A stretch of DNA of 64,000 nucleotides, taken from the sequence record LC739537.1. The stretch is one strand, 5' to 3'. Source of the stretch: Escherichia phage phiWec188. A program made the position numbers and the translations under genes. Below the pieces are notes generated by a model. That model was not told the DNA's origin, did not search any database, and saw only the letters and a program-made list of their open reading frames with translations. This document shows positions 1-64,000 of this stretch, piece after piece. Numbering within the stretch: the first letter of the stretch is position 1; each line of letters begins with the position of its first letter.

Positions 1-423
1 GTGAAATACATGATTGTTCCGCGTGTAGCTAAAGTGGGGGCTGTTCGAGATGATGTGGTTGCTCCGGTATATGCACCTAAACCACGTTATCGCAAGACTC
101 GCCAAAAACCTCCTGTAGGCAAGAAGCCAGTTGTGCGTATTCTCTACACCACACAACAAACCTACATGTTTAAGAATGTGGACAGTGTGCAGGTTACAGG
201 CGAGAAAGTGTATATCCAATATGCGCGTAATATTGCAGAAGGTATTGTTGAGTCTGTTGTTTCCGAGATCGACAGCAATCTGCTTCTCGCGGTGGTGATT
301 GAAGAGAATGGACACCGTGATAACTTCTTAGCTAACATCGACGGTTCTTGGGATTACCAAGGTCATGATGGTACTGCCGTTAAAGGTGGTAAGCTGATGG
401 GACGACAGTTCCTTTCTAAATAA
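1..423 (+). CDS. hypothetical protein (possibly 5'-truncated by window edge)
   Basis: ORF in frame from window start; followed by hairpin plus T-run; no recognisable motifs. Confidence 0.4.
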   Translation: MKYMIVPRVAKVGAVRDDVVAPVYAPKPRYRKTRQKPPVGKKPVVRILYTTQQTYMFKNVDSVQVTGEKVYIQYARNIAEGIVESVVSEIDSNLLLAVVIEENGHRDNFLANIDGSWDYQGHDGTAVKGGKLMGRQFLSK

Positions 424-428
424 TGCAT

Positions 429-455
429 AGGGCGCTCTCTGCGCCCTTTTTCTTT
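429..455 (+). terminator. intrinsic terminator-like hairpin (AGGGCGC-tctct-GCGCCCT + TTTTCTTT)
   Basis: perfect 7-bp GC-rich inverted repeat followed by T-run directly after stop codon at 421-423. Confidence 0.5.
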
Positions 456-464
456 GGAGGTGAT

Positions 465-656
465 ATGGTTACGTATTTTGCAGTGAAAAACGAAGTAGGA
501 ACGGCTGGGAAGCTGATTATGGACAGCGATCGAGACACTCGTGAGGTTATTTGTACCCTGATTGATATTTTACAAAGAAAAGAGTTGCTTTCTGATCGAG
601 ATATTGCTAATCTACTTGGCATCGGCGGTGACGAACTTCAACGACTGCCATTCTAA
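465..656 (+). CDS. small protein with helix-turn-helix-like C-terminal segment
   Basis: GGAGG RBS 6 nt upstream of ATG 465; C-terminal LSDRDIANLLGIGGDEL resembles HTH; longer 423 start lacks RBS and overlaps terminator. Confidence 0.45.
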   Translation: MVTYFAVKNEVGTAGKLIMDSDRDTREVICTLIDILQRKELLSDRDIANLLGIGGDELQRLPF

Positions 657-668
657 AGGAGACTAACA

Positions 669-1271
669 ATGCAACAACTGATCGTTAATATGCCTCGCAC
701 TGGTAATGAAGTTTTTGGTGTACCAGTAGACAAAGTTTGGAAAGCACACTTTCATCTGACCTTAGCCGAGGTAAGTAGTGAAGAGCTTATGCGAGCAGCA
801 AAGATTATCGGTGCAAAATGCACAACTATCGATCTACATCGTGACACGCAATCACAACGCGATCGTATGTTAACTAAGTATCAGGGTGGCATTGACACAG
901 GCTTGATGTTGGAATGTGTGGCAAAGTTAAAAGCTGCTGGCTTCAAAGTGTTACGCTATAAACTGGAACAAATGTTCAAGGATGTAGAACATGTAATGCA
1001 GATGAACCTAAGCAAAGAGCACTACGGAGAGGTACACATCAAGACTCCTGCTTCTATGCCGGAGATTGACACTGGCTTCTTCCGTATCTCTTCTAATGCA
1101 GAAGAGGTGGATTATCGTTTCTATAATGCCCGTCTGTATACCGAAGAAGATAAGTTGCAGTTCAAGAAAGCTTATGATATGCTTCTGACAAATGGTGTTG
1201 AAATAAAGGGCTACCATGTAGAACAAGTGGTAGTAGACAGTAATCTTAACTTAGACGCATGGTGGGCTTAA
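669..1271 (+). CDS. hypothetical protein (weak 2H-phosphoesterase-like H-x-T-x motif)
   Basis: AAGGAG RBS; single HLTL motif near N-terminus; second motif not found, so family assignment unsupported. Confidence 0.5.
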   Translation: MQQLIVNMPRTGNEVFGVPVDKVWKAHFHLTLAEVSSEELMRAAKIIGAKCTTIDLHRDTQSQRDRMLTKYQGGIDTGLMLECVAKLKAAGFKVLRYKLEQMFKDVEHVMQMNLSKEHYGEVHIKTPASMPEIDTGFFRISSNAEEVDYRFYNARLYTEEDKLQFKKAYDMLLTNGVEIKGYHVEQVVVDSNLNLDAWWA

Positions 1272-1272
1272 T

Positions 1273-1929
1273 ATGACTATTAAACATATCTCTTTTGATG
1301 TATGGAACACACTGATCACAGCAAACCCAAATTACGCGGATATGCGAGCTTGGACTATCGCAAAATACGGAGATATTTCGGAAGTAGAAGCAAGAGCAGC
1401 TTACAAGAAGATCAAAAAGGAACTGGATAATGCGGCACTTCAGGGAACAGCCGAGTGTGCAGCATATGCCTGGGAAAGACTTGGTTACGAACTTGGGATA
1501 ACACCTTTGAAGTCTGCAAAGCTTCGTTTCGAGTGTGAACAGTGGTTCCTTAAGTTTCCACCACATGTGGCTGTGGATTTACCGATGCACTTGCTGTATC
1601 TTTCGGGGCGTTATGATTTGAGCATCAAGAGTAATACCAACTTCATATCAGGGGATATCCTGCGCCGGGCTTGTAAGTTTGATGGTTGGAATTGTTTTGA
1701 GTTCACCCATTTCTCGGATGAAGCTTTACTTTGTAAACCAGATCCGCGATTCTTTGCTCGCACGCTGACGTATTCTCCCATCCCTTTGTTAGGGCACGAA
1801 GTATTGCACGTAGGCGATAGTGAAGAATATGATGGAAAATGTGTTGACTTAGGATTTAACTTCTGTCATATTAAGAACCCTAACGACTTGTTAGATAAAC
1901 TTGCTAAAGGAGAACTTGTTAATGCGTAA
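1273..1929 (+). CDS. HAD-superfamily-like hydrolase (putative)
   Basis: N-terminal FDVWNTL (degenerate HAD motif I) and C-terminal GDSEEYD (motif IV-like); translationally coupled to neighbours. Confidence 0.45.
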   Translation: MTIKHISFDVWNTLITANPNYADMRAWTIAKYGDISEVEARAAYKKIKKELDNAALQGTAECAAYAWERLGYELGITPLKSAKLRFECEQWFLKFPPHVAVDLPMHLLYLSGRYDLSIKSNTNFISGDILRRACKFDGWNCFEFTHFSDEALLCKPDPRFFARTLTYSPIPLLGHEVLHVGDSEEYDGKCVDLGFNFCHIKNPNDLLDKLAKGELVNA

Positions 1930-2749
1930 TCAAACTCAAATCTTTGCTCACAAATTTGATAGTCTGGAAACTGCTCGTTTTGATATTCGTGACTATTCCA
2001 AACTGAAGTTTGGCAGCAACCAGGCGGCACGCCGTATGGGGCAAACATTGGCAGTCTCTTTCTATGACTTGGTAGTCAAGAATATGCCGGAAGAAGAGTT
2101 TGTGGTGATTCCTTCACCTTACAACCATGTGCATAACGCAGCAACCATGATGACCAACCAGTTCATCAATTTCTTGAACCTGTTGCTGCTGAATCACAAA
2201 GGTAGTCGTGCAGTAGAGTTGGATACGATTCACCGTAAGGTAAGCTACATTAACGATTATGGTTTCCTGGACAAAGCAAGCCGTAAGAAACTGATTGATG
2301 GGGACACATTCTATTGCAACAAAGATTTTTGGGGCAACAAGAAGCTGATCTTCATTGATGATGTGAACATCACGGGGACTCATGAAGATAAACTGATTGA
2401 GATCCTGGATGAAAATAAAGTTACGAACGATGTTTACTTCCTGTACTTTGCCAAGTATACTGGTAATCAAGCAGACACAGAAGCTAAACTGAACTTCAAT
2501 TATATTAACACGACAGATGCTTTCGTTAATATGATCAACACCGAACAAGATGCACAGTGTTTGGTTCGTCCTATCAAGTATCTGATGGGGCAAGCACCGG
2601 AAGAGTTTAAAATCATTCTCTCCCGTCTGCCACACCGTTATGTAGAAGCACTGTTCTTTGGGTGTCTTGGGGAAGGTTATGACAAGATCGAGAAGTATTC
2701 TGAAAACTTCGTCTTCCTGAACCGTTACTTTAACCAACATATCCTGTAA
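1922..2749 (+). CDS. phosphoribosyltransferase (PRTase) domain protein
   Basis: PRPP-binding signature KLIFIDDVNITGTHEDKL; start moved to ATG 1922 preceded by AAGGAGAA RBS. Confidence 0.5.
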   Translation: MRNQTQIFAHKFDSLETARFDIRDYSKLKFGSNQAARRMGQTLAVSFYDLVVKNMPEEEFVVIPSPYNHVHNAATMMTNQFINFLNLLLLNHKGSRAVELDTIHRKVSYINDYGFLDKASRKKLIDGDTFYCNKDFWGNKKLIFIDDVNITGTHEDKLIEILDENKVTNDVYFLYFAKYTGNQADTEAKLNFNYINTTDAFVNMINTEQDAQCLVRPIKYLMGQAPEEFKIILSRLPHRYVEALFFGCLGEGYDKIEKYSENFVFLNRYFNQHIL

Positions 2750-2758
2750 GGAGGGAAA

Positions 2759-3232
2759 ATGTTGAAGGTTGTTACTGGTAATCTGATCGATGCAGCTAAG
2801 AGCGGGGAAGTGAACGTTATAGCCCACTGTTGTAACTGCATGTGTAATATGGGTAAAGGGATTGCTCCACAGATTAAAAAAGCATTTCCTTATGCATATG
2901 CAGCCGACTTGGACACAGCAGCAGGTGATCAAAGTAAACTGGGTTCTTTTAGTTTAGGGGTGCCAGAGAATTCCTCTGATCCTTTGGTGTATAACCTGTA
3001 CGGACAGTATCGTTACGGGTACAACGCTAAAGGTCGTCAGTTGGACTACGATGCTCTTTATGACGCACTGATAGCTATGGCTAATGATTTGCTCCTCCAG
3101 GCAAAAGGGCTTAAAATTGGTCTGCCTATGATCGGAGCAGGTTTTGCGGGAGGTAATTGGGCTATCATCGAAGTGATGATTGAAGAAACTTTAGTAAAAA
3201 CAGGTCACGATGTGACTATTTATAAACTTTAA
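2759..3232 (+). CDS. macro domain protein (ADP-ribose binding/processing)
   Basis: VNVIAHCCNCMCNMGKGIAPQI and IGLPMIGAGFAGG match the two conserved macro-domain glycine-rich loops; AAGGAGGG RBS. Confidence 0.65.
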   Translation: MLKVVTGNLIDAAKSGEVNVIAHCCNCMCNMGKGIAPQIKKAFPYAYAADLDTAAGDQSKLGSFSLGVPENSSDPLVYNLYGQYRYGYNAKGRQLDYDALYDALIAMANDLLLQAKGLKIGLPMIGAGFAGGNWAIIEVMIEETLVKTGHDVTIYKL

Positions 3233-3245
3233 GAGGAGAAATAAT

Positions 3246-3467
3246 ATGGGTGTTGTTGCAGGTGTTCTGGCAGTAGTTATCGTGTTTGTTCTGGCTTTCC
3301 TGATCAGTATGATTCCAGCATGGCTTCTGCTGCTGGCTTATAACTACGTTGTTGAAATGATGGGTCACACAGATATCACTGTTCCTATCACCTTCTGGAC
3401 TGTGGTGTGTGTGGCATTTATCATGGCTGTACTACGTGGGATCTTTTCCTCAAGTTCTTCAAAATAA
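3246..3467 (+). CDS. small hydrophobic membrane protein
   Basis: 73 aa, two predicted transmembrane stretches; AGAGGAGAA RBS. Confidence 0.5.
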   Translation: MGVVAGVLAVVIVFVLAFLISMIPAWLLLLAYNYVVEMMGHTDITVPITFWTVVCVAFIMAVLRGIFSSSSSK

Positions 3468-3470
3468 GTG

Positions 3471-3498
3471 TTGACAAAGTTTTAGAATAGAGTAAGAT
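3471..3498 (+). promoter_or_regulatory. sigma70-like promoter candidate (TTGACA -35, TAAGAT -10, 16-nt spacer) upstream of terC
   Basis: consensus -35 hexamer; -10 is 4/6; located in the only sizeable intergenic gap in this region. Confidence 0.4.
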
Positions 3499-3548
3499 GT
3501 ATCACATGAGGCGGGGAGTGGTTCCCCGCAAAGAGAAAGGAGAAAATA

Positions 3549-4523
3549 ATGCAACTTGGTTTCCCCATTATTGATGTAGTGGTGTTGGTAGGTATTCTTG
3601 TTCTGTCCATCGGTATTGACTTTTTCGGGCATCGTGAGAACAAGGAAATCTCTTTCAAATCTGCTGTGGCTTGGTCAATCTTCTGGATTGGTGTGTCTTT
3701 AGCCTACTATGGTTTTGTATACTTCCAGCACGGCGCAGATTTTGCAAACTTGTTCTTGAGCGGGTATGTGTTAGAGAAGTCGCTCTCGGTAGATAACTTG
3801 GTAGTGTTTGTAGCAGTGTTCTCCAGTTTCGGGATTAAGAGCACACACTTACAACACAAAATTCTACTCTGGGGTATTGCAGGTGCGATTGTCTTCCGAG
3901 GTGTGTTTGTAGCAGCAGGGACTTATCTGCTAAGTATTGGATGGTATGTTAATATTTTCTTCGGTATTGTGATTCTTTTTTGTGCGGCGAAGATGTTGTT
4001 TAAACAAGACGATGACGCAGCAGTTGATTACTCTAAACATTGGGCTACCCGCGTCGTTCGTAAACTGTTCCCAGTATCGGATCAGATGGATGGTGAGAAG
4101 TTCTTCACGATTAAGAATGGTGTTCGTGTAGCAACTCCGGCTCTGGTTTGTGTGTTCGTGATGGAAATGGTAGATGTGATCTTTGCAGTAGACTCGGTTC
4201 CGGCTGTAATTGCAGTGACACAAGAACCACTGCTTGTATTCTCTTCGATGCTCTGTGCAATCTTAGGCTTACGTGCTCTGTTCTTTGTTCTTAGTGTGGC
4301 CCTGAAGTATCTGGTTCACCTGGAGAAAGCAGTTATCGCAGTCCTGGTGTTTGTTGGTGTGAAACTGATGTATCACCCGTTTGCAGAAACGCTGCACGCA
4401 AAAGTGAGCTTCCTGCCAGCGCATATTGACCCGACGATCAGCATGTATATCGTGCTTGGTACTCTGGCCCTGGGCGTGATTGCAAGTTTCATCTTCCCTG
4501 AAAAAGAAGAAGCTACCGCTTAA
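3549..4523 (+). CDS. terC: TerC-family integral membrane protein
   Basis: multi-pass hydrophobic protein with the TerC signature EKSLSVDNLVVFVAVF; RBS AAAGGAGAA. Confidence 0.8.
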   Translation: MQLGFPIIDVVVLVGILVLSIGIDFFGHRENKEISFKSAVAWSIFWIGVSLAYYGFVYFQHGADFANLFLSGYVLEKSLSVDNLVVFVAVFSSFGIKSTHLQHKILLWGIAGAIVFRGVFVAAGTYLLSIGWYVNIFFGIVILFCAAKMLFKQDDDAAVDYSKHWATRVVRKLFPVSDQMDGEKFFTIKNGVRVATPALVCVFVMEMVDVIFAVDSVPAVIAVTQEPLLVFSSMLCAILGLRALFFVLSVALKYLVHLEKAVIAVLVFVGVKLMYHPFAETLHAKVSFLPAHIDPTISMYIVLGTLALGVIASFIFPEKEEATA

Positions 4524-4531
4524 TACCAATG

Positions 4532-4556
4532 AACCTCCTTCGGGAGGTTTCTTACT
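4532..4556 (+). terminator. intrinsic terminator (AACCTCC-TTCG-GGAGGTT + T-rich tail)
   Basis: perfect 7-bp stem with UUCG tetraloop immediately after terC stop. Confidence 0.6.
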
Positions 4557-4571
4557 AATATAGGAGGAATT

Positions 4572-4922
4572 ATGTCTGTATATTTTGATGATGTTCAGGA
4601 ATATGTTTGGTGTCTTTCTGGCACAATCCAAGAGGTAGAAGCTGCGATTCAAGAGGTTTTTCCTTATGCTTATGTAGAAGTTAAACAGACACCTCCTATG
4701 GATCTTCCACCTAATGTTGAAGCTTGTTGTGGTTCAGGTGAGGGTACAGTCACCCCAGTTCTGCGTTACGAACTACAAGCAGCAAGTGCAAATGTCGATG
4801 ATATTATTACAGAAATTAAGGTGTATGGTTTCTGGACCTCTCCTTACGCTAAATGGGATAACTCTGACACTTGGGATTTATTCTTCTGGGATAATGAGAC
4901 AGATGATGAGGTATTTCTGTAA
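4572..4922 (+). CDS. hypothetical protein
   Basis: TAGGAGG RBS; acidic, Trp-rich C-terminus; no recognised motif. Confidence 0.5.
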   Translation: MSVYFDDVQEYVWCLSGTIQEVEAAIQEVFPYAYVEVKQTPPMDLPPNVEACCGSGEGTVTPVLRYELQAASANVDDIITEIKVYGFWTSPYAKWDNSDTWDLFFWDNETDDEVFL

Positions 4923-5164
4923 TGAAAGTTGTTTGGGTTGTGTTTGAAAATATTTGTTTTGCAATAGGTTTGTTCGTCATACTTTTTGTGTTGACAAACG
5001 TGATCAATGGTAGTAAAGTATCCCTATACAAAGACGGGGAGCAGATTTACTGCTTCTCTGGAGATTTCAAACACACCTGTGTTAATATGCAGAAAGAAGA
5101 AACTCCACACCAGAAGTCAAGAGAAGATTTTGATTGGTGGTCACTACTTAATAACTTAAGATGA
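4922..5164 (+). CDS. small membrane protein
   Basis: start overlaps upstream stop; N-terminal transmembrane segment. Confidence 0.45.
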   Translation: MKVVWVVFENICFAIGLFVILFVLTNVINGSKVSLYKDGEQIYCFSGDFKHTCVNMQKEETPHQKSREDFDWWSLLNNLR

Positions 5165-5173
5165 GGAGAAAAT

Positions 5174-6040
5174 ATGAAAAATATTCAGCCATTACCTGTA
5201 GTTGGGGATTTGTATTTCTTATCTGGTACGGGTTATTCCCCAGAAGCATTAGAAGTTAACAAGAACGTCTTCCGAGTGAAAGAAATAAGAGAAGAATGTA
5301 ATGAAATTGTTTTCGAAGGTATTACTAACGGAGTTCTTCAGTATGCAGAGATGCGTAGCTGCTTCCAGCAACCTTTCCGCCCGTTGGCAGACGAGTATAA
5401 GATTGCGGTAAATATTGACGATCTTAAAAAATCTCCTTTGTTTGAAGGGTTCTCTGCTTTTATGGCAGATACTTATGTGGATGTAAAGAGATCTAACCTT
5501 TTCGCAGGGGATAATTTCCCTCACTTTGTAGCAGAGAAAAGTCATGGTTTTTCCGATTATGTGGATGCTGTAAACTATGATGTTTCTGAATTGACAGAAG
5601 AGCAGGATTATCTCCTGTTATCTCCTAAAGATTTCATGAGCGTAATGTATGCCGTAGCTGAACAGAAAAAGAAGAAAGAAGAACCTGTAGCCAAAGTTAA
5701 AAAGGTTAAAGGTAAACGTGCCAAAGGTATTCCAGAACGTAAGCGCACCGTAAATAAGGCGACAGTTTTCTTTACCAGCGGTGAGCAATATACGATCAAA
5801 GGTTTTAAAGAAGTGGGTTACACTGCTGGCGGAAACCTTATGTTCTTCACAGTTGCAGAAGAAGGAGAAACTTTTATCCGTTTTTCCAATATGTGGGAAA
5901 TGTCTGTAGAAGATATTAAAAGTGTTGTTGTTTTAGGTGTACATAAGAGTTTCATTATTAACCAAATCTCTGATTTCAGTGCACACTTGACAGCACCAGA
6001 TTTCGAAACTACCACAACAAGCTTTAACTTCAAGGTGTAA
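5174..6040 (+). CDS. hypothetical protein with lysine-rich central linker
   Basis: GAGGAGAA RBS; KKKKEEPVAKVKKVKGKRAKG basic stretch. Confidence 0.5.
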   Translation: MKNIQPLPVVGDLYFLSGTGYSPEALEVNKNVFRVKEIREECNEIVFEGITNGVLQYAEMRSCFQQPFRPLADEYKIAVNIDDLKKSPLFEGFSAFMADTYVDVKRSNLFAGDNFPHFVAEKSHGFSDYVDAVNYDVSELTEEQDYLLLSPKDFMSVMYAVAEQKKKKEEPVAKVKKVKGKRAKGIPERKRTVNKATVFFTSGEQYTIKGFKEVGYTAGGNLMFFTVAEEGETFIRFSNMWEMSVEDIKSVVVLGVHKSFIINQISDFSAHLTAPDFETTTTSFNFKV

Positions 6041-6043
6041 TGC

Positions 6044-6634
6044 ATGAATACCGAGAGAGATTTAAAACTCTTGTGGTGGGAAGTGATGCAGGAGATCAAG
6101 GAGGATTTCCCTGTTTACTACAACATGCTACGTGAAGCTGGATATACGGCTTGCGTTAGGAACAAAGTGAATAACTCTTTCGGTTGGTGCAACTACCGAG
6201 AAAAGATTGTTGTTGTGAATTGGCACTTGCATAAAAACTCCACAAGGGATATGATAGTGGACACAATGAAGCATGAAATTGCTCATGCTATTGATGGTTG
6301 TATGGGTAAGTTCAGTCGTCATGGACCACACTGGCAAAAACTGGCAGCAGAGTTGGGAGCCAATCCTAAAGCTACTTCCAAAGAACCGTTCAATCATGAA
6401 TACAAATATGTTCTTGTTTTGGTAGACAGATTTGCCACAAGATGTGTTAGAGGGTATAATCGTAAACCTAACCGTATGACCCCAGGGAAACAACCACATA
6501 TTTGGTTGAAGAGTGATAAAGAGGGGACAGAAGGAAAAATATGGTTGTATAAATGGGAAGATTGGGTTAAAGTAGCTAAAGAATATGGTGTTTCACCTTA
6601 CACAAGAGAAATAGAAGAGGAGAATGAAGAATGA
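6044..6634 (+). CDS. SprT-like zinc metallopeptidase domain protein
   Basis: HEIAHAI (HExxH) preceded by hydrophobic beta-strand region typical of SprT/Wss1-like fold. Confidence 0.55.
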   Translation: MNTERDLKLLWWEVMQEIKEDFPVYYNMLREAGYTACVRNKVNNSFGWCNYREKIVVVNWHLHKNSTRDMIVDTMKHEIAHAIDGCMGKFSRHGPHWQKLAAELGANPKATSKEPFNHEYKYVLVLVDRFATRCVRGYNRKPNRMTPGKQPHIWLKSDKEGTEGKIWLYKWEDWVKVAKEYGVSPYTREIEEENEE

Positions 6635-7743
6635 CAAGTCCATTTTTGAAAGCGGCAACTGGTGGTCAAAAGAAATCTGAAACGAGTGTACTGACTGCTA
6701 CTACAGACGCAAGCAAGTCCGTGTTCGCTCCGAGTGTCCTGGATGCAAGTCCGGTGTATGCTCCAGCAGCGCCAAAAGCTGTGCCTACCCTGCCAACAAT
6801 GTCTCGTAAAGAGATTGAAGAAGTAGGTGCAGAAGCAGGTTTAACTCTCCGTTCTCTGAATGCTGAAGTGCTGAAGCACCAACGTAGCAATCAAGGTGAC
6901 GAAATGAGTCAACGCCTTACAGCTTTGATTAAACAAGCCAAACAGCTTGATCCTGCCTCCATTAAGCAGAGTAAAGGTGTAGGTAAACTCATCAAGAAAC
7001 TGATGGGGATGAAAGAAGATCTCTTCGGTGAGTTCGATAACGTGAACAACCGTATCGAAGAACTCGTTAAGAATCTTCAAATGGATATCCGTAAAGAAGA
7101 AGATTCTCTGGTGTACCTGGATAAGCTGCACCAGGCGATCGGACAGTACGCCGCAAGCCTGAATCGTGATATGGAATTACTCACAGCAGCTTATGAGCAA
7201 GAACTGGCTACTTTTGAAGCCACACCAGAAGATGACGTAGAAGCCCGTCAACGCGTCCGTGACACGCTTGATCTCTTGGAGATACGTATTGCTGACTTGA
7301 AGGCATTACGCTTGCTGTGCGTGCAAATGGGACCGCGTGTATTGGGTATGCAGAAAGTATCTGCCAGCCTCATGCGTTCTGCTCGTAATATTGTGAACAA
7401 TGTGATTCCTGCTTACTCGGCAAACTTCTCAATGTATATTGAAAGTCTGCGCCAGAAGAAAGCAGCAGAAACACAGAACAACGTTCTGGACGAGTTCAAC
7501 CTGGCAATCAAACTGGGTAGCGATCTTGCCACACAGAATCAGATCGAAGCAGCAGCACTGGCTAACCGCCAAGTACTGGATATTGAAACCCTGCGTCACG
7601 ATCAGGAAAACTTGGTTAAGATGTTGGAAGAAACTAACCGCATCAATACGGAAGCCCGTGCTGCCCGTGTTGATTACATCAATGAAGTTCAATCTCTCGA
7701 AGATGGGATGGTTGACGCTGTTAAGAAGGGGCTTGGTAAATGA
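6631..7743 (+). CDS. alpha-helical protein, possible TelA-like (toxic anion resistance family)
   Basis: 370 aa, predicted helical/coiled-coil, size and context (adjacent to TerC/TerD genes) fit TelA; no diagnostic motif verified. Confidence 0.35.
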   Translation: MTSPFLKAATGGQKKSETSVLTATTDASKSVFAPSVLDASPVYAPAAPKAVPTLPTMSRKEIEEVGAEAGLTLRSLNAEVLKHQRSNQGDEMSQRLTALIKQAKQLDPASIKQSKGVGKLIKKLMGMKEDLFGEFDNVNNRIEELVKNLQMDIRKEEDSLVYLDKLHQAIGQYAASLNRDMELLTAAYEQELATFEATPEDDVEARQRVRDTLDLLEIRIADLKALRLLCVQMGPRVLGMQKVSASLMRSARNIVNNVIPAYSANFSMYIESLRQKKAAETQNNVLDEFNLAIKLGSDLATQNQIEAAALANRQVLDIETLRHDQENLVKMLEETNRINTEARAARVDYINEVQSLEDGMVDAVKKGLGK

Positions 7744-7934
7744 GAATCCGTGTCTATGTAGTTGAAGATTATTTTGGTGTACGCTATGACGAGGAACGTC
7801 GATTCGCACCTATGTGCAGCGTATATTCTCCAAGCGTCTTAGCAAGTTTACGGAAAGATTATTCTTATGAAGCTTGTAATAGTTTTGGTTTTGAGATTCT
7901 TTCAGACGTAGAATTTAATGAGGAGGAAGAATGA
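7740..7934 (+). CDS. hypothetical small protein
   Basis: overlapping start/stop coupling. Confidence 0.35.
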   Translation: MRIRVYVVEDYFGVRYDEERRFAPMCSVYSPSVLASLRKDYSYEACNSFGFEILSDVEFNEEEE

Positions 7935-8104
7935 AAACATTGCGTGTGAACATCGAAACTGCCTGGGCTGGATGTACCGAGGTTGTGGATATCGAAATTG
8001 AAGACGATATGTCTCAAGAAGATATCGAAGATCTTGCAAAAGAAACATTTCAGGATTATTGTAATTACGGGTTCCATATTTTAGGGGAGGAAGAAGATGA
8101 TTAA
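7931..8104 (+). CDS. hypothetical small acidic protein (57 aa, below ORF-track cutoff)
   Basis: GAGGAGGAAGA RBS then ATG 7931; translated by hand. Confidence 0.35.
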   Translation: MKTLRVNIETAWAGCTEVVDIEIEDDMSQEDIEDLAKETFQDYCNYGFHILGEEEDD

Positions 8105-8495
8105 CCACACAAACGTACATTTGAAATTAACGGTAACAGATCCGACTCTTTTCATCAATCTCACAAGCGGTGAAATTTACGAAGTTATCACAGACGAGGA
8201 TGGTTCTTGCTTCCTTAAAGGTTATTATCTCTGTGAATCTGATGAGTTGGTATCTATTATCACCTTGGGAGAATACGAAGAACCAGGTTTCCGTGTAGAG
8301 GTTGTTAAGAATCCTGATATTATCCAATTAACTCGACAAGAACTGATCACCATCATGGAAGATGCTTTTATCGATGGGTGGAAGACTCAAAACTATGATT
8401 GGAGTGGTCCAGAAGACTTCCTGCGTCTTCATAAAGAATATGACGAGTGTAGTGAGACTACTCTTGCCATTGATGATATTAAGGCAGGTCTGTAA
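8097..8495 (+). CDS. hypothetical protein
   Basis: coupled ORF. Confidence 0.45.
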   Translation: MINHTNVHLKLTVTDPTLFINLTSGEIYEVITDEDGSCFLKGYYLCESDELVSIITLGEYEEPGFRVEVVKNPDIIQLTRQELITIMEDAFIDGWKTQNYDWSGPEDFLRLHKEYDECSETTLAIDDIKAGL

Positions 8496-9064
8496 TGGGT
8501 TGCTTTAGTTTTCTGTGTAAGGAGTCGGGCAAAGCTGCCCTCTCCACATCTTTCGATGGTTCTCCTTGCTATCTTTTCCTGTTGAAAGATGGGAAGGTTA
8601 TTGAAGAGATGTATGGCAACTATGATAGTTATGGACGTGTCTTCAGCAGTAAGCAGGATGCTCACGGGAACAGAGAAAGCTTTAAATGGACTATGCCTTG
8701 GAGCGACGTTTGTGATCTTATGTTCTCTGTAAACCGTGGAGACGGTATTGCTATGGTTTTAGCAGAACACTTTACAGGAGAAGTCCCTACAAAGCGATCC
8801 GAGGACGATCCTAATCAAGGTTGGGGAGATGGAGAAGAAGAGGAAGAAGAGGATTATTTCTACAGTACCGAAAATAATATTTTCAAACGTGTTGACAATC
8901 CTTATCATAAAGTGCATAATGTCCTCATTGAAACAGAAGACGACAAAATGGGAATTGAAGAAGATGATCCTCTTGTAACACTGCCTACAAGCGAGTTACA
9001 AAAAATCATCAAAGAAGCTTACGATTTGGGCTTCAAAACTGGTAAAGGAGGAGGGAATGTTTGA
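8495..9064 (+). CDS. hypothetical protein with poly-Glu linker
   Basis: coupled ORF; GDGEEEEEED acidic tract. Confidence 0.45.
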   Translation: MGCFSFLCKESGKAALSTSFDGSPCYLFLLKDGKVIEEMYGNYDSYGRVFSSKQDAHGNRESFKWTMPWSDVCDLMFSVNRGDGIAMVLAEHFTGEVPTKRSEDDPNQGWGDGEEEEEEDYFYSTENNIFKRVDNPYHKVHNVLIETEDDKMGIEEDDPLVTLPTSELQKIIKEAYDLGFKTGKGGGNV

Positions 9065-9329
9065 TTTTAAAATAAAAGATTCAAAACCCCAAGATGTAGC
9101 ACTTCGTTTCGAAGAGTTGGGGATTGGTGAAACTTTCATGTATTATTCAGCATATGAAGAAAATGGTTTGGATACGTTTGCAAACTTAGTATTTATTAAA
9201 AGCGGCGGCGCGACTGCTGTTTGTTTGAATAGTTCATCAAGAGGGAGTGTCCATACCGTATCCCCAGATGTACCGATGGTTGCAGTTCGTTTAGTAGTTA
9301 CCGATATCACACTTACAGAGGAGAAATAA
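9057..9329 (+). CDS. hypothetical protein, paralog A (pairs with 10351-10632)
   Basis: shares KDSKP...SAYEENGLD motif with the 10351-10632 product; each precedes a TerD-type gene. Confidence 0.5.
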   Translation: MFDFKIKDSKPQDVALRFEELGIGETFMYYSAYEENGLDTFANLVFIKSGGATAVCLNSSSRGSVHTVSPDVPMVAVRLVVTDITLTEEK

Positions 9330-9330
9330 T

Positions 9331-10131
9331 ATGTCCAATAAAATTAGCCTGAAGAAACGCCAAGACACCCTGACCATTTCACTGAAGAAAAAGAAAATCG
9401 TCAACGAAGATCAAAAGATCGTTCTGCGTGTTGCAAGCGCACTGGATATCTCCGGTAGTATGTCCAGCTTGTATCGTAACGGCACCGTCAGTGATTTCGT
9501 AGGTAAGCTGCTGCCCTTCGGTATGATCTTTGACGATAATGCACAGATCGATATGTGGGCTTTCAACAATAGCTCTCGTGAAATCACTCCGGCAACTGCT
9601 GATGTGTATGATGATTACGTTGGTAAATGCATTAATGGTCGTGTAACAGTTCAGGGTGGTACAAGCTACGCCCCTGTTATGCAAGATATCTACGATTCTT
9701 ACTTCGGTAGCACTACCAAGTATGAAACTGTAGAAACTCAAGTAACGAAAGAAATCCCTAAGAAAGGTTTCTTCAACCGTCTGTTGGGTAAAACTGAAAC
9801 TGTAGAAGCTGTTGTAGAAAAAACTGTAGCCGTTGCTGTGCCTGGTGTAGACGTTACTCCGGCAGTTGTGTTCTTCCAGACAGATGGTGAGAACGATGAT
9901 CCGAGCCGTGTACTCTCCGTACTGGAAAAGAACAAGGGTAAACCTATCTACTGGTTCATGGTGGGTGTTGGTAGTGCTCGTTTCTCTTTCCTGAAAGATT
10001 TGGCTGAAGCTTACGACAACGTAGCATTCATTGGTCTGAACGATCTTTCCTTGACAGACGAGCAGCTTTACGATAAACTCTTGTCTGAAGAGTTCGGTGA
10101 GTGGGTCGAAAAGGTTGGTGCTAAGAAATGA
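9331..10131 (+). CDS. vWA domain protein with TerD-like N-terminal leader (TerY/TerF-like)
   Basis: N-terminal ISLKK repeats as in TerD; MIDAS-type DISGSM, GGTSYAP, FFQTDGENDD, MVGVG motifs of a von Willebrand A domain. Confidence 0.65.
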   Translation: MSNKISLKKRQDTLTISLKKKKIVNEDQKIVLRVASALDISGSMSSLYRNGTVSDFVGKLLPFGMIFDDNAQIDMWAFNNSSREITPATADVYDDYVGKCINGRVTVQGGTSYAPVMQDIYDSYFGSTTKYETVETQVTKEIPKKGFFNRLLGKTETVEAVVEKTVAVAVPGVDVTPAVVFFQTDGENDDPSRVLSVLEKNKGKPIYWFMVGVGSARFSFLKDLAEAYDNVAFIGLNDLSLTDEQLYDKLLSEEFGEWVEKVGAKK

Positions 10132-10370
10132 TCGATACGCTGATCTCTCAAACGGTGTTACAAGTGATGCGCGAGAGAGAAGCTTTCATCATGAAGGGTC
10201 TTAAAGATTACTTTGGGACTCTTTCTTTGGAAGAACTCAAGCTACGCGTTGAGATCCATCAGTATCCTTTTTATGAAGAATGGATTGACAAAGCAAATAA
10301 AGCTGTTATAATGCGTATCAACAAACCAGAAATCACGACAGGAGGACAAGATGTTAAATTTCGCTATTAA
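10128..10370 (+). CDS. hypothetical small protein
   Basis: coupled ORF. Confidence 0.4.
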   Translation: MIDTLISQTVLQVMREREAFIMKGLKDYFGTLSLEELKLRVEIHQYPFYEEWIDKANKAVIMRINKPEITTGGQDVKFRY

Positions 10371-10632
10371 GAAAGATAGCAAACCAGAGATTCAGACTTG
10401 TCGCATTGCAAATCTTACACATCGGGATTTGTTTGTTCTGAAAAGCGCCTACGATGAAGACGGTCTTGACCCAGAAGCAGTCATCGTTTATATGGTATTG
10501 CGGCGAGACGAAGACACCAAGCACCCATACAATGCGGTAGAAATGAATTACAATGCAATGTTGTGTTCAATACACCATACGGCAGAGTTGGTGCAGGTAG
10601 AGTTAACAGTTAACGAAATTAAACTTAAATAA
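10351..10632 (+). CDS. hypothetical protein, paralog B (pairs with 9057-9329)
   Basis: see paralog A. Confidence 0.5.
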   Translation: MLNFAIKKDSKPEIQTCRIANLTHRDLFVLKSAYDEDGLDPEAVIVYMVLRRDEDTKHPYNAVEMNYNAMLCSIHHTAELVQVELTVNEIKLK

Positions 10633-10647
10633 TAGAGGAGACATATA

Positions 10648-11250
10648 ATGAGCGATAAAATTTCCCTGAAAAAAGGTTCCACTGACAAGATTTCCCTGAA
10701 GAAAGTTGCTCCGGCACTGAAAGAACTGCGTCTGGAGTTCTCCTGGAAATCAAACTCTAAACTGGATTTGGATGTAAGCGCACTTGTATGCCGACACAAC
10801 GCTTCTGGCAACCCTGAAATGCTGTCTGCACGTCATCTGGTTTGTTATGCTAACAAGTTTGATCCAGAACGTTCTGTATTCGCAGGTGATGATGTTCGTG
10901 ATGGTACTGGTCAAATGGAACAGATTGATGTAACCTTAGCTAAGATCTCCGATAAAGCCGAAGAGATTGCTTTTGTCCTGACTATTGATGATGAAACGGG
11001 CCAGAAACGTCTGGGCCATGCTACTGAAGGTATGCTGAAGATTTTTGATGCCGAGCGTAACGTTGAGATCCTGGACTTCGACTTCCTGGCTCCTGAAGTA
11101 GCTGGTAACACGATCTGCCACGTAGCTTCCTTGGTTCGTGAAGACGGTGAATGGAAACTGAAAGCTTACGGTGTTGGTAAAGCAGGTATGGATATCTGTG
11201 ATGTGGTTATGGCCTTCGGTGGTCAGAAAGAATGGTATGATTGCCCGTAA
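10648..11250 (+). CDS. terD: TerD-family protein
   Basis: ISLKKG..ISLKKVAP, DLDVSAL, GDDVRDGTG, FVLTIDD and GEWKLKAYG motifs line up with E. coli TerD. Confidence 0.85.
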   Translation: MSDKISLKKGSTDKISLKKVAPALKELRLEFSWKSNSKLDLDVSALVCRHNASGNPEMLSARHLVCYANKFDPERSVFAGDDVRDGTGQMEQIDVTLAKISDKAEEIAFVLTIDDETGQKRLGHATEGMLKIFDAERNVEILDFDFLAPEVAGNTICHVASLVREDGEWKLKAYGVGKAGMDICDVVMAFGGQKEWYDCP

Positions 11251-11270
11251 GATTTAACTGAAATGTTGTT

Positions 11271-11286
11271 GGGGGAGAAATCCCCC
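11271..11286 (+). other. GC hairpin with GNRA loop (GGGGGA-GAAA-TCCCCC) after terD
   Basis: perfect 6-bp stem; no U-run, so possibly RNA processing/attenuation site rather than terminator. Confidence 0.35.
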
Positions 11287-11287
11287 A

Positions 11288-11316
11288 TTGCAAAAACGCC
11301 TCTCATGTGTTATACT
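11288..11316 (+). promoter_or_regulatory. sigma70 promoter candidate with extended -10 (TTGCAA -35, 17-nt spacer, TGtTATACT)
   Basis: TG dinucleotide one base upstream of TATACT; good spacing; upstream of hydrolase gene. Confidence 0.5.
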
Positions 11317-11347
11317 GGTAGTTCATTCACCCAAAAGGAGGCAAAAT

Positions 11348-11869
11348 TTGCTGATAAAAAACTTTGTAACAGTTGCGTTACTATCCTTAACTGCTTTTAC
11401 ATTTACACCTGTCACGGCAACCGCCGAAGCTGCAAACGTAAAGACTGCTAAAGTAGTTCACAAATGTGCAAAGCAAGATACTAAAGAAAATCTCTTAGCT
11501 TGTGCAATTTACGCTGAAAGTCGTAATCAGGGTAAACGTGGAATGTATGCTGTAGGTAACGTAGTATTGAACAGGAAAGGTGATGATTACTTCCCTGACA
11601 ATATTAAAGATATTCTCTTCCAACGGGGACAATTCTCTTACAGGAAGAAGTTTAACGTTACTGAAGCAGAGCGATGGAAAGAAGCTAAAGCTATCGCAAA
11701 ACGACTTATATACCTGGATACAAACTTCCCTACACTTAGAGAAGCCCAGGACATGACAAAAGGTGCGACATTTTTTAAGAAAGTAAAAACCCGTGCACAC
11801 TGGACAAAAGATATGGTCTTAGTGTATCGTTATAAAGAACATCAGTTCTACTCACCGACAAGGAGCTAA
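11348..11869 (+). CDS. SleB-type cell-wall hydrolase with N-terminal signal peptide (endolysin candidate)
   Basis: TTG start 7 nt after AAGGAGG; LIKNFVTVALLSLTAFTFTPVTATAEA signal-like leader; AIYAESRNQ...GMYAVGNVVLNR hydrolase motifs. Confidence 0.6.
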   Translation: MLIKNFVTVALLSLTAFTFTPVTATAEAANVKTAKVVHKCAKQDTKENLLACAIYAESRNQGKRGMYAVGNVVLNRKGDDYFPDNIKDILFQRGQFSYRKKFNVTEAERWKEAKAIAKRLIYLDTNFPTLREAQDMTKGATFFKKVKTRAHWTKDMVLVYRYKEHQFYSPTRS

Positions 11870-11870
11870 T

Positions 11871-12155
11871 ATGCGAGAAGATAATACTGTTGTTGTTGCG
11901 AGCTATCTCGTTATCGGTTTAACCGAAGAAGATGTGTACTACATTCGTAAAGGTTTGGAAGCTTACGCTACCCTCTTCATGGAAGACGAAAGCGATGTTG
12001 ATAAATATTCCGTGGAGTTGCTCAACGACAGTATTTATCCTTGCATAGCTCTTAAAGTAGATGCTGTTCTGTGGGAGCGTTTTGCAAGAAGTCACGATGC
12101 TGTTGAATCTTCAATGGTTATGGCACAAAACAACATTTTAGGAGTGATTCACTAA
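11871..12155 (+). CDS. hypothetical protein
   Basis: coupled ORF. Confidence 0.45.
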   Translation: MREDNTVVVASYLVIGLTEEDVYYIRKGLEAYATLFMEDESDVDKYSVELLNDSIYPCIALKVDAVLWERFARSHDAVESSMVMAQNNILGVIH

Positions 12156-12385
12156 TGGCAGATATCATCGAAGTAAACTTCCGTACTCGGAAGAAAGTAG
12201 AGAAATACACGATACTGAAAAGTGTTTGCGTTGTTTGTTTCAACAGTGTAATCTACGATTCAAGAAAGGGCGAAGACGGTAACGAACCGTATATCGAACT
12301 CTCCAAGAGCAACGGTAGTTGCATTTGTAAAGCTTGTGCTGTTCAGATTAAGGGGGTTGTTGATGAAAACGAATGGGATAAATAA
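12155..12385 (+). CDS. small zinc-ribbon protein
   Basis: CVVC...CICKAC cysteine pairs. Confidence 0.45.
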   Translation: MADIIEVNFRTRKKVEKYTILKSVCVVCFNSVIYDSRKGEDGNEPYIELSKSNGSCICKACAVQIKGVVDENEWDK

Positions 12386-12557
12386 TACAGGGGAACTTTC
12401 TCTTGAGAACGTAACAAACGACAAACTGATTAAAATGCGAGATGTAGCTTTGGATCATCTTCAAGACTCCTTCAAGGAATATATGGAAGCACGGGATCGT
12501 GTGCTTGAGATTCGTCAAGCAATGGTTAAACGCGGAATGGTAGTGGATTCTAAGTAA
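12336..12557 (+). CDS. hypothetical small protein
   Basis: ORF; start uncertain. Confidence 0.35.
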   Translation: MLFRLRGLLMKTNGINNTGELSLENVTNDKLIKMRDVALDHLQDSFKEYMEARDRVLEIRQAMVKRGMVVDSK

Positions 12558-12566
12558 GGGGTTAGT

Positions 12567-13130
12567 ATGATTTATTATATTACCCCTTATCTGACTGGAG
12601 ATATCGGCAAAGCAATTAACGATGCTATTGCCGTTCTTCATGAAGATAGTTGGGTGTGTTTACGTGATACCGACACCATGTTCTTACTGCCAGACCAACC
12701 TTCTATGTTGGAAGATTTGGTAGCAACCAACCCACCGTTCGATGTAATAGGTGCATCCTGTAACCGTTTAGGCAGTAGTTATCAACTCCTCGGCGGAAAG
12801 ATTAATGATGATCCTGACATTCTGAACCATATTTCTCATGCCAAAGTTGCTCGTGATTACTATGGCGATGAAATTGAAGAAGTCCCGCAAGGCACTCCCT
12901 TGGCAGGTTTCTTCCTGTTGTTCAGGAAATCATTATGGAAGGAGATCCCTTTTGAAGAACGTAGCATCCAGTTCGATATAATCTTCTCAAACACTTTACA
13001 TGAACGAGGAAAAAGGTTAGGATTGATGCGTGGGATGTATCTCTTCCACATTTACCGTTTAGGTCAAAAAGATCCTCAACGGGCAATATCACACCTCATG
13101 CACTGTCATGATCACAGGAAAACTATTTAG
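12567..13130 (+). CDS. glycosyltransferase-like protein (putative)
   Basis: LRDTDTMF DxD-like motif in Rossmann-like N-terminal half. Confidence 0.4.
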   Translation: MIYYITPYLTGDIGKAINDAIAVLHEDSWVCLRDTDTMFLLPDQPSMLEDLVATNPPFDVIGASCNRLGSSYQLLGGKINDDPDILNHISHAKVARDYYGDEIEEVPQGTPLAGFFLLFRKSLWKEIPFEERSIQFDIIFSNTLHERGKRLGLMRGMYLFHIYRLGQKDPQRAISHLMHCHDHRKTI

Positions 13131-13138
13131 GGGGAAAG

Positions 13139-13822
13139 ATGGAAAATGTTAAAATTGGGGTTGGCGTTATCACTGTAGGCGTTCGTCCACTTAAAGATTA
13201 CATGGTTGCACCTGGTGTAGACTTCAAAGTGTTCCACGATCCAGATCGTAAAGGTGTAGCCTATGCTCGCAACCAACTGATGAAACAGTTTTATGACGAA
13301 GGTTTTGATTACTGGTTTATTTTCGATGATGATTGCTATCCAGTCAAACGTGGTTGGGAAGAATACTTCGTTAAGCAAGCTGTTGAAAATGGTTGGGACT
13401 TCTTTGGTATGCCAGAATACTTCAAAGATACCGTGATCGGTTGTTCGGGAGAAGTAGTTTTCTGGGAACTGGCTATGTGTCAGTTTGCAATGTATTCTCG
13501 TGCAACTGTTGAGACAATGGGCTACTTCCGTCCGTACACACATGGATATGGTTTCGAAGATGCAGAATGGACTAACCGTCTGAAAGCTTCAGGTTTGAAT
13601 AAAGGACTTCAGGGCGTACCTTGTCCGATGCGCATTATGGCATATATTCACCCTGACGATGTTTTCGGTGACAACCCTCTGCCTTTTGCTAACCTGACAA
13701 AAGAAGAGAAAGAAGCAGCGATCGGGGTTAACTGGGAAGAATACAAACTGTCTTTGGAGGATATCAATAATGGCAAAACACACATCTCTTTTGAAGAGGC
13801 TGAAGGATATGGCGCTAAATAA
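13139..13822 (+). CDS. glycosyltransferase family 2-like protein
   Basis: GVGVITVGVRP Rossmann start and FIFDDDCYP DXD motif. Confidence 0.5.
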   Translation: MENVKIGVGVITVGVRPLKDYMVAPGVDFKVFHDPDRKGVAYARNQLMKQFYDEGFDYWFIFDDDCYPVKRGWEEYFVKQAVENGWDFFGMPEYFKDTVIGCSGEVVFWELAMCQFAMYSRATVETMGYFRPYTHGYGFEDAEWTNRLKASGLNKGLQGVPCPMRIMAYIHPDDVFGDNPLPFANLTKEEKEAAIGVNWEEYKLSLEDINNGKTHISFEEAEGYGAK

Positions 13823-14756
13823 AAAACCCACCCTACTGTGTGACAACAAATTCAACAGTGGTTGTGATTATCATCGCGTCGTTATGCCGTTTTCTAATGT
13901 AGAGATAAAACCACGTACCGATGTACTGGTCTTTAATCGCATCTTCTCGAAAGGTGCTGACGAAGTAGCAAAGCTTAAGCGTCAAGGTGTTAAGATTGTT
14001 GTAGATTTGGATGATTTCTATCAGTTGAATCCAGAGCACTACCTGGCGCATCTGTACGCGCCAAACACCCGCACCATTGTGGAAATGGTTAAACTGGCAG
14101 ATGTGGTTATCGTGACAACAGAATACTTGGCATATAAAATTCGTCACTTAAACTCTAATGTTGTTGTGATCCGAAATGCTCTACCGTTCGATGATGACCA
14201 GTTCACTCTGTCGAACGATCGTACTTCGGGTACGCCTATTATCTGGGCTGGAGGTGCAAGTCATGAACCGGATCTACGTTTGCTTTCAAATACTTTTGAT
14301 GATAGTCTGTTGTCTATCGCAGGGTATGAAGCGAGCAGCACAGTGACAGGGCAAGAGTGGGTTAAGATCCGCCGTAGTTTGCCTAATGCGCAGTATAAAC
14401 CTGCTGTAGATTCTTTGAATGATTATATGTCTGCATACGATGGTCATGCTATGGCTGTAGCTCCGTTAGTTGATAATGACTTCAACCATTGCAAGAGCAA
14501 CCTAAAAGTATTAGAAGCTGGTGCTAAAGGTATTCCAATCGTTTGTTCTAAGGTATTACCTTACTACAACCCGATCGATGCCCGTGCAGTAACCTTCGCA
14601 GATAGCAAGGCAGAGTGGCACTATGAAGTTGTAAAACTACTTCGTAATCCAAACTACCGTGAAGATCGTGGACTGTTCTTGGCTGAACATGTTCGTACTC
14701 ATTACAACTTGAAGGATGCAAACGAATTGCGTCGTCAAGTGATCGAAAGTCTGTAG
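13770..14756 (+). CDS. glycosyltransferase, GT-B-like (paralog 1)
   Basis: C-terminal NLKVLEAGAKGIPIVCS sugar-donor-binding motif; paralogous to next gene. Confidence 0.5.
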   Translation: MAKHTSLLKRLKDMALNKKPTLLCDNKFNSGCDYHRVVMPFSNVEIKPRTDVLVFNRIFSKGADEVAKLKRQGVKIVVDLDDFYQLNPEHYLAHLYAPNTRTIVEMVKLADVVIVTTEYLAYKIRHLNSNVVVIRNALPFDDDQFTLSNDRTSGTPIIWAGGASHEPDLRLLSNTFDDSLLSIAGYEASSTVTGQEWVKIRRSLPNAQYKPAVDSLNDYMSAYDGHAMAVAPLVDNDFNHCKSNLKVLEAGAKGIPIVCSKVLPYYNPIDARAVTFADSKAEWHYEVVKLLRNPNYREDRGLFLAEHVRTHYNLKDANELRRQVIESL

Positions 14757-15707
14757 GTGTCTATGGGACAAATTATTCTTGACAATCGTGCTGGAAAAGA
14801 ATATAGTGTCTGCGATTATCACCGAGTAATGCTGCCTTACACAAGGCAGTTCTCGGCGCAACCGTCACAGAACGTATATGTCTTTAACGGTGTCCCTACA
14901 AAAGGGAAACAAGGTTTCATAGCCCTTAAGAGCATGGGTTTTAAGATGGTAATGGATTTGGATGACTCCTTAAACATTCCTCAAGGACACATGCTGGAAG
15001 ACATTTTTGATGCAGGTATTCGAGAAGACTTGCAATGGTTTCTTGAACGTAGTGATCTTGTGACGACAACAACACCTGCTCTCCAGGTGGAACTGTCCCA
15101 GTACAATCCTAACGTACATATTATTCCAAATGGCTTACCGTTTGATGAGGATCAGTTCACGTTAACTCGTGATCGCTATTCCAAATCACCGATAGTATGG
15201 GCTGGAAGTGAAACACATAAACAAGATTTAGCTCTACTGCCGAATTTTGGAAGGGATTTAACAATCTGCGGATTCCGTAGAGATAGTGAAGTACTAAGTA
15301 GTCAGCAATGGACTGACATACGTGAAAAAGTGGCTCCAAGCTGCAATTATGAGGCTGTTAGACCATATGAGAGCTACATGGAATCTTATGATGGTCATCA
15401 AATAATGCTTGCGCCTTTGACCGATAACCTGTTTAATAACGCCAAAAGTAACCTTAAGATTCTGGAGGCTGGTGCCAAGGGTCTGCCTTTGGTCTGTTCT
15501 CCTCGTGAGAATTACTTCACAGAAGAGTTTAAGGATTTACTGTTCTTTGCAGAATCAAGAAGTGAATGGGAAGATATTGTTAATTACCTGATCCAAGAAC
15601 CTGATGTGGGGATCGAGAAGGGATTGGCTTTAGCTAAATATGTTCGTAAGCATTATCACATTGATGTGCTGAATGAACGCCGTAGATTATTATTTGAGGA
15701 GCTATAA
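14757..15707 (+). CDS. glycosyltransferase, GT-B-like (paralog 2)
   Basis: GTG start; shares CDYHRV and NLKILEAGAKGLPLVCS with upstream gene. Confidence 0.5.
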   Translation: MSMGQIILDNRAGKEYSVCDYHRVMLPYTRQFSAQPSQNVYVFNGVPTKGKQGFIALKSMGFKMVMDLDDSLNIPQGHMLEDIFDAGIREDLQWFLERSDLVTTTTPALQVELSQYNPNVHIIPNGLPFDEDQFTLTRDRYSKSPIVWAGSETHKQDLALLPNFGRDLTICGFRRDSEVLSSQQWTDIREKVAPSCNYEAVRPYESYMESYDGHQIMLAPLTDNLFNNAKSNLKILEAGAKGLPLVCSPRENYFTEEFKDLLFFAESRSEWEDIVNYLIQEPDVGIEKGLALAKYVRKHYHIDVLNERRRLLFEEL

Positions 15708-15985
15708 TGCTGAATACTTTTGATTTTGAGTACACTACGAAAAGTGGTTTTAATGTTGTGGTGGAAGTTGATTATTACTACGAAGAACCTGATCCACACT
15801 CACGGGAAAGTGATTGGGATTACCACGGTGGGTTACTGATCGACGGTATCCGTTTCTATGCGGGTCTGGAACAACTTGATGCGGAAGATATTAACGTGAC
15901 CGTAACAGAAATCGCATACCAATTCAAAAAACATATGGAGGCATTAGAAGCCGCGTACATGATGGAAACTAACGAATCATTTTAA
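15707..15985 (+). CDS. hypothetical acidic protein
   Basis: coupled ORF. Confidence 0.45.
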   Translation: MLNTFDFEYTTKSGFNVVVEVDYYYEEPDPHSRESDWDYHGGLLIDGIRFYAGLEQLDAEDINVTVTEIAYQFKKHMEALEAAYMMETNESF

Positions 15986-15997
15986 CAGGAGAGGATT

Positions 15998-17779
15998 GTG
16001 ACACACATTATAACGAAATATGGATTTGATGTTGATCTTAGCAGGGAAGGGCACACTGGCTGTCCACGCTGCATGAAAAATGGCAAGGATCGCTCTCGTA
16101 ATAACCTGATGGTTTATGGATTGGATTCTAACGGTGAGCATAAAGGAGCCAAATGCTTTGCGTGTGAGTACACAATCCCCAGCGTTGAATGGTTAAGAGA
16201 GAATGGTGAAGTTTTAGAAGAAGAGGAGGATATTGTGGGTTCGGAATTTAATAAAGAGATTCATCGTAAGATTGTAGAAGAAACAGGCACTAACCCACGA
16301 GGCTACCGTGGGATCAAGGAAGAATATTCTAAATTCTACGGTGTTCGTTACCAGTATAAACAAGAAGAATCTGGTGTTGTTGTGGAACATACTTTGTATC
16401 CAACAACTATCGGTAAAGAACTGGTAGGTTTTAAGCGTCGTATCCATCCTAAAGACTTCTCCAAGCCCATTGGTCAAGTAGGTAAAGATGTAGATTTGTT
16501 TGGACAATTTCGTTTCCTTGAACGTTCCCACACCGTGATCATTACTGGTGGTGAACATGATGCCTTGGCAGCATATCAAATGTTGGCAGAAGGTCTTGAC
16601 AGAAAATATGAATTACCAGCGGTAGTTAGTGGCACAACTGGTGAAACCAGTATGTATAAACAGGTACAGGCACAGTACCCTTTCTTTGAGAAGTTCAAGA
16701 AGATCATCGTCTGCATGGATAATGATAAGGCAGGTAAGGAAGCTTTTGAGAACATTGTAAAAGTGTTGCCTCGTAATAAAGTTTACCTGATGAAGATGGA
16801 ACTGAAAGATGCCAATGAATACCTGTTGCAAGATAAAGCAAAAGATTTTGTGAAGGCTTATTGGGCTGCAAAACTTTATACCCCAGCGGGTGTTTATGCT
16901 TCGAACGAACTCTATGAAGCTGCAATGGACTGTCTGGATGCACAAGTGATCACCCTTCCTCCGTTCATGCGTACTGCTGCGAACATGTTGGGTGGTGGTC
17001 TGGTAGAAGAAGAGATCACAGTTATTCTGGCTAAAACGAGTATCGGTAAGACGTTGATGGTGAATGAGATCACCAAACACATTATCGTAGCCCATCCAGA
17101 ACATGTGTTGGGTATTCTGTCCCTGGAAGCAACGTATAAGAAATACTCACGTAACCTTCTTTCTTCGTTCCTGCATATTCCTTTGCATCGTAAGACTAAG
17201 GAAGAAAAGGCTGCGATCCTGGAAGAGAACAAGGAAGCTATTAATAACTTCTACGTTCGTGAAGATGGCTCTCCTCGTTTCTTTGTTTGTGATGACCGTG
17301 GTGCAGACATTGATTCAATCAAGGAGAAGGTGCTGGAGATGATTATCTACTTTGGCATTACCATCTTGGTAATTGACCCATACTCGGATCTGTTGTCGGG
17401 GATGAGTGTTCAGGAACAAGAAGAGTTGGCAACGTGGTTGAAGCGCATCATGAAAGAATACGGCATTACAATCATCGTGATCTCCCATGTTAAGAAAGCT
17501 GCGAACAATGGTAATGAGCACTTAACCGAAGATGATGCAATGGGTAGTAGCTTCTTGGCTAAAGGGGCAGGTATTACACTGGCACTGGAACGAGATAAGA
17601 GTCATGAAGACCCCGTTATGAGAAACACCACTATGTGCTACATCCTCAAAAACCGAGAATTTTCGGAAACTGGTCCGGCTGGGGAGTTTTATTACGATAT
17701 TAAAACTGCCACGCTACACGACAAAGCACAGTATTTTGCTAACCCTGATAATGCAGGTGGTGCAGAAGGCGCGTATTGA
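15998..17779 (+). CDS. bifunctional DNA primase/helicase (T7 gp4-like)
   Basis: N-terminal CPRC...CFAC zinc ribbon, central TOPRIM-like region, Walker A (AKTSIGKT) and Walker B (LVIDPYSD) of DnaB-type helicase. Confidence 0.8.
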   Translation: MTHIITKYGFDVDLSREGHTGCPRCMKNGKDRSRNNLMVYGLDSNGEHKGAKCFACEYTIPSVEWLRENGEVLEEEEDIVGSEFNKEIHRKIVEETGTNPRGYRGIKEEYSKFYGVRYQYKQEESGVVVEHTLYPTTIGKELVGFKRRIHPKDFSKPIGQVGKDVDLFGQFRFLERSHTVIITGGEHDALAAYQMLAEGLDRKYELPAVVSGTTGETSMYKQVQAQYPFFEKFKKIIVCMDNDKAGKEAFENIVKVLPRNKVYLMKMELKDANEYLLQDKAKDFVKAYWAAKLYTPAGVYASNELYEAAMDCLDAQVITLPPFMRTAANMLGGGLVEEEITVILAKTSIGKTLMVNEITKHIIVAHPEHVLGILSLEATYKKYSRNLLSSFLHIPLHRKTKEEKAAILEENKEAINNFYVREDGSPRFFVCDDRGADIDSIKEKVLEMIIYFGITILVIDPYSDLLSGMSVQEQEELATWLKRIMKEYGITIIVISHVKKAANNGNEHLTEDDAMGSSFLAKGAGITLALERDKSHEDPVMRNTTMCYILKNREFSETGPAGEFYYDIKTATLHDKAQYFANPDNAGGAEGAY

Positions 17780-17783
17780 TTCA

Positions 17784-17812
17784 GAAGGGGCGCAAGCCCC
17801 TCTTGACTTTTG
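17784..17812 (+). terminator. terminator-like hairpin (AGGGGC-GCAA-GCCCCT + T-rich)
   Basis: after primase-helicase stop. Confidence 0.5.
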
Positions 17813-17862
17813 ATTGAGGAATGTGATACCCTTCAGGTTGAGTTACATAATATGGAGGACTA

Positions 17863-20460
17863 ATGAGTAAGTTTACATGGGATATTGAAGCAACCGCATT
17901 ACTGAACAATGACACAATTGATTACCTGGCAAGCCCTTATCGATTGAAAGACACTTTTGGTATGCATTGTATTTGTCTGGAAAACCACGAAACAGGAGAG
18001 ATCATTGCTTTTCACGATGGTCCTAAGTACATTTTCGATGGTCGTCCTTATGAAGAGTCTGACGGTAAGTACACTTATGTACTGAAGGAGTATGTGGCAC
18101 AGGAATACACACACTTCCCTCTGGCAGATTTTCCAGATTTTGTCAACCATACAGGTAAGTTCGCAGATAAGCCTGAATACCTCGTAGAAATGGCTGTAGC
18201 CCATAACGGCATCAACTATGACCACTTGGCAGTTAAGCTTTACTACGGGCTGAATTACAGCGTTAAATACAACACTTGGGGTGATTCGAAAGTTAAGATT
18301 ATTGATACCTTAATCCTTAGTAAAGTATTGAACCCTGATCGCAAGGTTGATGGTAAACCTGGACACAACTTGAACGCCCTTTCTAAAAAAGCTGGCGGGG
18401 ATGTTAAGATCGATTTCCGTAAAGAGATTCCAGAAGGAGAGCGATTCAAGACGTTCGCCGCAGATATGTTGTACTACTGTATCTACGACAACAAGGCAAC
18501 TACAGCAGTATATTATTACCTCATGGAAGAATGGGGTGATTATAAGAAGTGGCAAGAGCCGTTCGACTTGGAGCAACGTATTGCGGATATCATCACCCGT
18601 CAAGAACACCGTGGCTTTAAGTTCAACATGCAACAAGCTGAACAGAACCTGGAATTCTTGGACAAAGAAATGGAACGTCTACGTTTGTTGGTAGAGCCTA
18701 TTCTTCCACCTAAGCCAGCAACTAAAGGTTATCTGAAAGATTTTATTCCACCGAAACTTCAGATCAAGAAGAACGGTGAGCCAACAAACCATATCATCAG
18801 GTTTGCGGAGAAACATGGCGGTAGCCTTGAAGAACGTGAAGGTGATTGGTGGCTGCTTGTTTTAGATAAAGAGTTTAAGTTACCGATCTCAAGTGAAGAA
18901 CCTATTTGTGAACCTACCATTCCGTCTACACTGAATGATACGACACACATTAAAAACTGGCTTGTAGGTTTGGGTTGGGTTCCGTCTGAATATAAAGACA
19001 AAGACTTGACGCTTAAATCTGGTTCGAAGATCAAGAAAGATCCTGACGACTTAGAGAAAGGTATTCTGTCTTATGTCAAACAAACTCTGGAAAGCAACTT
19101 CTGTAATGATCGTTGCGAACACTTACAAGCTGATGCTGAAACATTGGAGCTTAGAATCCGTGAACGTCTGGCTAAAGGGAAAGGTCGTGGTCTTAAAGTG
19201 CTGACCAACCCATGCTTCACGAAGGGACAGGAGAAAGAGATTTGTCCTAATCTTGAAGCACTGGGCGAGAAGTTCCCGTATGCCACGCAGATTGTGCAGT
19301 ACCTGACGTACAAACATCGTCGAAACTCTATTTTGGGCGGTGGTGCAGATTGGGAAGACGATGAGGAAGATCAAGAATACGATAAAGGCTTCTTAGCAGC
19401 AGTTCGTGCCGATGGTCGTATATCGACTCCAGCGGCTACGTGTGACGCTGCAACGTCTCGTATGAAGCATCGCTCTGTTGCGAACGTTCCTCGCGTTACA
19501 TCGTTGTTTGGGTACGAAATGCGTAACTTGTTTGGGGTAGAAACACCACGTTACTTCCAGATCGGTTATGACTTTGACTCCTTGGAAGCAAAGATTGAGT
19601 CGCATTATTGTTGGCGCTACGAGCCGGAGCCTCATGAATACTGTAACGCCCTCTTGTTAGAGAAGCCTAACGATGTTCATACCATGATGGCAAGGCGTAT
19701 CACAGAAACTATTGGACGTAAGTTTGAACGTAGTCCAGCTAAATCTGTTAAGTACGGGATTACATATGGAGCACAGGCAGACAAGGTTGCTAAGACAATT
19801 GGTAGTGATAAGTACACAGGGCAACTGGTGTTTGATGCATTCTGGGAAGCAGCTTTCCCGTTAGCACAACTTAAAGAGAAGTTGAATGCTTTCTGGGTTA
19901 ACACTGGTAAGCAGTATGTTCTTGGTATTGATGGACGTAAAGTACCAACACGATCTGCACATGCAATCTTAAACTCACTGTTCCAAAGTGGCGGGGTTAT
20001 CTGTGCTAAACGTGCAATGGTGATTTATGACGATATGATCGAAGAGGAGGGTTTGGCTGTTGACTTCTTCGTTGATGACTGGAAGAATAAAGACTTCGTT
20101 CAGCAAATGATTGCTTACCACGATGAAGCGCAGCTTGAAGTATCTCGTAACCTGGTAGAATTTAAATGGTTCTCTAAAGAATCTTTGGGCTGGGTTAAAG
20201 TGGATGATGAGAAAGAGCAGAAGAAAATAGATGCAGAATGTCTTGCAAAAGCTAATGAATGGAAGCATAATAAAGAGAAAGAGACAGGGCAGATTTGGGC
20301 TAACGTTCACGAATCACCTAAAGGTGGTTGGTTTACCGCTTATAGTCGTGCCGGAGAGCTTGCTTCTCTTGCTGTTATCAAAGCTGGGGAATATTACAAG
20401 CTAAATGTTCAGCTTACTGCTGGATACGATGTTGGTAGTTCCTGGGCAAGCTGTCACTGA
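17863..20460 (+). CDS. family A DNA polymerase with 3'-5' exonuclease domain
   Basis: Exo I WDIEAT; pol motif A YDFDSLEAKI, motif B RSPAKSVKYGITYG, motif C YHDE. Confidence 0.85.
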   Translation: MSKFTWDIEATALLNNDTIDYLASPYRLKDTFGMHCICLENHETGEIIAFHDGPKYIFDGRPYEESDGKYTYVLKEYVAQEYTHFPLADFPDFVNHTGKFADKPEYLVEMAVAHNGINYDHLAVKLYYGLNYSVKYNTWGDSKVKIIDTLILSKVLNPDRKVDGKPGHNLNALSKKAGGDVKIDFRKEIPEGERFKTFAADMLYYCIYDNKATTAVYYYLMEEWGDYKKWQEPFDLEQRIADIITRQEHRGFKFNMQQAEQNLEFLDKEMERLRLLVEPILPPKPATKGYLKDFIPPKLQIKKNGEPTNHIIRFAEKHGGSLEEREGDWWLLVLDKEFKLPISSEEPICEPTIPSTLNDTTHIKNWLVGLGWVPSEYKDKDLTLKSGSKIKKDPDDLEKGILSYVKQTLESNFCNDRCEHLQADAETLELRIRERLAKGKGRGLKVLTNPCFTKGQEKEICPNLEALGEKFPYATQIVQYLTYKHRRNSILGGGADWEDDEEDQEYDKGFLAAVRADGRISTPAATCDAATSRMKHRSVANVPRVTSLFGYEMRNLFGVETPRYFQIGYDFDSLEAKIESHYCWRYEPEPHEYCNALLLEKPNDVHTMMARRITETIGRKFERSPAKSVKYGITYGAQADKVAKTIGSDKYTGQLVFDAFWEAAFPLAQLKEKLNAFWVNTGKQYVLGIDGRKVPTRSAHAILNSLFQSGGVICAKRAMVIYDDMIEEEGLAVDFFVDDWKNKDFVQQMIAYHDEAQLEVSRNLVEFKWFSKESLGWVKVDDEKEQKKIDAECLAKANEWKHNKEKETGQIWANVHESPKGGWFTAYSRAGELASLAVIKAGEYYKLNVQLTAGYDVGSSWASCH

Positions 20461-20466
20461 TGGTAT

Positions 20467-20484
20467 GGGGCTTCGGCCCCTTTA
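20467..20484 (+). terminator. terminator-like hairpin (GGGGC-TTCG-GCCCC + TTTA)
   Basis: directly after polymerase stop; inside the 5' extension of ORF 20460-20690. Confidence 0.5.
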
Positions 20485-20495
20485 TAGGAGGATAT

Positions 20496-20690
20496 ATGAG
20501 TTACGATTTAGATTACTTTGGTATGCCTTACCTACCCGATGAGTTCGCAGATGAGGCGGAGGATCGTGAGTGGGATGATGGGGATATCCGTTGTTGGTCT
20601 TGTGGTAAAGACATGTCTTATGAACAACACATGCATAACGATGGATTCTGTCCACACTGTCAGAATGAAATCGATTTAGAGGAGGACTAA
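20496..20690 (+). CDS. small zinc-ribbon protein
   Basis: start set to ATG 20496 after GGAGGA RBS; CWSCG...CPHC. Confidence 0.45.
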   Translation: MSYDLDYFGMPYLPDEFADEAEDREWDDGDIRCWSCGKDMSYEQHMHNDGFCPHCQNEIDLEED

Positions 20691-20692
20691 TA

Positions 20693-20860
20693 ATGACTTC
20701 CGGTATTATGATCTGTTATAAGATCGTTCGTATTGTTGGGGATGAAGTTACTACTCGCCACTTTATGATTGAAAATCACGCTGATGAAGTGTATAATGAT
20801 TGGCTGGAACAAGGTGGATACGACTTCGTATCTAAAGAAACTTTCCACTTGGAAGTATAA
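20693..20860 (+). CDS. hypothetical small protein (55 aa, below ORF-track cutoff)
   Basis: GAGGAGGA RBS then ATG; hand translation. Confidence 0.35.
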   Translation: MTSGIMICYKIVRIVGDEVTTRHFMIENHADEVYNDWLEQGGYDFVSKETFHLEV

Positions 20861-20869
20861 GGAGAAGAA

Positions 20870-21088
20870 ATGCGTAAATTAGTAAGTTTTAATGTTTCAA
20901 TTCTTGTTGATGAACAACATGAAGATGTTATTAAAGGTCTTGCAAATAAGCTTGCAGGTGGAATGACGGAAGCTGAAGTGTGGGAAGAATGTGCTCGACT
21001 TTATGAGGAAGGTGTTATTGAGGTCTTGGGGGATGAGATTAATATGGACGATGTTGTAAAAGTAACTGTGGAGCGTATCAATGACTAA
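20870..21088 (+). CDS. hypothetical protein
   Basis: AAGGAGAAGAA RBS. Confidence 0.45.
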   Translation: MRKLVSFNVSILVDEQHEDVIKGLANKLAGGMTEAEVWEECARLYEEGVIEVLGDEINMDDVVKVTVERIND

Positions 21089-21677
21089 ATCAAGCCAGAT
21101 TACCCTTGCCTGTGAGATCCTTACTGTTCTCAAGATTGCTGATCCTCGTTCAATCCTGGCAGGTGGCGCAGTCCGTGACTGGCGAATGTTAAATGCTGCT
21201 GGGCGAGATCTTGACTTCTACACCTCTCTTCCTGCATATAACGGGGAAGCAGAGATTAAAGAATTTATCACCACATCTTTACGTGGGACAAATATTAAGC
21301 TTTTAGGTAACAAAGATTTACCTGAAAACTATTCGTCAATGGTTGGTTTGAAACATGTGTTTGAATTTGAACGTGATGGTCAATTATGTAACCTCATGGT
21401 CATGGAAAGGGGCTACCTACCACAAGTAGCACATAACTTTGATACATCTGTTTGCCAAGCTTCTTTCGACGGAGACACCTACTGGTATAGTGATAACTTT
21501 GAAGTTACACTCGCTACTGGTATTTGTTTCTTGCACAAAGATGCAAAGGAGGATGCCAAACATGTTCGTAAACTTGCTGATCGCTTCCCAACTATGCGTT
21601 TTGTTCGTGAAGTACATGTTCGTCCCGACCCGCAAGCGGATAATTTTGAAGATTTTCAGGACGACATTCCTTGGTAA
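21081..21677 (+). CDS. minimal nucleotidyltransferase, CCA-adding/poly(A) polymerase head-domain-like
   Basis: ILAGGAVRDW followed by GRDLDFY (GGxVRD ... DxD signature of class II tRNA nucleotidyltransferases). Confidence 0.55.
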   Translation: MTKSSQITLACEILTVLKIADPRSILAGGAVRDWRMLNAAGRDLDFYTSLPAYNGEAEIKEFITTSLRGTNIKLLGNKDLPENYSSMVGLKHVFEFERDGQLCNLMVMERGYLPQVAHNFDTSVCQASFDGDTYWYSDNFEVTLATGICFLHKDAKEDAKHVRKLADRFPTMRFVREVHVRPDPQADNFEDFQDDIPW

Positions 21678-21722
21678 ATAAAGCTTGACTTTCACTAATC
21701 TTTTATGATAGGATGACAATCA

Positions 21723-22118
21723 ATGACTGAACGTTCAAAAATAAGTGTTGAAACTGAATACAGCGAATACCTGAACAGTTTGATACTTGTTGAAAAAGAT
21801 GTAATAGGTCTGGATAACTCGTTCTTCTTTCAAATCCTGATAGGTAAGGGTGGACACCGAAAGTTATTCTCTCGTGTGGAAGACTCTGACCTATCCGAAA
21901 CTGAAATAACGGTTAAAGAATTTATTAGCTTGCAGGATAACATCCGAAAAGTTATTGACACAGCCGGAAACGCTGTTACAATAAAACTCGATATGCATTC
22001 TGTGCAATTTGTTCATTTTCCGAATGGAGAAATTGGAGTTGGAATAGGTAAAGGTAAGTACCTTTTAGAAAAAGAAAACGCAGAGCTTCTTCGTGAGTTC
22101 TGTGCAAAAACAATGTGA
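21723..22118 (+). CDS. hypothetical protein
   Basis: ORF. Confidence 0.45.
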   Translation: MTERSKISVETEYSEYLNSLILVEKDVIGLDNSFFFQILIGKGGHRKLFSRVEDSDLSETEITVKEFISLQDNIRKVIDTAGNAVTIKLDMHSVQFVHFPNGEIGVGIGKGKYLLEKENAELLREFCAKTM

Positions 22119-22135
22119 ATATAGAGGAGATAATA

Positions 22136-23044
22136 ATGTCCGTAATTAATACTGAAACTGATCGTAAAGGCAAAACTGTAACTTATGCAACTGGTGTTGT
22201 AGACTACGTTAAACTGGATAAATTTGCAGAGCCTAAAACCTTCCAATGGGATGGTAAGTCGATTGTTTCTACTCACCGTGCTTCACTCGTTCTGAAAGAA
22301 AAGGGTGCCAAGCAGGATGCAAAAGGGACGTGGATTAGCCTGGGTGATATTGAACTGAAAGAAGGTTACGAAAATCTTCAGGTTAAAGATGGTGATACTT
22401 GGATCACTATCGAAAAAGGTGTTGAAGTTAGTATTGATATCGACAAAGTTGATACCAAAGGTGACAAAACTTACTACAATACTAAGAAATCTCGTATCAC
22501 TGTTCTTTCTACTGAAGGCGTTCAAAAGAAAGAAAATAAATCAGGTGGCACTGGCGTTTCAGGTAACACTGGAAACAAACAATCCTTCAAAAAACGTGAT
22601 ACCGTAGGTCTTGAGACTGGTCATGCTGTAAACGGTGCACTGGAATTGATTCGTAATGGTGTGAAAGGTGAAGCGTTTGATATTGCAGGTGTGGTTCAGT
22701 CTGCGACTGTGACTCTGAAAGCTGAAGTGGCTAAAGAACGTGGCGTAGATATCAGTGATTATGATCTGGGGGCTTCTGTTGGTCACGCTGTTCTGAATGC
22801 CTGTAAAGATCATTCCGGTAAGTCTGTTTCAGTAGAAGATTTGATTGAAAATGCTCGTGAAGTTCTGGCACTTTCTGACAAGGTAGCTAATGCCATTCGT
22901 GGTGCAGCAGAACAACCTAAGAAAGAAGAAGCCAAGAAAGAGCCTAAGAAGGAAGAACCTAAGCAGGAGCCTAAGCAAGAACCTGCTCCTCAACAAAATC
23001 AAGAAGAACCTCCAATGGACTTCGACGAAGATATTCCTTTTTGA
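22136..23044 (+). CDS. ssb: single-stranded DNA-binding protein
   Basis: C-terminal tip MDFDEDIPF preceded by Pro/Glu/Lys-rich linker, the hallmark of bacterial-type SSB tails; start set to ATG 22136 after GAGGAG. Confidence 0.6.
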   Translation: MSVINTETDRKGKTVTYATGVVDYVKLDKFAEPKTFQWDGKSIVSTHRASLVLKEKGAKQDAKGTWISLGDIELKEGYENLQVKDGDTWITIEKGVEVSIDIDKVDTKGDKTYYNTKKSRITVLSTEGVQKKENKSGGTGVSGNTGNKQSFKKRDTVGLETGHAVNGALELIRNGVKGEAFDIAGVVQSATVTLKAEVAKERGVDISDYDLGASVGHAVLNACKDHSGKSVSVEDLIENAREVLALSDKVANAIRGAAEQPKKEEAKKEPKKEEPKQEPKQEPAPQQNQEEPPMDFDEDIPF

Positions 23045-23472
23045 TCAGTAAGTTATGCTCGTGTTGTGGGGCTGAAAAGCCTCTCAACATGTTCCAAGTA
23101 AGGAAGGCTTCTAAAGATGGCTATACGGCATCTTGTAAAGCTTGCTTAAAAGAACGTGACCGTATACGAGATCAAGACCCTGATCGTAAAGCAGCAAAAG
23201 AAAAATATGTAAAAGGGAAAGGAAAGGATAAAGCAGACGCTGCTAAAAAGCGTTGGCGAGAAAAGAATCCAAAGAAAAGATCTGTTCATGTTGCCGTAGG
23301 TAATGCATTACGAGATGGGGATTTGGTAAAACAACCTTGTCAAGTTTGCGGAGATACTACTGTTCATGCTCATCATTGCGATTATAACAAACCGTTTGAC
23401 ATTTTGTGGCTATGTCCTCTACATCATGAAGCTTGGCATCAAGAACATGGTGAAGGATTGAATGCTGAATAA
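23041..23472 (+). CDS. HNH endonuclease
   Basis: CQVCG...HAHHCDY...WLCPLHHEAWH zinc-coordinating HNH motif. Confidence 0.6.
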   Translation: MISKLCSCCGAEKPLNMFQVRKASKDGYTASCKACLKERDRIRDQDPDRKAAKEKYVKGKGKDKADAAKKRWREKNPKKRSVHVAVGNALRDGDLVKQPCQVCGDTTVHAHHCDYNKPFDILWLCPLHHEAWHQEHGEGLNAE

Positions 23473-23473
23473 A

Positions 23474-23505
23474 AAGAAAGGAGCCATTTGGCTCCTTTTC
23501 TTATT
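23474..23505. terminator. bidirectional terminator (AAAGGAGCC-ATTT-GGCTCCTTT, flanked by A-run and T-run)
   Basis: sits between the convergent plus-strand early block and minus-strand structural block. Confidence 0.6.
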
Positions 23506-26173
23506 TATAACCCGAAGGAATGCTGTTATAGTCAGAAAGTTTTGTGCAATATCTAAACAGGTAACTGTTAGCTGCACCTCCTAACGTGGTTGTTAATGTC
23601 ACACCTGATCCAGTCAAATTGGTACATCCACTAAAGAATGAAGATAAGGCTCCACGTTTACCACAAACTGTTAATCCTGGGTTGTCATTAAAGATTTTAT
23701 TAAAATCTGTAAGTGCTAAACAACCTTGGAACATAGCTGTGAAAGAAGTTACTTTCGTCGGAATATCATCAAACATTCCTACTGGAACTTCTGCCAAAGC
23801 CGTACAATCTTTAAAAGTGTAAGAGTATCTTGTAACTTTAGATAGATTCTTAAACAAATCGGAAGGAATAGACACCAAAGATGTGCAACCTTCAAACGTA
23901 CTTGACATTGTTGTTATCGAAGGGAACAGAGTGTCACTAAACAAACCTTCAGGAACAGCTTTCAAACTTGTGCAACCAGAGAAGATACCGCTCACAGATG
24001 TTCCAGTATAAGATGTATTGCTAAAACAATCTGACGTTATTCGTCTTAAGTTGACACAACCTTTCAAGAATTGCGAAGCTGGGCTTGTAGAATAACTAAT
24101 TCTGTTACCGCCCCACAGTTCTAAAAGATTTGGGTTTGCTTCTACAGACACTTCAACACTATTAACTACAGCAGCACTTGCAAAGTCAATAGCCAGTCGA
24201 TATTCTCCTGCTGGATAACTATCCACTGTAGAAAAAGCTTTGTTTCTAAATATCACTTTATTTGTAGGAACTACAACGTCGTCCACCTTAACTACAAAGT
24301 TAGCTGGTGTGACAGTACCCGATAAATTTGGGAACGTAATCGCCCCATCTGTCGAGTGGTTGAAATATCCATTTAGAACCGTTAAACTACTACTCGGAGA
24401 TGGAGCTAACTCCTTTCCCGCGACAGCATTTACCGCTAAATAAGAACTATCTTCCGCAGTTACCACGCCTTGATAGGTTGCTCTACAACCAATACGACAA
24501 TCCCCATCAGTAACCGCTGTAATAACGCCTGTAACGGGGTCAACTGTTGCTACCGTAGGGTCGTTAGAGAAATACTCAACAACCATGCCAGGGAGGTTCT
24601 CTGCCCCTGCTGGAGTTATTTCTGCCACCAATGTCTGCGTTGTCCCTTCATCCATAGCTGAAAGACTTGGAGTATACACTTCCAACGTTGAAGCATAACC
24701 TCCAGAGCTATCTGATAAAGTTGTTCCTGCTGCGTTCAATGCTGTCATCCCTGCATCAAAACCACCTTCAGCAACAAACGTCATCAAACCAGAGGAAGAT
24801 ATCGTCATATAAGCTGGGGCAGATGTTGTGTAAGCTTCGTTGAAGAGCTTACCTCCTGAAGGACTTACTGAATAGGTTAACTGTTTGGTCCCACCAACAA
24901 TACAAATACCTAAAGAATCTGTAGACAATCCTGTTGCCAGGGTAGTCCCTGTTACAGTATCTGTAGTTATAGGCGAGAAAGATGTAGAGTTAAGACCGCT
25001 GTTGAACAGGTAAGAAGCTTTTCCGTCTACCCAAGCACCGGAGTAGAAGAGGTTGCCATCGTACACAATGAAAGTTCCCTGGTAGCCCAACTGATTAGTA
25101 ACGTCCATATTGAGCGTGTGTACGCTTGTGAGCTTGTTAAGGTTCCAAGAGGCCACACCTTCAGGTTTGATTGGTTTACCGACTTGTAGTGGGTCTGTGC
25201 TCGCAGAAGCGTATCCTAAGCCAAGATTCGCTGTGTAGTTCTTACCAATGGCCCACAAAGTGTTATTTATCCCCACAAAGAAGGAATGTCTACTCGGAGG
25301 TATTACCCATGATGTAAAACCTGTTGAGAAGTTCTCAAGCTTTGTATACGTTGTTGCCGTATTGGAACGAACATACAGGTAGTTTATTGATCCTGCCCCT
25401 GCTGCTGTATCTCCAATAACAATCGTTTGGGATACTGTGTTGATGTAATCCTTAACAAACACTGTTTCAGTAGCCGAGATTGTAGCTGTAACGAAGGCTG
25501 TGGTTGTACTGTTGTTCCCTGCAACCCCTCTACTTGTCCCGCACACACGAAGTGCTCCTACATTATTGAGGTAAGTACATTGGTTGTATCCTGCATCAAA
25601 CGCCAAAGCAACGCTTGTTATCTGACGTGGAGTAGATATTTGGTTTGTGTTACTTGAACCTAAACTCCCAACAGTATTTTGTCCTGATCCGTAGAGAACT
25701 CCTGTTGTCATCAACCACAACGTGTTATTGTAACCCCCCTTGACTTCTTTCAAGTTGGCTAAGGTGATTGTTCCTGTAATTGAAGATGGGAAACTTGTCC
25801 AAGAAGTCGCACAAACATCTGATCCTCCTGCGGCATTTGCACCTACCAAACCTGCTGTCAGTCCTGCGTATTGCCATCCACCGCTTTGTAGTTTAATAAC
25901 GAAGCAACGATCTGCTGTAAACACATCCGAAGCTACCGTTGAAGCCAGGTAGAAGCTATTGAAACGAGAGCTACGCGTTCCATCTGCGATCTCCCCAAAA
26001 AGGTTGGCACCTTGCATGAACAGTCGCCCATCGTTGAGCAAAAGGGCCAGACTACTGTTAGAATTTCCCGCGTTATCTGGGTAATCTAAAGTTATTACTT
26101 TCTTGACAATCCCTGCTGGAAGTGGTATTACTCCCGCATCTGTCATAATCATCATTACTGGGATTGGAAACAT
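23501..26173 (-). CDS. tail fibre protein with Ig-like (Big_2-type) domain and C-terminal BspA/DUF285-type leucine-rich repeats
   Basis: start set to ATG 26173 after GGAGG; repeated F-x-G-C-T-x-L...P...F ~25-aa units in last ~200 aa; TVATVDPVTGVITAV Big_2-like segment. Confidence 0.55.
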   Translation of the reverse strand: MFPIPVMMIMTDAGVIPLPAGIVKKVITLDYPDNAGNSNSSLALLLNDGRLFMQGANLFGEIADGTRSSRFNSFYLASTVASDVFTADRCFVIKLQSGGWQYAGLTAGLVGANAAGGSDVCATSWTSFPSSITGTITLANLKEVKGGYNNTLWLMTTGVLYGSGQNTVGSLGSSNTNQISTPRQITSVALAFDAGYNQCTYLNNVGALRVCGTSRGVAGNNSTTTAFVTATISATETVFVKDYINTVSQTIVIGDTAAGAGSINYLYVRSNTATTYTKLENFSTGFTSWVIPPSRHSFFVGINNTLWAIGKNYTANLGLGYASASTDPLQVGKPIKPEGVASWNLNKLTSVHTLNMDVTNQLGYQGTFIVYDGNLFYSGAWVDGKASYLFNSGLNSTSFSPITTDTVTGTTLATGLSTDSLGICIVGGTKQLTYSVSPSGGKLFNEAYTTSAPAYMTISSSGLMTFVAEGGFDAGMTALNAAGTTLSDSSGGYASTLEVYTPSLSAMDEGTTQTLVAEITPAGAENLPGMVVEYFSNDPTVATVDPVTGVITAVTDGDCRIGCRATYQGVVTAEDSSYLAVNAVAGKELAPSPSSSLTVLNGYFNHSTDGAITFPNLSGTVTPANFVVKVDDVVVPTNKVIFRNKAFSTVDSYPAGEYRLAIDFASAAVVNSVEVSVEANPNLLELWGGNRISYSTSPASQFLKGCVNLRRITSDCFSNTSYTGTSVSGIFSGCTSLKAVPEGLFSDTLFPSITTMSSTFEGCTSLVSIPSDLFKNLSKVTRYSYTFKDCTALAEVPVGMFDDIPTKVTSFTAMFQGCLALTDFNKIFNDNPGLTVCGKRGALSSFFSGCTNLTGSGVTLTTTLGGAANSYLFRYCTKLSDYNSIPSGYK

Positions 26174-26184
26174 TGTTATCCTCC

Positions 26185-26211
26185 ATAAAAGAAAAGCCCC
26201 TTGCGGGGCTT
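26185..26211 (-). terminator. intrinsic terminator (AGCCCC-GCAA-GGGGCT + U-run on minus strand)
   Basis: hairpin then TTTTCTTTT in transcript orientation, just after stop of collagen-like fibre gene. Confidence 0.55.
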
Positions 26212-26214
26212 CTG

Positions 26215-28260
26215 TTATCGTGTTACAACAACCATGTCCACGATATCGCCCACACCACAATACGTTAACTGAAGGATTGTTACAGCAGATGCTGCTGTGC
26301 CTACTTCCGTATCGTTAAGTGCTCCATAAGACGCATCCAGCGTCACGGTGTGTCCCGTTGTGTCTTGCAAAAGGTAAATCATTGCAGAGAAAGCTTTCGG
26401 TTTTGTGGTTCCTGTTACTCCAGGCCATGCTCCGATCGTCAATGCGTCTGTAACGTTCACCACGTACATGTTGGTGGCCCCAGAAGGAGTCCAAGCCGTT
26501 CCTGAACTTGCTACATTAGTTGTTTCCAACTCGATGTAACCTGCGCTGACTTTCGTTGGTGCAATCTCTTGGGTAGGATCGCTGCCACTGATTTCGATCC
26601 AATCTCCATCAGAACGTCCATAGGTTAAACCATCTTCAGGAGCTTCAGGAATGCTTGGAAGTGTACCAACTTGCGTCCAAACAGTAGCAGCGGTTTTCTT
26701 AAAGACCGCCCCTGTTGCAGTGTTGAAAGCGTAGTCGTCAATAACACCTTCGGCATTGGTTGGGTTGGTTGCAGCTACAAACCATTGCGCCCCGTCCTTA
26801 CCATCTGTTCCATCAACCCCTGGTGTACCGTTAGTTCCATCTGTTCCGTCAGTACCTGCTGGACCTGGATCACCCTTATCTCCTTTGTCACCTTTATCGC
26901 CTTTTATACTACCCATATCAACAAAAGAGGCGGTGTTCGTATCTTTGTCGTAAGTGTAAATATAAAGGTTACTGGTATCTTCTGTCAGATAAGCGTCACC
27001 ATAGTTGTTGTAGGTTGGTAGTGCAGAACCGCTTGGTACGTGACCTTTAGCAGTAATGGATGTTCCACCAAGACTACCCACGTTCATCCAGTCTGTAGCA
27101 CCTTCTACCCAAACATAAAGGTTGTTGTCGATAATATATGCATCACCAACTTCACCTGTTTCTGGGAGTTGAGATTCATCAGACAGAACGTCTAAGATTT
27201 CCAAGCCAGAGCCTGTTGCACCTACTGGGCCTTGTGGACCTACTTCGCCTTGATTTCCTTGTTCACCTTGAATCCCTTGATCGCCTTTCTCGCCTTTGAT
27301 TGCTGCGATAAAATCTACTTCCGTCCCTGTATTACCGATATCTAACCAAGATTGGTAAGCAGACTTCCCTTCGTCCCCGTCTGTCCCATCCAGCCCGTCA
27401 GTACCTGCTTCACCCTGCGGACCTTGTGGCCCAACAATGTTACCCATGTTAACCCAATCTTCACCGTTGGAAACATAAAGATATCCGGCGATAGAATAAG
27501 CTTGGCTTACGTTATTTGGGTTGGCTGCGGGTAAGTTGGCAGTAGATTCCAGATCTCCACGATAATCAAAACCATTGGCATTAAGACCTGCTGCCCCTTG
27601 TGGACCTTGAGGACCAACGTCTCCTCGATCTCCTTTCAGAGATGCCAGGTAGTCGTAAATTGTACCAGTATTACCTACTGACAACCATACCTGGTACGCT
27701 GACTTTCCTTCTGGACCCAGAGAAGAAATCATTTTCCAAGTTGCGCCGTCCCAAGCGTAAATTGCGTCTCCGACAATCCAACCATCTCCTAAAGCATTAC
27801 CTGTTGTAGGTAATTGGTTGATGTTGTTCAAAGATCCTTTGATATTCAATTGTGCGCCAGTGTCACCTTTAAGAGACGCTAACCACTGTTGTTCTGTTCC
27901 TACGAAACCATTATCCAGAGCAATCTGGTAGGCTGATTTCCCAGCTTCAGGGATTTGAGAAGAGATGTTATTGATCTCTTGCTGCATTATTGCAAAACGG
28001 GCATTAATTACTGCGATATCATCAGCAGTACCTACGCTCTCCCATCCAGTGGAGCTAATGCCGCCTGTGCTTGCCGGAGTAGAGTTCTCAGGAACAACTT
28101 TCGGAAAAGCACCTTTCCATTTATAATAGTTACCGTCATCATCTAAAAGCAGAACTTCACGGGCATTACGTAAAGTAAATCCCGCTGCAAAGCTTCGACG
28201 TTTACGGTACGTAGCTTCGACCATATCTGCAATCGAGCTATTCGGTCTTGTTAAAAGCAT
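26215..28260 (-). CDS. collagen-like repeat tail fibre protein
   Basis: multiple Gly-X-Y tracts (GDKGDKGDKGDPGPAGTDGTDG..., GEKGDQGIQGEQGNQGEVGPQGP...). Confidence 0.6.
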   Translation of the reverse strand: MLLTRPNSSIADMVEATYRKRRSFAAGFTLRNAREVLLLDDDGNYYKWKGAFPKVVPENSTPASTGGISSTGWESVGTADDIAVINARFAIMQQEINNISSQIPEAGKSAYQIALDNGFVGTEQQWLASLKGDTGAQLNIKGSLNNINQLPTTGNALGDGWIVGDAIYAWDGATWKMISSLGPEGKSAYQVWLSVGNTGTIYDYLASLKGDRGDVGPQGPQGAAGLNANGFDYRGDLESTANLPAANPNNVSQAYSIAGYLYVSNGEDWVNMGNIVGPQGPQGEAGTDGLDGTDGDEGKSAYQSWLDIGNTGTEVDFIAAIKGEKGDQGIQGEQGNQGEVGPQGPVGATGSGLEILDVLSDESQLPETGEVGDAYIIDNNLYVWVEGATDWMNVGSLGGTSITAKGHVPSGSALPTYNNYGDAYLTEDTSNLYIYTYDKDTNTASFVDMGSIKGDKGDKGDKGDPGPAGTDGTDGTNGTPGVDGTDGKDGAQWFVAATNPTNAEGVIDDYAFNTATGAVFKKTAATVWTQVGTLPSIPEAPEDGLTYGRSDGDWIEISGSDPTQEIAPTKVSAGYIELETTNVASSGTAWTPSGATNMYVVNVTDALTIGAWPGVTGTTKPKAFSAMIYLLQDTTGHTVTLDASYGALNDTEVGTAASAVTILQLTYCGVGDIVDMVVVTR

Positions 28261-28299
28261 TTATTTACTCCTGATTAATCATTCATTTATCGTTGGGAG

Positions 28300-28324
28300 T
28301 TAAAAAGGGGGACAAGCCCCCTTT
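28300..28324 (-). terminator. intrinsic terminator (GGGGG stem, + U-run on minus strand)
   Basis: immediately after stop of 1016-aa fibre gene. Confidence 0.5.
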
Positions 28325-28327
28325 CAC

Positions 28328-31300
28328 TTATGTCGTCGGAGTATCAATCACCGGAGTAGGACGAATTACCGCAGTGTTACCAACCGCAACGTTGCTTGAG
28401 CTATTAGGAATAGTTGTGATACGTACTCCTGCTGCTGTTGCTGTTTGGATAGGATCTGCAATATCCACCTTCACTGGGTTGGTCCAAGTGTCGTTATCCT
28501 GATAAGGGGCACGAGTGATTACTGTGTCCAAATCAGATCCGCCTGGACCTGCACCTGCGATACGGATACGTGTACCTGCTGACAGTGGGTAATGATATAA
28601 CCAAGAAGCATTTGTCGCTGTACCGTTAGGTGTCAGGTTCTGCACAATCGATTTATCACCAACATTTGTCGCTCGGATACCGAAGGCTGGAATGTCTGGG
28701 ATGTACGCACCACTTGTTGTTACAAGGAAGAACGTGTTGTCTGCTTTAACGATAATATCCCCTTTATCGAATTCTTTCCCTGTTGGGAAGTGCATCCCGT
28801 CAATGTTACGACCTGGGATTGCTTCGATGTAGTAAGATTTACCAGTAGAGCCTACCAGAGCACCAATACCACCTGCGATGTTCGTATACATGTTAGCTTC
28901 AACGTTACAGTTGATACGATGAATATCCGAGTAACGGCAACGACTCCATTGAGGACGTCCAGTTACCATTGTGTTTCCATTCGGGTAACAGTTTACGTTC
29001 ACCATCTCCAGAACTGACTTCTCTCTACGGAAGAATCCATCGTAGAAAGTACCTGGACCAGATTCAGGTTGACCCACACACTCGAAAGAGTTACAAGTGA
29101 TGTTTGCCATTGACAACCAAGAAGCGATACCAAACAATTGCAGAGCGTTACAACGGATGTTATCGAAGCTAACACGGTTCTCAAAACCTGGACCCGCTGA
29201 TACACCAGCGAACACACGACCTGTGGCAGTATGAACGTTACGTACCGAGTAGTTGAAGCAAGGGTTTGATGGACGACCCTGTGCAGGAACAACAGGTTTA
29301 CCGTCTTCACCTAAAACTGCGTTTGTACCCCATTCCAGATAAATCATACGGATTGCACTTGGCAACGTACTGTCGTCTGTAATAGGCTCACCATAAACAC
29401 CGTCGATAGTAAAGTCTTTACAACCGTACATTACAACAGCACCAGTTGCCAGACCTGTACCAACAGAAACTGTTTGGTCAGGATCGCCGTGGATGTTCTG
29501 GATAGAAATGTTACGACCAACTTCTACGTGAACAATCTGGCGGCAACGTTTCGCAAATACGTTACGGATTGTAATGTTCTTACAATACTGCGTATCTGGA
29601 ATGTCATAACCGTATGGACCTTTACCTGCTACACCGATACCGATACCCCAGTTGGAAAGAGGAATTGGTGCGTTCGTTCCGTCGATGTGAGACAAGTAGA
29701 TGTTCTCAATAACACAACCTTCATCGTAATGCTTGTTGATTACGTTCAGTTCGATTGCATCCCCTTGCATATCCATGAACGTCAAGTTACGGAAGACACC
29801 GCGACTAACTGGTTCACCAGTACCTTGTTGAAGGATACCGTAAAGTCCGTTTTTAAACGTACAGTTGTCAATCTCAAAAGTACCTGGAATTGGGTTGCCC
29901 TGGAATACCAAGCTACCAACCTGTCCGGCACGAGGTGCACCATCCCACAAGCAGTCGTAGATACGCACATCGCCACCCCAGTACATTACACGGGAGTTGC
30001 GGAAAGTTGTACCTTCCACTTTACAGTTTTGTAAACGGTAGTCACGTTGTCCACGGAAGACACCTCCAAGAAGGGTGATCCCAGTAATATCAAAAGAACT
30101 TGTAGTGAAGGTCATATCACAACCATAAGCATTCAGGATCTTGCTTTTGGTTGCTGCTGTTGCCACGAGAGCCGCTTGGAAAGCTGCTTCTGGAGTAGCG
30201 TACACTGCACTGTTTGCAAACTCGGACAGGTAAACAACATCAAACAGATCATCAAACTTACCACCGTGTGGAGTTAACAGACCTTCTGTGTTTGTCAGTA
30301 CCCAAGCATTTGGACCTACGCCGCCAGAGGAGGCAAGGGTATCACTTGCAGAGAGAGTTTTTGGCAAAGGGCCAGCCCAACGATAACGACCTGCACCCAT
30401 GCCGATAGTCTGGTGTTTGAGTGTCAGGGTAACTTCATTACCGAAGCTGGTAGGCAGATGTACATATTGCTGACGTTCAACTGCTAATGCTGCCAAGTCA
30501 ACAGTACCAGAAGAGTGGGTAAGAACACCAGTATCTGATAAGCTAACAAATGTCCCAGTTAAACCAGGTGGCAGGGTGTAAGCTATTTGGTTAGTGGCAT
30601 CATACAGGGCTTTCAGACCTACTAAAGCTTGTCCTGATTTTGCGTAAGCCACTTCATAATTCAGGAAACCATATTTACGAGCGATTGTCTGAAGAGGAAC
30701 AGCGTTCATATCTTCGGTCAATGTTTCAGTAGTTGTTTCCAGGTTAGAAATTCGGTTTTCGAGGTTAGGATCGTTTTCTGCGCTTGCTACAATCTTACCG
30801 ATGTAAGCAAACAACTGATTAGGTAATCCAGTTGCAGGATCGTGTCCAAGTGGTTCGGACAAGATGATCTGACTGTTCTCAATACGGAAGGCATCACCCA
30901 CAATCTGGATAACGCCGTTGATAGTCACAATAGCACTATCGAACACATAAGGAGGACTGATTACTTTTTCATAACCTGTTGCAGAGGTATACAGCCAAGG
31001 AATAACTTCACTTGGCAGTTGTTCAGTCTGCATTCCCCACAGCACCCAGTTATTGTCCCCGACTGGAGTCCCTTGCATTGGGATAGGGTTCACCAGTGTT
31101 GCTGCTGGAGCGTAGTAGTATCCACTCAAGATTCCGTTCTGATAGAAACGGAGTTGGTTGAATACTGTTTCATTGGTCCCTTGCGCCCAGGCAATAGGAC
31201 TTTTGAAGTAAAAGTTATCAACCAAAGCCTTACGTAAAGTCGGAATCAATCCTGATTCCGTGTCAATACTTTCTGTTGCGCTTCCGTTGATGATATCGTG

Positions 31301-31378
31301 TATCTGGTTAGAAGAGAAGATTACCAGATCTACGCCCTGTTCCAAGGACGTAGCGGGATATGTTGGGAATAGTGTCAT
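28328..31378 (-). CDS. large tail fibre/tailspike protein, probable beta-helix (depolymerase-like) central domain
   Basis: 1016 aa; Asn/Gly-rich repetitive beta-strand segments (IDNCTFKNG..., NITIRNVFAKRC...) typical of right-handed beta-helix. Confidence 0.5.
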   Translation of the reverse strand: MTLFPTYPATSLEQGVDLVIFSSNQIHDIINGSATESIDTESGLIPTLRKALVDNFYFKSPIAWAQGTNETVFNQLRFYQNGILSGYYYAPAATLVNPIPMQGTPVGDNNWVLWGMQTEQLPSEVIPWLYTSATGYEKVISPPYVFDSAIVTINGVIQIVGDAFRIENSQIILSEPLGHDPATGLPNQLFAYIGKIVASAENDPNLENRISNLETTTETLTEDMNAVPLQTIARKYGFLNYEVAYAKSGQALVGLKALYDATNQIAYTLPPGLTGTFVSLSDTGVLTHSSGTVDLAALAVERQQYVHLPTSFGNEVTLTLKHQTIGMGAGRYRWAGPLPKTLSASDTLASSGGVGPNAWVLTNTEGLLTPHGGKFDDLFDVVYLSEFANSAVYATPEAAFQAALVATAATKSKILNAYGCDMTFTTSSFDITGITLLGGVFRGQRDYRLQNCKVEGTTFRNSRVMYWGGDVRIYDCLWDGAPRAGQVGSLVFQGNPIPGTFEIDNCTFKNGLYGILQQGTGEPVSRGVFRNLTFMDMQGDAIELNVINKHYDEGCVIENIYLSHIDGTNAPIPLSNWGIGIGVAGKGPYGYDIPDTQYCKNITIRNVFAKRCRQIVHVEVGRNISIQNIHGDPDQTVSVGTGLATGAVVMYGCKDFTIDGVYGEPITDDSTLPSAIRMIYLEWGTNAVLGEDGKPVVPAQGRPSNPCFNYSVRNVHTATGRVFAGVSAGPGFENRVSFDNIRCNALQLFGIASWLSMANITCNSFECVGQPESGPGTFYDGFFRREKSVLEMVNVNCYPNGNTMVTGRPQWSRCRYSDIHRINCNVEANMYTNIAGGIGALVGSTGKSYYIEAIPGRNIDGMHFPTGKEFDKGDIIVKADNTFFLVTTSGAYIPDIPAFGIRATNVGDKSIVQNLTPNGTATNASWLYHYPLSAGTRIRIAGAGPGGSDLDTVITRAPYQDNDTWTNPVKVDIADPIQTATAAGVRITTIPNSSSNVAVGNTAVIRPTPVIDTPTT

Positions 31379-31384
31379 TTATAA

Positions 31385-31720
31385 TTAACCCTTACTCTGT
31401 GTACGTTTAGTAATATCCTCTAACATCATCTGGATCGTTGCATTCTTGAGGTCCATGATTTTTTCAATCTTCTGCTCAAGAGTAGTATTGTTCGCCAGTA
31501 ATGTAGAGTTAATCTGATTCAGCATTTGAGTAAGTTCAGCTTTCGTTGCGTAAGTGGATTCGACGAAAACAAGTTTCTTTTCCAACTCACGGGCCTTGTC
31601 TTCGACCTTCTCCAAATCAACACCAAACTTATCTATTTTTTGTTTAAACAGGAACCAGATTAAACCGATTAGAGGGATGATTGCGTCCTTAGCAAGACCC
31701 CAGACTTCTTGAAATTCCAT
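31385..31720 (-). CDS. small protein with N-terminal transmembrane helix and coiled coil
   Basis: AIIPLIGLIWFLF hydrophobic segment followed by heptad-like region. Confidence 0.4.
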   Translation of the reverse strand: MEFQEVWGLAKDAIIPLIGLIWFLFKQKIDKFGVDLEKVEDKARELEKKLVFVESTYATKAELTQMLNQINSTLLANNTTLEQKIEKIMDLKNATIQMMLEDITKRTQSKG

Positions 31721-31731
31721 ATTTGCATCCC

Positions 31732-32277
31732 TTATTTTGTTGGTAGGGTAGGCCAGTTAACCTCGTAAGGATATCCCTCTTGAAGAGGCACACGGTTCAA
31801 TTCCACAACATAAATCTGGAGTTGCTTCAGTTCCGCAAGTTCTTCAGGTGTCGCTATCTCAAGGTCTTTTGCATATTGCAAAGGAGTGATAAGGGCAACG
31901 GCTGCTTCTTGCTTATTCTTTATTTCAGCAGAAACCTTGACAATCATTTGTTCACGACTATACTCTTTATCTTTCAGTGTAAGAGTGTCCAAGTCTAAAA
32001 CCTTGTCACGGATATCTTCGAAGCTTGTAATCTCGAAATCAACTTGTGCAAGAGACATGTTTTCGGGACACAATAGAGTAGGATCTGTGTTCCAAAAAAC
32101 TATACGGTTTTGCTCATCAAATACGACTTTCATTTTATCGTTCTGTAGCAAACCATCGCGCAATTCATACCAATCAATACCCTGGTCGCAAAGTAGGAAC
32201 AAAATGTTCTCTACTTCTACGAGTTCTCTTAGGGCGGGATCTTCTGGGATATACTTCTTAAAATTAGTGTAGAGCAT
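31732..32277 (-). CDS. tail fibre assembly/chaperone-like protein
   Basis: position immediately downstream of a fibre gene; size ~180 aa. Confidence 0.4.
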   Translation of the reverse strand: MLYTNFKKYIPEDPALRELVEVENILFLLCDQGIDWYELRDGLLQNDKMKVVFDEQNRIVFWNTDPTLLCPENMSLAQVDFEITSFEDIRDKVLDLDTLTLKDKEYSREQMIVKVSAEIKNKQEAAVALITPLQYAKDLEIATPEELAELKQLQIYVVELNRVPLQEGYPYEVNWPTLPTK

Positions 32278-33339
32278 TTAGCCTCCAATATCGTACCAGT
32301 TTCCGTTCACGTTTCGCTGGAGACGTTTGAAGTAAACACCACCAATGTTATCCGCAGAACTACGACCTGTTTCCTGAACAATAATACCAGAAAGAACATA
32401 GCCGGAAGAACAAATATATGTCCAAGACACTTCGTTACCTGGTGGGTAATATACGCCTTGGCTGGTATAACGTATGTCACGAACAAAATTACCATTCGCA
32501 TAGTTATAGTTGTTACTGATCTGGTTTTGCAAGTTACTGTTCACGCTGTCAATACGTGAGTTCAAGTTATTGTTAACGTTGTTCAGGTTGTTTTGAACAG
32601 AGTTAATATTCGTTTGCAAGGTGTTCTGTAAAGAGCTTAAACGTGAGTTCAAGTAATCTAAACGAACCAGAGCATTACCGTTCCCAGTATCTTGTCCACT
32701 ATTAGATCGTGGATTATCAATCAGAACATAACCGCCATCATATAAACGCACTGCACAGGATACGTTACCACTGGTAGGGTTCCTGCGGTATATATAAAGA
32801 TGACCGCCATTATTGTACTCGGAAGAAATCTCTCCGTTAGTTTGCCCTGCAAAGTTTTTAAAGAATATTGTAGCAGGATCTGAAGTAGCTGTACCGTTTA
32901 CGTAAACATCTCCAGCATAAATAGCGCCGCCGCCGTCACGTTTAACCAATACATTAGGGGTTACTGTGGTGCTTGTTGCATCTGTGATGTTAGAGGATAA
33001 GTGGTTGTGACTGTTGTCTACAACTTGAATAGAAAGCGTTACTGCTGCATTCCCGTTCCAGGTTACTTCGCCTGTTGCATCCCCTGCCATTGTTATCTTA
33101 GTACCAACCAGGGGAAGATATGTATTTGGTAATGTTGGAAGGAATTCATCAACCAAGTAACGAATCCATAATCCGTTATTGTTGAGTATCCAGTTCATTT
33201 CTTCACATGTCATGATTTGACCATAATCCATACCCACGGTACGAATGATTTCTTTAGGTCGAATCTTGTTCATGTTTTGTGTTCCTGGGAGGGTAACTGT
33301 TTCTACAGCCCAATCAGGATAGTAAATTGGCTTCGCCAT
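32278..33339 (-). CDS. tail fibre protein (Asn-rich coiled region)
   Basis: NSRLSSLQNTLQTNINSVQNNLNNVNNNLNSRIDSVNSNLQNQI heptad-like fibre shaft. Confidence 0.5.
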   Translation of the reverse strand: MAKPIYYPDWAVETVTLPGTQNMNKIRPKEIIRTVGMDYGQIMTCEEMNWILNNNGLWIRYLVDEFLPTLPNTYLPLVGTKITMAGDATGEVTWNGNAAVTLSIQVVDNSHNHLSSNITDATSTTVTPNVLVKRDGGGAIYAGDVYVNGTATSDPATIFFKNFAGQTNGEISSEYNNGGHLYIYRRNPTSGNVSCAVRLYDGGYVLIDNPRSNSGQDTGNGNALVRLDYLNSRLSSLQNTLQTNINSVQNNLNNVNNNLNSRIDSVNSNLQNQISNNYNYANGNFVRDIRYTSQGVYYPPGNEVSWTYICSSGYVLSGIIVQETGRSSADNIGGVYFKRLQRNVNGNWYDIGG

Positions 33340-33348
33340 TGGAACTCC

Positions 33349-33978
33349 TTAATAGATTTGTTTCAGAAGCATACACATGCGTCCAGTTTCATCCCCTGTA
33401 GATTCCAAGTACAAGGAACCCAAACCACCAATACCGTGAGGATCTTTGGTAGCGTAATAAGAGGTGAATCCAAAAGCTGATCCGGCTTTAGCTCCCAGTC
33501 GGTAGTTGCTTATAATTGGGAACACACTTAAAAGTTGCTCAAGAGCTTGATCAGACTGAAGACACAAGTTATAAAAGAACACATCAAAGGATTTATTCAA
33601 CCCAACATATGTGTTAATTGTATCTCGTTTTGTACCTGTGAAACGGGCGAAGATATCAATAATGTCCCCACGAGTCCCCGAAGAGGCAACACGATAAGCC
33701 CTGATTTTTAAAATTGTGCGGTACTCTTCATCATCAGAACCATTTCGTTCAATACCCATCTCTTCACCAAGGAGATCAAGATAATCCCCTGTGGCTGTAG
33801 ATATTAAACGGTGTTTAGCAAGATAGATCATTGCCTGATCTATCTTTTGCTTTTCACTTGATACGATGTAGAGGAGCTTGACAATGTTAGGGGAAGATTT
33901 AAAATCTTCAATCAACAGATCTTTAACGTCTTCATTGATATTCTCCCAAGTCGTTACATGGTCAACACTCACTGCCAT
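33349..33978 (-). CDS. baseplate/tail structural protein (putative)
   Basis: position within baseplate block. Confidence 0.35.
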   Translation of the reverse strand: MAVSVDHVTTWENINEDVKDLLIEDFKSSPNIVKLLYIVSSEKQKIDQAMIYLAKHRLISTATGDYLDLLGEEMGIERNGSDDEEYRTILKIRAYRVASSGTRGDIIDIFARFTGTKRDTINTYVGLNKSFDVFFYNLCLQSDQALEQLLSVFPIISNYRLGAKAGSAFGFTSYYATKDPHGIGGLGSLYLESTGDETGRMCMLLKQIY

Positions 33979-33980
33979 TT

Positions 33981-35468
33981 TTAGACTCCATACTCGTAGG
34001 AAATGTTATCAAGGTCGAAAGACGGGACAATATTGTAGGCAGGAACAATGTTTCCTTCTGTATATTTACTGTCGTCTTCATTATTAAGTTTAACATAAAC
34101 ACGGAGAGAAGTCAAGCGCCCAAAAGCAAGTGCTGCATAAATAACGCCTTTAATCTGGTCGTTAGTTACAGAAGAACCCAATTCGAAGTAGGCTTGCAGG
34201 TTATCCAGTGCTTCAACAATGTTTTCTTTCTCTGTCCCGCTTAACGTTGTACCATTGATTGTCTGGTATACAAGTTTCAAGGAGTACGTTGCAGTAGCAC
34301 CAGGAGAGAAGCGGATAATCTCTTGTCCACCATCTTCCGTCATGACAGTAATGTTAGTTGTGCCATAAGTCAAGGTATTGATTGGTTTAGTGTCGTAAAT
34401 TACTTTAGCAACTTCTTCGGCACTCCCACCGTACACGATTGTCTGGAAACTCATTGCAGGTGCATGTTCCTGATCGTGGATTGTTGGGTTGTCGTAAATC
34501 TTAACCTTGGTTACGCCGTCAGTCTGCAACAAAGCTTTAATGATAGCTGCGCGTGTACCTGCGTTTGCTTCATCAAGGTTATCGTTGAAACGTGAGCGGA
34601 ACTCTGCATCTGTCTCTACATCTCGTCCTGAAGAGAAAGCATAAAAGTTACCAGAATCAAGGTAGCCTGTGAAGGTTGAAGAGATCCCAGAAATGGATTC
34701 CACACCTACCGGATTGTACCCTGCTTCTGATCCTACCACCGGAACTTCACTCCACTTCGTCCCGACAGGAACAGAAGCATAGAATTTTATTGGTGTTACC
34801 AAACCAACAGGTTCTACATCTCCCGCTGCTGCGAAGCCAACGTAAACGTTACTTGCGTCTGTATGGATTAAATCACGATCCGTAGTGGAGAGGTTGTCTC
34901 GAATAAAGTTTGCAAGATCTGTAATGAATGTCGAAGAAGCTGGAGAGAGTACACGACTATTCAAACCACCATCATTTGCACTTTGTGCGTAGAAAGTTAT
35001 GTTAGCCACTCCTGTAGCTGTTGCATTCGCACGCGAGATTTGATATGCTGCTATCTTAGCATTCAACATGGTAGGTGCGCTGACATAATAGTTCATGTCG
35101 TTGTCTGCATTAAAATACGTATCCGTGCCAAGTTCAAAAGTCCAAGGGGCTTTGTTGTTGCTTTTCACATAAGCAAAACCTGAACCAGGTGCAGCGGCAG
35201 AACGATAGAAACCACGTTTGGAGAAGATTTCATCAAGGTAAATACCTTCAGCACCATCCAGTGTCTGGGTATTATAAACTCCTTGCATTCCTTCCCATAA
35301 TGTGTAGTCGGTATAAGCAATAATACGGAACAACTGTCCGAAGACAGTATCCTCCGAAGTCGCTGCATCGGCACCAAAAGTGTTCTTAAGTGCAGTCATA
35401 TAGTTGTTAAGTACATCATCGAATGTCGGGATTACAAATCCCGCATCGGTTAAGCCATATTCATCCAT
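33981..35468 (-). CDS. baseplate wedge protein (gpJ-like, putative)
   Basis: size and position in baseplate block. Confidence 0.35.
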   Translation of the reverse strand: MDEYGLTDAGFVIPTFDDVLNNYMTALKNTFGADAATSEDTVFGQLFRIIAYTDYTLWEGMQGVYNTQTLDGAEGIYLDEIFSKRGFYRSAAAPGSGFAYVKSNNKAPWTFELGTDTYFNADNDMNYYVSAPTMLNAKIAAYQISRANATATGVANITFYAQSANDGGLNSRVLSPASSTFITDLANFIRDNLSTTDRDLIHTDASNVYVGFAAAGDVEPVGLVTPIKFYASVPVGTKWSEVPVVGSEAGYNPVGVESISGISSTFTGYLDSGNFYAFSSGRDVETDAEFRSRFNDNLDEANAGTRAAIIKALLQTDGVTKVKIYDNPTIHDQEHAPAMSFQTIVYGGSAEEVAKVIYDTKPINTLTYGTTNITVMTEDGGQEIIRFSPGATATYSLKLVYQTINGTTLSGTEKENIVEALDNLQAYFELGSSVTNDQIKGVIYAALAFGRLTSLRVYVKLNNEDDSKYTEGNIVPAYNIVPSFDLDNISYEYGV

Positions 35469-35737
35469 TACTCATCCTCTTTGTTGTGTTCAGGGGTGGA
35501 AGACCTACCCCAGCGCAGGTCTATTAGATTTTTCATTAGTCGTGAGGGAGTGACCATAAAAACAAAAGCCCAGCCCATCCATTCAGGAATTTCTTTTTCT
35601 ATTCCTAAAAAGATGAACATACCTGTCATTGTCATCATACCTACGGCGTTCCATACTTTAGTGGAACTTACCCCGTTTCCAGGGTAAGTACAAAACATTC
35701 CGCGAACAAACTTCTTAAACCCATTCTCTTTAGGCAT
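35468..35737 (-). CDS. small two-TMD membrane protein (holin-like topology)
   Basis: two hydrophobic helices and charged C-terminus; embedded in tail gene block. Confidence 0.35.
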
Positions 35738-37796
35738 AAACTGTATCCTGTAGGTAAACGTTTAAAGGAACATTGCCCATATAGAAAACTTGCGAATGAG
35801 AGTTGACCACAGTAATAGAGTCTTGCATTATTTGTGGGTAAGCCCATATATATTGCTTAAGACCTTCGAACTTGCTATTGTTCAGGACTATGTTCCCGAT
35901 GATCATTTTCCACAAATATGTGCGATAATTTGAATCAGGATCAAAGCCGTACAACGGTGCTAATGTGGCATCTGGTACGAACCCAGCCAAGTAGTGAATA
36001 TCTTCGTAAGGGAATCCCAAAGTCTCGTGCGGTATTGTTACGGCATCGTAGGCTTTAATCATCTTACCTTGAAGCAACCAATCATAACATTCAGAACAAT
36101 AGAAATCGAAAGCTTCTGGAATGTAGTAATCTTTAGGAAAGTTTACTTTCTCCATTAACCCGTTGCCAATGATCGAAGGTAAGAACGGAAGTAATGTCAC
36201 TTGAGCGCCTGGGTATGCAGCGCGTGTATCCGTTGCAAACTTGGTAACTCTCAAACCCAATTTACGAGACAAGAACTCGTAATACTGATCGTATGGGCTT
36301 CCTGTTTTATAGTTATCAATCGTCCCAGCATCTTGTGCAAACAAACCTGTTTCTGTATTGAAAGCCAGTTTTGTCGTATAATCATAAATGCAAGGCAGGT
36401 TGGTAGCTGTATTGTACCACCACCACGGTTCCCCAATTTGAATAACAACCGGAATGTCGTTAGTTGTGGAAATGGAGGCGATCTTGTTAATTACATTCTG
36501 AAGATATTGCATACCCTCATCAATTGTAGGAGACAACACATAGCTCGGAGGCACATAACCTGTAGCAGCTAAAGCATCGTTCCAATCGTGCTGCACCCAC
36601 TCAACAGGGCAGACTGTGCTCATCAATTCGAAACTCAAAGAGTTCATAACTGTGTAGCCGGAGGCTTTGGCGATTGCATGGAAGCTGTTCAACCACGCTT
36701 CAGTCGCTGGGTTAAGAAACACGGAAGTGTTTAATTGCCAGCCATCATTGCCGTCCCATTCAAACTGGTAGTAGTGCGACATTCCGTTGTAATGGTTTAT
36801 CATACCACGATACCCTAAAGCATAAGTGTTGGAAATAACACGTTCAGGGGTAAGATTATACATGTCATCGTAAGATGTGCACATACGAATATCGTGTGCT
36901 GCTTGCACCAAATTGCTAACGTCCATCTGACTAAACCCAGTGTCAGGTTCAAGCAAAGTGAATTTCATTGACGACTGCATATTGTTCATCTGAACAATTT
37001 CTGTTATGTCTTGGTAGCGTGTCGTGATCAATGAGAAGAAGAAATTGTCCACCTGTGTGGTGTCCACTTCAATATCATTGTTCGGTCCAGACTTAATATT
37101 ACTAAAGTCTAAGCGGATATCTGCTGTTTTGCCATCTTCTGATACATTGAAAGCATAATAACTCAAATCAATGTAGTGAATCGTCTTATCAACCAATGTT
37201 AAAGTAATAGTTGGGATCAACGGAGCATCATTGAACCCTGGCATGTTTGCACTAAGTTCTAATTTAAACCAGAGCTTCTCTTCACTTAAATCTTGGTGAG
37301 GAAGAAAACCTACGCCCTTATGATCAAAGGTGTCTGTTGTGTGCCAAATAACACCTGCCAAACCTGCTGCTGTACGGTTAACAAAGTACGCCGTAAAGGA
37401 ATCCCCACTGGAAATTATGGAACAACTCTCTGTTGCTTGGGAGTCGATAGTCCAGAACTTAGGAGAGAACATTTTAGCTTTGGTTGAGGTCCATGTAATC
37501 GGAGTGGTGTTCTCTTGTCTCGTCGTAATGACACACTCGATCTTGGTTTCAACCATCGTGTTGTTTTCGCTGATACCAGAAACTTCTAAAAAGAAGTTAA
37601 TATCTATTGAGTTTTTTGGTCGTTCGTAAACATCAACCACAATTGTTGCAGAGTCGGCGTTAGCAGGGAACACTAAGGTTCCCGACTTCGCTACATAATC
37701 TCTACCGGAGACTGCCGTTCCATCGACAGTCTTGTAGTTGAACGAACTCACATTTACTCGTTTGTCTCTTGTGACAGTAAATGTTGCCTGTTTCAT
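35730..37796 (-). CDS. tail/baseplate structural protein
   Basis: 688 aa ORF in structural block. Confidence 0.4.
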
Positions 37797-37804
37797 TTTG
37801 CTCC

Positions 37805-40680
37805 TTATTCAGTGGCATCCACGGTTACGTCTTTTATTGTCAAGACGGTAAGCGCCGGAATATTGCTTGAGGCTAAGAGTGGAAGGGCATTTTGCGGATT
37901 CAGTTTTTTGTATAAAGCATATAAACCAAAACCACGTAAAAGTTCCCCAGCGTGGAAGCCAAAGAATACCCCGTTATCTGTGCTTGCTCTTGGTGCAGAA
38001 CTCCAACATCCATTCATGATGTGGTTCGGACCTAAGACAATGTAGTTTTCCTGAATCAGTTCGAAGCAACGATCTGCTACGATTTTAAGATTAGGGATCT
38101 CTGTGTCATATCCTGCCATACCCATGATAGAACAACCCGCCATAAACAATGCAGACATGTGACTGGTAAAGTCGTCTATAGGAGCAGTTACCTCTCCAGT
38201 AGGGTAGAAGATTGTCGGTGTTCTTCCTTCGTTGTTATCTTGGAACCATTTCAGATAGTTGATCCAGTTCTTACAAACAGTCAAAAGCTTGGTTGGAATA
38301 TCTTCCCCACGCTGCTTCAGTTCGTAAACTGTATGACAAGCACAATAGAACGCACGAGCCTCGTATCCATCCCAAGCTTTATCATTCCAGTGATACATGG
38401 TGAACTCATTCTTAGTACCATACTTCAAAGCATCCCAACGATCCCAAACATAAGCTTGCGCCATAGGGCCAGGCATTACAGGAGAGAACTTATTGTAGAA
38501 CCACATTTGTGAATCGTACAAGAAGTCAATACTGTTGTTCAGTCTTGTCCAATCAATATCACGCCCTTGGAAACAATACAGAGACGGATACTGGTAGCCA
38601 GGATATGGAATCCCACGCCACCCATCATACAAGGATGTATTAGGGTCACTAATATTCGAGAACGGAATAATTCCTGGTGTGTAGTTCAGGCTATTTAGTT
38701 TGTAGTCAATGATCGTACAATCACCAAGTTTAGCAGTGTGCGGGTGTTCAGACTGAACTGTGATCCTGAAATACATCGTGTAATCTTCACCGGAAGCAGA
38801 AGAGTAACGAGAAGGTATATCGTTAACACAATAGAAGTCAATGCCGCCTGTCAAACCGTTTGCAGGATCTGTATCCAGAACCAAGTTAATCTGCTCTACA
38901 GCAGAAAGGTCTATAACCGTAGGCTTGGGATCTGTATCTGAATGATCTGGTTGCCAAGCTGATAACTGGAAACTTGCTGTGGTTAACGTTTTAGTTGACC
39001 AAAGTCCACCAGTTTTCTCCAGCATTGCCCACCATCTCCACCCATTCTCGTCCGTTATTGTGATATTGAAATCATCAGTATAGGAACGGTAAGTGATAGA
39101 TTTTAAGTTTGCTGTTTTAGTTGGTGTCAACCAGAAACCGATTGTTATCCCGCCATCAGCGTCCATGTTTGCAGAAACAATCTGATCGCTATTCGTTCCA
39201 GCTATATCTGTTGCATATTTGTATTGTACCACAGTATTGGCACCCCAGTCAATGATCATTCGTGGGTCTGCAATAATATATACACCACCATTAGCTGGTT
39301 CAGTACGCATGAAGCTGGACAGAGGAATATCCATTGTCGTCATGTTGGCTGCACCTAAAGGCAGTCCACAACGATATGTAACTGTGTCAGTCTCACTTTT
39401 CGTCTTGCTCAATTCCAACTCTGGACGGAAAACAATACCCTCCCCTGCATCATCAACACCTTGGAACTGAACACGCAGTTTAGAGCTATCCCCAACACGG
39501 AACCAGACAGCCTGTTGCTCCAGTGTAGTTTGTGCTGCCACGTTCTGACGAATAACCGTGTACCCTAACGAATCCCTGGAGTAAGTTGGGATTGCTGTAG
39601 ATGGGTAACTGTAATCATAAGAAATGCCATCTGTGAATGGGATGGTCGCAGTAGTTGACTTACGGAAAAACTTATCGAACATATCTATGTTGGAGTAGTC
39701 TTGACAAAGCAGCAGTGAAGACTGCCAACACAACCAATACTTCCTTTCGCCAGTGATCTGGTACATCAGATAGTTCGCATCACACCACCAAGTTTCAGCA
39801 TCGGAGGCGTTATCTTGGAAGCCCATCTCTACAGGTACGTTGACTGGGCGGTTATGCCACATCTCGTTACGTCCCATGAGATAGCCACCATGCTCTACAG
39901 GGTTACATGTTGCATAGTTGAATTTGTATGATCCGGTGACTGTGGTGTTCTTCAGTTGGACAGTACCGTATTCAGCGGGAGTGTGCCCTTGTGATAGAAT
40001 GTTTCCATCCCAGTCCACTTTACGTCCCAGCCGATCAATAATCCAATCAACATCCCATTGATCTCCGTACTCACGCCAGTTGGTAGAGCCGTCACTGTTG
40101 GTCGCGTAAACTGTGGCATTAACAGAGTTCCATCCTAAGTTACCGTTGAAAGCAAACCAAGCTTTATCCAAGTATTCTCCCCAGTGTGGAGCACCTTTAG
40201 GAATCACGGTACGCCCGTTTGTCCAAGTCATCAGACTTCCTTTGAAGCCCCCGTGAGTTGGATACCCATCATCCGTTAATGGGTAGTGGGCCAGACGTGG
40301 TTCCTTCCCGTTGATGATCCAATTAGGACGATACTTTTGCGGAGGATCGGGGATAGGTTGCCCCCCGAAGAATCCGTCAATGTAGGCTTGCCAATATTTC
40401 TTAGCGGAGTCCAGATATTTGCTATCTCCGGTGGCTAAGTATGCATAGGCAAAACCTGTGATAAGCACAGATTGACCTTCTGTTGTAGCATCGCCGTTTG
40501 GCTGACCTTCCTGTGCTGTCCAGTTGATAAAGTGACGGTTGTTAGCCAGAATGTTTTGTGGGTTGATCACGTAATGTTGAACCGTAGGATCAATTGTCAA
40601 CCCAGTATTTCTTTCTAAGAACTGTACCAATCCGTCGATTAGCTGGAAAGTGTTATCAATATTGTGCTTAATTTGAGACA
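37805..40680 (-). CDS. large tail/baseplate structural protein
   Basis: start set to ATG 40680 (GGGAG RBS, abuts upstream stop); ~958 aa. Confidence 0.45.
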
Positions 40681-41154
40681 TTAGATCACTCCCGCCATTA
40701 CCATACTTCCAATCCAAGAAGCACCGTTGTCTAAACTGATAAATTCAAAAGTATCGATCGCACCTTGACGATAACTTAAAACAGGTGTGCGCCCAAAACT
40801 CCATTTAACCGAGGCTGGCCATACCACTTTATTTGCCCCGCTACCTTGACGCAAAGCCAGACTAAAGTTTAAAACTGTTGCTGTGGTAACGGGAATGTTT
40901 GTAAAGCTGATCGTACAAGAAGCAGAAGAGAGGGTAGCATAAAAATACTCTGCTGATCCCAAGTCTAAAGCTAAGGTACTGGTGACGGTGCCACGGGTAC
41001 TTAAACGGTTACGAGTAACCCCAGCACCATTCAAAAGAACACGCAGGGACGTTTTCTTGGTTATCCCTGCCTGATCCGTTACAAAAAAATCTGCATCTGA
41101 AACAGACGTGGTTTGCACCAAGTCTGTAACTTTGATAGTTGTTAAATCTGCCAT
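40681..41154 (-). CDS. baseplate protein (putative)
   Basis: position. Confidence 0.35.
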   Translation of the reverse strand: MADLTTIKVTDLVQTTSVSDADFFVTDQAGITKKTSLRVLLNGAGVTRNRLSTRGTVTSTLALDLGSAEYFYATLSSASCTISFTNIPVTTATVLNFSLALRQGSGANKVVWPASVKWSFGRTPVLSYRQGAIDTFEFISLDNGASWIGSMVMAGVI

Positions 41155-41155
41155 C

Positions 41156-41776
41156 TTATACTCCTGTCATAGCCGTAAGGCCGAAGTTATTATTTGTTGA
41201 AAGAACTGAACCTGAATCGCTAACCATCATACGTTCGACAGCGGTTTCAGTCGCCCACTCATTCCACCAAGTAGAATAAGTATTTTCAGGCAGACCAACA
41301 AAGTTAATGAAGCGGTACAGACGGTTAGAAGATTCAACAATGGTGTATGCTTCACAAGTGATTGCCGCATTGTCATCGCCAGCTTCTGGGTAAATGAATT
41401 CTTCAGAAGGTTGGGTGTTGAAACTCGTTGTTACTGTGTCTGCGCCTACTGTGACAACAACATCCATATTATAATAGCGTTGGTCACGATCGTAATAAGA
41501 TTTGTAAGAGTTGATTGTGTCGATATAAATATTCTTGGCAATCTCTGCCAGGAAGATTCGGTCCACAATATCTTTCTTTCGTGCTACACCGATAATCTCT
41601 TGCAGGTAAGGAACACCGAACGTGGTGTTAAGGAACCATTCTCCACGATATGTTTTGAGGGTGATCCCTAATGTCTGCGCTGCAATCTCGGTACGAGTGG
41701 TTGTCAAAACAAGATCCCCATCATCCATGATGAGGTCGTTGTCTGATCCCAATTTTAAATCATATGGGATACCCAT
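41156..41776 (-). CDS. baseplate protein (gpW/gp25-like position)
   Basis: position next to spike gene. Confidence 0.35.
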   Translation of the reverse strand: MGIPYDLKLGSDNDLIMDDGDLVLTTTRTEIAAQTLGITLKTYRGEWFLNTTFGVPYLQEIIGVARKKDIVDRIFLAEIAKNIYIDTINSYKSYYDRDQRYYNMDVVVTVGADTVTTSFNTQPSEEFIYPEAGDDNAAITCEAYTIVESSNRLYRFINFVGLPENTYSTWWNEWATETAVERMMVSDSGSVLSTNNNFGLTAMTGV

Positions 41777-41778
41777 TA

Positions 41779-42513
41779 TTATGCTCCTGAAGGTTTCAAG
41801 GATTCCGCACTTGAGCTTCCGCTCTGAATGTTGCGAACCGTATGGGTGTGGGTATGGAAGCCAATACCATTACCGTCTGTCATCAATCCGTTCTGATCAA
41901 TCTGTAGTCCGTTAATGTTTGCAGACGTGCCTTTGAAAGTCATGACACCACCTGTCAAATCCAGGGTGCCGGAACCGTCTGTCATTGTTATTCCAGAAGG
42001 AGTAATATCAATCTTCATTCCTTGACTATTCCATATAGATATGGTGCCAGAAGGATCGAAAGATGCATATGTGTTTTTGTTATTTGAAATAACCACCTTC
42101 TCGGAATCTACTGCTTCTGTTGAATCGGTGCCTGTGGAAATCTTAGGAATAAAGCAAATCGGATATAAACCGCAAGGCTGCATTAATGTAGTCGTTGTGG
42201 CTGCTTCTCCAGAAGTTTGCATTGCATTCGAAGGATCTCGTTCAGAGAAAATAACAACACCAATATCGCCGGATTTAATAGGGAAGGAGATACGCCCTGT
42301 ACCTCCTCCGTTAACCATAAAAGGAACATCGTGGAAGGTTGGATAGTCGATAGAATCTTCTTCTGATCGCGTATTCTTCACAATGGATTCCAGTGTCAGT
42401 GTTTTTGCACCGTAGTTAACACCTGTAACTCGTACTGGTAATGAGGTGTGCACCTCTGCCAGTTGTTCTGTCATCATGCCACGCATTGCTGTGACAAAGT
42501 TCAAAGCATCCAT
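41779..42513 (-). CDS. baseplate central spike (gpV-like)
   Basis: Gly/Thr-rich beta-strand repeats and C-terminal HTHTHT His-x-His tip motif as in P2 gpV-type spikes. Confidence 0.5.
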   Translation of the reverse strand: MDALNFVTAMRGMMTEQLAEVHTSLPVRVTGVNYGAKTLTLESIVKNTRSEEDSIDYPTFHDVPFMVNGGGTGRISFPIKSGDIGVVIFSERDPSNAMQTSGEAATTTTLMQPCGLYPICFIPKISTGTDSTEAVDSEKVVISNNKNTYASFDPSGTISIWNSQGMKIDITPSGITMTDGSGTLDLTGGVMTFKGTSANINGLQIDQNGLMTDGNGIGFHTHTHTVRNIQSGSSSAESLKPSGA

Positions 42514-43526
42514 TATTTACCTTCCTTCGTCATGATCGCAGATACAGATACGCACTCAACTTCTGTCACCCACTCGCTACCTTCCTTGTCCCCATGATGC
42601 GATACAGATACCACTTTAAATGGACCATCATAATCACGGCTCTTGAGCCAAATGGTTTTTTCAGGTAAGATTGCACCATTCATCTGACATTTGAACTTCA
42701 CACCGTCTGTAGGTTTCTTGGCTTTCTTAGAAGCTTTAGTCACCTTCTTGGCAGGTTTGATATCGTTGTGGAATGGTTCTGGGCTTCCTATCAACCCTGT
42801 TTCAGGACTGATGTAGGCGCTTCTTGCGTTGGACATTTGAGAACGAGGTGTAACATAAACAGATCCATCTTGAATGGACACGTTATGATCAATACTCTTA
42901 CAAATATGTTCCAGGTAGTGTGAAGTATTTCCACACATCGCTGTCGCAGAAGAAAGGGTCTGATCGTTATCAATATGAATGTTACCTTCTGTTGTCCCAA
43001 GATCTTTAACAAGATCTGCAACAACACGTTTCACTTTCGTCCCTTTAGGGTAGCTACGACTGGTACGGGCTTCAGAGATGTTAATACCTCCGTCCAGACA
43101 ATGGAGAACAGTTTTACGATCGACGCTATCAAACGTATCACTTACCCACTGAATTGTACCCTTGAAAATCATAACCAATTCTTGTCCTTCGTAGCCCACT
43201 GCTAAGGCTACTGCCAGGTTGTTACGAATCCCTCGGTTGATGTAGTTTACTGTGTCATCTGACAGGTTGTAAATAGTAATCTCCGCTTGGTTAGGATCTT
43301 TGTTATTATCTTTCTTGATGTTGAAAGTAATTTGATGATGTTCAAGTAGATACAAATTAGAAGAAGATTTTGTAGTGCTTCCCAATTTAGTATCCAAATC
43401 TACTGTTGATTTAAAGGATGAGTTGCTTGTCCTTTTCTGCACGGTATTCGTTGCCGTGCCAATCAACAGTTTATATGCCCTGTTCAGATTGGGAACAGGG
43501 GCTTTTGTATATCCTCTTTCTGCCAT
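42513..43526 (-). CDS. baseplate hub/tail protein (putative)
   Basis: position. Confidence 0.35.
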   Translation of the reverse strand: MAERGYTKAPVPNLNRAYKLLIGTATNTVQKRTSNSSFKSTVDLDTKLGSTTKSSSNLYLLEHHQITFNIKKDNNKDPNQAEITIYNLSDDTVNYINRGIRNNLAVALAVGYEGQELVMIFKGTIQWVSDTFDSVDRKTVLHCLDGGINISEARTSRSYPKGTKVKRVVADLVKDLGTTEGNIHIDNDQTLSSATAMCGNTSHYLEHICKSIDHNVSIQDGSVYVTPRSQMSNARSAYISPETGLIGSPEPFHNDIKPAKKVTKASKKAKKPTDGVKFKCQMNGAILPEKTIWLKSRDYDGPFKVVSVSHHGDKEGSEWVTEVECVSVSAIMTKEGK

Positions 43527-43544
43527 ACAATCTCCCCTTAACTA

Positions 43545-43958
43545 TTAAGCTTGGTTCGATAGATTATCTATGTAAACCAAAACAAAACGTTTTTCAATTC
43601 CTGTTGTTGTGTAACCAGGACGACCATTAATCTTCACCGTGTCAATCATATAGAGCTGTCCGTCTGGAACGCCTTCAAGATATTTGTACGGCTTCAACAG
43701 ATCGAGTCCGTTGGTTATCTTAAACGTTACACTTGGTTCATCTCCTGATAAACCTATAAGGCACTGCCAGGCTTCATCACGAGTGTTCCAACGTAAACGT
43801 ATATCGTAATCCACACCATCCAATGTTACGGTGTAGGTTTGGTCTGGATACTCTTCAGTTTTTAAATACCAGGCGAAGTAGTCAGAACGGTCTTCCAAGA
43901 AGACAGCCTTGTATCCAGAGTTTGTTGTGCTTCGTGTTGCTTTAGAATAAGTTGCCAC
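43545..43958 (-). CDS. tail protein (putative)
   Basis: position. Confidence 0.35.
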   Translation of the reverse strand: MATYSKATRSTTNSGYKAVFLEDRSDYFAWYLKTEEYPDQTYTVTLDGVDYDIRLRWNTRDEAWQCLIGLSGDEPSVTFKITNGLDLLKPYKYLEGVPDGQLYMIDTVKINGRPGYTTTGIEKRFVLVYIDNLSNQA

Positions 43959-43960
43959 GA

Positions 43961-44668
43961 TTACCCTCCGTTATTCGACGGTGTATTAGTATCCCTTGCA
44001 GCATTTTGGTTAATTGGGTTAGTGATTTTAGCACCACCAGTTGGAGCCTTGCTCTTAACCTCACCACCAGTAGATTTGTTCGGGGCAGTCTTCACAGCTA
44101 TCGCGTTAGTTGTTGCAGTGCTGACCAAACGAATCTGTTCCAATTCCAGGTTAAACTGCATAGCAAATTCTGAACGATATTCGTAAGTGTAACCTTTCAG
44201 GATCACGTTCTCGAAAGTACGGTGTTCAGTTAATAAGACTATTGGCTGACGTGAATCGAAAATCTGATCCAAATACTCAATTGCTTGAGAGATACGTGTT
44301 CCATTAACACCTGCACTGTAAAGCTGATCACGCATCAGACGAACAGGTGTTTCTGTAATCACACCCGTCAGTTTAAAAGTGTTATTGTTTATCTTTACGT
44401 TATCACTAACTGTACTACCTGATTCAACAGGGAAGCTTGTGATATCGGCTGAACGAGTTACCCCAACTTCCGGTGCGGAGTCGAAAGTAATCGCCATAAA
44501 GTTTTGTATGTATTGATCACTTGAGCTATTGTAAACACTGGCTAAGATACAAAAACCGTTATCACCTTTCACCGTGGAGGCGGAGTTATTCGTATTTTGT
44601 GTTGAGTTCACCTCTTGCTCGGATTTGTAGACGGCTCTTACCGACTGTTGTGGAGTCATTGCTGCCAT
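43961..44668 (-). CDS. tail protein (putative)
   Basis: start set to ATG 44668 with upstream GAGG. Confidence 0.35.
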   Translation of the reverse strand: MAAMTPQQSVRAVYKSEQEVNSTQNTNNSASTVKGDNGFCILASVYNSSSDQYIQNFMAITFDSAPEVGVTRSADITSFPVESGSTVSDNVKINNNTFKLTGVITETPVRLMRDQLYSAGVNGTRISQAIEYLDQIFDSRQPIVLLTEHRTFENVILKGYTYEYRSEFAMQFNLELEQIRLVSTATTNAIAVKTAPNKSTGGEVKSKAPTGGAKITNPINQNAARDTNTPSNNGG

Positions 44669-44727
44669 GATAACCTCATAGTAATGGTAATGCAAAGAGG
44701 AAGATGCAAGATCTTCCCATATTGATT

Positions 44728-44757
44728 ATAATACCACAAATGTCGCCGTTATGTCAA
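44728..44757 (-). promoter_or_regulatory. sigma70-like promoter candidate on minus strand (TTGACA -35, 18-nt spacer, TATTAT -10)
   Basis: consensus -35; located between tape-measure terminator and next tail gene. Confidence 0.45.
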
Positions 44758-44799
44758 TGTAAAAATAAGAAGGGAGTATGCGAAGGGAGTATTATAGAA

Positions 44800-44822
44800 A
44801 TGAAAAAGGGGCCGAAGCCCCT
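44800..44822 (-). terminator. intrinsic terminator (GGGGC-UUCG-GCCCC + U-run)
   Basis: immediately after tape-measure stop. Confidence 0.55.
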
Positions 44823-44827
44823 TTCTT

Positions 44828-46783
44828 TTAGTTGCTGTTTGACTGTCCACTTAACGTCTGCAAAGTCAGGCTTTGCATGAACGATTCAGAAGAAGCTTTA
44901 GCATTGAAGTCAATGTAATCGGAAAGACGAGAAACATCGCTTTGTAATGTCAAGGCAACTTCCGGTGTCAACGTAATGTTGAAGGTCGGGTTTGTCTGGT
45001 ACTGCATAGCTTTAGACTGGAAATTCTGTGCGTCTTGACGAATAGATTCTCCGGTAAACGTATAATTGTTTGCCGCAGATCCTGATCCATCCTTCTCAAA
45101 ATATCCCACAACCTTATCCCAAATAGAAACACCCTCGTCATTCTTAGAAGTGAGTCCATCTGAAACCGCCGCAAAAGGGTTAAAGGTTCTGTTCGCCATA
45201 TCCCACACACTGGCATCCTTTCCTGTAGCTGCATAAATGAAACCGAAGTTCTCACGCATGAAGCTATCCAACCCTGTAAAGATGTTCAGGAACATGGTTG
45301 CAGTTTTGGCTGTGTTGACAGTTAACTTACCCATCTCTTCACCCAAATCTTTCGCTACCTTATCCAACATTTTTACGTTGTCCAACCAGGACTCGTCTTT
45401 AGGTATTGCGTTCATAAATCCTTCCAGGAAATAGTTCTGCATACCTTGCCCGACCAAGCCCACCGTGGCAGTCAAGCGTGTGTACTCTTTAGAAGCTTCC
45501 ATTTGCTCATTGGTCAATGCAGCGCCAGTACGTTGAAGCATACGGAGGGTTTCTTGGAAGCCTTCTCCGTTCTTACTAAACATACGTTGGTAATGCATGA
45601 GGTCGTCCCCAAGGTTCTCAAGAAGACGACCAATCTGTGCCGAGTTCATGCCACGACGCTCGCCTTCATTCACAGTTGCCTGGATGAAAGCTAATGGATC
45701 GTTCTGCATATGTTTAATTTGTGAAGGGTTCCAGCCGAACATGTTCATGATATCATTGATACCATTATCACCGCCACGCCAGCGACCTTTCTTTTCGTCC
45801 CATTCAGCAGCCATCATCGAGTTACCCAAACGTTCACGAACGTCTTTAAGGTTATCGATTGACTTAATAATGTTTGCCGAGTCAACACCGTTTTGTTCAC
45901 CCCAAGCAGTCATTGTCATAATGGCGTTGGCGTTTGCCTGAACGTTCTCTGCACCACGACCTATGAACTTGATACGATCGTTAGCAGTTTGTAACGTATT
46001 ACCTACAACAGAGCCACCTGCAAACAATCCTGCACCAATCATGGAGGAAACCATCATGCGAGGATTAAGGCCCAAAGCGCCATCTCTCATTTGCGAGTAT
46101 TGACGATCTTTATCTCGGCGTTGCTGTGCCAGTTCACGTTTATGGTTACGTTCAATATCACGTAGCTCTTTATCACGCATACGTTGACGTTGTTTGGCTT
46201 CTGCTTCCAGTTCACGACGAACTCGACGACGACCACGTACTTCATCTTCGATATCTTTTACTTTCTCTCGGTGAGATCGACGAAGATTATCAAGCTGGTG
46301 GGCCAGTGTCTGGTTCATACGTTGAAGAGTGATATCACCGCGTTTGTACGATTCTACAGACGCATCCATGATTTGTTTGGCTTGACGTTGCGCATCTATG
46401 GAAGCTTTGGTATACTGCATACCCCGCTTTTCAAAGTTCTCCATACGGAGATTGCCTAAATCATTACGACGAGCCTGTAGCTCGGCAGCGCGTTCTTCTG
46501 GAGTTTTCTTTCCTGGTTTAGCTGGACGACCAGGACCGGAGGTAGTTCCACCACCTTTTGGAGTAGGAGGGGGAGCAGGGCGAGCAGGGAAAGTCTGCGC
46601 TTTACGCATTTCTCTTTCGATCTCTTTCATCTGCTGCCTAAACTTACTCATGTTTAAGGTGGGCTGTATTCTTTCAGCGAACTTTTTAACACTCTCTACA
46701 GAATCTTTGGCTTCTTTGAGACTGTTCTTGTCCACCTTAAATGTGACTACGTTACTGATTTTAGCCGCGTTTATATCTAACAA
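44828..46783 (-). CDS. tail tape measure protein
   Basis: 651 aa, helical, Arg/Glu-rich coiled-coil centre; follows chaperone pair. Confidence 0.65.
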   Translation of the reverse strand: MLDINAAKISNVVTFKVDKNSLKEAKDSVESVKKFAERIQPTLNMSKFRQQMKEIEREMRKAQTFPARPAPPPTPKGGGTTSGPGRPAKPGKKTPEERAAELQARRNDLGNLRMENFEKRGMQYTKASIDAQRQAKQIMDASVESYKRGDITLQRMNQTLAHQLDNLRRSHREKVKDIEDEVRGRRRVRRELEAEAKQRQRMRDKELRDIERNHKRELAQQRRDKDRQYSQMRDGALGLNPRMMVSSMIGAGLFAGGSVVGNTLQTANDRIKFIGRGAENVQANANAIMTMTAWGEQNGVDSANIIKSIDNLKDVRERLGNSMMAAEWDEKKGRWRGGDNGINDIMNMFGWNPSQIKHMQNDPLAFIQATVNEGERRGMNSAQIGRLLENLGDDLMHYQRMFSKNGEGFQETLRMLQRTGAALTNEQMEASKEYTRLTATVGLVGQGMQNYFLEGFMNAIPKDESWLDNVKMLDKVAKDLGEEMGKLTVNTAKTATMFLNIFTGLDSFMRENFGFIYAATGKDASVWDMANRTFNPFAAVSDGLTSKNDEGVSIWDKVVGYFEKDGSGSAANNYTFTGESIRQDAQNFQSKAMQYQTNPTFNITLTPEVALTLQSDVSRLSDYIDFNAKASSESFMQSLTLQTLSGQSNSN

Positions 46784-46798
46784 AGTATTTTCCTCATG

Positions 46799-47047
46799 TT
46801 AGTGGATCATTTTCTTAAACATGTCTTGCATTTGAGTAGCGTTCTCTTGTTGCTTTCTCTTTATTGAAGTGTCTTTGGTGTACAGAGCTTCAATATATTC
46901 CTCATAAGTGAGGTACTCGTACATCCCCAATAGATAATCCACCCCGTATTGATCCAGGGTGGAGCGTGTTTCCGAGGTATTCTTCACGACCTTGCAGAGA
47001 ATGATCTCATACCACTTCAACGTAAGGGTCTTCTCTGCTGTTTCCAT
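46799..47047 (-). CDS. tail assembly chaperone, -1 frame extension (GT-like); probably expressed mainly as frameshift fusion
   Basis: open in -1 frame from slippery site 47131-47140 through 46799. Confidence 0.5.
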   Translation of the reverse strand: METAEKTLTLKWYEIILCKVVKNTSETRSTLDQYGVDYLLGMYEYLTYEEYIEALYTKDTSIKRKQQENATQMQDMFKKMIH

Positions 47048-47067
47048 CGCATGACGAATGGCTGGGC

Positions 47068-47550
47068 TTAGTTCGTTGCCAGATCCTGAACTGCTTGGAA
47101 CTGGGTCAACAGTTTTCCGAAACCTCGTTTGAAAAAAGGGCCGTAGTTCACCTCAAGAACTTTTGCTGTCAAGTCGAGGACAAGTTCTGGGTGAGCAAAG
47201 AAGAGTTCGTCGAAGTTATCAGATACGTTGTGACCTGCTTCGGTATATACTTCATCTAAGATCTTACGGAGGAACACAGTAAGGTTCTTCTCTTCAAGAC
47301 CAGAGAACAATTGAATAAGTGCCATTGCAATACGAGATTCCAGATCTTCTTCAGCCGACATAAGGGCAGTATTGTACATGGTCATAGGTACAGCTAAAAC
47401 GCTACCGAGTTCTGGGATACGCTCGAAGACCTTTGAAGGACTCCATTTCAGAATACGGAAGGTTACAAAACGGGTTTCATCCAAATAGATTTTTACAATT
47501 TCTTCTGGACGTGCATATTGTTTGATAGTATCATCTTGTTGTTCGGACAT
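47068..47550 (-). CDS. tail assembly chaperone (G-like)
   Basis: between tube and tape measure genes; acidic. Confidence 0.55.
   Translation of the reverse strand: MSEQQDDTIKQYARPEEIVKIYLDETRFVTFRILKWSPSKVFERIPELGSVLAVPMTMYNTALMSAEEDLESRIAMALIQLFSGLEEKNLTVFLRKILDEVYTEAGHNVSDNFDELFFAHPELVLDLTAKVLEVNYGPFFKRGFGKLLTQFQAVQDLATN
47131..47140 (-). other. slippery sequence CCCUUUUUUC for programmed -1 frameshift
   Basis: in-frame C.CCU.UUU / U.UUU.UUC heptamers; -1 frame stays open into the downstream ORF. Confidence 0.5.
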
Positions 47551-47569
47551 AGTTTCCTCTCTTTTTAGT

Positions 47570-47595
47570 TAAATAAAAAGGGCATTTCTGCCCTT
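47570..47595 (-). terminator. intrinsic terminator (AGGGCA-GAAA-UGCCCU + U-run)
   Basis: after tail tube stop. Confidence 0.5.
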
Positions 47596-47601
47596 TCGTT
47601 A

Positions 47602-48081
47602 TTATTGAATGGTCAGTGCGGAGATAGAGTTAAGAACACTCATACCTACACCAACTTCATTACGTAACAGGCTTGCATCTTTCAGACCGATAACCCACTG
47701 GTTCTCTGTAATCATTTCGCCCATAGTGTCTTCAGGTTGAGATTGAATCCAACCAATGGTGCTAATGTAGTAACCACGAGGATCTTCCAGATAAACGCTG
47801 AATGCTACTTGACGAGTAGAATACATTGTTTGAGCATAAGTTGCCAAAACTTCGTTTGCCGGAGATGTACGTTGCAGAGAAATAGTCATGGTGCCGAGAC
47901 GGTTACGGCTAAGAGCCAGAGAAACATCGCCATCAGTACCAGCATATGGGTTAATAATATCGTTGGCTTTTGCGATTACAATTTTAGTGTCGGTTGCAAA
48001 ACCCCACGGCTCCCATCCACCCAGGGACAGAACGATTTGGGAAGGATCATAGGCCATTACGCCAGTAAGCATTTTATCCAA
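47602..48081 (-). CDS. tail tube protein
   Basis: 159 aa immediately downstream of sheath gene. Confidence 0.55.
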   Translation of the reverse strand: MDKMLTGVMAYDPSQIVLSLGGWEPWGFATDTKIVIAKANDIINPYAGTDGDVSLALSRNRLGTMTISLQRTSPANEVLATYAQTMYSTRQVAFSVYLEDPRGYYISTIGWIQSQPEDTMGEMITENQWVIGLKDASLLRNEVGVGMSVLNSISALTIQ

Positions 48082-48127
48082 TTTGGATCTCCTTTAGGGA
48101 TAAGGCGAGGTTGCCCCCGCCAAATTA

Positions 48128-49501
48128 TTAGTTTGCAGTACGGTTGGTCAGGACGTGAACCTGAACCTTAACGTAATGGAAGAATCCTGCGTAAACGTAT
48201 TCAATCTTCATGCCGTCAACCAGACGCTGATTAATCTGCGAATCAGTCATGTCAGCACGAGAAGGAAGGTAAACGATAGGCTTCAGGTCAACACGCAGTC
48301 CAGTTTCTTCTGAAACAACCACTTCGTTAGAAATAGAGCCATTCAGAATACCAACTTGGATCGGGTTAGCCAGAACCGCTTGTTTAATCAGAGCCAGACC
48401 ATTGGAAGTAGCACGAACACCACCACCCAACATTGACTGCTGTTTGAACAGAGTGAACAGAGATTCTTCGGTACGAGCTTTGAACCACAGAGCGTGAACT
48501 ACGTAGTCAGCAAAGAAACCGTTAACCATCAGACCATCGCGGTAGAACAGAGTTGCGTGTTCTTTACGGTAGATGTTACCATTCTGTTGAACAATGTTAT
48601 TTTCCGCAGTCTGACCGAGTTTCTCGATTTCAACTCCAACCAGAGTTTTACCATGCAGAGTCGTAGTACCAGGCTGTGCAGAGCAGATAGAACCAACAAC
48701 AGCAGCTTCTGGGAATACAGAGTCTGCGTCGCTCATCCACAGAGCAAAACAGGTGTTGACATAGCCAAGGTCATTTAAACGCTCAAGAACGTTGTCTTCG
48801 GCTTTAGTAGTGATACCAACGTCTGAACTGGAGAAGAAGTATACTTTATCATTCTCTTCTACCCAAGCAGCTACATCGAGAATATCTTCAACAGCGTGGG
48901 AGTCAGACAGAACCCAGAACCAGCTACTATCGATATCATGCAGTGCAGCGATATCTTCAGTAATGTCGTTAGCGTATACGGTTTCTTTAGCGAAGCCGCT
49001 TGCATCCAGAGAAGCGTATTTGCCTACAACTGGAGAAACAGTGATCACAGCGCCATCGTTAGCAACGGTGAACAGACCACCATAAACTACGTCTGCATTG
49101 ATCATTTCTGTCAGACCAACAACGATTTCTTGTGCTGTTGCAGTGTCGTCAGCAATGAATTTGAAATCTTTCTTGTTCTTGCCTTCTTTGATAGTGATAA
49201 CATATGTTGCACTATCTTCAACTGCTGGGGTCAGGGTAAAGTTTGTTACTTCACGCTTACCAACAATCACTTGACTTGGTGCAAATAATCCGTTAAACAG
49301 TTTAACTGCCATGATATAGGCTGGATCATTAACACCGTAACCCGCTTCCAGAAGTGCGTCAGAAGAGGTGTAATATTCAATCGCGTTACCAGTGACAGTC
49401 TGACCAGTAAGGATCAGGGGAATGTCAAACTGGGTTTCACGGATTGATGTAGCTCCGTACAGTAAAGTTACGGTTGCTACCTTTTCACGAAAAGTTGCCA
49501 T
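48128..49501 (-). CDS. contractile tail sheath protein
   Basis: 457 aa, position upstream of tube/chaperones/tape measure. Confidence 0.65.
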   Translation of the reverse strand: MATFREKVATVTLLYGATSIRETQFDIPLILTGQTVTGNAIEYYTSSDALLEAGYGVNDPAYIMAVKLFNGLFAPSQVIVGKREVTNFTLTPAVEDSATYVITIKEGKNKKDFKFIADDTATAQEIVVGLTEMINADVVYGGLFTVANDGAVITVSPVVGKYASLDASGFAKETVYANDITEDIAALHDIDSSWFWVLSDSHAVEDILDVAAWVEENDKVYFFSSSDVGITTKAEDNVLERLNDLGYVNTCFALWMSDADSVFPEAAVVGSICSAQPGTTTLHGKTLVGVEIEKLGQTAENNIVQQNGNIYRKEHATLFYRDGLMVNGFFADYVVHALWFKARTEESLFTLFKQQSMLGGGVRATSNGLALIKQAVLANPIQVGILNGSISNEVVVSEETGLRVDLKPIVYLPSRADMTDSQINQRLVDGMKIEYVYAGFFHYVKVQVHVLTNRTAN

Positions 49502-49534
49502 TTATGCTCCTGTTAGAAACTTATTCCAATGAAT

Positions 49535-50173
49535 TTATTCGTTGGGGTTGTTAAATAATGATCCATCATCAGTTACTGGTGAGTATTCGCCATTAACCTC
49601 ATGAACTACGTAAATTCTATCCAGAGTTAAATCCAGAGGTGTGGGATCATTGTAGCTATCTCTGAATGATCGAATATGCATGTTGACAGCCTCTATAGGG
49701 GTTGTCATAATGTCCTCAATACTCATACGAGTGTTGAAGGTCATAATCATACGCGCTCTAACTTCAGTCTTATCTCCATCCAGAACTGTGTTTGCCTGTG
49801 TGATATTTGTTGCTGACAGGAAACCCATCCCTTTGGAATAGAGATGCTTGTATTTTAATTCCTCTGCACCACGTAGAGCAGCCAGAACATAGCTCAACAG
49901 AGTAGTAGGTCTTCCACGGAAAGCCATGAGTTCAATCTCATAGGTATTATCCATCTCATAGGAAAACATATCCTGATCTATTTTGCCTCGGTAAGACCAC
50001 CCGCCAGAATCACTGGAGGTGATAATACGTAGTGCCAGGTATGGATTGGTCGGTTGGACGAACGGTTTGTCCATCACGTAAATTGGCAATCCAGTTAATT
50101 CTTGAAGGAAACTACCTATGTTAAGATAGATAGCATTCTCATACGCTTCGATTTGTTCGTAGATATTAGCCAA
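49535..50173 (-). CDS. neck/tail completion protein (putative)
   Basis: position between capsid and tail genes. Confidence 0.35.
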   Translation of the reverse strand: MANIYEQIEAYENAIYLNIGSFLQELTGLPIYVMDKPFVQPTNPYLALRIITSSDSGGWSYRGKIDQDMFSYEMDNTYEIELMAFRGRPTTLLSYVLAALRGAEELKYKHLYSKGMGFLSATNITQANTVLDGDKTEVRARMIMTFNTRMSIEDIMTTPIEAVNMHIRSFRDSYNDPTPLDLTLDRIYVVHEVNGEYSPVTDDGSLFNNPNE

Positions 50174-50615
50174 AGTTTCCTCCCTCTTGATCGTAATCCC
50201 ACGTATTGTTTTGATCGTCTAATATGGCGACACAATGATGATGGGTTAGGAAAGTAGTTCGAGTCCAATCTTTAAGGGAGTACACAGAATACCACTGACC
50301 ATCAATCAAGATTTGGTCGGATAGTTGAGAGGTTCCTTGTTGGATGCCTCGCATTTCTGTTTTAGTCCAGAAACTATATTGCGCCTTTGATCTGTACCCT
50401 TCGGGCAGTGCTTTTAGAGTTTTTCCAGAGATTGGTTGCAGACTTGCAGCCGCTATCTCAAACTCTTCATATTCTACGGTACTACCCATATTGGCAATAA
50501 CAGAACCTACAGCTTCTTTGTAGACACGTCTACGCCCTTGATATGAGGTAAGATCAAGGAGAGTGAATTGATCAAGTAACACCTGTATCTCCTTTTTAGT
50601 ATACATCAAAAACAA
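50166..50615 (-). CDS. head-tail joining protein (putative)
   Basis: position. Confidence 0.35.
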   Translation of the reverse strand: MFLMYTKKEIQVLLDQFTLLDLTSYQGRRRVYKEAVGSVIANMGSTVEYEEFEIAAASLQPISGKTLKALPEGYRSKAQYSFWTKTEMRGIQQGTSQLSDQILIDGQWYSVYSLKDWTRTTFLTHHHCVAILDDQNNTWDYDQEGGNFG

Positions 50616-50627
50616 AATTTATGCAAG

Positions 50628-51116
50628 TTATTTTTTAGACTTGCCTTTTGTGATCTTCGAGTCTATATCGTTAATCATGTGCCCTGTGTCAATCAAAGTA
50701 TGCGTAGAGTAATTCCCTCTATCACGACGAATCTTAATTGTCACCGGAGAAAGTGCTCTATATCGTTGGGAAGCTATTGCTCTTGCTATTCCTTCACGAG
50801 AAGCTTTCGCTATCGGCTCAAAAACTCCGAGTCCTTTATTTCGCATCAGGTATTGAACAAAAACATTCGGTAATAGCTTGGCTATCTCTTTACTGGAAAT
50901 CACAGCACCGTCAGTCATAAACGGACGGGCTGGAATATTATTTGTTTCGTTACCGTATTGCTGGATAGCAGCTATCGCTGGAATAGTGAGATCTGATTCA
51001 GGGTGTCTCTTGTTTTCAAGGAAACCAGCTTCAATTTCCACATTCTCTAATACCATCATCTTTTTAATGATTGTATCCCAGTCTGTGTCTGTACCTGGTA
51101 AGATCTCACTTTTCAT
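50628..51116 (-). CDS. head-tail joining protein (putative)
   Basis: position. Confidence 0.35.
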   Translation of the reverse strand: MKSEILPGTDTDWDTIIKKMMVLENVEIEAGFLENKRHPESDLTIPAIAAIQQYGNETNNIPARPFMTDGAVISSKEIAKLLPNVFVQYLMRNKGLGVFEPIAKASREGIARAIASQRYRALSPVTIKIRRDRGNYSTHTLIDTGHMINDIDSKITKGKSKK

Positions 51117-51664
51117 TATTTGTCCCTACGATAATATGATACAGGCCCGTAGTTTCGCAGATAGTTTACGTTACGTGTTTTACGATCTACACTGGCAACA
51201 TTACCTAAACCATTCACGGAATTAGGATCGCTGTTGACACGATCGATTTCACGAGCATCTACACCACCAATCAGAACACGACTTGTTGCACCACGTCCAG
51301 CGGTACATCCTGGAATAACCATTAAGCCGTTCAGGTAGTTGTTGTAGATATCTTCCCAAGGAGATTTGTATTCTACTTGACCGTTACTAAATTTAACTTC
51401 TACTTCCACTTCGCCCATCTTTTCACGGCGGGACATTGCACCGCCACTTTGACTGTTGTTATTTAAAACATCAGTATTCCACAGGTATTCCAGAACAGAA
51501 ATTAAACTGTTCCACAGAACAGCACACTTATTAGAGTCGGCGTTACCAATAATATCGATCCACGTCTGGATAATCTGAATCAACACTGCGTCTGGCAAAG
51601 TTTCTTGAGACGGATTATAAACAAGGATTCGAACCATTGGTGCCAATTCAGTAGCAATCAGCAT
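51116..51664 (-). CDS. head-tail adaptor (putative)
   Basis: position. Confidence 0.35.
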   Translation of the reverse strand: MLIATELAPMVRILVYNPSQETLPDAVLIQIIQTWIDIIGNADSNKCAVLWNSLISVLEYLWNTDVLNNNSQSGGAMSRREKMGEVEVEVKFSNGQVEYKSPWEDIYNNYLNGLMVIPGCTAGRGATSRVLIGGVDAREIDRVNSDPNSVNGLGNVASVDRKTRNVNYLRNYGPVSYYRRDK

Positions 51665-51673
51665 AACTTCTCC

Positions 51674-52048
51674 TTACTTTTTACGGAGTGATCGTTTCTT
51701 GGCTGGTGAATCTACTGCTTCAACTTTCAGAACTTCCTGTTCGACTTCGATCTCTTTGTAATCTTCGAAGCTGACAAGGAAATAGCCCATGTGCTCTTCG
51801 CTACTAAACGGATGAACCAACAGACCAGTTTCTTCACGCAGACGTTGTAAGAAATGAATAAAATTACCACCTAAAGCAACACGACCATCTTTCAGATAGA
51901 AAGACATTGGAGGCGCTTGAGTGAGAGTCTTCTCTGCATCCAGATTGCTCACGAGCTTAGAGAAATCCTGAATCATTTCGTGGTAGCTGAAGTAACGTTT
52001 TAATTGTGGGTTTGACATTATAATCTCCTCGGTGTATATTGTTCTCAT
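51674..52048 (-). CDS. head completion protein (putative)
   Basis: position. Confidence 0.35.
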   Translation of the reverse strand: MRTIYTEEIIMSNPQLKRYFSYHEMIQDFSKLVSNLDAEKTLTQAPPMSFYLKDGRVALGGNFIHFLQRLREETGLLVHPFSSEEHMGYFLVSFEDYKEIEVEQEVLKVEAVDSPAKKRSLRKK

Positions 52049-52049
52049 A

Positions 52050-52082
52050 ACAAAAAAGGCTCGCCCATCACGGACGAGCCTC
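52050..52082 (-). terminator. intrinsic terminator after major capsid gene
   Basis: AGGCTCG...CGAGCCT stem followed by U-run in transcript orientation. Confidence 0.5.
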
Positions 52083-52100
52083 TTTTAGAACAGAGTTCTA

Positions 52101-53099
52101 TTAAGCAGTGGTCAGACGAACGATCAGTTCTGGGCGAACGTTAACTGCCAGAAGAGAGAATTCAGACTGAAGACTTACAGTACGGTGCTCACTGATCATG
52201 AACGTGTACAGTTCACGAGCAACAGTGTTAGCCAGTTCTGGAGTATCAGCAGGAGCGTAGTGCGCCTGGAACATATCCGCGATACCCATAGGCAGAACAT
52301 ATGCTTCACCAGCAGGGATGTTACCGTGAATATCTTCGATGTAGGTTACGCCGTTCCATTCGAACACCTGAACGTCCATGTTACCGTTCAGACGGTCACG
52401 CAGGAGGTTAGGAGTACCCTGGAAGTACTGGTAAGCCTGGCGAACGAACGGAGAGTTAACCAGAGAAGCGAAGAACTCACGAGAACACAGAGCAACGATA
52501 CGAGTAGCGGTAGAACCGTCTTGTTTCTCGTCGATGATGTATGCACGAGCTTCTTGTTCAACGGTAGCCGCTGGAGAAACAGTGGTAGAAGAGAAATCTA
52601 CAGCAACTGATTTCTGGGTAGCGTTCCACTCGGTGTACCAGTTGTACGCAGAGTTAGCAGCGCCGCCGCCAGTGTATGCACGACCCATTACTGCTTCAGC
52701 AAAGATCTTCTCTTTGGTTTTTGCAGCATCACGCAGAATCTGCGTCATATAACGGTTAACTACTTCTGCTTCAGTACGCAGAGAGTCGTTGATACCAGCC
52801 ATAGCGAAGCTACGGAAAGACTGGATATCTTGAGCTTTGATGTTCTTATCAAGTGGGAAGAATGGGATACGGAACACTTTGACTTCTGGAGTATCCATAG
52901 TCAGGAAGTTACGCTCACCACCACGTTCACGGGCAGGGATCAGACCATCTTGAGTTTTTTGTTTGCCGATTTCAACAACGGTAGTTGCATGGTACTGTAC
53001 ATCAAACAGACCCAGGCTGGCAATCAGTGTATCAGGAGTATCCTGAAGTTCGATCATTGGGCTGAAATCAACAACCTGATCTAAAATTACTGCTGGCAT
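52101..53099 (-). CDS. major capsid protein (lambda gpE-like position)
   Basis: 332 aa following decoration-like and scaffold-like genes; strong terminator downstream. Confidence 0.65.
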   Translation of the reverse strand: MPAVILDQVVDFSPMIELQDTPDTLIASLGLFDVQYHATTVVEIGKQKTQDGLIPARERGGERNFLTMDTPEVKVFRIPFFPLDKNIKAQDIQSFRSFAMAGINDSLRTEAEVVNRYMTQILRDAAKTKEKIFAEAVMGRAYTGGGAANSAYNWYTEWNATQKSVAVDFSSTTVSPAATVEQEARAYIIDEKQDGSTATRIVALCSREFFASLVNSPFVRQAYQYFQGTPNLLRDRLNGNMDVQVFEWNGVTYIEDIHGNIPAGEAYVLPMGIADMFQAHYAPADTPELANTVARELYTFMISEHRTVSLQSEFSLLAVNVRPELIVRLTTA

Positions 53100-53121
53100 T
53101 ATATTAATCTCCTATCAAAAA

Positions 53122-53514
53122 TTAAGAAGTGAAAACGACTTTTTCAGTCAGTTTCAGATCACGAGTTTCCAGTGCTGCTACGCCAGCGTCGTCAATCAGA
53201 TTACCGTTGCTATAGAATACAGCAAAACGGTTCAGAGTCAGGTCGCGTACACCAACAACGGCGGTGAAAGTGTCACCAACTGCAACATCATCGATACCGA
53301 ACAGAGCGTCAGTCCACAGCAGAACTTTAGCAGCGTCAGCAGCGGCAGCAGCTTCAGTGTTGTCAGCTTTCAGTACGGAACCAATTTTCATGGTTGCGGT
53401 TTTAACCAGGTTTACTTCGCGTACACAGTGTCCGAGGTCAGAGCTAAAAACTCCACCCAGAACCAGGTGTCCGAATTCCTGGCGAGAGTTAGATAAAGTA
53501 ATTCCTTTAGCCAT
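53122..53514 (-). CDS. head decoration protein (gpD-like, putative)
   Basis: 130 aa, Ala/Gly-rich, directly upstream of capsid gene. Confidence 0.45.
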   Translation of the reverse strand: MAKGITLSNSRQEFGHLVLGGVFSSDLGHCVREVNLVKTATMKIGSVLKADNTEAAAAADAAKVLLWTDALFGIDDVAVGDTFTAVVGVRDLTLNRFAVFYSNGNLIDDAGVAALETRDLKLTEKVVFTS

Positions 53515-53533
53515 TTAATTTAATCTCCTAAGA

Positions 53534-54652
53534 TTATTGTTTCTGGGCTTTTTTGAGTTCGGCAGCTTTCTGACGAATCAGTTCAGATGCAGACTTGGCA
53601 ACAACTTCAACATTGGCAACATCAGCGCCTTGTTCTTTACCAAACTCTTTCTTAACTGCTTCAACTTCTGCACGGGCTTTTTCGAATGCGTTAACAACAG
53701 TTTCAGCGATCTCTTTATTATCGATCAGGTATTTAACCAGAGCTTCAACTTTTTCTTCTTCTACGAAAGCGTAGGACTTAACAACAGTGGTGTACTCTTC
53801 TTCGATACGAGCCAGTTCAGCTTTACGAAGTTCTTCTGCTGCGAGTTCTGCTTTAGCGATCTTTTCCTGTGCTGCCAGTTCTGCTTGTTCACGGGCTTCT
53901 GTCGCTGCTTTTTCTACAGCTTCAGCAATCTGTGCTTTCATCAGGTCTTGGAATTCGGCAGATTTCAGGAATTCTTCTTTGTTAATATTTTCCAAAGGTA
54001 ATTCTCCTTTATTGATTCCAGTTGTGTTTGCAGATTTGTCACCTGCGGGGTTAGCCTCTGCATCCACAGAGTTCTTATTGGTTTGAGCATTCTGTGCTTT
54101 CACCAGATAATCTTTAACTTGATCGTGTTTCAGAGCACCTTTAATAAGATCGCCAAGAGCATCTTCGATCAGGTCTTCAAAGAAATCGACGGAAACCATA
54201 ACGTCACCATCAACAACTTGATAATCGGTAGTACGTACAACAGGTTTAGCAACTTCTTCGAGTTCAACAACTAAACCGTTCAAAGTAAAGTTTACGGCAA
54301 ACATACCGTGATCAGAACAGAAGATTGCAACGTTAGCATCAAAGTCTACATCTGCCAGCCAAACCCAGTCCCAACATGTAGAGAACTTTTCGTTTACAGC
54401 GTTGGCGATGCGGTCCATTACTTGCTGAATATAACCTTTACGTAATTCAGTAACGTCTTCACCCATTTTAGCCAGAGCTTCGATTTTCTCGAAGGTCACT
54501 TCAGGAGAGCCGTCAGATTTAAAAAGCAGTGGGGTATTGTAACCAGACGCTGCACCACCTTGAAAATCGAAAGTGTATGCGATGTGTGCGCCCAGAGTTT
54601 CTTCCGTAGCTTTACCCGAAAAGTCTACGTTAGTAAGATATGTATTTGCCAC
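53534..54652 (-). CDS. head scaffolding protein (putative)
   Basis: C-terminal half is Ala/Glu/Lys-rich coiled coil. Confidence 0.45.
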   Translation of the reverse strand: MANTYLTNVDFSGKATEETLGAHIAYTFDFQGGAASGYNTPLLFKSDGSPEVTFEKIEALAKMGEDVTELRKGYIQQVMDRIANAVNEKFSTCWDWVWLADVDFDANVAIFCSDHGMFAVNFTLNGLVVELEEVAKPVVRTTDYQVVDGDVMVSVDFFEDLIEDALGDLIKGALKHDQVKDYLVKAQNAQTNKNSVDAEANPAGDKSANTTGINKGELPLENINKEEFLKSAEFQDLMKAQIAEAVEKAATEAREQAELAAQEKIAKAELAAEELRKAELARIEEEYTTVVKSYAFVEEEKVEALVKYLIDNKEIAETVVNAFEKARAEVEAVKKEFGKEQGADVANVEVVAKSASELIRQKAAELKKAQKQ

Positions 54653-54654
54653 AA

Positions 54655-55134
54655 TTAGTCCTTCTTGACTTTCACGCCCATCGCACCTATACTCAAACCT
54701 TTAAGAACACCGTCCTTACGAGCTTGATACAGTTCAGGGTCGTTGAATTGGATTTTAACGAGGGGAGTTCCTTCCACAACGAGTTCGTCACCAATGTAAC
54801 AATCAACTTCGTTCACCCAAGCTTTAACTGGAGCAAATTTGTCTGTGTTCTTCATGTGACCAAGATTACCACTTACGTTAGTAATATTCTCATTGAAGTT
54901 GTCTACCATCTTCCTGATTTCCATATCAGACATACGCTCACCGTGGAGGTCGTCTTTTTCAGGTGGACAATACAATACCTCAATAACCTGCATTTGCTCT
55001 TCGTCAAACTTATTATGTTTGATTACTGTTTGAGGTTGTTGAGGAGGTGTAGAATCTTGTTGGGATGGGGTTGATTCTTTCATACCGCTGAACGATTTGA
55101 AGAGTTCCCAGAGTGTATCTTTATTAAGTTCCAT
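54655..55134 (-). CDS. head morphogenesis protein (putative)
   Basis: position between portal and scaffold. Confidence 0.35.
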   Translation of the reverse strand: MELNKDTLWELFKSFSGMKESTPSQQDSTPPQQPQTVIKHNKFDEEQMQVIEVLYCPPEKDDLHGERMSDMEIRKMVDNFNENITNVSGNLGHMKNTDKFAPVKAWVNEVDCYIGDELVVEGTPLVKIQFNDPELYQARKDGVLKGLSIGAMGVKVKKD

Positions 55135-55225
55135 ATGAACCTCTTAAAAACAAATATCCCATAAATCTTAGTCTACAGGATATTCGTCATTTTGTCAATA
55201 CCTAAAATCAAAAAAGTTTAATTTT

Positions 55226-56791
55226 TTAATTCGATAAGTTTGCTGCTGATGGATCAAGAGCCGAAACGCTGGTGGATGTACCTGTACCTGCGGTCGCCAT
55301 ACCGTCTCCAGAACGTGAAGTTTTATCTGGCATGAATGTCTCCATATATTCTACGAATTTATCCTTGTCAGAAACAATCTCGTCTGGTATACGATAATCA
55401 AAGCCTAACTTCTCTAAGAACTCGTTGATAATTTCCGCTGTAAGTGGAATAGCTCCTGCTGCAACAATCTGTTGGATCGCTTTAGCGTTTACTTCAATAT
55501 CAGGATCACCCATTTCACCACTAACAAACTTCGGCATATCTTCATCGGAAAGGAAGATATTGTTTAAGCGAAGTGCTTGTGGAATGAGTTGAGAGTTAAT
55601 AGCTTCAACAACAATATCTACATCGCGTTCAATGAAGTGTGAGAGCAGGGTCTGTTTATTATCGGACAATGCAAAGCTGCCAGCGTCCCCGTCACCCATT
55701 ATCAATACACCCGCACCAAAACGGTTGTAAATATCCAGTTTACGTTGTTTGATCAGTTCTTGTGTATCAAACTGTTTACCAGCCCCTTCTACGCCCTGGA
55801 ACACCAGATCGTACTGACGCATAACAGTTCCTTCATAAACGTCTGAAGGTAATACCATGTATGCTTGCTCACCAGAGTGCAGGTTGGCAATGTTTGCCTG
55901 TAGAACTCGTAAGGACTGTGCTTCATCTCCGGCAGGATCAAGAGATGCGCGGTTAAGAATATCGCTCGGTACTTTCAGAACAGGCATACCGCCCAAATCT
56001 TTAGAAACCCCGATAACTTCGAATTCTTGAATTAAAGATTTTTCACGCCAACTACGATAAACAGCCAACAGAGGTGACACACCCAAAGGATTGTTTTCTG
56101 TGATATTGCTACCCACAAAAATAACCTTGTTCATAGGGATTTGACGTACACCCAGTTGCAACTTACTGTTACCTGGAGCCAACATGGTATTAGTGATGTT
56201 CTGGTTTACCGAAATAACGGTGCGACCATCATCAGAATAGGTGAAAGGGTTTGCCATATCCAAAGTATCTTGCGGTCGGAAAGCAAGTTTAGTGAGGCGG
56301 TAATAGCCATAGTATGGACTCTTCGGATCTTCGTCAAGTTCAAACACCTTTTCAGCAAATGCAAAACCGAACTGTTTGTAAGTAAGAAGAGATCTCACAT
56401 ACTGACGTAATGGTGCTTGCATGTTGCGTAACATATATTCAATAAACTTTGCAGCTTTTCTTGACTTGGCAGAGTTTACGTTGTATTTTATTTTAAAGTC
56501 GAAAAATGCTCTGTCTACGAAAATGTATGTTGCGTCAAGAGCGGTAGCAACATCTGGGTCTTCACCCATTTCCTTATAAGTACGGATGTTTTCAGGAAAG
56601 CGTGTTTCATACGGTTGCATGAAGTTAGTGAATGCTTTGATTGAGTTCAACCCAATCGTCCCGATTTCAGGAGAGAGAAGTAAACTCTTTTCTTTCTCTG
56701 CCTGTTTTGACGGAGAGAGAGCAGCTTTGTTCACTGCACTTTGTTTCCAGTAATCCGACTTCTTAGTGTACTGTCTTTTTTCTGTTGACAC
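55226..56791 (-). CDS. portal protein
   Basis: 521 aa immediately downstream of terminase large subunit. Confidence 0.6.
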   Translation of the reverse strand: MSTEKRQYTKKSDYWKQSAVNKAALSPSKQAEKEKSLLLSPEIGTIGLNSIKAFTNFMQPYETRFPENIRTYKEMGEDPDVATALDATYIFVDRAFFDFKIKYNVNSAKSRKAAKFIEYMLRNMQAPLRQYVRSLLTYKQFGFAFAEKVFELDEDPKSPYYGYYRLTKLAFRPQDTLDMANPFTYSDDGRTVISVNQNITNTMLAPGNSKLQLGVRQIPMNKVIFVGSNITENNPLGVSPLLAVYRSWREKSLIQEFEVIGVSKDLGGMPVLKVPSDILNRASLDPAGDEAQSLRVLQANIANLHSGEQAYMVLPSDVYEGTVMRQYDLVFQGVEGAGKQFDTQELIKQRKLDIYNRFGAGVLIMGDGDAGSFALSDNKQTLLSHFIERDVDIVVEAINSQLIPQALRLNNIFLSDEDMPKFVSGEMGDPDIEVNAKAIQQIVAAGAIPLTAEIINEFLEKLGFDYRIPDEIVSDKDKFVEYMETFMPDKTSRSGDGMATAGTGTSTSVSALDPSAANLSN

Positions 56792-56862
56792 TTTCTTCCT
56801 CCGGCACTGTGCTTAAAGATCAATAGGGCAAGGGTTAAATAAATTAACCCGCCCATAAAGTC

Positions 56863-56891
56863 ATTGTACACTTTAAAGTAACTTTTGTCAA
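56863..56891 (-). promoter_or_regulatory. sigma70 promoter candidate on minus strand (TTGACA -35, 17-nt spacer, TACAAT -10)
   Basis: near-consensus hexamers with ideal spacing in terminase-portal intergenic region. Confidence 0.5.
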
Positions 56892-56894
56892 CAA

Positions 56895-64000: not shown

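Follow-up and report, generated by a model that had tools for sequence, protein, structure and literature searches.

A Ter-type gene block of Escherichia phage phiWec188, best read as a phage form of the Ter membrane-stress system of bacteria

The bacterial Ter stress-response system goes back to a computational definition by Anantharaman, Iyer and Aravind in 2012 (summarised in PMC7824862), and phage Ter systems with a phosphoribosyltransferase (PRTase) and a HAD hydrolase were described by Iyer et al. in 2021 (PMC7824862). Described phage clusters include those of Acinetobacter phage ME3, Caulobacter jumbo phages, Klebsiella phage phiKp34, Pseudomonas phage phiPsa374 and, from the subfamily considered here, phi92 and ZCKP1, all of which are reported to be lytic. 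The ter genes of phi92 were noted in the 2015 annotation of the Intesti cocktail metagenome (PMC4690881) and those of ZCKP1 in 2018 (PMC6141743), and superinfection exclusion has been proposed as a role for phage Ter genes (PMC7824862; PMC6141743). As no experimental study of a phage Ter gene was encountered in the literature, phage Ter function is extrapolated from the bacterial homologues.

Escherichia phage phiWec188 (LC739537.1), of which a stretch of 64,000 nucleotides (the window) was analysed, belongs to the Stephanstirmvirinae and carries such a block, with all listed open reading frames present on the + strand (Table 1). Judged from its sequence, the block is best read as the Ter membrane-stress system of bacteria in a phage-encoded form, with two conserved parts, namely a quartet (TelA, TerF-type vWA, TerC and TerD) and an enzyme pair (HAD hydrolase and PRTase). 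The likeness to the bacterial hub and its PRTase/HAD metabolite module, suggested by the initial annotation, is borne out by the domain calls, as the Pfam/NCBIfam scores of TerC, TelA, the vWA protein, TerD and PRTase_3 far exceed their cut-offs. The same annotation knew of no characterised phage counterpart; the arrangement is not new, being shared by some 130-155 public genomes of the subfamily, phAPEC8 and phi92 among them, and it has been noticed in print, though not characterised. One finding named as speaking against the reading was a block both common in close relatives and with an established, unrelated function; of these two features the first alone was encountered.

Table 1. Features of the block, in positions of the window
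Position	Strand	Feature	Evidence or remark
669..1271	+	Protein, 200 aa, no assigned function	1 base upstream of HAD gene
1273..1929	+	HAD-superfamily hydrolase	First gene of conserved HAD-PRTase pair
1922..2749	+	Ter-type phosphoribosyltransferase (PRTase_3, ComF-like)	PF15610, E 5.3e-41, 141.2 bits
2759..3232	+	Macro domain protein, TARG1/DarG/SCO6735 class, predicted ADP-ribosyl hydrolase	Pfam Macro
3246..3467	+	Small hydrophobic protein, 73 aa, two predicted membrane spans (by eye)	Just 5' of terC promoter
3471..3498	+	Sigma-70-type promoter-like site for terC	TTGACA-16-TAAGAT
3510..3529	+	Hairpin in terC 5' untranslated region	GCGGGGA-loop-TCCCCGC
3549..4523	+	TerC/Alx-family integral membrane protein	Pfam TerC E 1.7e-39, 135.8 bits (cut-off 27.8)
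4532..4549	+	Terminator-like hairpin 3' of terC	UUCG loop, weak T tail
4922..5164	+	Small protein, 80 aa, single hydrophobic segment at N-terminus	Downstream of terC
5174..6040	+	288-aa protein, no assigned function	PHROG families without assigned function
6044..6634	+	SprT-like zinc metalloprotease, HEIAH motif	Pfam SprT-like E 2.3e-9
6631..7743	+	TelA family protein	Pfam TelA E 1.1e-34, 120.5 bits
8495..9064	+	Conserved 189-aa protein, no assigned function	74-79% identity in phi92 and phAPEC8
9057..9329	+	Small protein, paralogue A, 90 aa	Immediately 5' of vWA gene
9331..10131	+	TerF-type vWA protein	PF10138 E 2.5e-37, 129.4 bits
10285..10312	+	Sigma-70 promoter with perfect consensus, ahead of paralogue B and terD	TTGACA-16-TATAAT with TGn
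10351..10632	+	Small protein, paralogue B, 93 aa	Immediately 5' of terD
10648..11250	+	TerD-domain protein, divergent	Pfam TerD E 2.1e-29, 102.8 bits

Within the quartet, the TerC membrane protein also exceeds the cut-off of TIGR03718, the curated model of the TerC/Alx subfamily (320 bits vs. 246.4), and holds both conserved motifs, EKSLSVDN and FAVDSVPA. TelA, initially listed as a mere possibility, gives a clear family match and has 702 relatives at E <= 0.001; its AlphaFold model (pLDDT 70.7) combines a disordered N-terminus with long helices (124-197, 203-276, and 318-369), and a fold search returned unspecific matches. Its start is overlapped by 4 nt by the SprT-like gene, which is limited to the phAPEC8/phiWec group and absent in phi92 and KP13-16. 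The 288-aa protein encoded further upstream has no Pfam match and shows a weak C-terminal resemblance to the small paralogues A and B (BLASTP E 0.01-0.03 to A). The vWA protein has a complete MIDAS motif (DISGS...TDGE) and, as had been noticed, a TerD-like leader of two strands, 14 of its first 20 residues matching TerD; leaders of the same kind occur in the vWA proteins of phiPsa374 and CcrColossus. TerD itself, likewise correctly recognised at the outset, matches the PDB entries 3ibz and 2kxt (E about 1e-14), with an acidic loop that is shortened and less acidic than the canonical one (GDDVRDGTGQME vs. GDNRTGEGDGDDE in Klebsiella TerD). This loop, partly lost in the TerD of the subfamily, is presumably the Ca2+-binding loop.

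The HAD assignment holds through matches to HAD-IA subfamilies in NCBIfam and through conserved motifs, while Pfam Hydrolase scores weakly (22.6 bits, under the 26.4 cut-off). Motif I (FDVWNTL) keeps the nucleophile Asp9, and Ser120, Lys155 and Asp182/187 of motifs II-IV are invariant across three phage lineages; Asp+2, however, the general acid typical of phosphatases, is replaced by Trp, which makes a nucleoside-product step uncertain. The PRTase was identified correctly but given too early a start (1901, an upstream TTG; the deposited start is 1922), and its frame shares 8 nt with the HAD gene. Its PRPP loop (..FIDDVxITGTHE..) and IPSPYN loop do not vary among 11 homologues, and it is preceded by a HAD gene in every locus examined. 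The open reading frame at 669 is confined to the phAPEC8/phiWec group and lies outside the conserved core.

That these genes form a set rather than a chance neighbourhood is upheld by their co-occurrence across unrelated phages, which was judged on organism-level counts and sampled loci and not on a complete record-by-record table. The quartet, with TerC or DUF475, is compact in four unrelated phage lineages, represented by phiPsa374, CcrColossus, Rhizobium phage RHph_TM61 and ME3, where its genes lie side by side on one strand, neighbours being separated by one small open reading frame at most. All six genes are kept, in differing order, in phAPEC8, phi92 and KP13-16 (three Stephanstirmvirinae lineages), and one metagenomic phage contig holds TerC, TerD, vWA, HAD and PRTase_3 inside 7.5 kb. 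The overlapping HAD-PRTase_3 pair recurs in Stephanstirmvirinae, Rhizobium phages and Caulobacter/Brevundimonas phages, and all phage groups found to have it also have TerD, even at distances of 28-90 kb. One could argue that unrelated accessory genes have simply gathered in a variable region, as the Ter genes of the subfamily are mixed with about a dozen unrelated small open reading frames over several transcription units, and as the frame at 669 and the SprT-like gene are group-specific. We consider this highly improbable: the same four or six families are repeatedly associated, in bacteria and in no fewer than four unrelated lineages of phages, and TerD is so rare (about 250 of 50,697 phage records) that repeated chance co-occurrence is very unlikely.

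As to function, we tentatively favour an envelope-protection or superinfection-exclusion device, predicted to be expressed early, on the basis of the phage inhibition, colicin resistance and envelope-stress tolerance reported for plasmid ter operons; moreover, Klebsiella needs TerC to tolerate polymyxin B and cetylpyridinium chloride (PMC9933665). What is observed are the identities of the genes, the conservation of catalytic and metal-binding motifs and of promoters, and joint inheritance across phage lineages; we infer every functional step as follows. Host-type promoters would drive transcription of terC and terD soon after infection, and the quartet would assemble at the inner membrane from TerC as a divalent-cation transporter-like integral membrane protein, TelA as a long-helix protein probably located under the membrane, the vWA protein contributing a metal-dependent binding site, and TerD as a metal-binding beta-sandwich. 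The envelope of the infected cell might thereby be hardened and guarded against DNA injection by a second phage, pore-forming colicins and other envelope insults, and an energised membrane may also protect lysis timing. PRTase_3, translationally coupled with the HAD hydrolase, would convert a base and PRPP to a nucleotide that the latter processes, probably to a nucleoside-like product, and the pair could thus supply a small ligand bound by or tuning the quartet. Against this device stand the absence from the phage set of TerB and the extra TerD paralogues of classical ter operons, the partial loss of the TerD acidic loop, the missing general acid of the HAD hydrolase and the unspecific TelA fold search. 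In those operons, TerB and the extra TerD paralogues are needed for tellurite resistance.

The block had been described as a single early operon, which it is not: several transcription units are present, and terC and terD each have their own promoter. The promoter-like site and terminator-like hairpin reported around terC are both present and conserved in relatives, terC being a monocistronic cassette. The site is identical in phAPEC8, whose record annotates a host-dependent promoter there, and phi92 has TTGACT at the equivalent place; the 5' hairpin reads GCGGAGG/CCTCCGC in phi92, with both sides changed and pairing kept, and compensatory stem changes preserve the 3' hairpin in phAPEC8, phi92 and KP13-16. 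The flanking small proteins are conserved as well (93% in phAPEC8 and 61% in phi92 upstream, 70% and 46% downstream). A different, unlikely reading makes TerC an exporter of Mn2+ (or Ca2+) or a metal chaperone like Alx, MeeF and MeeY, with TerD and vWA as metal-binding accessories, which would tune metal supply to phage enzymes or Sec-exported proteins. The curated model that TerC passes is one of 'metal homeostasis', Alx and the TerC proteins of B. subtilis are Mn exporters that load exoenzymes with metal as these pass through Sec (PMC10197570; PMC10550928), TerD and vWA folds bind metal, a cell-wall hydrolase with a signal-peptide-like N-terminus adjoins terD, and ribonucleotide reductase genes lie just upstream in relatives. 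However, the terC 5' hairpin has no Rfam match and hence no Mn riboswitch is seen, the promoter looks constitutive, Klebsiella TerC was not needed for metal-stress resistance (PMC9933665), and the strict co-inheritance with TelA and the HAD-PRTase pair is left unexplained.

The promoter ahead of terD is the sole perfect consensus promoter within the 64 kb window (0.06 expected); it is also perfect in phAPEC8, where the spacer has diverged, and its phi92 counterpart reads TTGACT-16-TAAAAT. Paralogues A and B share 33% identity over their full length (E 6e-8), B being found in phAPEC8 and absent in phi92, and the 189-aa protein preceding A has no family match in profile searches. Directly 3' of terD follows a SleB-like cell-wall hydrolase (deposited start 11348), whose N-terminus resembles a signal peptide by eye only; it lies within or adjoins the Ter genes in phAPEC8, phi92 and KP13-16 as well. 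This arrangement would suit a quartet that mainly keeps the membrane energised and so prevents premature release or activation of the exported endolysin, an idea we regard as very unlikely, given that the adjacency is not seen in phiPsa374, CcrColossus, RHph_TM61 and ME3; in any case it overlaps with envelope protection rather than excluding it.

The Macro domain assignment stands on a score above the Pfam cut-off (E 2.2e-5; 24.8 bits vs. 22), and the best PDB matches are 5e3b (SCO6735), BT1257, the DarG macrodomain and OARD1. As the gene also occurs in relatives without known ter genes (PVP-SE1, FelixO1 and rV5, cited in the phAPEC8 record note), its membership in the module is less secure than that of the others. 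Host takeover or counter-defence, the use suggested by the initial annotation, would differ from the published proposals, which favour superinfection exclusion. Conceivably, though with rather low probability, the block serves counter-defence, Macro stripping the ADP-ribose marks set by DarT or other host toxins, the PRTase/HAD pair destroying, mimicking or replenishing nucleotide-derived immune signals, and the Ter proteins being separate. The hydrolase class of the Macro protein, Macro genes in the vicinity of Ter genes in ME3 and in phiPsa374 (in the latter next to a gene for a nicotinamide PRTase), and PRTase-type effectors in defence systems, e.g. ShosTA and retron III-A, are consistent with such a role. 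Yet PRTase_3 and HAD track TerD and not Macro across phages, no Macro homologue occurs in the examined stretches of KP13-16, the CcrColossus loci and RHph_TM61, that of ME3 belongs to another family (E 0.009), and DarG models match far under cut-off, with no DarT-type partner present.

Read as a phage-encoded Ter system, the block shares TelA, TerF-type vWA, TerC/DUF475 and TerD with the described phage clusters, including the kind of vWA leader, and the PRTase and HAD with ME3, Caulobacter and Rhizobium phages and other Stephanstirmvirinae. In this subfamily, unlike elsewhere, about a dozen small open reading frames break up the quartet, terC and terD form separate promoter-bearing cassettes, and TerD shows 20-28% identity to that of other phages, with its shortened loop; in the phAPEC8/phiWec group, the protease gene overlapping telA is a further difference. 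With the bacterial Ter system it has in common the hub and the 'nucleoside-like metabolite' module, whose PRTase family is given as PRTase_3 (PF15610), but it has one PRTase only and resides in a lytic phage instead of a chromosome or plasmid; profile searches of the block gave no TerB, ATP-grasp, HpcH/CitE-like enzyme or linked DNA-processing genes. The classical terZABCDEF operon (IncHI2 plasmids, E. coli O157, Klebsiella) likewise has TerC, TerD and a TerF-type vWA, whereas the phage block lacks TerB, TerA, TerZ and TerE paralogues and has TelA, in bacteria part of the separate telAB/kilA system; tellurite resistance is not expected of it, a view also published for phiPsa374. The yceCDEFGH locus of B. 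subtilis encodes MeeF, a TerC protein, together with three paralogues of TerD and with YceH, which is TelA-like. MeeF has Mn efflux and metalation activity (PMC10550928). Like the phage block, this stress-induced, envelope-related locus unites TerD, TerC and TelA; it differs in having neither vWA nor the PRTase/HAD pair, and in its use of stress sigma factors in place of phage-borne promoters.

The block at 669-11250 is 100 % identical in nucleotide comparison to Escherichia phage phiWec190 (LC739539.1), an approximately 150 kb myovirus of the subfamily Stephanstirmvirinae that was assigned to the proposed new genus 'Wecvirus' in a 2025 paper, in which the genes of the block go unmentioned (PMC12695924). 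All ORFs were found where the initial annotation had placed them, and its family assignments are borne out by Pfam scores over the cut-offs for TerC (PF03741, 135.8 bits, E 1.7e-39), TerD (PF02342, 102.8 bits, cut-off 25.3, E 2.1e-29), TelA (PF05816, 120.5 bits, cut-off 30, E 1.1e-34), the vWA protein (PF10138, vWA-TerF-like, 129.4 bits, E 2.5e-37), the phosphoribosyltransferase PRTase_3 (PF15610, 141.2 bits, E 5.3e-41) and, by a slight excess, the Macro protein (E 2.2e-5). The HAD-like hydrolase stays slightly under its Pfam cut-off, but matches to HAD-IA models of NCBIfam, together with conserved HAD motifs, back the assignment. TerC furthermore exceeds the curated TerC/Alx subfamily model TIGR03718 (320 bits, cut-off 246.4), and TerD matches PDB TerD structures at E ~1e-14; the Stephanstirmvirinae TerD is divergent, with an acidic loop that is shorter and less acidic than that of Klebsiella TerD. 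TelA is modelled as a long helical hairpin, for which fold-search matches were unspecific. The MIDAS motif of the vWA protein is complete (both DxSxS and TDG), and the PRTase has a PRPP loop that does not vary among 11 homologues. In the HAD protein, the nucleophile and motifs II-IV are retained and the general acid Asp+2 is replaced by Trp in all three phage lineages examined, which makes the phosphatase assignment less safe than usually assumed. The TerD-like leader ascribed to the vWA protein was also recovered, as a two-strand motif that is a general trait of the phage vWA proteins compared and was probably inherited from the TerD-vWA fusion protein TerF. Co-variation of this leader with the N-terminus of the phage's own TerD was considered and dropped (non-cognate pairs were, by eye, about as similar as cognate ones), and the claim is restricted to the general two-strand hxLxK motif.

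Gene-neighbourhood comparison showed that the same set recurs across phage lineages. The nucleotide block is present in 134 phage records, its TerD in 145, and its PRTase in 156. Within the subfamily, the genes for HAD, PRTase, TerC, TelA, vWA, and TerD are all retained in phAPEC8, phi92, and the distant KP13-16, albeit in differing order. The quartet of TelA, vWA, TerC/DUF475, and TerD is furthermore compact (same strand, adjacent genes separated by no more than one small ORF) in four unrelated lineages, namely those of the Pseudomonas phage phiPsa374, the Caulobacter phage CcrColossus, the Rhizobium phage RHph_TM61, and the Acinetobacter phage ME3. In every locus examined, the HAD gene precedes and overlaps that of PRTase_3; the groups that have this pair (Stephanstirmvirinae, Rhizobium phages, and Caulobacter/Brevundimonas phages) each carry TerD as well, even at a distance of 28 or 90 kb, and a metagenomic phage contig holds TerC, TerD, vWA, HAD, and PRTase_3 inside 7.5 kb. 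Could these be unrelated genes that are merely juxtaposed? Co-occurrence was judged by organism-level counts and sampled loci, and TerD is found in only ~250 of 50,697 phage records; given this rarity, its repeated pairing with HAD-PRTase_3 argues for a functional link. Among the coliphages carrying the block, several near-identical genomes stand out by their names, namely 'Pseudomonas phage PsgM04F' (95 % identical to this block), 'Acinetobacter phage ABPW7', and five records of 'Campylobacter phage'; the odd labels may reflect mislabelled hosts or contaminant phages.

Elsewhere (RHph_TM61 1-12000 and metagenomic phage contigs), the HAD-PRTase_3 pair lies amid nucleotide-metabolism genes, including an adenylosuccinate synthetase homologue, NMN adenylyltransferase/Nudix, a metallophosphatase, and a 5'-nucleotidase-like gene, neighbours that may point to a role in nucleotide salvage or modification. 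A rival explanation is counter-defence chemistry centred on Macro and PRTase. By its sequence, the Macro protein is a member of the TARG1/DarG/SCO6735 class of ADP-ribosyl hydrolases, and it is a looser associate of the Ter genes: the phiPsa374 quartet has a homologue of 42 % identity at a distance of ~3 kb, and the ME3 cluster is flanked by a macro gene of a different family, while the loci examined in KP13-16 and in the Caulobacter and Rhizobium phages have none. Equivalence to DarG was rejected, as NF048014, with its cut-off of 250, gave 38.8 bits and aligned in the macrodomain part alone; DarTG requires a full-length DarG beside DarT, and the Macro gene has no DarT-like neighbour.

While the parallel with bacterial Ter systems drawn by the initial annotation holds, its claims to novelty and to a single operon do not. 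As to novelty, besides the 134 records with the same block, ter genes have been noted in print, and the arrangement is already known at a descriptive level. TerD, TelA, TerC, PRTase, and hydrolase are already labelled in the phi92 record (2012), whose ter genes appear in the list of a 2015 metagenome study. The paper on ZCKP1 (2018, same subfamily) describes 'four genes related to tellurite resistance' and suggests protection from colicins and superinfection; ter genes of phiKp34 and phiPsa374 have likewise been described. Iyer et al. (2021) covered Ter systems of phages, counting PRTase and HAD genes for 'signal biosynthesis' among their components, named 'related smaller tailed phages', and proposed a role in competition with superinfecting phages. 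The literature search returned no experiments on any phage Ter gene.

As to the operon, terC and terD each carry a promoter of their own, and the block, as judged from its promoter-like sites, would comprise more than one transcription unit. The promoter-like site and a terminator-like hairpin expected around terC are both present. The perfect sigma-70 consensus is the only one in the 64 kb window (0.06 expected); its phAPEC8 counterpart is likewise perfect with a differing spacer, and phi92 has a good sigma-70 match preceding terD. The host-type promoters suggest early expression. Between 4572 and 11250, neighbouring ORFs either overlap or stand no more than 15 nt apart. Promoter density was discarded as a sign of an early region (25 sites versus 25.1 in the shuffled expectation), and the promoter evidence is confined to individually conserved sites. 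The terC cassette (3455-4523) is a mosaic: the 100 nt 5' to the start codon are identical in phAPEC8, and the protein shares 93 % identity with phi92 and 72 % with phAPEC8, which suggests a recombination junction at the terC start.

Genes and putative regulatory features in and beside the block
Feature	Position	Strand	Remark
Tandem ferredoxin-like ORF (modelled)	669-1271	+	
HAD	1273-1929	+	
PRTase_3	1922-2749	+	
Macro	2759-3232	+	
Sigma-70-type promoter, terC	3471-3498	+	Conserved in relatives
terC 5' leader hairpin	~50-nt leader	+	Simple hairpin; conserved; compensatory changes keep pairing
terC	3549-4523	+	
Terminator-like hairpin after terC	4532-4549	+	Conserved; compensatory changes keep pairing
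288-aa ORF	5174-6040	+	
SprT-like zinc protease	6044-6634	+	HEIAH motif
telA	6631-7743	+	
Small paralogue	9057-9329	+	
vWA	9331-10131	+	
Perfect sigma-70 consensus	10285-10312	+	38 nt 5' of small ORF preceding terD
Small paralogue	10351-10632	+	
terD	10648-11250	+	
Hairpin	~11273-11288		Precedes promoter-like site of the SleB-like gene
Promoter-like site, SleB-like gene	11288-11316		
SleB-like cell-wall hydrolase	11288-11869		Deposited start 11348

The first ORF is predicted from its model to be a tandem ferredoxin-like protein; a 2H phosphoesterase was considered and rejected, since a 2H fold with two HxT/S motifs was not found. Among the Stephanstirmvirinae loci compared, this ORF and the SprT-like gene are restricted to the phAPEC8/phiWec group. 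The latter runs 4 nt into the telA start, an overlap that suggests translational coupling. The two small paralogues (33 % identity, E 6e-8) each sit immediately 5' of a gene whose product bears an 'ISLKK' leader (vWA and TerD, respectively), which looks like a duplicated two-gene unit, and the C-terminus of the 288-aa ORF weakly resembles them; family searches with all three gave no match. Relaxed thresholds likewise yielded no credible remote family match for the ten unassigned small ORFs.

Replication and nucleotide-metabolism genes share the strand of the block. In relatives, record annotation places helicase/ribonucleotide reductase genes on one side and endolysin, four glycosyltransferases, primase, and DNA polymerase on the other. 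The anaerobic ribonucleotide reductase genes nrdD and nrdG lie immediately upstream in phAPEC8 and ESCO37; the corresponding phiWec190 region (window 1-660) is arranged otherwise and encodes a 500-aa hypothetical protein (comparison loci L001 1-3000 versus L005 9000-14000). Downstream, glycosyltransferase-like genes follow in series (window 12567-14756 and beyond; four are annotated in phAPEC8), which the ZCKP1 authors suggested to alter the cell surface against superinfection. If they are right, the phage would possess, next to its Ter genes, another exclusion device that works independently.

Also in phAPEC8, phi92, and KP13-16, the SleB-like gene (Pfam Hydrolase_2, E 4.6e-17) adjoins the Ter genes, here directly at terD. 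From its deposited start, the product has a signal-peptide-like N-terminus and would thus be an exported endolysin. This adjoining, exported-looking cell-wall hydrolase speaks for another rival, in which the Ter genes guard the timing of lysis. The function we tentatively propose, by analogy, is a device for envelope protection and superinfection exclusion, plausible yet somewhat short of probable, with the membrane quartet as its core, which the product of the enzyme pair would tune. We base this proposal on the co-inheritance of the genes, on the inhibition of phages and the resistance to colicins that plasmid ter clusters are reported to confer, and on the requirement of Klebsiella TerC for tolerance of envelope-acting agents. 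Rather improbable in its complete form is a more specific version, in which all six conserved genes constitute one two-part device: the HAD-PRTase pair would make a nucleoside-like ligand, a TerD/vWA/TelA assembly on TerC would read it, and the inner membrane of the infected cell would switch to a state in which incoming phage DNA and pore-forming toxins are kept out and lysis stays on time.

Ter genes have a wide distribution among bacteria, plasmids, and phages, with ties to pathogen fitness. The value of this phage group for solving Ter function lies in a small, genetically tractable lytic coliphage with a pared-down six-gene set, a convenient testing ground with a host range that includes E. 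coli K-12-type hosts, probably non-essential genes, and likely simple read-outs (superinfection exclusion, colicin sensitivity, membrane potential, lysis timing, and metabolomics). Should the two-part device be true, the phage would be the first system for solving the Ter mechanism and the identity of the predicted metabolite. For phage therapy, genome screens flag ter genes as 'resistance' genes; from the gene content of the phage set, which lacks TerB and extra TerD paralogues, tellurite resistance would not be expected.

Among known systems, the riboswitch-controlled Alx/TerC manganese exporter bears on a further rival, metal handling by an Alx-like exporter: TerC belongs to the TerC/Alx subfamily, but a yybP-ykoY riboswitch was not found (Rfam models gave no match with E <= 1 over window 1-12500). 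The TerY-P defence system combines a vWA protein with a PP2C phosphatase and a Ser/Thr kinase; here, the vWA protein gave no PADLOC match and the block no kinase or PP2C match. Classical terZABCDEF comprises seven genes, among them those for TerB and multiple TerD paralogues (TerZ, A, D, E, F), whereas the block lacks TerB and has a single TerD and a single vWA protein, in which a two-strand remnant is all that is left of TerD. The parallel that holds is with the bacterial Ter stress-response system. TerB, ATP-grasp, and HpcH/CitE-like proteins of its fuller versions are not among the 22 ORFs at 423-11869, but TerD, the integral membrane protein TerC, TelA, and a TerF/TerY-type vWA protein with MIDAS are all shared with the block, as is the Ter-linked PRTase with its adjacent HAD, a pair conserved across three lineages.

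What the first reader, a model, noticed from the sequence alone, without database searches (positions are those of the whole stretch)
1273..3232. HAD-like hydrolase, PRTase and macro domain genes in a translationally coupled row
Three consecutive, overlapping or abutting genes encode enzymes that act on phosphoribosyl or ADP-ribosyl substrates. A macro domain in a phage could reverse ADP-ribosylation (for example DarT-type DNA ADP-ribosylation or other ADP-ribosyltransferase defences) or process an ADP-ribose-derived signal; the PRTase and HAD could make or trim a ribosylated base. The upstream gene 669-1271 carries one 2H-phosphoesterase-like HLTL motif, which would fit an ADP-ribose cyclic-phosphate pathway, but the second motif is missing so this is weak.
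Basis: partly seen in the sequence, partly recalled or inferred. Interest (0 to 1): 0.6.

Follow-up and report, generated by a model that had tools for sequence, protein, structure and literature searches.

The report
Phage Ter-system enzymes plus anti-defence macrodomain
Three tightly packed phage genes are real but form two units: a hydrolase-phosphoribosyltransferase pair belonging to a phage-borne tellurite-resistance-type (Ter) system, and a stand-alone macrodomain from a family that other phages use to undo ADP-ribose-based bacterial defences.

Summary
The window is Escherichia phage phiWec190 (Phapecoctavirus). They overlap by 8 nt or lie 9 nt apart.

Comparative data split them into two units. 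HAD and PRTase_3 co-occur in the same 156 of 50,697 phage records. They are adjacent in 25 of 26 loci, often beside TelA, TerD, TerC and TerF-vWA. The window itself carries TerC, TelA, TerF-vWA and TerD within the next 8 kb. This pair is the predicted nucleoside-making arm of a Ter system, already described computationally in phages.

The macrodomain family occurs in 2,983 phage records and adjoins the PRTase only in Stephanstirmvirinae. It is homologous to T4 Tk.4/AdfM (anti-DarTG2). It is also homologous to the macro gene in the Adps-macro-Namat arrangement of NARP1-AP, whose macro protein Adpp is an ADPR-1''-phosphate phosphatase. It keeps the Asn and Gln that are essential in SCO6735.

The upstream gene 669-1271 is not a detectable 2H phosphoesterase.

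Verdict: observation confirmed, interpretation partly supported. These are new members of known kinds, and the chemistry is untested.

The parts
669..1271 (+). Gene of unknown function ('ORF200', 200 aa), 1 nt upstream of the HAD gene. It has a tandem ferredoxin-like fold. Invariant motifs are HxHxT (27-31), ExHxK (121-125) and HxE (183-185). It is not a detectable 2H phosphoesterase.
1273..1929 (+). HAD-superfamily (subfamily IA-like) hydrolase. Motif I is F-D-V-W-N-T-L: the nucleophile Asp9 is present, but Trp replaces the usual Asp+2. It is the obligate partner of the PRTase_3 gene.
   Evidence: Family alignment shows D-x-[WY]-x-T, SNTNF, KP and GDxxxD conserved. Found in the same 156 phage records as the PRTase. 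Immediately upstream of the PRTase in 25 of 26 loci.
1922..2749 (+). ComF-like type I phosphoribosyltransferase of Pfam family PRTase_3, the Ter-associated PRTase. It has the PRPP loop LIFIDDVNITGTHE and a family-specific C-terminal helical domain.
   Evidence: PF15610 at E 5.3e-41. Alignment invariants D146 D147 T151 G152 T153. AlphaFold model pLDDT 90.8. Foldseek matches HGPRT and H. pylori ComF at probability 1.0, TM 0.3-0.45, 10-16% identity.
2759..3232 (+). Stand-alone macrodomain (157 aa) of the ALC1-like class, SCO6735/BT1257 type. It is homologous to T4 Tk.4 (AdfM) and to the NARP1-AP-type macro gene of Vibrio phage Athena.
   Evidence: Pfam Macro. PHROG 335 'phosphatase' at E 1e-55. 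NCBIfam and PADLOC DarG models match over the macro part only. PDB matches: 5E3B E 2.3e-13, 2FG1, 5M31, 4J5R and 6LFU. T4 Tk.4: 36% identity, E 8e-23. Athena gp176: 44% identity.
3246..3467 (+). Small hydrophobic protein (73 aa) that follows the macro gene in Stephanstirmvirinae. Its function is unknown.
   Evidence: PHROG 16065. Conserved after the macro gene in L006-L010. No similarity to the membrane protein that follows the macro gene in a Vequintavirinae phage.
3549..4523 (+). TerC/Alx-family integral membrane protein. It is preceded by a promoter-like site (3471-3498) and a GC-rich hairpin (3511-3529).
   Evidence: PF03741 at E 1.7e-39. TIGR03718 at 320 bits against a cut-off of 246. Promoter scan. 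Hairpin fold. No riboswitch found.
6044..6634 (+). SprT-like metallopeptidase-domain protein lying between the TerC and TelA genes.
   Evidence: PF10263 at E 2.3e-9.
6631..7743 (+). TelA-family protein (toxic anion resistance), a Ter-system component.
   Evidence: PF05816 at E 1.1e-34. PHROG 5890 'tellurite resistance'.
9331..10131 (+). TerF-like vWA protein, a Ter-system component.
   Evidence: PF10138 at E 2.5e-37 on L001:20732-21532, which equals window 9331-10131.
10648..11250 (+). TerD-domain protein, a Ter-system component and the predicted ligand or Ca2+-binding sensor.
   Evidence: PF02342 at E 2.1e-29 on L001:22049-22651, which equals window 10648-11250.

Best explanation
The row contains two functional units that share one early/accessory operon of a Stephanstirmvirinae phage.

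Unit 1 is the HAD-PRTase_3 pair. It is the small-molecule arm of a phage-borne Ter system whose other parts lie within the next 8 kb on the same strand: TerC/Alx, TelA, TerF-like vWA and TerD. Inferred mechanism:
- The type I PRTase joins an unidentified base or other nucleophile to PRPP, giving a ribonucleoside 5'-phosphate.
- The HAD enzyme removes a phosphate to release a nucleoside-like metabolite.
- TerD-type proteins sense that metabolite.
- TerC and TelA then change the state of the envelope of the infected cell, for example to exclude superinfecting phages or to manage stress.

Unit 2 is the macrodomain, an independent counter-defence enzyme that hydrolyses a substituent on the 1'' carbon of ADP-ribose. 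This genome lacks the NARP1 genes, and the protein shares the SCO6735-type Asn/Gln active site. The most likely target is therefore thymidine-linked ADP-ribose placed on phage DNA by DarT2-type toxins, as for T4 AdfM. ADP-ribose-1''-phosphate is the main alternative substrate.

What is shown: the domain identities, motif conservation, gene order, and co-occurrence patterns. What is inferred: every substrate, every product and every phenotype.
For: Domain identities.

HAD-PRTase_3 as a unit:
- tblastn finds each in exactly 156 phage records with the same taxon breakdown.
- HAD lies directly upstream of the PRTase in 25 of 26 loci from diverse phages, bacterial MAGs and a rhizobial plasmid.

Ter linkage:
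- The window holds TerC, TelA, TerF-vWA and TerD.
- The same genes lie within 8 kb of the pair in L004, L013, L014, L016, L017 and L020, and TerD lies within 8 kb of the pair in the Haliea MAG L025, where the TerY-like vWA and kinase-like neighbours are my reading of the ORF translations, not profile hits.
- The Ter PRTase+HAD module and its presence in phages are published predictions (PMC7824862 section 3.4.10; PMC5512222).

Macro as a separate unit:
- 2,983 phage records carry a homologue.
- It is adjacent to the PRTase only in Stephanstirmvirinae-type loci. In L008 and L009 one or two inserted ORFs separate them.
- It is homologous to T4 Tk.4/AdfM (bioRxiv 10.1101/2025.11.20.689424).
- The best solved relative, SCO6735, removes thymidine-linked ADP-ribose from DNA and needs Asn27 and Gln85 (PMC9411070). 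Both are conserved here as N26 and Q83.
- No Adps or Namat homologue exists anywhere in the phiWec190 genome: tblastn E > 2.
Against: - No enzyme in this row has been assayed, and no product of any Ter-linked PRTase/HAD pair is known.
- The HAD enzyme lacks the Asp+2 general acid/base (Trp instead, conserved as Trp or Tyr across the family). Simple phosphatase chemistry is therefore not assured.
- The HAD-PRTase-macro order is conserved across the whole subfamily, and the genes appear to share an operon. That leaves room for functional coupling.
- The macro protein is closer in sequence to the NARP1-AP-type macro of Vibrio phage Athena (44%) than to T4 AdfM (34-36%). This favours ADPR-1''-phosphate as substrate.
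- On one rhizobial plasmid the HAD-PRTase pair sits among sugar and prenyl-pathway genes rather than Ter genes.
Confidence: 0.6

Rival explanations
1. One reading: the three enzymes, perhaps with the upstream gene 669-1271, form one pathway. It would make, trim or recycle a ribosylated base or an ADP-ribose-derived molecule, with the macro domain acting on the PRTase/HAD product or supplying its substrate.
For: - The genes are in the same operon with overlapping or abutting ends.
- The order is conserved throughout Stephanstirmvirinae.
- In NARP1-AP operons a member of the same macro family sits between a PRPP-synthetase-like gene and a PRTase gene. A macro gene next to a PRTase therefore has a functional precedent.
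- The upstream ORF200 domain is fused elsewhere to the nucleotide hydrolases NUDIX, HD_4 and Ham1. One relative lies beside an ADP-ribosylglycohydrolase gene.
Against: - The phyletic patterns differ about 20-fold: 156 against 2,983 phage records.
- None of the 12 distinct non-Stephanstirmvirinae phage loci, nor the bacterial loci, has a macro gene beside the pair. In L014 a macro gene lies 6 kb away.
- Genes are inserted between the PRTase and the macro gene in L008 and L009.
- ORF200 homologues occur without HAD or PRTase in L027 and L028.
- No kinase or pyrophosphokinase that could activate ADP-ribose is present in the row.
Confidence: 0.13
2. The macro protein is an Adpp-type ADP-ribose-1''-phosphate phosphatase rather than a DNA de-ADP-ribosylase. 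It would act against RES-domain NAD+ phosphorylase defences (aRES) or clear Appr-1''-p.
For: - It is 44% identical over its full length to Vibrio phage Athena gp176, which sits in the Adps-macro-Namat order described for NARP1-AP (bioRxiv 10.64898/2026.01.28.702374).
- PHROG 335 is labelled 'phosphatase'.
- Yeast Poa1p, the Appr-1''-p phosphatase, is among the PDB matches (6LFU, E 4.8e-4, N-terminal half only).
Against: - phiWec190 encodes no Adps or Namat, so converting ADPR-1''-P to ADPR would not rebuild NAD+ by the known route.
- The PDB matches to SCO6735, BT1257, DarG and TARG1 are stronger than the match to Poa1p.
- The T4 homologue works without NARP1, against DarTG2.
- The two activities may coexist in one enzyme, so this rival is not exclusive of the best explanation.
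Confidence: 0.22
3. The HAD-PRTase_3 pair has nothing to do with Ter signalling. It would serve nucleotide salvage or base hypermodification for phage DNA or RNA, or deplete or divert PRPP.
For: - Several phage loci place the pair beside RNA ligases, CCA-adding enzyme, NUDIX and 2H-SAK genes with no Ter gene within 8 kb (L002, L005).
- A rhizobial plasmid places it among sugar-pathway genes.
- Public records often annotate the PRTase as 'orotate phosphoribosyltransferase'.
Against: - Ter genes flank the pair in the window, in six other independent phage lineages and in a bacterial MAG.
- The Pfam family was itself defined from Ter neighbourhoods.
- No NCBIfam salvage-enzyme model matches the PRTase.
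- Similarity to HGPRT is remote: 10-16% identity, TM <= 0.45.
Confidence: 0.1

Closest known systems
Ter-system 'biosynthetic' module (PRTase + HAD phosphoesterase) of Anantharaman, Iyer and Aravind 2012, noted in phages by Iyer et al. 2021 (PMC7824862), for example Acinetobacter phage vB_AbaM_ME3
   Same: - The PRTase belongs to the same Pfam family (PRTase_3) and is paired with a HAD hydrolase.
- The pair lies in a neighbourhood with TerD, TerC, TelA and TerF-vWA.
- It is carried by a large virulent phage.
   Different: - There is only one PRTase. My recollection, not checked here, is that the classical bacterial clusters also carry ATP-grasp genes, and I saw none in this window.
- The phage is 150 kb, so it is not a jumbo phage.
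- The HAD enzyme has Trp at the Asp+2 position.
- The function is as untested here as it is in the bacterial systems.
T4 Tk.4 = AdfM, anti-DarT factor macrodomain (bioRxiv 10.1101/2025.11.20.689424)
   Same: - Both are stand-alone phage macrodomains of about 155 aa.
- They share 36% identity (E 8e-23).
- Both have the N...GxGxA, xQ and IGAGxxxGxW motifs.
- Neither comes with NARP1 partner genes.
   Different: - The gene neighbourhoods differ: between tk and vs in T4, after a PRTase here.
- T4 has YTQF where phiWec190 has YGQY.
- Anti-DarTG2 activity has not been tested for the phiWec190 protein.
Adpp, the macro-domain ADPR-1''-phosphate phosphatase of the NARP1-AP operon (Vibrio phage Gary; bioRxiv 10.64898/2026.01.28.702374)
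   Same: - The phiWec190 protein is 44% identical to Athena gp176, the macro gene in the same Adps-macro-Namat arrangement.
- Both lie next to a phosphoribosyltransferase gene.
   Different: - The neighbouring PRTase here is a type I ComF-like enzyme, not a NAMPT-like Namat.
- phiWec190 has no Adps and no Namat.
- I did not confirm that phage Gary is among the 49 near-identical Thalassavirus records.
SCO6735 of Streptomyces coelicolor (PDB 5E3B), with BT1257, in the ALC1-like macrodomain class
   Same: - It is the best solved-structure match (E 2.3e-13).
- Both have Gln in place of the TARG1/DarG catalytic Lys.
- Both have the conserved Asn and the IGxGxAGGxW loop.
   Different: - SCO6735 is a cellular protein under DNA-damage control.
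- The residue equivalent to SCO6735 Val25 is Cys24 here.
- Sequence identity is only moderate.
DarG antitoxin of DarTG
   Same: - The macro domain is homologous: NCBIfam NF048014 at E 6e-10 and PADLOC DarG at E 4e-12, both over the macro part.
   Different: - The phiWec190 protein has no C-terminal DarT-binding domain (157 aa against about 340 aa).
- It scores far below the equivalog cut-off (38.8 against 250 bits).
- The catalytic Lys is replaced by Gln.

Membership tests
Pfam PRTase_3 (PF15610), Ter-associated ComF-like phosphoribosyltransferase | Profile score above the curated cut-off over the full length | tested here: met
   141.2 bits against a cut-off of 28.7, covering profile positions 8-264 of 264.
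Pfam PRTase_3 (PF15610), Ter-associated ComF-like phosphoribosyltransferase | Type I PRTase fold with the PRPP-binding acidic pair followed by the T-G-x-T loop | tested here: met
   The sequence LIFIDDVNITGTHE is present. D146, D147, T151, G152 and T153 are invariant in 15 sequences. The model (pLDDT 90.8) matches HGPRT and ComF structures at probability 1.0.
Pfam PRTase_3 (PF15610), Ter-associated ComF-like phosphoribosyltransferase | Phosphoribosyl transfer from PRPP to a defined acceptor | not testable with these tools
   To my knowledge no acceptor is known for any member of the family. This needs an enzyme assay.
Ter (tellurite-resistance-type) system | Co-localised TerD, TerC, TelA and/or TerF-vWA genes together with the PRTase/HAD module | tested here: met
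   TerC 3549-4523, TelA 6631-7743, TerF-vWA 9331-10131 and TerD 10648-11250 are all on the + strand. The same linkage appears in six other phage lineages.
Ter (tellurite-resistance-type) system | Phenotype: tellurite, phage or colicin resistance | not testable with these tools
   No experiment is possible with these tools. I found no paper that tests a phage-borne Ter system.
HAD superfamily phosphatase | Motif I nucleophile Asp, motif II Ser/Thr, motif III Lys, and motif IV acidic residues | tested here: met
   D9 in FDVWNTL, SNTNF, KP and GDSEEYD are conserved across 23 family members. The alignment to HAD protein 2om6 gives E 1.4e-4.
HAD superfamily phosphatase | Asp at position +2 of motif I, the general acid/base of HAD phosphatases and mutases | tested here: not met
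   This position is Trp here, and Trp or Tyr in every family member aligned. The same DVWNT motif occurs in the uncharacterised protein 2om6.
HAD superfamily phosphatase | Pfam or NCBIfam profile score above the curated cut-off | tested here: inconclusive
   PF00702 scores 22.6 bits against a cut-off of 26.4. TIGR01549 scores 19.4 against 23.3. PHROG 14393 'hydrolase' scores E 8.5e-115.
Macrodomain, ALC1-like class, SCO6735/AdfM type | Macro fold profile above the cut-off and both Gly-rich ADP-ribose-binding loops | tested here: met
   PF01661 scores 24.8 bits against a cut-off of 22. The loops MGKGIA and IGAGFAGGNW align to SCO6735, BT1257, DarG and TARG1.
Macrodomain, ALC1-like class, SCO6735/AdfM type | Asn and Gln equivalent to SCO6735 Asn27 and Gln85, both essential for activity (PMC9411070) | tested here: met
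   N26 and Q83 are invariant in the alignments with T4 Tk.4, Athena gp176, a Vequintavirinae homologue and two metagenomic homologues. They align to the SCO6735 residues.
TARG1 / DarG catalytic type | Catalytic Lys (TARG1 K84, DarG K80), plus Asp125 in TARG1 | tested here: not met
   The TARG1 'TKK' and DarG 'TKK' positions align to 'GQY' here. The TARG1 Asp position aligns to Ala/Gly in IGAGFAGG.
DarG antitoxin (NCBIfam NF048014) | Full-length equivalog score and the C-terminal DarT-binding domain | tested here: not met
   It scores 38.8 bits against a cut-off of 250, and the match covers only profile positions 2-147 of 338.
NARP1-AP (Adps-Adpp-Namat) | Macro gene accompanied by Adps and Namat genes | tested here: not met
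   tblastn with Athena gp175 and gp177 against the whole phiWec190 genome gives nothing below E 2.6 (genome assembled and the window).
2H phosphoesterase (claimed weakly for gene 669-1271) | Two H-x-[TS]-x motifs | tested here: not met
   There is one canonical motif, H29-L-T31-L. The pseudo-symmetric second strand reads H123-I-K125-T, with Lys in place of Thr/Ser, and this is invariant in 18 sequences.
2H phosphoesterase (claimed weakly for gene 669-1271) | Profile or fold similarity to known 2H families | tested here: not met

The most novel reading that the evidence does not exclude
The six-gene operon (about 465-3467) would be a single nucleotide-centred cassette. In it the Ter-type PRTase/HAD pair would make a ribosylated small molecule, and the flanking ORF200 and macro proteins would process that molecule or its ADP-ribose-derived relatives. 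That would make this a new phage pathway linking Ter signalling to ADP-ribose/NAD+ conflict chemistry. Two observations are the hints: ORF200 belongs to an undescribed domain family fused elsewhere to NUDIX, HD and Ham1 hydrolases, and a member of the same macro family sits between a PRPP-synthetase-like enzyme and a PRTase in NARP1-AP.
Probability: 0.1. Interest if true: 0.7.

Novelty: new member of a known kind. Interest (0 to 1): 0.35.

Why it matters
No product has ever been identified for the Ter-linked PRTase/HAD enzymes. How Ter systems confer resistance to phages, colicins and tellurite has also remained unclear since the plasmid studies.

This locus shows that a whole subfamily of easily grown E. 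coli phages carries a compact and nearly complete Ter set: HAD, PRTase_3, TerC, TelA, TerF-vWA and TerD. The subfamily is Stephanstirmvirinae, which includes phages of the BASEL collection such as PaulScherrer and EmilieFrey. That gives a tractable system for metabolomics and genetics on the Ter small molecule.

Separately, the macro gene adds a large phage group to the AdfM/Adpp macrodomain family. It is a ready candidate for testing whether one enzyme covers both DarT2 and RES-type defences.

None of this is surprising to a specialist, because each component has been predicted or shown elsewhere.

Tried and rejected
- **CYTH/TTM reading of the same gene.** I considered this because of the alternating charged strands. 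It was rejected on the same fold searches.
- **NARP1, NARP1-AP and NARP3 membership of the row.** There is no Adps or Namat in the genome. NARP3 consists of PnuC and NadR and is unrelated.
- **A yybP-ykoY or other riboswitch ahead of the Alx-type terC.** None was found at gathering score over the whole window, nor at E <= 1 on 3380-3620.
- **The small membrane protein after the macro gene as a conserved partner across subfamilies.** It shows no similarity to the Vequintavirinae counterpart.
- **The 188-aa ORF inserted between PRTase and macro in L008/L009.** It looked MazG-like to me by eye, but Pfam gives no match, so I make no claim.
- **The original Ter paper (PMC4104200).** It is not held in the library. 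What I say about it rests on later papers that cite it (PMC7824862, PMC5512222), on the Pfam family description, and on my own recollection, which is marked as such.
- **The afdb50 fold library.** It was not available.
- **The PADLOC 'PRTase_III-A' match of the PRTase.** At E 0.0018 I judged it too weak to use.
Full report
**Origin of the window.** Window 600-4600 is 100% identical to Escherichia phage phiWec190 (LC739539.1, 150,689 bp, Phapecoctavirus, Stephanstirmvirinae), read as the reverse complement. The stretch is conserved in 134 phage records, almost all of them relatives of phAPEC8 and phi92.

**The observation.**
- The first two overlap by 8 nt (ATGCGTAA).
- The upstream gene ends 1 nt before the HAD start.
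- The macro gene starts 9 nt after the PRTase stop, behind a GGAGGG Shine-Dalgarno sequence.

Pfam gives PRTase_3 (PF15610) at E 5e-41. It gives Macro (PF01661) just above its cut-off and HAD (PF00702) just below its cut-off. PHROGs, NCBIfam and PDB sequence searches support all three assignments. Translational coupling is plausible from the spacing but has not been shown.

**The HAD-PRTase_3 pair.**

*The PRTase.* It has the type I PRPP loop (LIFIDDVNITGTHE, invariant in 15 diverse homologues). A confident model (pLDDT 90.8) matches HGPRT and H. pylori ComF only remotely (probability 1.0, TM 0.3-0.45, 10-16% identity). The model also has a family-specific C-terminal helical domain.

*The HAD protein.* It keeps the nucleophile Asp, the Ser/Thr, the Lys and the GDxxxD motifs. 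It has Trp where HAD phosphatases carry the Asp+2 general acid/base. That position is Trp or Tyr in all 23 family members aligned. The motif DVWNT is shared with the uncharacterised archaeal protein 2om6.

*The pairing.* The two genes are inseparable.
- tblastn finds each in exactly 156 of 50,697 phage records, with identical taxon breakdowns: Escherichia 104, Rhizobium 11, Klebsiella 10, Brevundimonas 7, and others.
- HAD lies directly upstream of the PRTase in 25 of 26 loci examined. These come from T4-like and jumbo-sized metagenomic phages, from Akkermansiaceae and Haliea MAGs, and from a Sinorhizobium plasmid.

**The Ter context.** In the window the row is followed on the same strand by:
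- TerC/Alx (3549-4523, E 1.7e-39);
- an SprT-like protein (6044-6634);
- TelA (6631-7743, E 1e-34);
- a TerF-like vWA protein (9331-10131, E 2.5e-37);
- TerD (10648-11250, E 2e-29).

TelA, TerF-vWA, TerD or TerC also lie within 8 kb of the pair in six of the 12 distinct phage loci outside Stephanstirmvirinae. In the Haliea MAG the pair lies 1 kb downstream of a TerD gene, with ORFs that I read as TerY-like vWA and kinase genes further upstream.

PRTase_3 is the Pfam family for the ComF-like PRTase of Ter neighbourhoods. Aravind and colleagues predicted that Ter PRTases and HAD phosphoesterases make a nucleoside-like signal. In their model TerB/TerD sense that signal and TerC, TelA and TerF act on it. 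They also reported such systems in jumbo 'and certain other related smaller tailed phages', proposing superinfection exclusion as the role (PMC7824862 section 3.4.10; PMC5512222). I found no experimental paper on these enzymes. The assignment to the Ter module is therefore well supported, and the chemistry remains an inference.

**The macrodomain.**

*Solved relatives.* The best solved relatives are SCO6735 (5E3B, E 2e-13), BT1257, the DarG macro domain, TARG1 and, more weakly, yeast Poa1p.

*Active site.* The catalytic Lys of TARG1 and DarG aligns to Gln83 here, and TARG1 Asp125 aligns to Ala/Gly. The protein therefore fails the TARG1/DarG catalytic test and has no DarT-binding domain. It does match the SCO6735 type. 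SCO6735 Gln85 and Asn27 are essential for removing thymidine-linked ADP-ribose from DNA (PMC9411070). They correspond to Q83 and N26, which are invariant in my alignments.

*Distribution.* The family is very common in phages, with 2,983 records.

*Experimental anchors.* Two members now have experimental support.
- T4 Tk.4, renamed AdfM, is needed to grow on DarTG2 hosts (bioRxiv 10.1101/2025.11.20.689424). It is 36% identical to the phiWec190 protein (E 8e-23).
- Vibrio phage Athena gp176 is 44% identical. It sits between a PRPP-synthetase-like gene and a NAMPT-like gene. That is the Adps-macro-Namat arrangement whose macro protein, Adpp from Vibrio phage Gary, converts ADPR-1''-phosphate to ADPR and defeats the aRES defence (bioRxiv 10.64898/2026.01.28.702374).

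*Which role fits here.* phiWec190 has no Adps or Namat anywhere in its genome. The NARP1-AP logic therefore does not apply directly. I favour the AdfM-like role and keep ADPR-1''-phosphatase activity as the main alternative. One enzyme may have both activities.

**One pathway or two units?** The macro gene adjoins the PRTase only in Stephanstirmvirinae-type loci (L001, L006-L010, L022).
- In L008 and L009 one or two extra ORFs lie between them.
- In the other phage lineages and in the bacteria, the HAD-PRTase pair has no macro neighbour. L014 has a macro gene 6 kb away.
- Together with the 20-fold difference in distribution, this argues that the macro gene is a lineage-specific neighbour and not part of the conserved pair.
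- Shared operon membership remains possible. A terminator-like hairpin lies at 429-447, and a TTGACA-16-TAAGAT promoter-like site at 3471-3498 precedes terC. These are consensus matches only. The NARP1-AP precedent also keeps a coupled pathway alive, at low probability.

**The upstream gene 669-1271.**
- No 2H Pfam family matches any of 18 family members.
- A profile search of the PDB finds nothing.

The family is nevertheless interesting.
- It has invariant polar strands: HxHxT at 27-31 and, in the pseudo-symmetric position, ExHxK at 121-125.
- It has 229 relatives among 1.84 billion representatives.
- Some relatives are fused to NUDIX, to a RelA/SpoT-type HD domain (HD_4), or to a Ham1 domain.
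- Every member tested matches two PADLOC models labelled 'AbiEi' at E 1e-8 to 1e-22.
- One relative lies beside an ADP-ribosylglycohydrolase gene. Other contexts are unrevealing phage accessory regions.

I take it to be a nucleotide-directed domain of unknown activity. It is not an obligate partner of the HAD-PRTase pair.

**Verdict.** The decisive Ter context was missed. The locus is a new member of known kinds. Its main value is a compact Ter system in tractable coliphages, where the long-unknown Ter small molecule could be sought, together with a testable AdfM/Adpp-family macrodomain. Interest is 0.35.

Noticed in passing
window 669-1271: An undescribed domain family (229 relatives among 1.84 billion representatives) with a tandem ferredoxin-like fold and invariant HxHxT and ExHxK strands. 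In other proteins it is fused to NUDIX, HD_4 (RelA/SpoT-type) or Ham1 domains. All members tested match two PADLOC models labelled 'AbiEi', although Pfam and NCBIfam see nothing. One relative lies next to an ADP-ribosylglycohydrolase gene.
   Followed up: partly
window 9331-10131 and 10648-11250: A TerF-like vWA gene and a TerD gene lie on the same strand. Together with TerC, TelA and the HAD-PRTase pair they complete a nearly full Ter system in a 150-kb coliphage. The public record annotates both as hypothetical (one carries the gene name ycbR).
   Followed up: partly
window 3471-3548: A promoter-like site (TTGACA-16-TAAGAT, 3471-3498) and a GC-rich hairpin (GCGGGGA...UCCCCGC, 3511-3529, -14.3 kcal/mol, z -2.7) lie just ahead of the Alx-type terC gene. 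Bacterial Alx genes are riboswitch-controlled, but no Rfam family matches here even at E <= 1.
   Followed up: partly
L008:4024-4590 and L009:9227-9793 (also L009:8844-9227): In some Stephanstirmvirinae relatives a conserved 188-aa ORF is inserted between the PRTase and macro genes, and in L009 a 127-aa ORF as well. Neither has a Pfam match. An acidic helical motif (ETGECADWL...LLGECADVI) looked like an all-alpha NTP pyrophosphohydrolase to me, but this is unverified.
   Followed up: partly
L029 (Sinorhizobium garamanticum plasmid NZ_CP120375.1, 150506-169285): Here the HAD-PRTase_3 pair sits among genes for a glycosyltransferase, a radical SAM protein, an NAD-dependent epimerase, an SMR transporter, a GMC oxidoreductase and a UbiA prenyltransferase, rather than among Ter genes. 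That set resembles a polyprenyl-phosphoribose type sugar pathway. The plasmid gene table is incomplete.
   Followed up: no
window 11348-11869 and 13139-15707: A cell-wall hydrolase (Hydrolase_2) gene and three consecutive weak glycosyltransferase-like genes follow the Ter island. Elsewhere in the genome (record 19343-22618) the phage carries a dTDP-rhamnose biosynthesis set.
   Followed up: no
window 60839-63288, - strand: A cluster of ten tRNA genes (Rfam tRNA, 50-74 bits). The public record annotates eleven tRNA genes in the same region.
   Followed up: no
window around 24000: GC skew changes sign from about +0.13 to negative values. This presumably marks the point where the direction of transcription switches between two divergent gene blocks.
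   Followed up: no
L030 (Vibrio phage Athena MT460517.1, 105552-108558): The Adps-like, macro and Namat-like genes form a three-gene block that is conserved at 80-100% DNA identity (45 of the 49 at 90% or more) in 49 Vibrio Thalassavirus records. RNA ligase genes lie about 2 kb away on either side. Several GenBank records annotate the macro gene as hypothetical.
   Followed up: partly

Follow-up and report, generated by a model that had tools for sequence, protein, structure and literature searches.

The leader of the Alx-type terC gene in Escherichia phage phiWec188 as a probable copy of a repeated promoter/stem-loop cassette

Promoter-early stem-loop (PeSL) cassettes have been described in the T4-like phages RB49/phi1, PST and nt-1 (Arbiol et al. 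2010, PMC2839356; Comeau et al. 2014, PMC4122927). In these phages the stem-loop lies upstream of the start site and falls into five positional subclasses; in phi1/RB49 it mostly overlaps the -35 and -10 boxes or sits in the space that separates them (PMC2839356). When a PeSL stem-loop was placed between a promoter and lacZ, expression was cut about as much as by rrnB T1, and crossovers were mapped to the inside of the stem-loop (PMC2839356). Flanking PeSL copies also give rise to mini-circles.

The segment considered here precedes terC in a 64,000-nucleotide stretch of Escherichia phage phiWec188 (LC739537.1), referred to as the window, which matches the sequence of Escherichia phage phiWec190 (LC739539.1, a Phapecoctavirus) with 100% identity. 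The identification of the gene by the sequence-only reading is borne out by matches of its product to Pfam PF03741 at 1.7e-39 and to NCBIfam TIGR03718 R_switched_Alx with 320 bits (cutoff 246). That reading had also placed a TTGACA element in the gap before the gene, with a perfect hairpin between promoter and ribosome-binding site (RBS); both are present exactly there, and a TAAGAT -10 hexamer follows TTGACA after 16 nt. The features of the locus, in window coordinates, are as follows.

3246..3467, + strand: upstream small hydrophobic ORF of 73 aa; its match to BofA, a family of membrane proteins, is sub-threshold
3468..3547, + strand: whole promoter/stem-loop/RBS cassette (predicted); the phiWec190 genome has 22 copies, of which the 64-kb window contains this one only
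3471..3476, + strand: predicted -35 hexamer TTGACA; TTG is invariant, and TTGAC is found in 19 of the 22 paralogous copies, with TTGCA in the remaining three
3493..3498, + strand: predicted -10 hexamer TAAGAT, 16 nt after the -35; the two hexamers together have 10 of 12 consensus matches
3499..3510, + strand: conserved segment GTATCACATGAG (family consensus GTATCACGTAG), kept in the 22-copy alignment and in phage FV3
3511..3529, + strand: hairpin GCGGGGA-GTGGT-TCCCCGC, 7 bp, perfect, with a 5-nt loop and -14.3 kcal/mol
3537..3542, + strand: Shine-Dalgarno (SD) sequence AAGGAG, separated from the ATG by 6 nt; the stretch around it is A-rich and unstructured
3549..4523, + strand: terC, encoding an Alx-subfamily TerC membrane protein of 324 aa; served by the cassette and annotated as terC in LC739539.1
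4532..4549, + strand: terminator-like hairpin AACCTCC-TTCG-GGAGGTT, followed by TCTTACT; closes the terC unit and forms the 3' edge of the exchanged module

The upstream ORF ends with a stop codon at 3465-3467, 3 nt before the -35 hexamer; in ECO340P2 a small ORF is duplicated upstream of terC. An A/T-rich stretch, CAAAATAAGTG, precedes TTGACA, and the paralogous copies are arranged alike. From the usual spacing of 6-8 nt after a -10 hexamer, transcription is predicted to start at about 3504-3506, within the conserved segment 3499..3510. The gap measures 81 nt, and the predicted transcribed leader of about 45 nt contains one 7-bp hairpin, which ends 19 nt before the AUG at 3549. Promoter-like hexamer pairs taken alone occur at chance level, with 20 seen versus 19.6 expected in 10 kb; GC-rich perfect hairpins (at least 7 bp, at least 6 GC pairs) number two in the 64-kb window versus 0.25 expected from dinucleotide shuffles, and the chance expectation of such a hairpin in an 81-nt gap is roughly 3e-4. 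The gap had been described as the only sizeable one in the operon. It is indeed the largest within about 7 kb on either side, but a gap of 97 nt, with a hairpin and a promoter of its own, is left at 11251-11347 in the deposited annotation, and further gaps of 41-48 nt lie at 424-464 and 4524-4571. The proposal of a structured leader holds, in that a conserved promoter-like element is followed by a conserved hairpin and then by the RBS; it is very probable that terC has a structured 5' leader of its own.

A genome-wide scan together with nhmmer finds 22 copies of this arrangement in the phiWec190 genome. All but the terC copy lie on one strand at 122.5-133.3 kb of the record, where the 21 precede unrelated small hypothetical ORFs (about 40-130 aa). 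The segment 3468..3547 gives an nhmmer match with E = 1.2e-11, can be aligned over its full length with the 21 early-region copies and scores 68.6 bits against the covariance model R1 (E of about 1e-13, model positions 1-79 of 79), in a family that ranges from 45 to 84 bits. Alignment with MAFFT indicates homology across the whole unit, promoter spacer included, and the commonest -10 hexamer and spacer in the family are the TAAGAT and the 16 nt found before terC. The distance from the -10 hexamer to the hairpin is 7-12 nt and that from the hairpin to the ATG 17-24 nt, ranges that exclude copies for which the measurement fell on an inner helix. Two copies in Vequintavirus FV3, which were left out of the building of R1, score 83 and 73 bits and stand before two unrelated genes, and the model returns a single weak match from 75 unrelated viral loci (about 0.6 Mb), control loci which came from an IMG/VR scan with a cassette 15-mer and are mostly chance matches to it. 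In total the cassette is found at 633 places in 150 phage records. It occurs in Phapecoctavirus, Justusliebigvirus and Vequintavirus FV3, and the phages that carry it belong to the Stephanstirmvirinae and the Vequintavirinae. TTGAC is retained in every terC orthologue that carries the module; the module is absent before terC in phages that carry TerC but are more distantly related, namely Cronobacter A24, Proteus P59, Aeromonas APT65, Klebsiella FBKp34 and the IMG/VR locus L006, and in Vibrio phage BUCT194 an unrelated hairpin lies between terB and terC. Judged by these alignments, the segment 3468-3547 is in all likelihood one copy of a repeated expression cassette of about 80 nt that belongs to phAPEC8-like and rV5-like phages.

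Of the systems described so far PeSL is the closest in kind, and the cassette is PeSL-like, a new member by architecture that stands outside the T4 sequence family. Both are repeated intergenic units, of about 80-100 nt in PeSL, in which an A/T-rich stretch and a consensus sigma70-type early promoter (a predicted one here) are combined with a stable stem-loop of G-then-C type, followed by the SD sequence and start codon of the next gene; both occur in many copies, concentrated among small ORFan genes. PeSL has been tied to modular gene exchange, of which the present family offers one clear case, the swap of terC precisely downstream of the cassette. The PeSL lineage is, however, that of T4-like myoviruses, whereas the cassette belongs to the Stephanstirmvirinae and Vequintavirinae and is likened to PeSL by architecture, not by sequence. 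Furthermore, its stem-loop is fixed 7-12 nt after the -10 hexamer, at or after the predicted start, and would be transcribed from its own promoter; it also differs in having no U-tract. Given the other host phages and the position of the stem-loop at or after the predicted start, the cassette is filed as PeSL-like, apart from the T4 family of sequences.

Comparison of the terC orthologues identifies four stem types, GCGGGGA/TCCCCGC, GCGGAGGA/TCCTCCGC, AAGGGAGAG/CTCTCCCTT and AAGAGGGAG/CTCCCTCTT, all of which are fully paired and occupy the same place between the -10 hexamer and the SD sequence. The retention of this position with four different, fully compensated stems indicates that the hairpin is under selection. 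Substitutions among orthologues hit the spacer and the loop, leaving both hexamers and the stem untouched. In the family alignment double changes are seen in 7 of 8 pairs and 76.5% of the cells are paired, against 46-54% when the partners are slid; since the register differs among copies, this fixed-register count on the covariance-model alignment understates the pairing, which per-copy folds show more clearly. Every paralogous copy has the hairpin at the same model position, with energies that span -8 to -17 kcal/mol and mostly fall between -12 and -17. The terC hairpin itself, folded as the sense strand, has a z of -3.7, with one of 200 shuffles folding as well, and it persists in a read-through context of 241 nt.

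Morons, as described by Hendrix and co-workers, are reportedly independent promoter-gene-terminator units inserted in phage operons; they were described mainly from temperate phages, with expression in the prophage state. Like them, terC is a host-like accessory gene with a promoter cassette of its own on one side and a terminator-like hairpin on the other, set inside a long co-directional gene array and exchanged as a unit; it differs in belonging to a virulent myovirus and in having a promoter of the phage's own early type. Identity to phage ASO2A is 96-100% over 3284-3548 and drops to 60-70% from the terC ATG on, while identity to Justusliebigvirus is about 40% upstream, mostly 76-92% across terC (mean about 85%) and falls after 4550. 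In this mosaic the exchanged stretch is the terC coding sequence, bounded exactly by the cassette on one side and the downstream hairpin on the other. The palindrome at 4532-4549 was listed by a terminator scan as a minus-strand site, and the ASO2A record has a rho-independent terminator at the orthologous site.

The explanation favoured here, and held to be probable as a whole, is that the terC segment is a copy of a constitutive promoter/hairpin cassette whose 5'-proximal stem-loop protects or insulates. The proposed order is an A-rich stretch, TTGACA, 16-17 nt, a -10 hexamer of the TAAGAT type, GTATCACRTAG, a GC-rich hairpin, an A-rich RBS and the ATG. Within a long operon, such a cassette would provide terC with a host-sigma70 promoter of its own; together with the hairpin at 4532-4549 it would make the gene self-contained, exchangeable and moron-like. 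In transcripts that start at about 3504-3506 the terC hairpin would lie 5-7 nt from the 5' end; for canonical copies the corresponding distance would be 0-4 nt. The hairpin would act as a constitutive structural element that senses nothing: as a 5'-proximal stem-loop it may hinder 5'-end-dependent decay by RppH and RNase E, and it may insulate the open RBS by shielding it from what lies upstream, in the cassette's own transcripts as well as in those that read through. The repeated cassette would, in addition, double as a recombination boundary. Promoter activity, early timing, the start site and a stabilising or insulating role are predictions drawn from the arrangement. A literature search, partly too broad to inform, found no transcriptomes or start-site maps for phAPEC8-, phi92- and rV5-like phages, and no data on transcription start, RNA half-life or reporter expression for any cassette copy.

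The T7 gene 10 leader hairpin is one precedent for a 5'-terminal stem-loop. Others come from the ompA and papA studies of Belasco and co-workers, cited in a review (PMC3997798), in which 5'-terminal stem-loops reportedly stabilise E. coli mRNAs. The cassette resembles all three in placing a GC-rich hairpin near the predicted 5' end, followed by an open A-rich RBS, and several canonical copies, those with GTAG...CAC, can begin the helix at the predicted +1. The terC copy would depart from the ompA and papA type, in which the hairpin lies about 0-4 nt from the 5' end, since 5-7 unpaired nt are predicted before its hairpin, and this tail is a point against 5' protection; the 5' stabiliser in the classical ompA work is said to tolerate a shorter unpaired tail than that. 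The hairpin is also found without a promoter, in hairpin-plus-RBS units between early genes at 130159-130206 and 132114-132164 of the record, and its role therefore cannot be solely 5'-end-dependent. By analogy with these leaders, a specific part in 5' protection is put forward tentatively, at somewhat short of an even chance. A site for RNase III was also considered and rejected: the enzyme needs roughly two helical turns, for which a stem of 7-9 bp is far too short.

Among the alternatives, the one that survives best, unlikely as it is, takes the hairpin as a terminator or attenuator that limits read-through into terC and between early genes, as has been proposed for PeSL. The ASO2A record labels the orthologous hairpin 'rho-independent terminator predicted by WebGeSTer', a PeSL stem-loop has measured terminator-like activity (PMC2839356), hairpin-only copies lie between early genes, and the hairpin still forms in the read-through transcript. 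In GC content, in its 7 bp and in its intergenic position it is indeed like an intrinsic terminator; unlike one, it lies downstream of a promoter, so that an efficient terminator would stop the cassette's own transcripts. Moreover, the U-tract is missing after the hairpin in all 22 copies and in the orthologues, and the real terminators of the phage have the form AAAGGGG-loop-CCCCTTT followed by a T-rich run. At terC, AAAGAGAAAGG follows the hairpin on the plus strand and CTCATGTGAT on the minus strand, so that a U-tract is absent on both, and an intrinsic terminator was rejected on this ground; nor did the terminator scan report the hairpin at 3511-3529.

It is also conceivable, at a clearly lower probability, that the inverted repeat acts as DNA, either as an operator at about +6 to +25 through which a phage or host protein shuts off early promoters or as a cruciform or hairpin that promotes recombination between cassettes. 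The palindromic repeat occupies a frequent operator position and its 5' half, GGCGG, is kept in most copies. Nor does a strand test favour sense RNA overall: the summed energies of the copies do lean towards the sense strand, with -443 kcal/mol against -406 kcal/mol for the antisense strand, but the subfamily GGCGGCGGA/TCCACCGCC folds better as antisense, and internal mismatches in 27 unique hairpins comprise nine A.C versus one G.T. As regards recombination, crossovers in PeSL fall within the stem-loop (PMC2839356) and the mosaic boundary of terC adjoins the cassette; the breakpoint, however, lies at the RBS/ATG, outside the hairpin, and a recombination role is compatible with the favoured cassette explanation rather than an alternative to it. 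Against an operator, the stem sequence is fully changed among relatives while pairing is kept, and the loop varies from 3 to 6 nt, which is in keeping with a structure and not with a sequence-specific dimeric operator.

About as improbable is a third alternative, in which GTATCACRTAG and the hairpin form a shared RNA tag on early transcripts that is read by a trans-acting factor. The tag could resemble the nut/boxB site used by lambda N, it could be a translational operator, or it could mark phage mRNAs so that they escape the decay induced by infection. In the nut/boxB system a boxA-like motif and a hairpin are bound by an N-like protein and downstream terminators are overridden, and the cassette likewise shows a promoter-proximal conserved motif with a hairpin. 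One leader stands on at least 22 transcription units, the conserved single-stranded motif adjoins the hairpin, and AUGG/AUAG loops recur in two phage subfamilies. Neither loop nor stem is strictly conserved, however, the loop being GUGGU before terC and UUG in Justusliebigvirus, and the downstream hairpin at 4532-4549, a putative terminator, has a weak T-run. That the invariant leader start (GUAUCACGUAG and the GC hairpin) is a common tag read by a phage or host factor, with terC recruited into the regulon through acquisition of the cassette, is given little chance; were it true, the factor might bring about antitermination of the nut/boxB kind, co-ordinated translational control, or a self/non-self sparing of phage early mRNAs during the degradation of host mRNAs.

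There remains the suggestion of the sequence-only reading that terC is controlled by a leader responsive to Mn or pH. Its premise, that TerC genes are found under responsive leaders, is reasonable, given that the protein belongs to the Alx subfamily and that the NCBIfam name 'R_switched_Alx' marks a riboswitch association, but the phage copy has a generic cassette instead. In the yybP-ykoY Mn2+ riboswitch and the alx PRE leader (RF00080), an aptamer of roughly 100 nt or more is joined to a platform that hides the SD sequence or forms a terminator. The terC leader likewise precedes an Alx/TerC-family gene, yet it has roughly a third of that length, one hairpin in place of a multi-helix aptamer, neither a terminator platform nor significant SD sequestration, and no covariance-model match; at about 45 nt with one 7-bp hairpin, it excludes a yybP-ykoY aptamer by size. 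The proposed covariance-model check found no match to yybP-ykoY or other leader families (Rfam, E up to 10, positions 3000-4000), where the sole match of the permissive cmscan is unrelated, sub-threshold and located at 3164-3248; Rfam at the gathering threshold returns tRNAs only for the whole window, and a search of the canonical early-region copies returns nothing relevant. In the short-leader fold the SD sequence is unpaired. Sequestration of the SD, or a thermometer, was considered and rejected, as its pairing in longer folds, with terC codons 5-7, is weak: the gain is about 3.6 kcal/mol, and shuffles do equally well. An anti-anti-SD switch, suggested by the SD-like arms GGGGA and GGAGG and the anti-SD-like arms UCCCC and CCUCC, was dropped for two reasons: first, the alternative pairings are of about 5 bp with loops of 9-10 nt; second, the canonical copies (GGCGGCA/UGCCGCC) have no SD- or anti-SD-like arms. 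Finally, RF00080 is associated with metal-homeostasis genes, whereas aligned leaders of identical architecture stand before 21 unrelated small hypothetical ORFs and two FV3 genes. Since it is one of at least 22 copies that mostly precede unrelated small genes, the cassette is not a metal- or pH-sensing terC leader: a non-sensing role is almost certain, and a terC-specific responsive leader, riboswitch-like or PRE-like, can be dismissed as highly implausible.

The presence of a hairpin before an Alx/TerC gene is, in this instance, no evidence for a Mn or pH riboswitch, which corrects a tempting annotation. It would appear that the bacterial sensor has been replaced by the phage's constitutive early-type cassette, and terC is therefore probably made on the phage schedule and not in response to metal. 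Composite promoter/stem-loop cassettes, known from T4-like phages, extend to two other large coliphage groups, in which the hairpin has a fixed position and would be transcribed; terC is a clean case of gene exchange exactly at the cassette. If its activity is confirmed, the unit of about 80 nt could serve as an expression part. Public labels of the cassette conflict: it is called a 'promoter' on the basis of MEME, a 'promoter' on the basis of PHIRE, where the label actually marks the hairpin, and a 'terminator' on the basis of WebGeSTer, and in the GenBank record of phAPEC8 the identical terC site is entered as 'putative host dependent promoter determined with MEME'. The annotation of phiWec190 starts four coding sequences at an ATG within the hairpin loop.

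The window matches phiWec190 (LC739539.1; Phapecoctavirus, Stephanstirmvirinae) at 100% identity, its + strand being the - strand of that record, and the gene starting at 3549 is, by its domain matches, securely identified as terC (Pfam TerC, 1.7e-39; NCBIfam TIGR03718 'R_switched_Alx', 320 bits against a cutoff of 246). The promoter element, perfect hairpin and RBS are all present where the sequence-only reading had placed them.

Elements of the terC leader (window coordinates)
3246-3467, + strand: small hydrophobic ORF of 73 aa, directly upstream of the terC gap
Between 3467 and the terC ATG at 3549, + strand: intergenic gap of 81 nt, holding putative promoter, hairpin and RBS
3471-3476, + strand: -35 element TTGACA, from sequence
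3493-3498, + strand: -10 element TAAGAT, with a 16-nt spacer from the -35
3499-3510, + strand: segment GTATCACATGAG, between -10 and hairpin
3511-3529, + strand: perfect hairpin GCGGGGA-GTGGT-TCCCCGC, from sequence and fold
3537-3542, + strand: Shine-Dalgarno (SD) sequence AAGGAG inside an A-rich stretch, from sequence
3549, + strand: ATG, start of terC

Paired promoter-like hexamers by themselves occur at chance frequency in the DNA of the window, unlike the terC hairpin (-14.3 kcal/mol, z = -3.7 against shuffles), whose frequency is above chance: the window has two perfect hairpins with stems of 7 bp or more that include 6 or more GC pairs, where shuffled sequence is expected to give 0.25.

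The first clue to the nature of this leader was a BLAST match to the promoter segment in Vequintavirus FV3, where two copies of the same cassette, a unit of about 80 nt (3468-3547 at terC), stand before unrelated small genes. In the whole phiWec190 genome, reassembled from the window and two further stretches, a pattern scan and nhmmer identified 22 copies; 21 lie on one strand at 122.5-133.3 kb of the record (the early region), each within a gap of 50-100 nt preceding a small hypothetical ORF, and the remaining one is the terC copy. All 22 can be aligned end to end, promoter spacer included, with the consensus TTGACA, N16-17, TAAGAT, GTATCACGTAG, GGCGGCA-ATGG-TGCCGCC, ACAAC, AGAAGAGAGA, ATG. 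A covariance model trained on these copies scores the terC copy at 68.6 bits, mid-range for the family (45-84), and the two FV3 copies, which were outside the training set, at 83 and 73 bits; it picks up additional copies in phAPEC8 and in contigs from IMG/VR that are 137-153 kb long, and yields a single weak match across unrelated viral sequence totalling about 0.6 Mb. BLAST locates the cassette at 633 sites across 150 phage records, from Phapecoctavirus, Justusliebigvirus (phi92 included) and Vequintavirinae. Its position before unrelated ORFs decides how the terC leader is to be interpreted: the unit is not specific to terC, and the leader is very probably an ordinary copy of the phage's generic repeated promoter/stem-loop/RBS cassette. 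Directly past the cassette-rich early region, about 1.6 kb (record 134571-136151; 27672-29252 of the phiWec190 stretch L030) are without an annotated gene, A-rich and contain numerous CAACAA-type short repeats.

The hairpin is found at the same model position in every paralogous copy (-8 to -17 kcal/mol, mostly -12 to -17), and the family alignment has double-sided changes at 7 of 8 stem pairs, with paired cells at 76.5%, an underestimate given the fixed register of the count, against 46-54% with the partners slid. Among terC leaders taken from 22 related loci, the module carriers (Phapecoctavirus, Justusliebigvirus and Klebsiella-infecting relatives) have one common layout throughout: a TTGAC -35 and a TAnnnT -10 separated by 16 nt, with the hairpin 7-12 nt past the -10 and 7-9 nt ahead of the SD. 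The stems vary by group, with full compensation in every case (GCGGGGA/TCCCCGC, GCGGAGGA/TCCTCCGC, AAGGGAGAG/CTCTCCCTT and AAGAGGGAG/CTCCCTCTT); the last two are two compensated double changes apart, and Klebsiella phage ZCKP1 carries a longer form of the first that includes one G.U pair. Substitutions between orthologues fall in the spacer and loop; both promoter hexamers and the stem are untouched. Judged from these comparisons, the terC leader hairpin is under selection and functional.

From the annotation of relatives, the cassette at terC is already known as a predicted promoter. In phAPEC8 (JX561091) the identical terC-upstream sequence, and also one early-region copy, is labelled 'putative host dependent promoter determined with MEME', and all three 20-nt features labelled 'putative promoter determined with PHIRE' (1256-1275, 1895-1914 and 2784-2803 of the phAPEC8 stretch L034) fall within cassette matches, the first being the hairpin GTAGGGCGGCAATGGTGCCG itself and not the promoter hexamers. 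The ASO2A (Phapecoctavirus) record has a promoter annotated at the terC site and, on the hairpin behind it, a 'rho-independent terminator predicted by WebGeSTer'. Since all these labels fall on the cassette, one element bears three different labels across public records; a literature search for experimental transcript data on cassette-carrying phages found none. Furthermore, four deposited phiWec190 CDSs start at an ATG within the hairpin loop GGCGGCA-ATGG-TGCCGCC (record 122867, 126541, 128314 and 132843; L030 15968, 19642, 21415 and 25944). Given that in each an in-frame ATG follows 30-36 nt further down, behind the cassette SD, these starts are probably annotated 10-12 codons too far upstream.

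The closest described counterparts are the promoter-early stem-loop cassettes (PeSLs), repeated in intergenic regions of the T4-like phages RB49 and phi1 and each combining a consensus sigma70 early promoter and an A/T-rich stretch with a stable stem-loop (G-then-C) and with the SD and ATG of the gene that follows (Arbiol et al., PMC2839356). PeSLs cluster among ORFans and serve as sites of recombination at which modules are shuffled, and one PeSL stem-loop behaved as a strong terminator in a reporter assay (PMC2839356). The terC-type cassette matches them in architecture, that is in composition, copy number and location, with terC as one clear case of a link to exchange, and differs in belonging to other phage lineages and in having no U-tract. 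Its stem-loop also keeps one fixed position, at or past the predicted start, and would therefore be transcribed by the cassette's own promoter, whereas the phi1 stem-loop lies mostly within or over the promoter (PMC2839356). Because of these shared properties and differences, the cassette is classed as PeSL-like, its activities being predicted; it represents a PeSL-like family outside T4-like phages with the hairpin in a fixed transcribed position.

Host RNA polymerase with sigma70 would initiate at about 3504-3506, at a pyrimidine-purine step 6-8 nt past the -10, giving a terC RNA in which 5-7 free 5' nucleotides lead into the hairpin, with an open, A-rich RBS of 19 nt behind it; in several of the canonical early-region copies (GUAG...CAC) the helix may start at the predicted first nucleotide. 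This layout is comparable to that of the T7 gene 10 leader. It is also similar to that of the 5'-terminal stem-loops of E. coli ompA and papA mRNAs, which guard against 5'-end-dependent decay (studies cited in the review PMC3997798). The hairpin still folds in the context of a read-through transcript, where, because it ends just beyond the ribosome footprint, it could also hold the RBS clear of upstream pairing. A role in 5' protection or insulation is thus proposed tentatively, at somewhat less than an even chance. The rather long predicted 5' tail of the terC copy is a weak point for this mechanism. A further one is the presence between early genes of hairpin-plus-RBS units without a promoter (record 130159-130206 and 132114-132164; L030 23260-23307 and 25215-25265), which share stems with some full cassettes, e.g. 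GGGGCG-ACAAG-CGCCCC, and whose existence suggests that the hairpin has a role independent of a 5'-end position. The evidence on the strand of the structure is also mixed: summed folding energies are lower for the sense strand (-443 against -406 kcal/mol), one stem subfamily folds better as antisense, and internal mismatches in 27 unique hairpins are A.C nine times and G.T once.

An attenuator or terminator would be consistent with the PeSL reporter result (PMC2839356) and the ASO2A annotation; this is unlikely for two reasons: a U-tract is absent after the terC hairpin on both strands, and the hairpin is downstream of the cassette's own promoter. Action at the DNA level, as an operator or recombination hairpin, is improbable given that the stem sequence has wholly turned over with pairing kept, and a shared RNA tag for a trans-acting factor is about as improbable. 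A terC-specific sensor leader has next to no likelihood. The premise of the sequence-only reading holds in that the phage TerC belongs to the Alx subfamily, which NCBI names 'R_switched', but the Mn- or pH-responsive leader proposed from it gives way to the generic phage cassette. Rfam models matched neither the terC leader (zero families, E up to 10) nor the canonical early-region copies, and in the whole window they found ten tRNAs and nothing else (clustered at 60839-63288, minus strand, 50-74 bits). From the predicted start, the leader would be about 45 nt long and hold one hairpin; the short-leader fold leaves its SD unpaired, and at most the SD pairs weakly with codons 5-7 of terC (about 3.6 kcal/mol, shuffles doing as well). 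The cassette almost certainly senses nothing.

Flanking terC are the cassette (5') and a terminator-like hairpin at 4532-4549 (an annotated terminator in ASO2A). In sliding comparisons, identity to ASO2A is 96-100% over 3284-3548 (upstream ORF and leader) and 60-70% from the terC ATG on; identity to a Justusliebigvirus contig is about 40% upstream, mostly 76-92% (mean about 85%) over terC and falls past about 4550. Given these mosaic breaks, at the terC ATG and just past the 4532-4549 hairpin, and the protein identities (94% to Justusliebigvirus TerC, 72% to most Phapecoctavirus TerC), the terC coding sequence has been swapped between its two bracketing elements, as the PeSL shuffling model would predict, which makes terC a clean example of modular exchange. 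The surrounding array (1273-10131) is a tellurite-resistance-type gene set, mostly 'hypothetical protein' in the record: HAD-like hydrolase (a sub-threshold match), ComF-like PRTase (PF15610), Macro domain, TerC, SprT-like, TelA (PF05816) and vWA-TerF-like (PF10138).

A second regulatory gap in the gene array that holds terC, at 11270-11318, has the reverse order, with a hairpin (TGGGGGA-GAAA-TCCCCCA) followed immediately by TTGCAA, 17 nt and TATACT with a TGT extended -10. At 429-447, a terminator-like hairpin (AGGGCGC-TCTCT-GCGCCCT) with a T-run lies 17 nt ahead of an SD and ATG (465) with no promoter, and may be an attenuator within the operon. Five hairpins that follow the pattern AAAGG..-loop-..CCTTT and are flanked by A and T runs (23477-23498, 28304-28324, 44805-44824, 47577-47596 and 60335-60355), at gene ends or between convergent genes and quite unlike the terC leader hairpin, are by their sequence the phage's recognisable terminators, partly bidirectional.

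Among relatives, the region upstream of terC is variable: the 73-aa ORF is doubled in ECO340P2 (L010 267-733), and in FBKp34 (L024 505-692) terC follows another gene and the cassette is absent. In the unrelated Schitoviridae Vibrio phage BUCT194 a hairpin, ATAGGGGA-GTAA-TCCCCTAT, lies between terB and terC (L028 about 591-622), a few nucleotides ahead of the SD and likewise without a U-tract. Records named 'Campylobacter phage' (A145, B15, C3, A140), 'Pseudomonas phage PsgM04F' and 'Acinetobacter phage' are close kin of this subfamily's coliphages (PsgM04F 91.6% over a 1.9-kb query; A145 TerC 94% identical), and their host labels may be wrong.

Follow-up and report, generated by a model that had tools for sequence, protein, structure and literature searches.

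The locus raises the question of whether an SprT-like zinc metalloprotease gene and the TelA-family gene whose start it overlaps act together as a pair, or are separate genes that share one phage operon. The stretch of DNA analysed (hereafter the window) comprises 64,000 nucleotides and is 100% identical to the reverse complement of LC739539.1, the record of Escherichia phage phiWec190; the phage is placed in the Stephanstirmvirinae, genus Phapecoctavirus. All features described here lie on the plus strand of the window. The SprT-like open reading frame (ORF) occupies positions 6044 to 6634 (ATG start, 196 aa) and the TelA frame positions 6631 to 7743 (ATG start, 370 aa), both corresponding to coding sequences deposited for phiWec190 (BDU13775.1 and BDU13774.1 in LC739539.1) and annotated merely as hypothetical proteins. 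In the junction sequence GAAGAATGACAAG, read directly, the ATG of TelA (6631 to 6633) and the TGA of the SprT-like frame (6632 to 6634) form a 4-nt ATGA overlap at 6631 to 6634, and a GAGGAG Shine-Dalgarno sequence is found 8 nt 5' of the TelA ATG, within the end of the SprT-like coding sequence. The coordinates, lengths and overlap put forward in the first-pass annotation are borne out, as is the HEIAHAI motif that it had noticed in the 196-aa protein (residues 77 to 83, nt 6272 to 6292). In comparison with phage vB_EcoM-P3322, dN/dS values of 0.06 for the SprT-like gene and 0.03 for TelA point to strong purifying selection on both, and the two are therefore regarded as real, functional genes.

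The assignment of the 196-aa product to the SprT-like family was made with Pfam PF10263, which matches residues 34 to 107 at 37.5 bits against a gathering score of 25.6. No Pfam match was obtained to Peptidase_M78, WLM or M48, and Peptidase_M78 (ImmA/IrrE), WLM/Wss1 and M48 supplied neither a profile match nor the closest fold; DUF6782, the sole other metallopeptidase match, stayed below threshold at 18.7 bits (gathering score 27). Among the PHROGs, phrog_6445, for which no function is given, matches the protein at 3.7e-59. Homologues were gathered by a word-indexed search (4), profile iteration (28) and an exhaustive phmmer search (1169 representatives), and a precomputed PF10263 match is carried by all 28 of the profile-iteration homologues except one fragment. 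The bacterial SprT equivalog NF003421 of NCBIfam was reached at only 20.8 bits, and because this is far under its cut-off of 175 bits the phage protein is not considered an orthologue of bacterial SprT. Some relatives (PV191315, OM362897) are already annotated as “SprT-like family protein” and “TelA-like protein”.

The structural evidence points in the same direction. A single-protein sequence search against the PDB gave nothing meaningful and a family profile was needed, with which human SPRTN ranked first among the PDB sequences (E 1.3e-4) in an alignment extending through the SPRTN ZBD. The AlphaFold2 model of the protein is confident (pLDDT 93.3, pTM 0.82), and human SPRTN was its top match in two independent structure searches, ranking first in Foldseek against the PDB (6mdx_A, E 1.1e-4, 178 aligned columns); IrrE/PprI and selecase also appeared among the Foldseek matches, but the fold of the model is closer to the solved SprT domain than to other zincins. 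With PF10263 above its gathering score, SPRTN as the best structural match and SPRTN reached again by the family sequence profile, the SprT-like context proposed from the letters of the sequence is upheld. The catalytic motif H77-E78-x-x-H81 ... H93 (HEIAH-x11-HGPHW, 6272 to 6322) can be followed through the family and into SPRTN: G47, H77, E78, A80, H81, H93 and W97 are invariant in 27 aligned homologues, and H77, E78, H81 and H93 align, by HMM-guided mapping, with human SPRTN H111, E112, H115 and H130. Neither a signal peptide nor a TM segment was predicted.

What sets the protein apart is its C-terminal half. Residues 113 to 185 (6380 to 6598) are predicted, from the profile alignment through the SPRTN ZBD, to form a basic, beta-rich subdomain (pI 9.6, followed by an acidic tail) that would derive from the SprT zinc-binding subdomain by loss of the zinc. 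In the alignment, the distant homologues P0021-P0028 carry CxxC...CxxC or HxxC pairs in this half, whereas the clade of the window (P0001-P0018) has no such pairs, yet keeps a GYNRKP strand and two tryptophans. The Cys/His ligands of SPRTN (CNGPC...HQKTC) correspond to L126, about R129, D158 and T162, so that the subdomain is alignable but devoid of Cys/His ligands for a C-terminal zinc ribbon, a single Cys being present in the region. Since such a ribbon is not universal in PF10263, the protein is taken to be a variant that is still a member of the family. R140 and K141 map to SPRTN K184 and R185, W154 to W197, and G137-Y138 to G181-Y182, whereas SPRTN Y179 aligns with the non-aromatic C134. 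In SPRTN, R185 and, to a lesser degree, Y179 and W197 are needed for DNA-dependent activity (Reinking et al. 2020, PMC7534798).

On the strength of these alignments, the 196-aa protein is an SprT/Spartan-type zincin, predicted to be catalytically intact, and its second subdomain appears to be a version of the SprT DNA-binding subdomain that has lost its zinc. In the mechanism proposed, the N-terminal zincin subdomain would supply the HExxH motif and the third His, while the basic C-terminal subdomain would descend from the SprT zinc-binding subdomain, its zinc ligands having been lost but an Arg/Lys pair and an aromatic residue, aligned with SPRTN residues for DNA-dependent activation, having been retained. 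The protein would bind to DNA of the incoming or replicating phage genome, probably where it is single-stranded or forms a junction, and this binding would switch on the proteolysis of proteins stuck or bound there, the candidate substrates being trapped topoisomerases, crosslinked proteins and host DNA-bound factors. DNA-activated proteolysis is in our judgement the most likely mechanism, and action on DNA-protein crosslinks is suggested by the modelled fold together with the conserved residues; the homologue from which DNA dependence and substrate would both be carried over is eukaryotic and only about 18% identical. With the structural zinc lost, the C-terminal subdomain may have taken on another role. 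No experimental study of a phage TelA, or of an SprT-like protease from a bacterium or phage, came up in the literature search, and to our knowledge a substrate has yet to be demonstrated for any SprT-like protease of prokaryotes or viruses.

The second gene belongs to the TelA family. PF05816 (TelA, toxic anion resistance protein) matches the 370-aa product at 120.5 bits (gathering score 30) over profile positions 13 to 326 of 332, and phrog_5890, labelled “tellurite resistance”, matches it at 6.6e-133; a disordered N-terminus (residues 1 to 58) precedes an all-helical TelA domain (59 to 360). The TelA-like assignment of the first-pass annotation is confirmed by the Pfam score, and the helical nature that it described fits the all-alpha AlphaFold2 model. 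No TM segment was predicted and no sequence relatives were found in the PDB. Foldseek gave no match at E <= 0.001, only generic helical bundles (BAR, ClyA/AhlC-type and designed bundles), and since the model is of modest confidence (pLDDT 65.6) and its matches are generic, no mechanism is drawn from it. In the HMM searches proposed at the outset (SprT-like, Peptidase_M78, TelA), SprT-like and TelA passed and Peptidase_M78 was absent; the protease fell into no unrelated HExxH family and the TelA assignment held.

TelA belongs to a phage-borne Ter module, which resembles a tellurite-resistance cluster and is made up of PRTase, HAD, Macro, TerC/Alx, TelA, vWA-TerF and TerD. HAD-like hydrolase (weak), PRTase_3 (ComF-like) and Macro-domain genes lie at 1273 to 3232 (PRTase_3, PF15610, 4.9e-41; Macro, 24.8 bits against a gathering score of 22; HAD, 22.6 bits, under its gathering score) and are a putative metabolite-making arm of the module. 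A TerC/Alx membrane protein is encoded at 3549 to 4523 (Pfam TerC 1.7e-39; TIGR03718 Alx 320 bits against 246), a vWA-TerF-like protein at 9331 to 10131 (PF10138, 2.5e-37) and TerD at 10648 to 11250 (PF02342, 2.1e-29), after which come a SleB-like hydrolase and glycosyltransferases. No TerB, TerZ/A/E paralogue set or ATP-grasp gene was detected, and the PADLOC defence models (e.g. TerY-P) gave no match for the SprT-like protein, TelA, TerC, vWA-TerF or the product of the 288-aa ORF at 5174 to 6040. The latter (ORF-5174; phrog_27550/27504, no Pfam match) has homologues preceding TelA in L003, L006, L015, L016 and L017, a homologue lies immediately 5' of TelA in the Escherichia coli phage alia, and its family is conserved in this phage group as the gene next upstream of TelA. 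On the explanation favoured here, TelA is the soluble helical component of the module, in which the ORF-5174 family is also counted.

Iyer et al. (2021, PMC7824862) described phage Ter systems whose components match this operon; the roles proposed there are competition with superinfecting phages and xenobiotic resistance, TelA and the TerF vWA protein being proposed to form sub-membrane structures, and published comparative genomics reads the module as a membrane-associated system serving stress responses, superinfection exclusion or resistance to xenobiotics. A similar Ter sub-cluster has been reported in Klebsiella phage phiKp34 (bioRxiv 10.1101/2021.03.02.433402).

As to when the operon is expressed, an intergenic sigma-70-like match (TTGACA-16-TAAGAT, 3471 to 3498), which is a consensus match only, lies 5' of terC, and the phAPEC8 record has a putative host-dependent promoter annotated at the same position, just 5' of terC. 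Promoter-like matches in the region occur at chance level (25 found, 25.1 expected), and timing is therefore not settled by the sequence, early expression being plausible. No riboswitch was found 5' of the phage TerC/Alx gene, the Rfam matches being tRNAs only.

The distribution of the two genes among related phages bears on the question posed. In Phapecoctavirus (the window and L002) the two genes overlap by ATGA, with TelA at 90-100% identity and the SprT-like protein of L002 at 92%. In Klebsiella phages phi1_175008 and FKP3, TelA is retained at 75% and the SprT-like protein at 49%, the two genes being separated by a 9-nt gap, while in contig L016 (TelA 50%, SprT-like 45%) the order is SprT-like, a 194-aa ORF and then TelA. 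TelA is found with no SprT-like gene in the E. coli Justusliebigvirus alia (78%) and in contigs L015 and L017 (48%), and among the Escherichia-named records of the phage collection 138 have a TelA match as against 67 with an SprT-like match. Conversely, full-length SprT-like orthologues at 39-41% identity occur in phage contigs without Ter genes (L012-L014), Vibrio phage SRILMA has an SprT-like gene with no Ter gene nearby, and the SprT-like homologues of T4-like phages come after topoisomerase II genes. An SprT-family HMM found nothing near TelA in CcrBL9, 121Q, fHe-Yen9-04, phiPsa374, alia, L015 or L017. The first four infect Caulobacter, E. coli, Yersinia and Pseudomonas, in that order. A wider recurrence of TelA-protease linkage in other phages was considered and rejected, the “metallopeptidase” of 121Q and its Yersinia phage counterpart proving to be Rv2179c-like exoribonucleases.

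The SprT-like gene thus comes and goes independently of TelA, and is therefore an ordinary accessory gene and not half of a new two-gene system. The best explanation, held with moderate confidence, is that two independent accessory genes, an SprT/Spartan-type protease and a Ter-module TelA, share a compact and probably early phage operon. Where both are present, the protease gene stays in the same small Ter-cluster region in several lineages, and a loose functional association is possible.

A tentative alternative, to which we give distinctly less credence, is that the SprT-like protein serves host takeover or anti-defence by cutting one or a few specific host proteins, for example a restriction or immunity factor, independently of DNA. 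It would be analogous to what has been proposed for the SprT-like and ArdC-like zincins of jumbo phages and plasmids, and Iyer et al. (2021, PMC7824862) argue that phage SprT-like peptidases, being patchily distributed and variable in copy number, have host proteins as their targets. The distribution is likewise patchy within the one subfamily considered here, the protease evolves faster than TelA (45-49% against 69-75% identity in phages with both), and one SprT-like orthologue shares its block with a homologue of the anti-Gabija protein Gad2. However, the conserved DNA-contact positions of the SPRTN ZBD and the basic subdomain are hard to explain if the enzyme acts independently of DNA, and no PADLOC model is related to it; the proposal moreover overlaps with that of two independent accessory genes should the enzyme act on a defence protein bound to DNA.

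A bolder reading, which we consider rather improbable, is that Stephanstirmvirinae-like phages deploy zinc-ribbon-less, SPRTN-type DNA-dependent proteases in conflict with the host, or have wired such a protease into the Ter module. In the former case the enzyme could free phage DNA of host proteins held on it covalently or tightly, for example poisoned topoisomerases, adducts of the SRAP/YedK type or defence proteins that clamp DNA; in the latter, a DNA or nucleotide signal could trigger proteolysis.

Slightly less credible still is a true functional pair, in which the protease would process, activate or degrade TelA or another Ter protein and the overlap would fix their ratio. The 4-nt overlap is real and the TelA Shine-Dalgarno sequence does lie inside the SprT-like coding sequence; adjacency is maintained in Phapecoctavirus and the Klebsiella Stephanstirmvirinae, the SprT-like gene of L016 lies no more than about 600 nt from TelA, and the long disordered N-terminus of TelA could be a cleavage substrate. 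Nevertheless, 14 of the 29 junctions of the plus-strand operon overlap, four of them as ATGA, and the one between SprT-like and TelA is for that reason not distinctive. The overlap, which the earlier reading took as translational coupling, accordingly fails as the mark of a pair; it reflects tight gene packing and may allow some coupling. The pairing itself fares no better: the overlap becomes a 9-nt gap in the Klebsiella phages and a whole gene in L016, TelA lacks the protease in alia, L015, L017 and all the distant TelA-carrying phages examined, and the protease occurs away from Ter neighbours, without TelA, in L012-L014, SRILMA and KP15. The sole “metallopeptidase” adjoining a distant TelA, that of 121Q, is the mis-annotated Rv2179c-like exoribonuclease.

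Lastly, placement of the 196-aa protein in another HExxH family (ImmA/IrrE Peptidase_M78, M48/HtpX-like, WLM/Wss1 or DUF6782), as the “M48 family peptidase” label on the relative in Shigella phage SF1-1, the sub-threshold DUF6782 match and the IrrE/PprI and selecase matches might suggest, is largely refuted and very improbable, since SprT-like alone passes its Pfam cut-off, PF10263 recurs across the homologue set, and the HExxH-x11-HGxxW spacing with a trailing ribbon-derived subdomain fits the SprT/SPRTN layout.

The description that fits the locus best is a phage Ter cluster of known type with an SprT-like protease inserted in it, the latter being an ordinary accessory gene whose presence varies. 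Ter sub-clusters in phages are already known, as are SprT-like and TelA-like labels on some relatives; the mildly new point is a phage clade whose sequences indicate a zinc-less version of the SprT DNA-binding subdomain. At the level of annotation, two “hypothetical proteins” of phiWec190 are upgraded to an SprT-like protease and TelA, and mis-annotations of relatives as “DNA helicase”, “M48 peptidase” and “metallopeptidase” are corrected. Should the protease prove to be DNA-activated, a confidently modelled enzyme of 196 aa with a single catalytic zinc would make a handy minimal model for SPRTN-type activation, and would also be a candidate counter-defence factor. Were the bolder reading of a protease used in conflict with the host true, no earlier protease of the DNA-protein-crosslink type would have been shown to act between virus and bacterium. 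There is also a negative lesson: where the genes of a phage operon are densely packed, a start codon that overlaps the preceding stop codon is no evidence that two genes function as a pair.

Among known systems, the SprT domain of human SPRTN (PDB 6MDX) shares only about 18% sequence identity with the phage protein, whose second subdomain, unlike that of SPRTN, has no Cys/His zinc ligands and does not conserve Y179; the basic region, SHP, PIP and UBZ tail of SPRTN are likewise missing, the phage protein ending in a short acidic tail. E. coli SprT/YggI (NF003421) is comparable as a small stand-alone protease of similar size in the same Pfam family; the CxxC...CxxC ribbon typical of bacterial SprT persists in distant members of the phage family but is missing from the clade of the window. 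ArdC (PDB 6SNA) differs in carrying an N-terminal ssDNA-binding domain, to which the phage protein has no counterpart. SprT-like peptidases of some jumbo phages have been suggested to target host proteins (PMC7824862). The phage of the window, at about 150 kb, is not a jumbo phage, and its protein is set beside the SprT-like and ArdC-like zincins of jumbo phages and conjugative plasmids as a comparable protease, not as a demonstrated orthologue. Ter stress-response clusters were reportedly treated by Anantharaman, Iyer and Aravind in 2012, and an SprT-like protease is not listed as a Ter component in the phage Ter literature examined. Although the module of the window differs from the terZABCDEF and telAB clusters in that TerB, the TerZ/A/E paralogue set and ATP-grasp were not detected, it resembles them in bringing together TerC, TelA, vWA-TerF and TerD, with PRTase and HAD, in one operon.

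The phage-borne Ter module occupies window 1273-11250 on the plus strand and is fairly complete, comprising a HAD-like hydrolase, a PRTase_3 (ComF-like) protein, a Macro domain protein, TerC/Alx, TelA, a vWA-TerF-like protein, and TerD; neither TerB nor ATP-grasp genes were detected within it. Only terC is annotated among the genes of this module in the phiWec190 record. The encoded TerC matches TIGR03718, the riboswitch-associated Alx subfamily, and an Rfam search of the 81 nt located 5' of terC/alx (window 3468-3548) did not find a riboswitch. The same interval contains a sigma-70-like promoter match at 3471-3498, in the position where a host-dependent promoter is annotated in the phAPEC8 record.

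As a partner of TelA, the ORF at window 5174-6040 (plus strand, 288 aa, function unknown, phrog_27550/27504) is a better candidate than the SprT-like gene. Members of this ORF family consistently and directly precede TelA in Stephanstirmvirinae-like phages, namely alia, phi1_175008, and the phage contigs L015, L016, and L017. The 288-aa product was without a match in a Pfam search. On the other side of TelA, a conserved block was observed 3' of the gene in the jumbo phages 121Q (L009 7052-9390) and fHe-Yen9-04 of Yersinia (L011 7339-9715), consisting of an Rv2179c-like 3'-5' exoribonuclease (labelled “metallopeptidase” in the 121Q record), an unknown protein of 364 aa, and the product that 121Q labels LemA.

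Record labels also diverge in Klebsiella phage FKP3, where the SprT-like, vWA-TerF, and TerD genes are named “DNA helicase”, “tail protein”, and “HNH endonuclease”, respectively. Its locus (L007 3724-5991) carries a 1000-bp tandem duplication containing a truncated, N-terminal SprT-like copy (L007 4413-4634). Elsewhere in the window, 10 tRNA genes are clustered on the minus strand at 60839-63288 (Rfam RF00005, 50-74 bits), and the GC skew changes sign at about 24 kb, being positive ahead of this point (about +0.1 to +0.18) and near or below zero beyond it, consistent with a switch of the dominant coding strand.

Concerning the SprT-like family itself, the phage contig L013 encodes a 39%-identical orthologue, and a homologue of Gad2 (anti-Gabija) and a Band_7 protein share its plus-strand block (8850-9956 and 11786-12585), which would fit an early or anti-defence accessory region. 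The family profile also matches the PBCV-1 minor capsid protein P4 (PDB 6ncl chain c2, E 0.0038) via a HELAH...SSHSDEWK motif, a sequence likeness hinting that this giant-virus structural protein may hold a remnant of a SprT-like zincin. Distant homologues of the SprT-like protein (27-35% identity) are encoded by T4-like Straboviridae, namely Klebsiella phage KP15 (KP15_4, L005 3869-4477) and RB43/Lw1/GAP161-like phages, and the genes for the large and medium subunits of DNA topoisomerase II lie directly 5' of these homologues in the T4-like Straboviridae. This adjacency may merely reflect the variable rIIA-topoisomerase region; it is nonetheless suggestive, because topoisomerase adducts in eukaryotes are removed by SPRTN/Wss1-type proteases.

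Follow-up and report, generated by a model that had tools for sequence, protein, structure and literature searches.

The window analyzed here, a stretch of 64,000 nucleotides of Escherichia phage phiWec188 (LC739537.1), contains two small genes, s1 and s2, each lying directly upstream of a gene whose product begins with MSxKISLKK. The arrangement raises the questions of what was duplicated, and of whether the small proteins act together with the proteins encoded by the genes that follow them. In the original prediction these were tandem duplicated two-gene units, with the small gene followed by a gene for a vWA-TerD fusion in one copy and for TerD proper in the other, and with the small protein as a dedicated partner of the TerD module.

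Ter clusters are common in bacteria, plasmids, and large phages and, to our knowledge, how TerD, the TerF-type vWA proteins, and TelA work together is still not understood. The Ter stress-response system was reportedly characterized by Anantharaman in 2012 as co-located TerC, TelA, TerD, and vWA-TerF genes, with or without PRTase and HAD, and Anantharaman, Iyer and Aravind are said to have described abbreviated, phage-borne Ter systems in the same year. In the window, TerC, TelA, TerD, and vWA-TerF genes are co-located according to Pfam, together with a PRTase gene and a weakly matching HAD gene, and judged by these matches the window contains a fairly complete phage Ter cluster (Table 1). All of the genes treated here are tightly packed and on the + strand. 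Among the PADLOC profiles, the PRTase is a weak match and the Macro protein matches DarG, with no others in the cluster set; the small proteins, the vWA protein, TerD, and TelA have no PADLOC match at E<=0.01. Positions 6000–12000 of the window are 100% identical to Escherichia phage phiWec190 (LC739539.1; Phapecoctavirus, Stephanstirmvirinae), and a related region is present in about 129 phage records.

Table 1. Genes and candidate promoters of the Ter cluster in the window.
Feature	Coordinates	Strand	Evidence and remarks
HAD-like hydrolase	1273-1929	+	Weak Pfam match (1.5e-4), under cutoff
PRTase_3	1901-2749	+	Pfam 5.3e-41
Macro/DarG-like	2759-3232	+	PADLOC, matches DarG
TerC	3549-4523	+	Pfam 1.7e-39
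SprT-like	6044-6634	+	
TelA	6631-7743	+	Pfam 1.1e-34
Sigma-70-like promoter candidate, TTGACA-17-CATAAT (11/12)	8892-8920	+	About 140 nt upstream of s1
Small gene 1 (s1), 90 aa, acidic, pI 4.6, phrog_11278	9057-9329	+	PHROG, BLASTP, model
Stand-alone vWA-TerF-like protein, 266 aa, intact MIDAS, basic N-terminal leader	9331-10131	+	Pfam PF10138, 2.5e-37
80-aa ORF, phrog_22387	10128-10370	+	Separates the two units; overlaps s2 by 20 nt
Perfect sigma-70 consensus promoter, extended -10, TTGACA-16-TG-TATAAT	10285-10312	+	39 nt upstream of s2
Small gene 2 (s2), 93 aa, pI 5.5, s1 paralog, phrog_11278	10351-10632	+	PHROG, BLASTP
TerD-domain protein, 200 aa	10648-11250	+	Pfam PF02342, 2.1e-29

The two small genes are true paralogs, as had been proposed. 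Their products align by BLASTP with 31/95 identities (33%; E=1e-9), with similarity that runs along the full length and goes beyond low-complexity residues, and both are full-length matches to phrog_11278, whose function is not assigned (s1 residues 1–90, 1.3e-28; s2 residues 1–93, 7.4e-15). Both are real coding genes, because their dN/dS values against close relatives are 0.08–0.12, reflecting purifying selection. There are no Pfam, PADLOC, or PDB sequence matches to the small family. An AlphaFold model of the s1 protein, built from an alignment of 21 family members (pLDDT 81.6), predicts five short strands that form a small, probably SH3-like barrel, a predicted topology like that of the ribosomal L2 C-terminal domain, the DtxR/IdeR C-terminal domain, FeoA, Tudor, and KOW. 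An independent BFVD model, of a phAPEC8 protein of 89 aa that is presumed from its size and 32% identity to be the s2 ortholog, aligns structurally with the s1 model (TM score 0.78), and we describe the family as predicted acidic SH3-like beta-barrel proteins of about 90 aa. Each small gene closely abuts its downstream neighbor: the s1 stop at 9329 is followed by the vWA ATG at 9331, such that the codons for the C-terminal EEK of s1 also serve as the ribosome-binding site of the vWA gene (GAGGAGAAA), and the s2 stop at 10632 is followed by the TerD ATG at 10648.

The two downstream genes belong to different families. The product of 9331-10131 has only two Pfam matches, PF10138 (vWA-TerF-like; 129.4 bits against a gathering cutoff of 29.4) and PF00092 (VWA), and its residues 1–39 have no TerD match even at E<=10, whereas the same 39-residue test on the N-terminus of the real TerD does return one. 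True TerD+vWA fusions are 423–449 aa, as compared to 266 aa here, and the description of this protein as a vWA-TerD fusion does not stand. The product of 10648-11250 is indeed TerD proper, with residues 5–180 aligned to positions 3–178 of PF02342 (102.8 bits against a cutoff of 25.3); its ISLKK...ISLKK start falls inside the TerD domain match. In the vWA protein, residues 7–20 of the corresponding KISLKK...ISLKK leader are predicted to be helical. The likeness of the two N-termini is borne out for their first 20 residues, of which 14 are identical, and does not extend to homology beyond them.

The leader is not peculiar to this locus. Among 51 phage and bacterial vWA-TerF homologs the N-terminal consensus before the vWA core is MxxKISLxKxxExxxISLKK, with an invariant K20 and near-invariant L7, K9, and L18, and by this alignment the ISLKK leader is a family-wide trait of vWA-TerF-like proteins, those of bacteria included. 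TerF of the terZABCDEF operon, composed of TerD with a C-terminal vWA domain, shares the PF10138 type of vWA with the phage protein, and TerF-type fusions have an SLxK-repeat segment before the vWA core as the phage protein does; in three true fusions these repeats lie in the linker immediately preceding the core. The phage protein differs from TerF in being a stand-alone vWA domain with a short leader and without a TerD domain. Its MIDAS residues (D39-x-S41-x-S43, T111, and D185) are invariant in the 51 homologs, and its model (pLDDT 92.7) has a predicted fold matching integrin I-domains, CMG2, and MDN1-MIDAS.

The gene order in related phages bears directly on what was duplicated. In Phapecoctavirus-type loci, represented by the window, UP17, and two metagenomic contigs, the order is small-vWA-x80-small-TerD, where x80 is the 80-aa ORF; in phi92 (Justusliebigvirus) and Klebsiella phage 05F01 it is small-vWA-TerD, and no gene separates vWA from TerD; four more distant metagenomic phages have vWA-small-TerD, and three loci have vWA-small-small-TerD. 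In phi92 and 05F01, with their single small gene, the vWA protein has the leader and so does TerD. Only the small gene was duplicated, because relatives with one small gene already have both leaders, and the comparisons indicate that it was duplicated or moved by itself inside the module rather than as part of a two-gene unit.

A tandem duplication of a unit composed of the small gene and a TerD-type gene, with one of the second genes diverging into a vWA-TerD fusion, would account for the matching N-termini of the vWA protein and TerD, and for a 41-nt stretch in which the two junctions agree at 78% of positions and which includes the ribosome-binding site, the start codon, and the first 9 codons. 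The serine codons in this stretch differ, however (AGC and TCC), and the similarity therefore fits constraint on the peptide and the Shine-Dalgarno sequence better than recent copying. The missing TerD domain in the product of 9331-10131, the predicted helical state of its leader, the generality of that leader, and its presence together with the TerD leader in phages with one small gene all speak against such an event, as does the unrelated 80-aa ORF separating the two units, and we regard it as extremely improbable.

The 80-aa ORF was absent from the original description of the locus. Among the loci examined it is found only in the two-copy Phapecoctavirus-type loci, where its dN/dS is 0.02–0.3, and it has no similarity to the small family or to the 189-aa ORF upstream of s1. 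The latter comparison led us to reject a duplication taking in the upstream gene. On visual inspection the 132-aa and 189-aa ORFs suggested a C-terminal motif, for which BLASTP gave no significant match.

A neighbor-joining tree places the s1-type copies in a single clade (92% bootstrap support) and gives little resolution of the deeper branching. The s1-s2 distance is as great as the distances between phage lineages, so that the tree, together with a bit-score matrix, neither dates the duplication nor separates a gain in Phapecoctavirus from a loss in phi92 and 05F01.

The small genes are also associated with promoter-like sequences, identified as consensus matches rather than as mapped transcripts. 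The site upstream of s2 is the sole perfect sigma-70 match in the window, where 0.06 are expected, and it is kept at the same place in three divergent loci; it persists across Phapecoctavirus loci that are merely ~68% identical in the ORF there. The 11/12 site upstream of s1 is also at the equivalent place in phi92 (positions 4827-4855 of that locus), and in phiWec179, which is without the 189-aa gene, the sequence TTGACA-17-GATAAT was read by eye right before s1. With such a site before each small gene, the locus therefore looks like two predicted units, promoter-s1-vWA and promoter-s2-TerD. This layout preserves in part the idea of a paired organization, although not that of a paired duplication.

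The small family has a narrow distribution. When 1.84 billion representative proteins were searched with an HMM, all of the credible full-length matches, about 17, were of 87–93 aa; the remainder comprised six long multi-stretch proteins, of which the one checked is an FN3 repeat protein, and three short fragments. Together with an earlier alignment-based search, about 30 small-family clusters are known; a single-sequence search of a set of 5.8 billion proteins had found one near-identical match only, and it was the alignment-based and exhaustive searches that revealed the family. A search for related loci with the family alignment identified 3 IMG/VR loci. In a phage-genome collection s1 matches 126 records and s2 matches 71, essentially all Stephanstirmvirinae-type and mostly Escherichia phages. 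The vWA-TerF homologs are found in 183 phage records, including those of Caulobacter, Rhizobium, and Acinetobacter phages, and the 52 records of the collection in which these homologs are more divergent contained no match to the small family by tblastn. The family is thus confined to Stephanstirmvirinae-like phages. More distant phages that have the vWA-TerD-hydrolase block contain unrelated ORFs of 55–69 aa in the position of the small gene; we considered these as diverged family members and rejected this, with hmmsearch E values above 0.2 and sequences that appear helical by eye. The function of vWA/TerD therefore does not depend on the family, since distant phages with vWA and TerD are without it and have these other ORFs in its slot.

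Every family member with context examined adjoins a vWA-TerF gene, a TerD gene, or both, in Stephanstirmvirinae-like phages. The wider order TelA...vWA...TerD...cell-wall hydrolase is common to all of the small-gene loci, which indicates that the phages carrying them are related; because all carriers are syntenic relatives, common ancestry, and not function, may explain the conserved neighborhood.

The small proteins differ strongly from their neighbors in rate. Between phiWec190 and UP17 they are 53% and 44% identical, as compared to 91% for TerD, 90% for TelA, and 74% for the vWA protein, and dN is 0.40–0.52 for the small genes and 0.05 for TerD; this pace is higher than would be expected if they were tight partners of proteins so well conserved. 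This rapid divergence is the main argument for regarding them as fast-evolving phage accessory proteins, for example in host takeover or anti-defence, that have no tie to Ter and occupy their slot by block inheritance. The restriction of the family to one phage lineage, the unrelated small ORFs in the same slot of more distant phages, and the dearth of database matches fit this account, but the small gene is tightly coupled to the vWA and TerD genes, has been duplicated or relocated at least two times while remaining each time between or beside them, and is kept in phiWec179 despite loss of the upstream gene. On this evidence an independent accessory role is possible, if somewhat unlikely.

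A role of the small proteins as dedicated Ter partners is plausible on circumstantial grounds. Our preferred reading, at about even odds, is that they serve the vWA/TerD module as accessory or adaptor subunits and are made together with the vWA protein and TerD. With the small gene in two copies in Phapecoctavirus, s1 would head the promoter-s1-vWA unit and s2 the promoter-s2-TerD unit, and host-type promoters would transcribe each copy along with one Ter gene, such that the two products are made together. The small proteins might then bind the vWA protein, TerD, or both, as adaptor or regulatory subunits. We note that the Asp of their G-L-D loop is not invariant, and that the slot holds unrelated, helical-looking ORFs in the distant phages, both of which count against partnership.

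That loop nonetheless suggests how binding might occur. The G-L-D loop Asp is exposed and mostly conserved, and other MIDAS domains take acidic residues of protein ligands at the metal site. In MDN1-MIDAS with the NLE1 UBL, integrin I-domains with their ligands, and CMG2 with anthrax protective antigen, a MIDAS domain is paired with a protein ligand; the vWA model matches these domains with the MIDAS residues kept, and the small protein could likewise offer a loop Asp, purely by analogy. That the Asp binds the vWA protein at its intact MIDAS is doubtful. A fuller version is also improbable, in which the small barrels are phage-specific, fast-evolving plug-in subunits that place the GLD Asp in the MIDAS, the complex recruits or gates TerD, and two differently tuned assemblies are formed in Phapecoctavirus, one expressed with the vWA protein and the other with TerD. 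Were it correct, the small proteins would be the first candidate protein ligand of a Ter-system vWA domain, and would give a handle on the switching of Ter modules.

The predicted fold invites another reading, in which the SH3/KOW/Tudor-like barrels are nucleic-acid-binding regulators of the translation or transcription of the downstream gene. Barrels that bind RNA or DNA, such as L2, KOW, and Tudor, are among the members of the fold class, and each small copy is immediately upstream of, and coupled to, one target gene; we nevertheless consider this highly unlikely. A family found only beside vWA and TerD genes, and whose members are small, soluble-looking, and non-essential, could offer a convenient experimental entry, and could be used to search for what binds TerD or the MIDAS site of the vWA domain. 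If there is no interaction, what is left is another phage ORF family restricted to a single lineage, in which a gene was duplicated locally.

The small family is best read as a lineage-specific addition to an already known kind of phage-borne Ter system. Abbreviated phage systems of TerC, TelA, vWA-TerF, and TerD, optionally joined by PRTase and HAD, are described in Iyer et al. 2021 (PMC7824862), and this component list matches the HAD-like, PRTase_3, TerC, TelA, vWA-TerF-like, and TerD genes on one strand of the window. A phage-borne Ter system is also noted for Klebsiella phage phiKp34 (PMC8386662), and the role proposed for such systems in passages of the two papers is superinfection exclusion or stress tolerance (PMC7824862; PMC8386662). 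The loci described here differ in having one or two predicted small beta-barrel genes interleaved with vWA and TerD, which go unmentioned in those passages. Unlike the abbreviated systems as they are described there, the window also includes Macro/DarG-like and SprT-like genes.

In phiWec179 the 189-aa ORF that precedes the first small gene is cleanly absent, leaving a 70-nt gap (2705-2775 of the compared phiWec179 locus, L023) that itself contains a promoter-like site, and phiWec181 and phiWec186 probably also lack the ORF, judging from the 91% coverage common to these phages. The 55-aa metagenomic protein P0023 is a further deletion variant at this position, a chimera joining the N-terminus of the 189-aa ORF product to the C-terminus of the small protein. 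The products of the 189-aa ORF and of the gene preceding it (8097-8495) have similar-looking C-terminal motifs, (L)xxxELxxIxE(D/E)A(F/Y)xxG(W/F)K, which phi92 gp176 and the product of a 64-aa ORF in Klebsiella phage 05F01 show as well; BLASTP did not report the motif of the two phiWec188 products as significant.

Features of the phiWec188 Ter region, in window coordinates
Feature	Coordinates	Strand	Description
Macro-domain protein	2759-3232	+	PADLOC DarG profile match, 4.4e-12
189-aa ORF	8495-9064	+	phrog_14928; upstream of first small gene
Sigma-70 consensus promoter candidate	10285-10312	+	TTGACA-16-TG-TATAAT, perfect match

The second small gene is closely preceded by a promoter candidate lying within the 80-aa ORF; this candidate is the only perfect sigma-70 consensus match in the 64-kb window and is retained in divergent Phapecoctavirus loci. 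At the first small gene, the ribosome-binding site of the vWA gene (GAGGAGAAA, 9317-9329) doubles as the codons for a C-terminal E-E-K, a tail that marks the copies of this type and is missing from those upstream of TerD. The model of the vWA protein (9331-10131) predicts a long two-stranded beta-arm insertion in residues 128-170 (strands 128-143 and 155-170), which by eye appears to match a region of variable length among homologs.

The Macro-domain gene adjoins the PRTase_3 and HAD-like hydrolase genes, and its product could belong to the nucleotide-metabolite module of the Ter system, or could protect the phage against ADP-ribosylation of the DarT type.

One of the compared loci (L024; OR584014.1) comes from a record named 'Pseudomonas phage PsgM04F' and shares 96% identity with the coliphage phiWec188 across the region, and several phage records labelled 'Campylobacter', 'Acinetobacter' or 'Klebsiella' are likewise Phapecoctavirus- or Justusliebigvirus-like; the host labels of such records may be unreliable.
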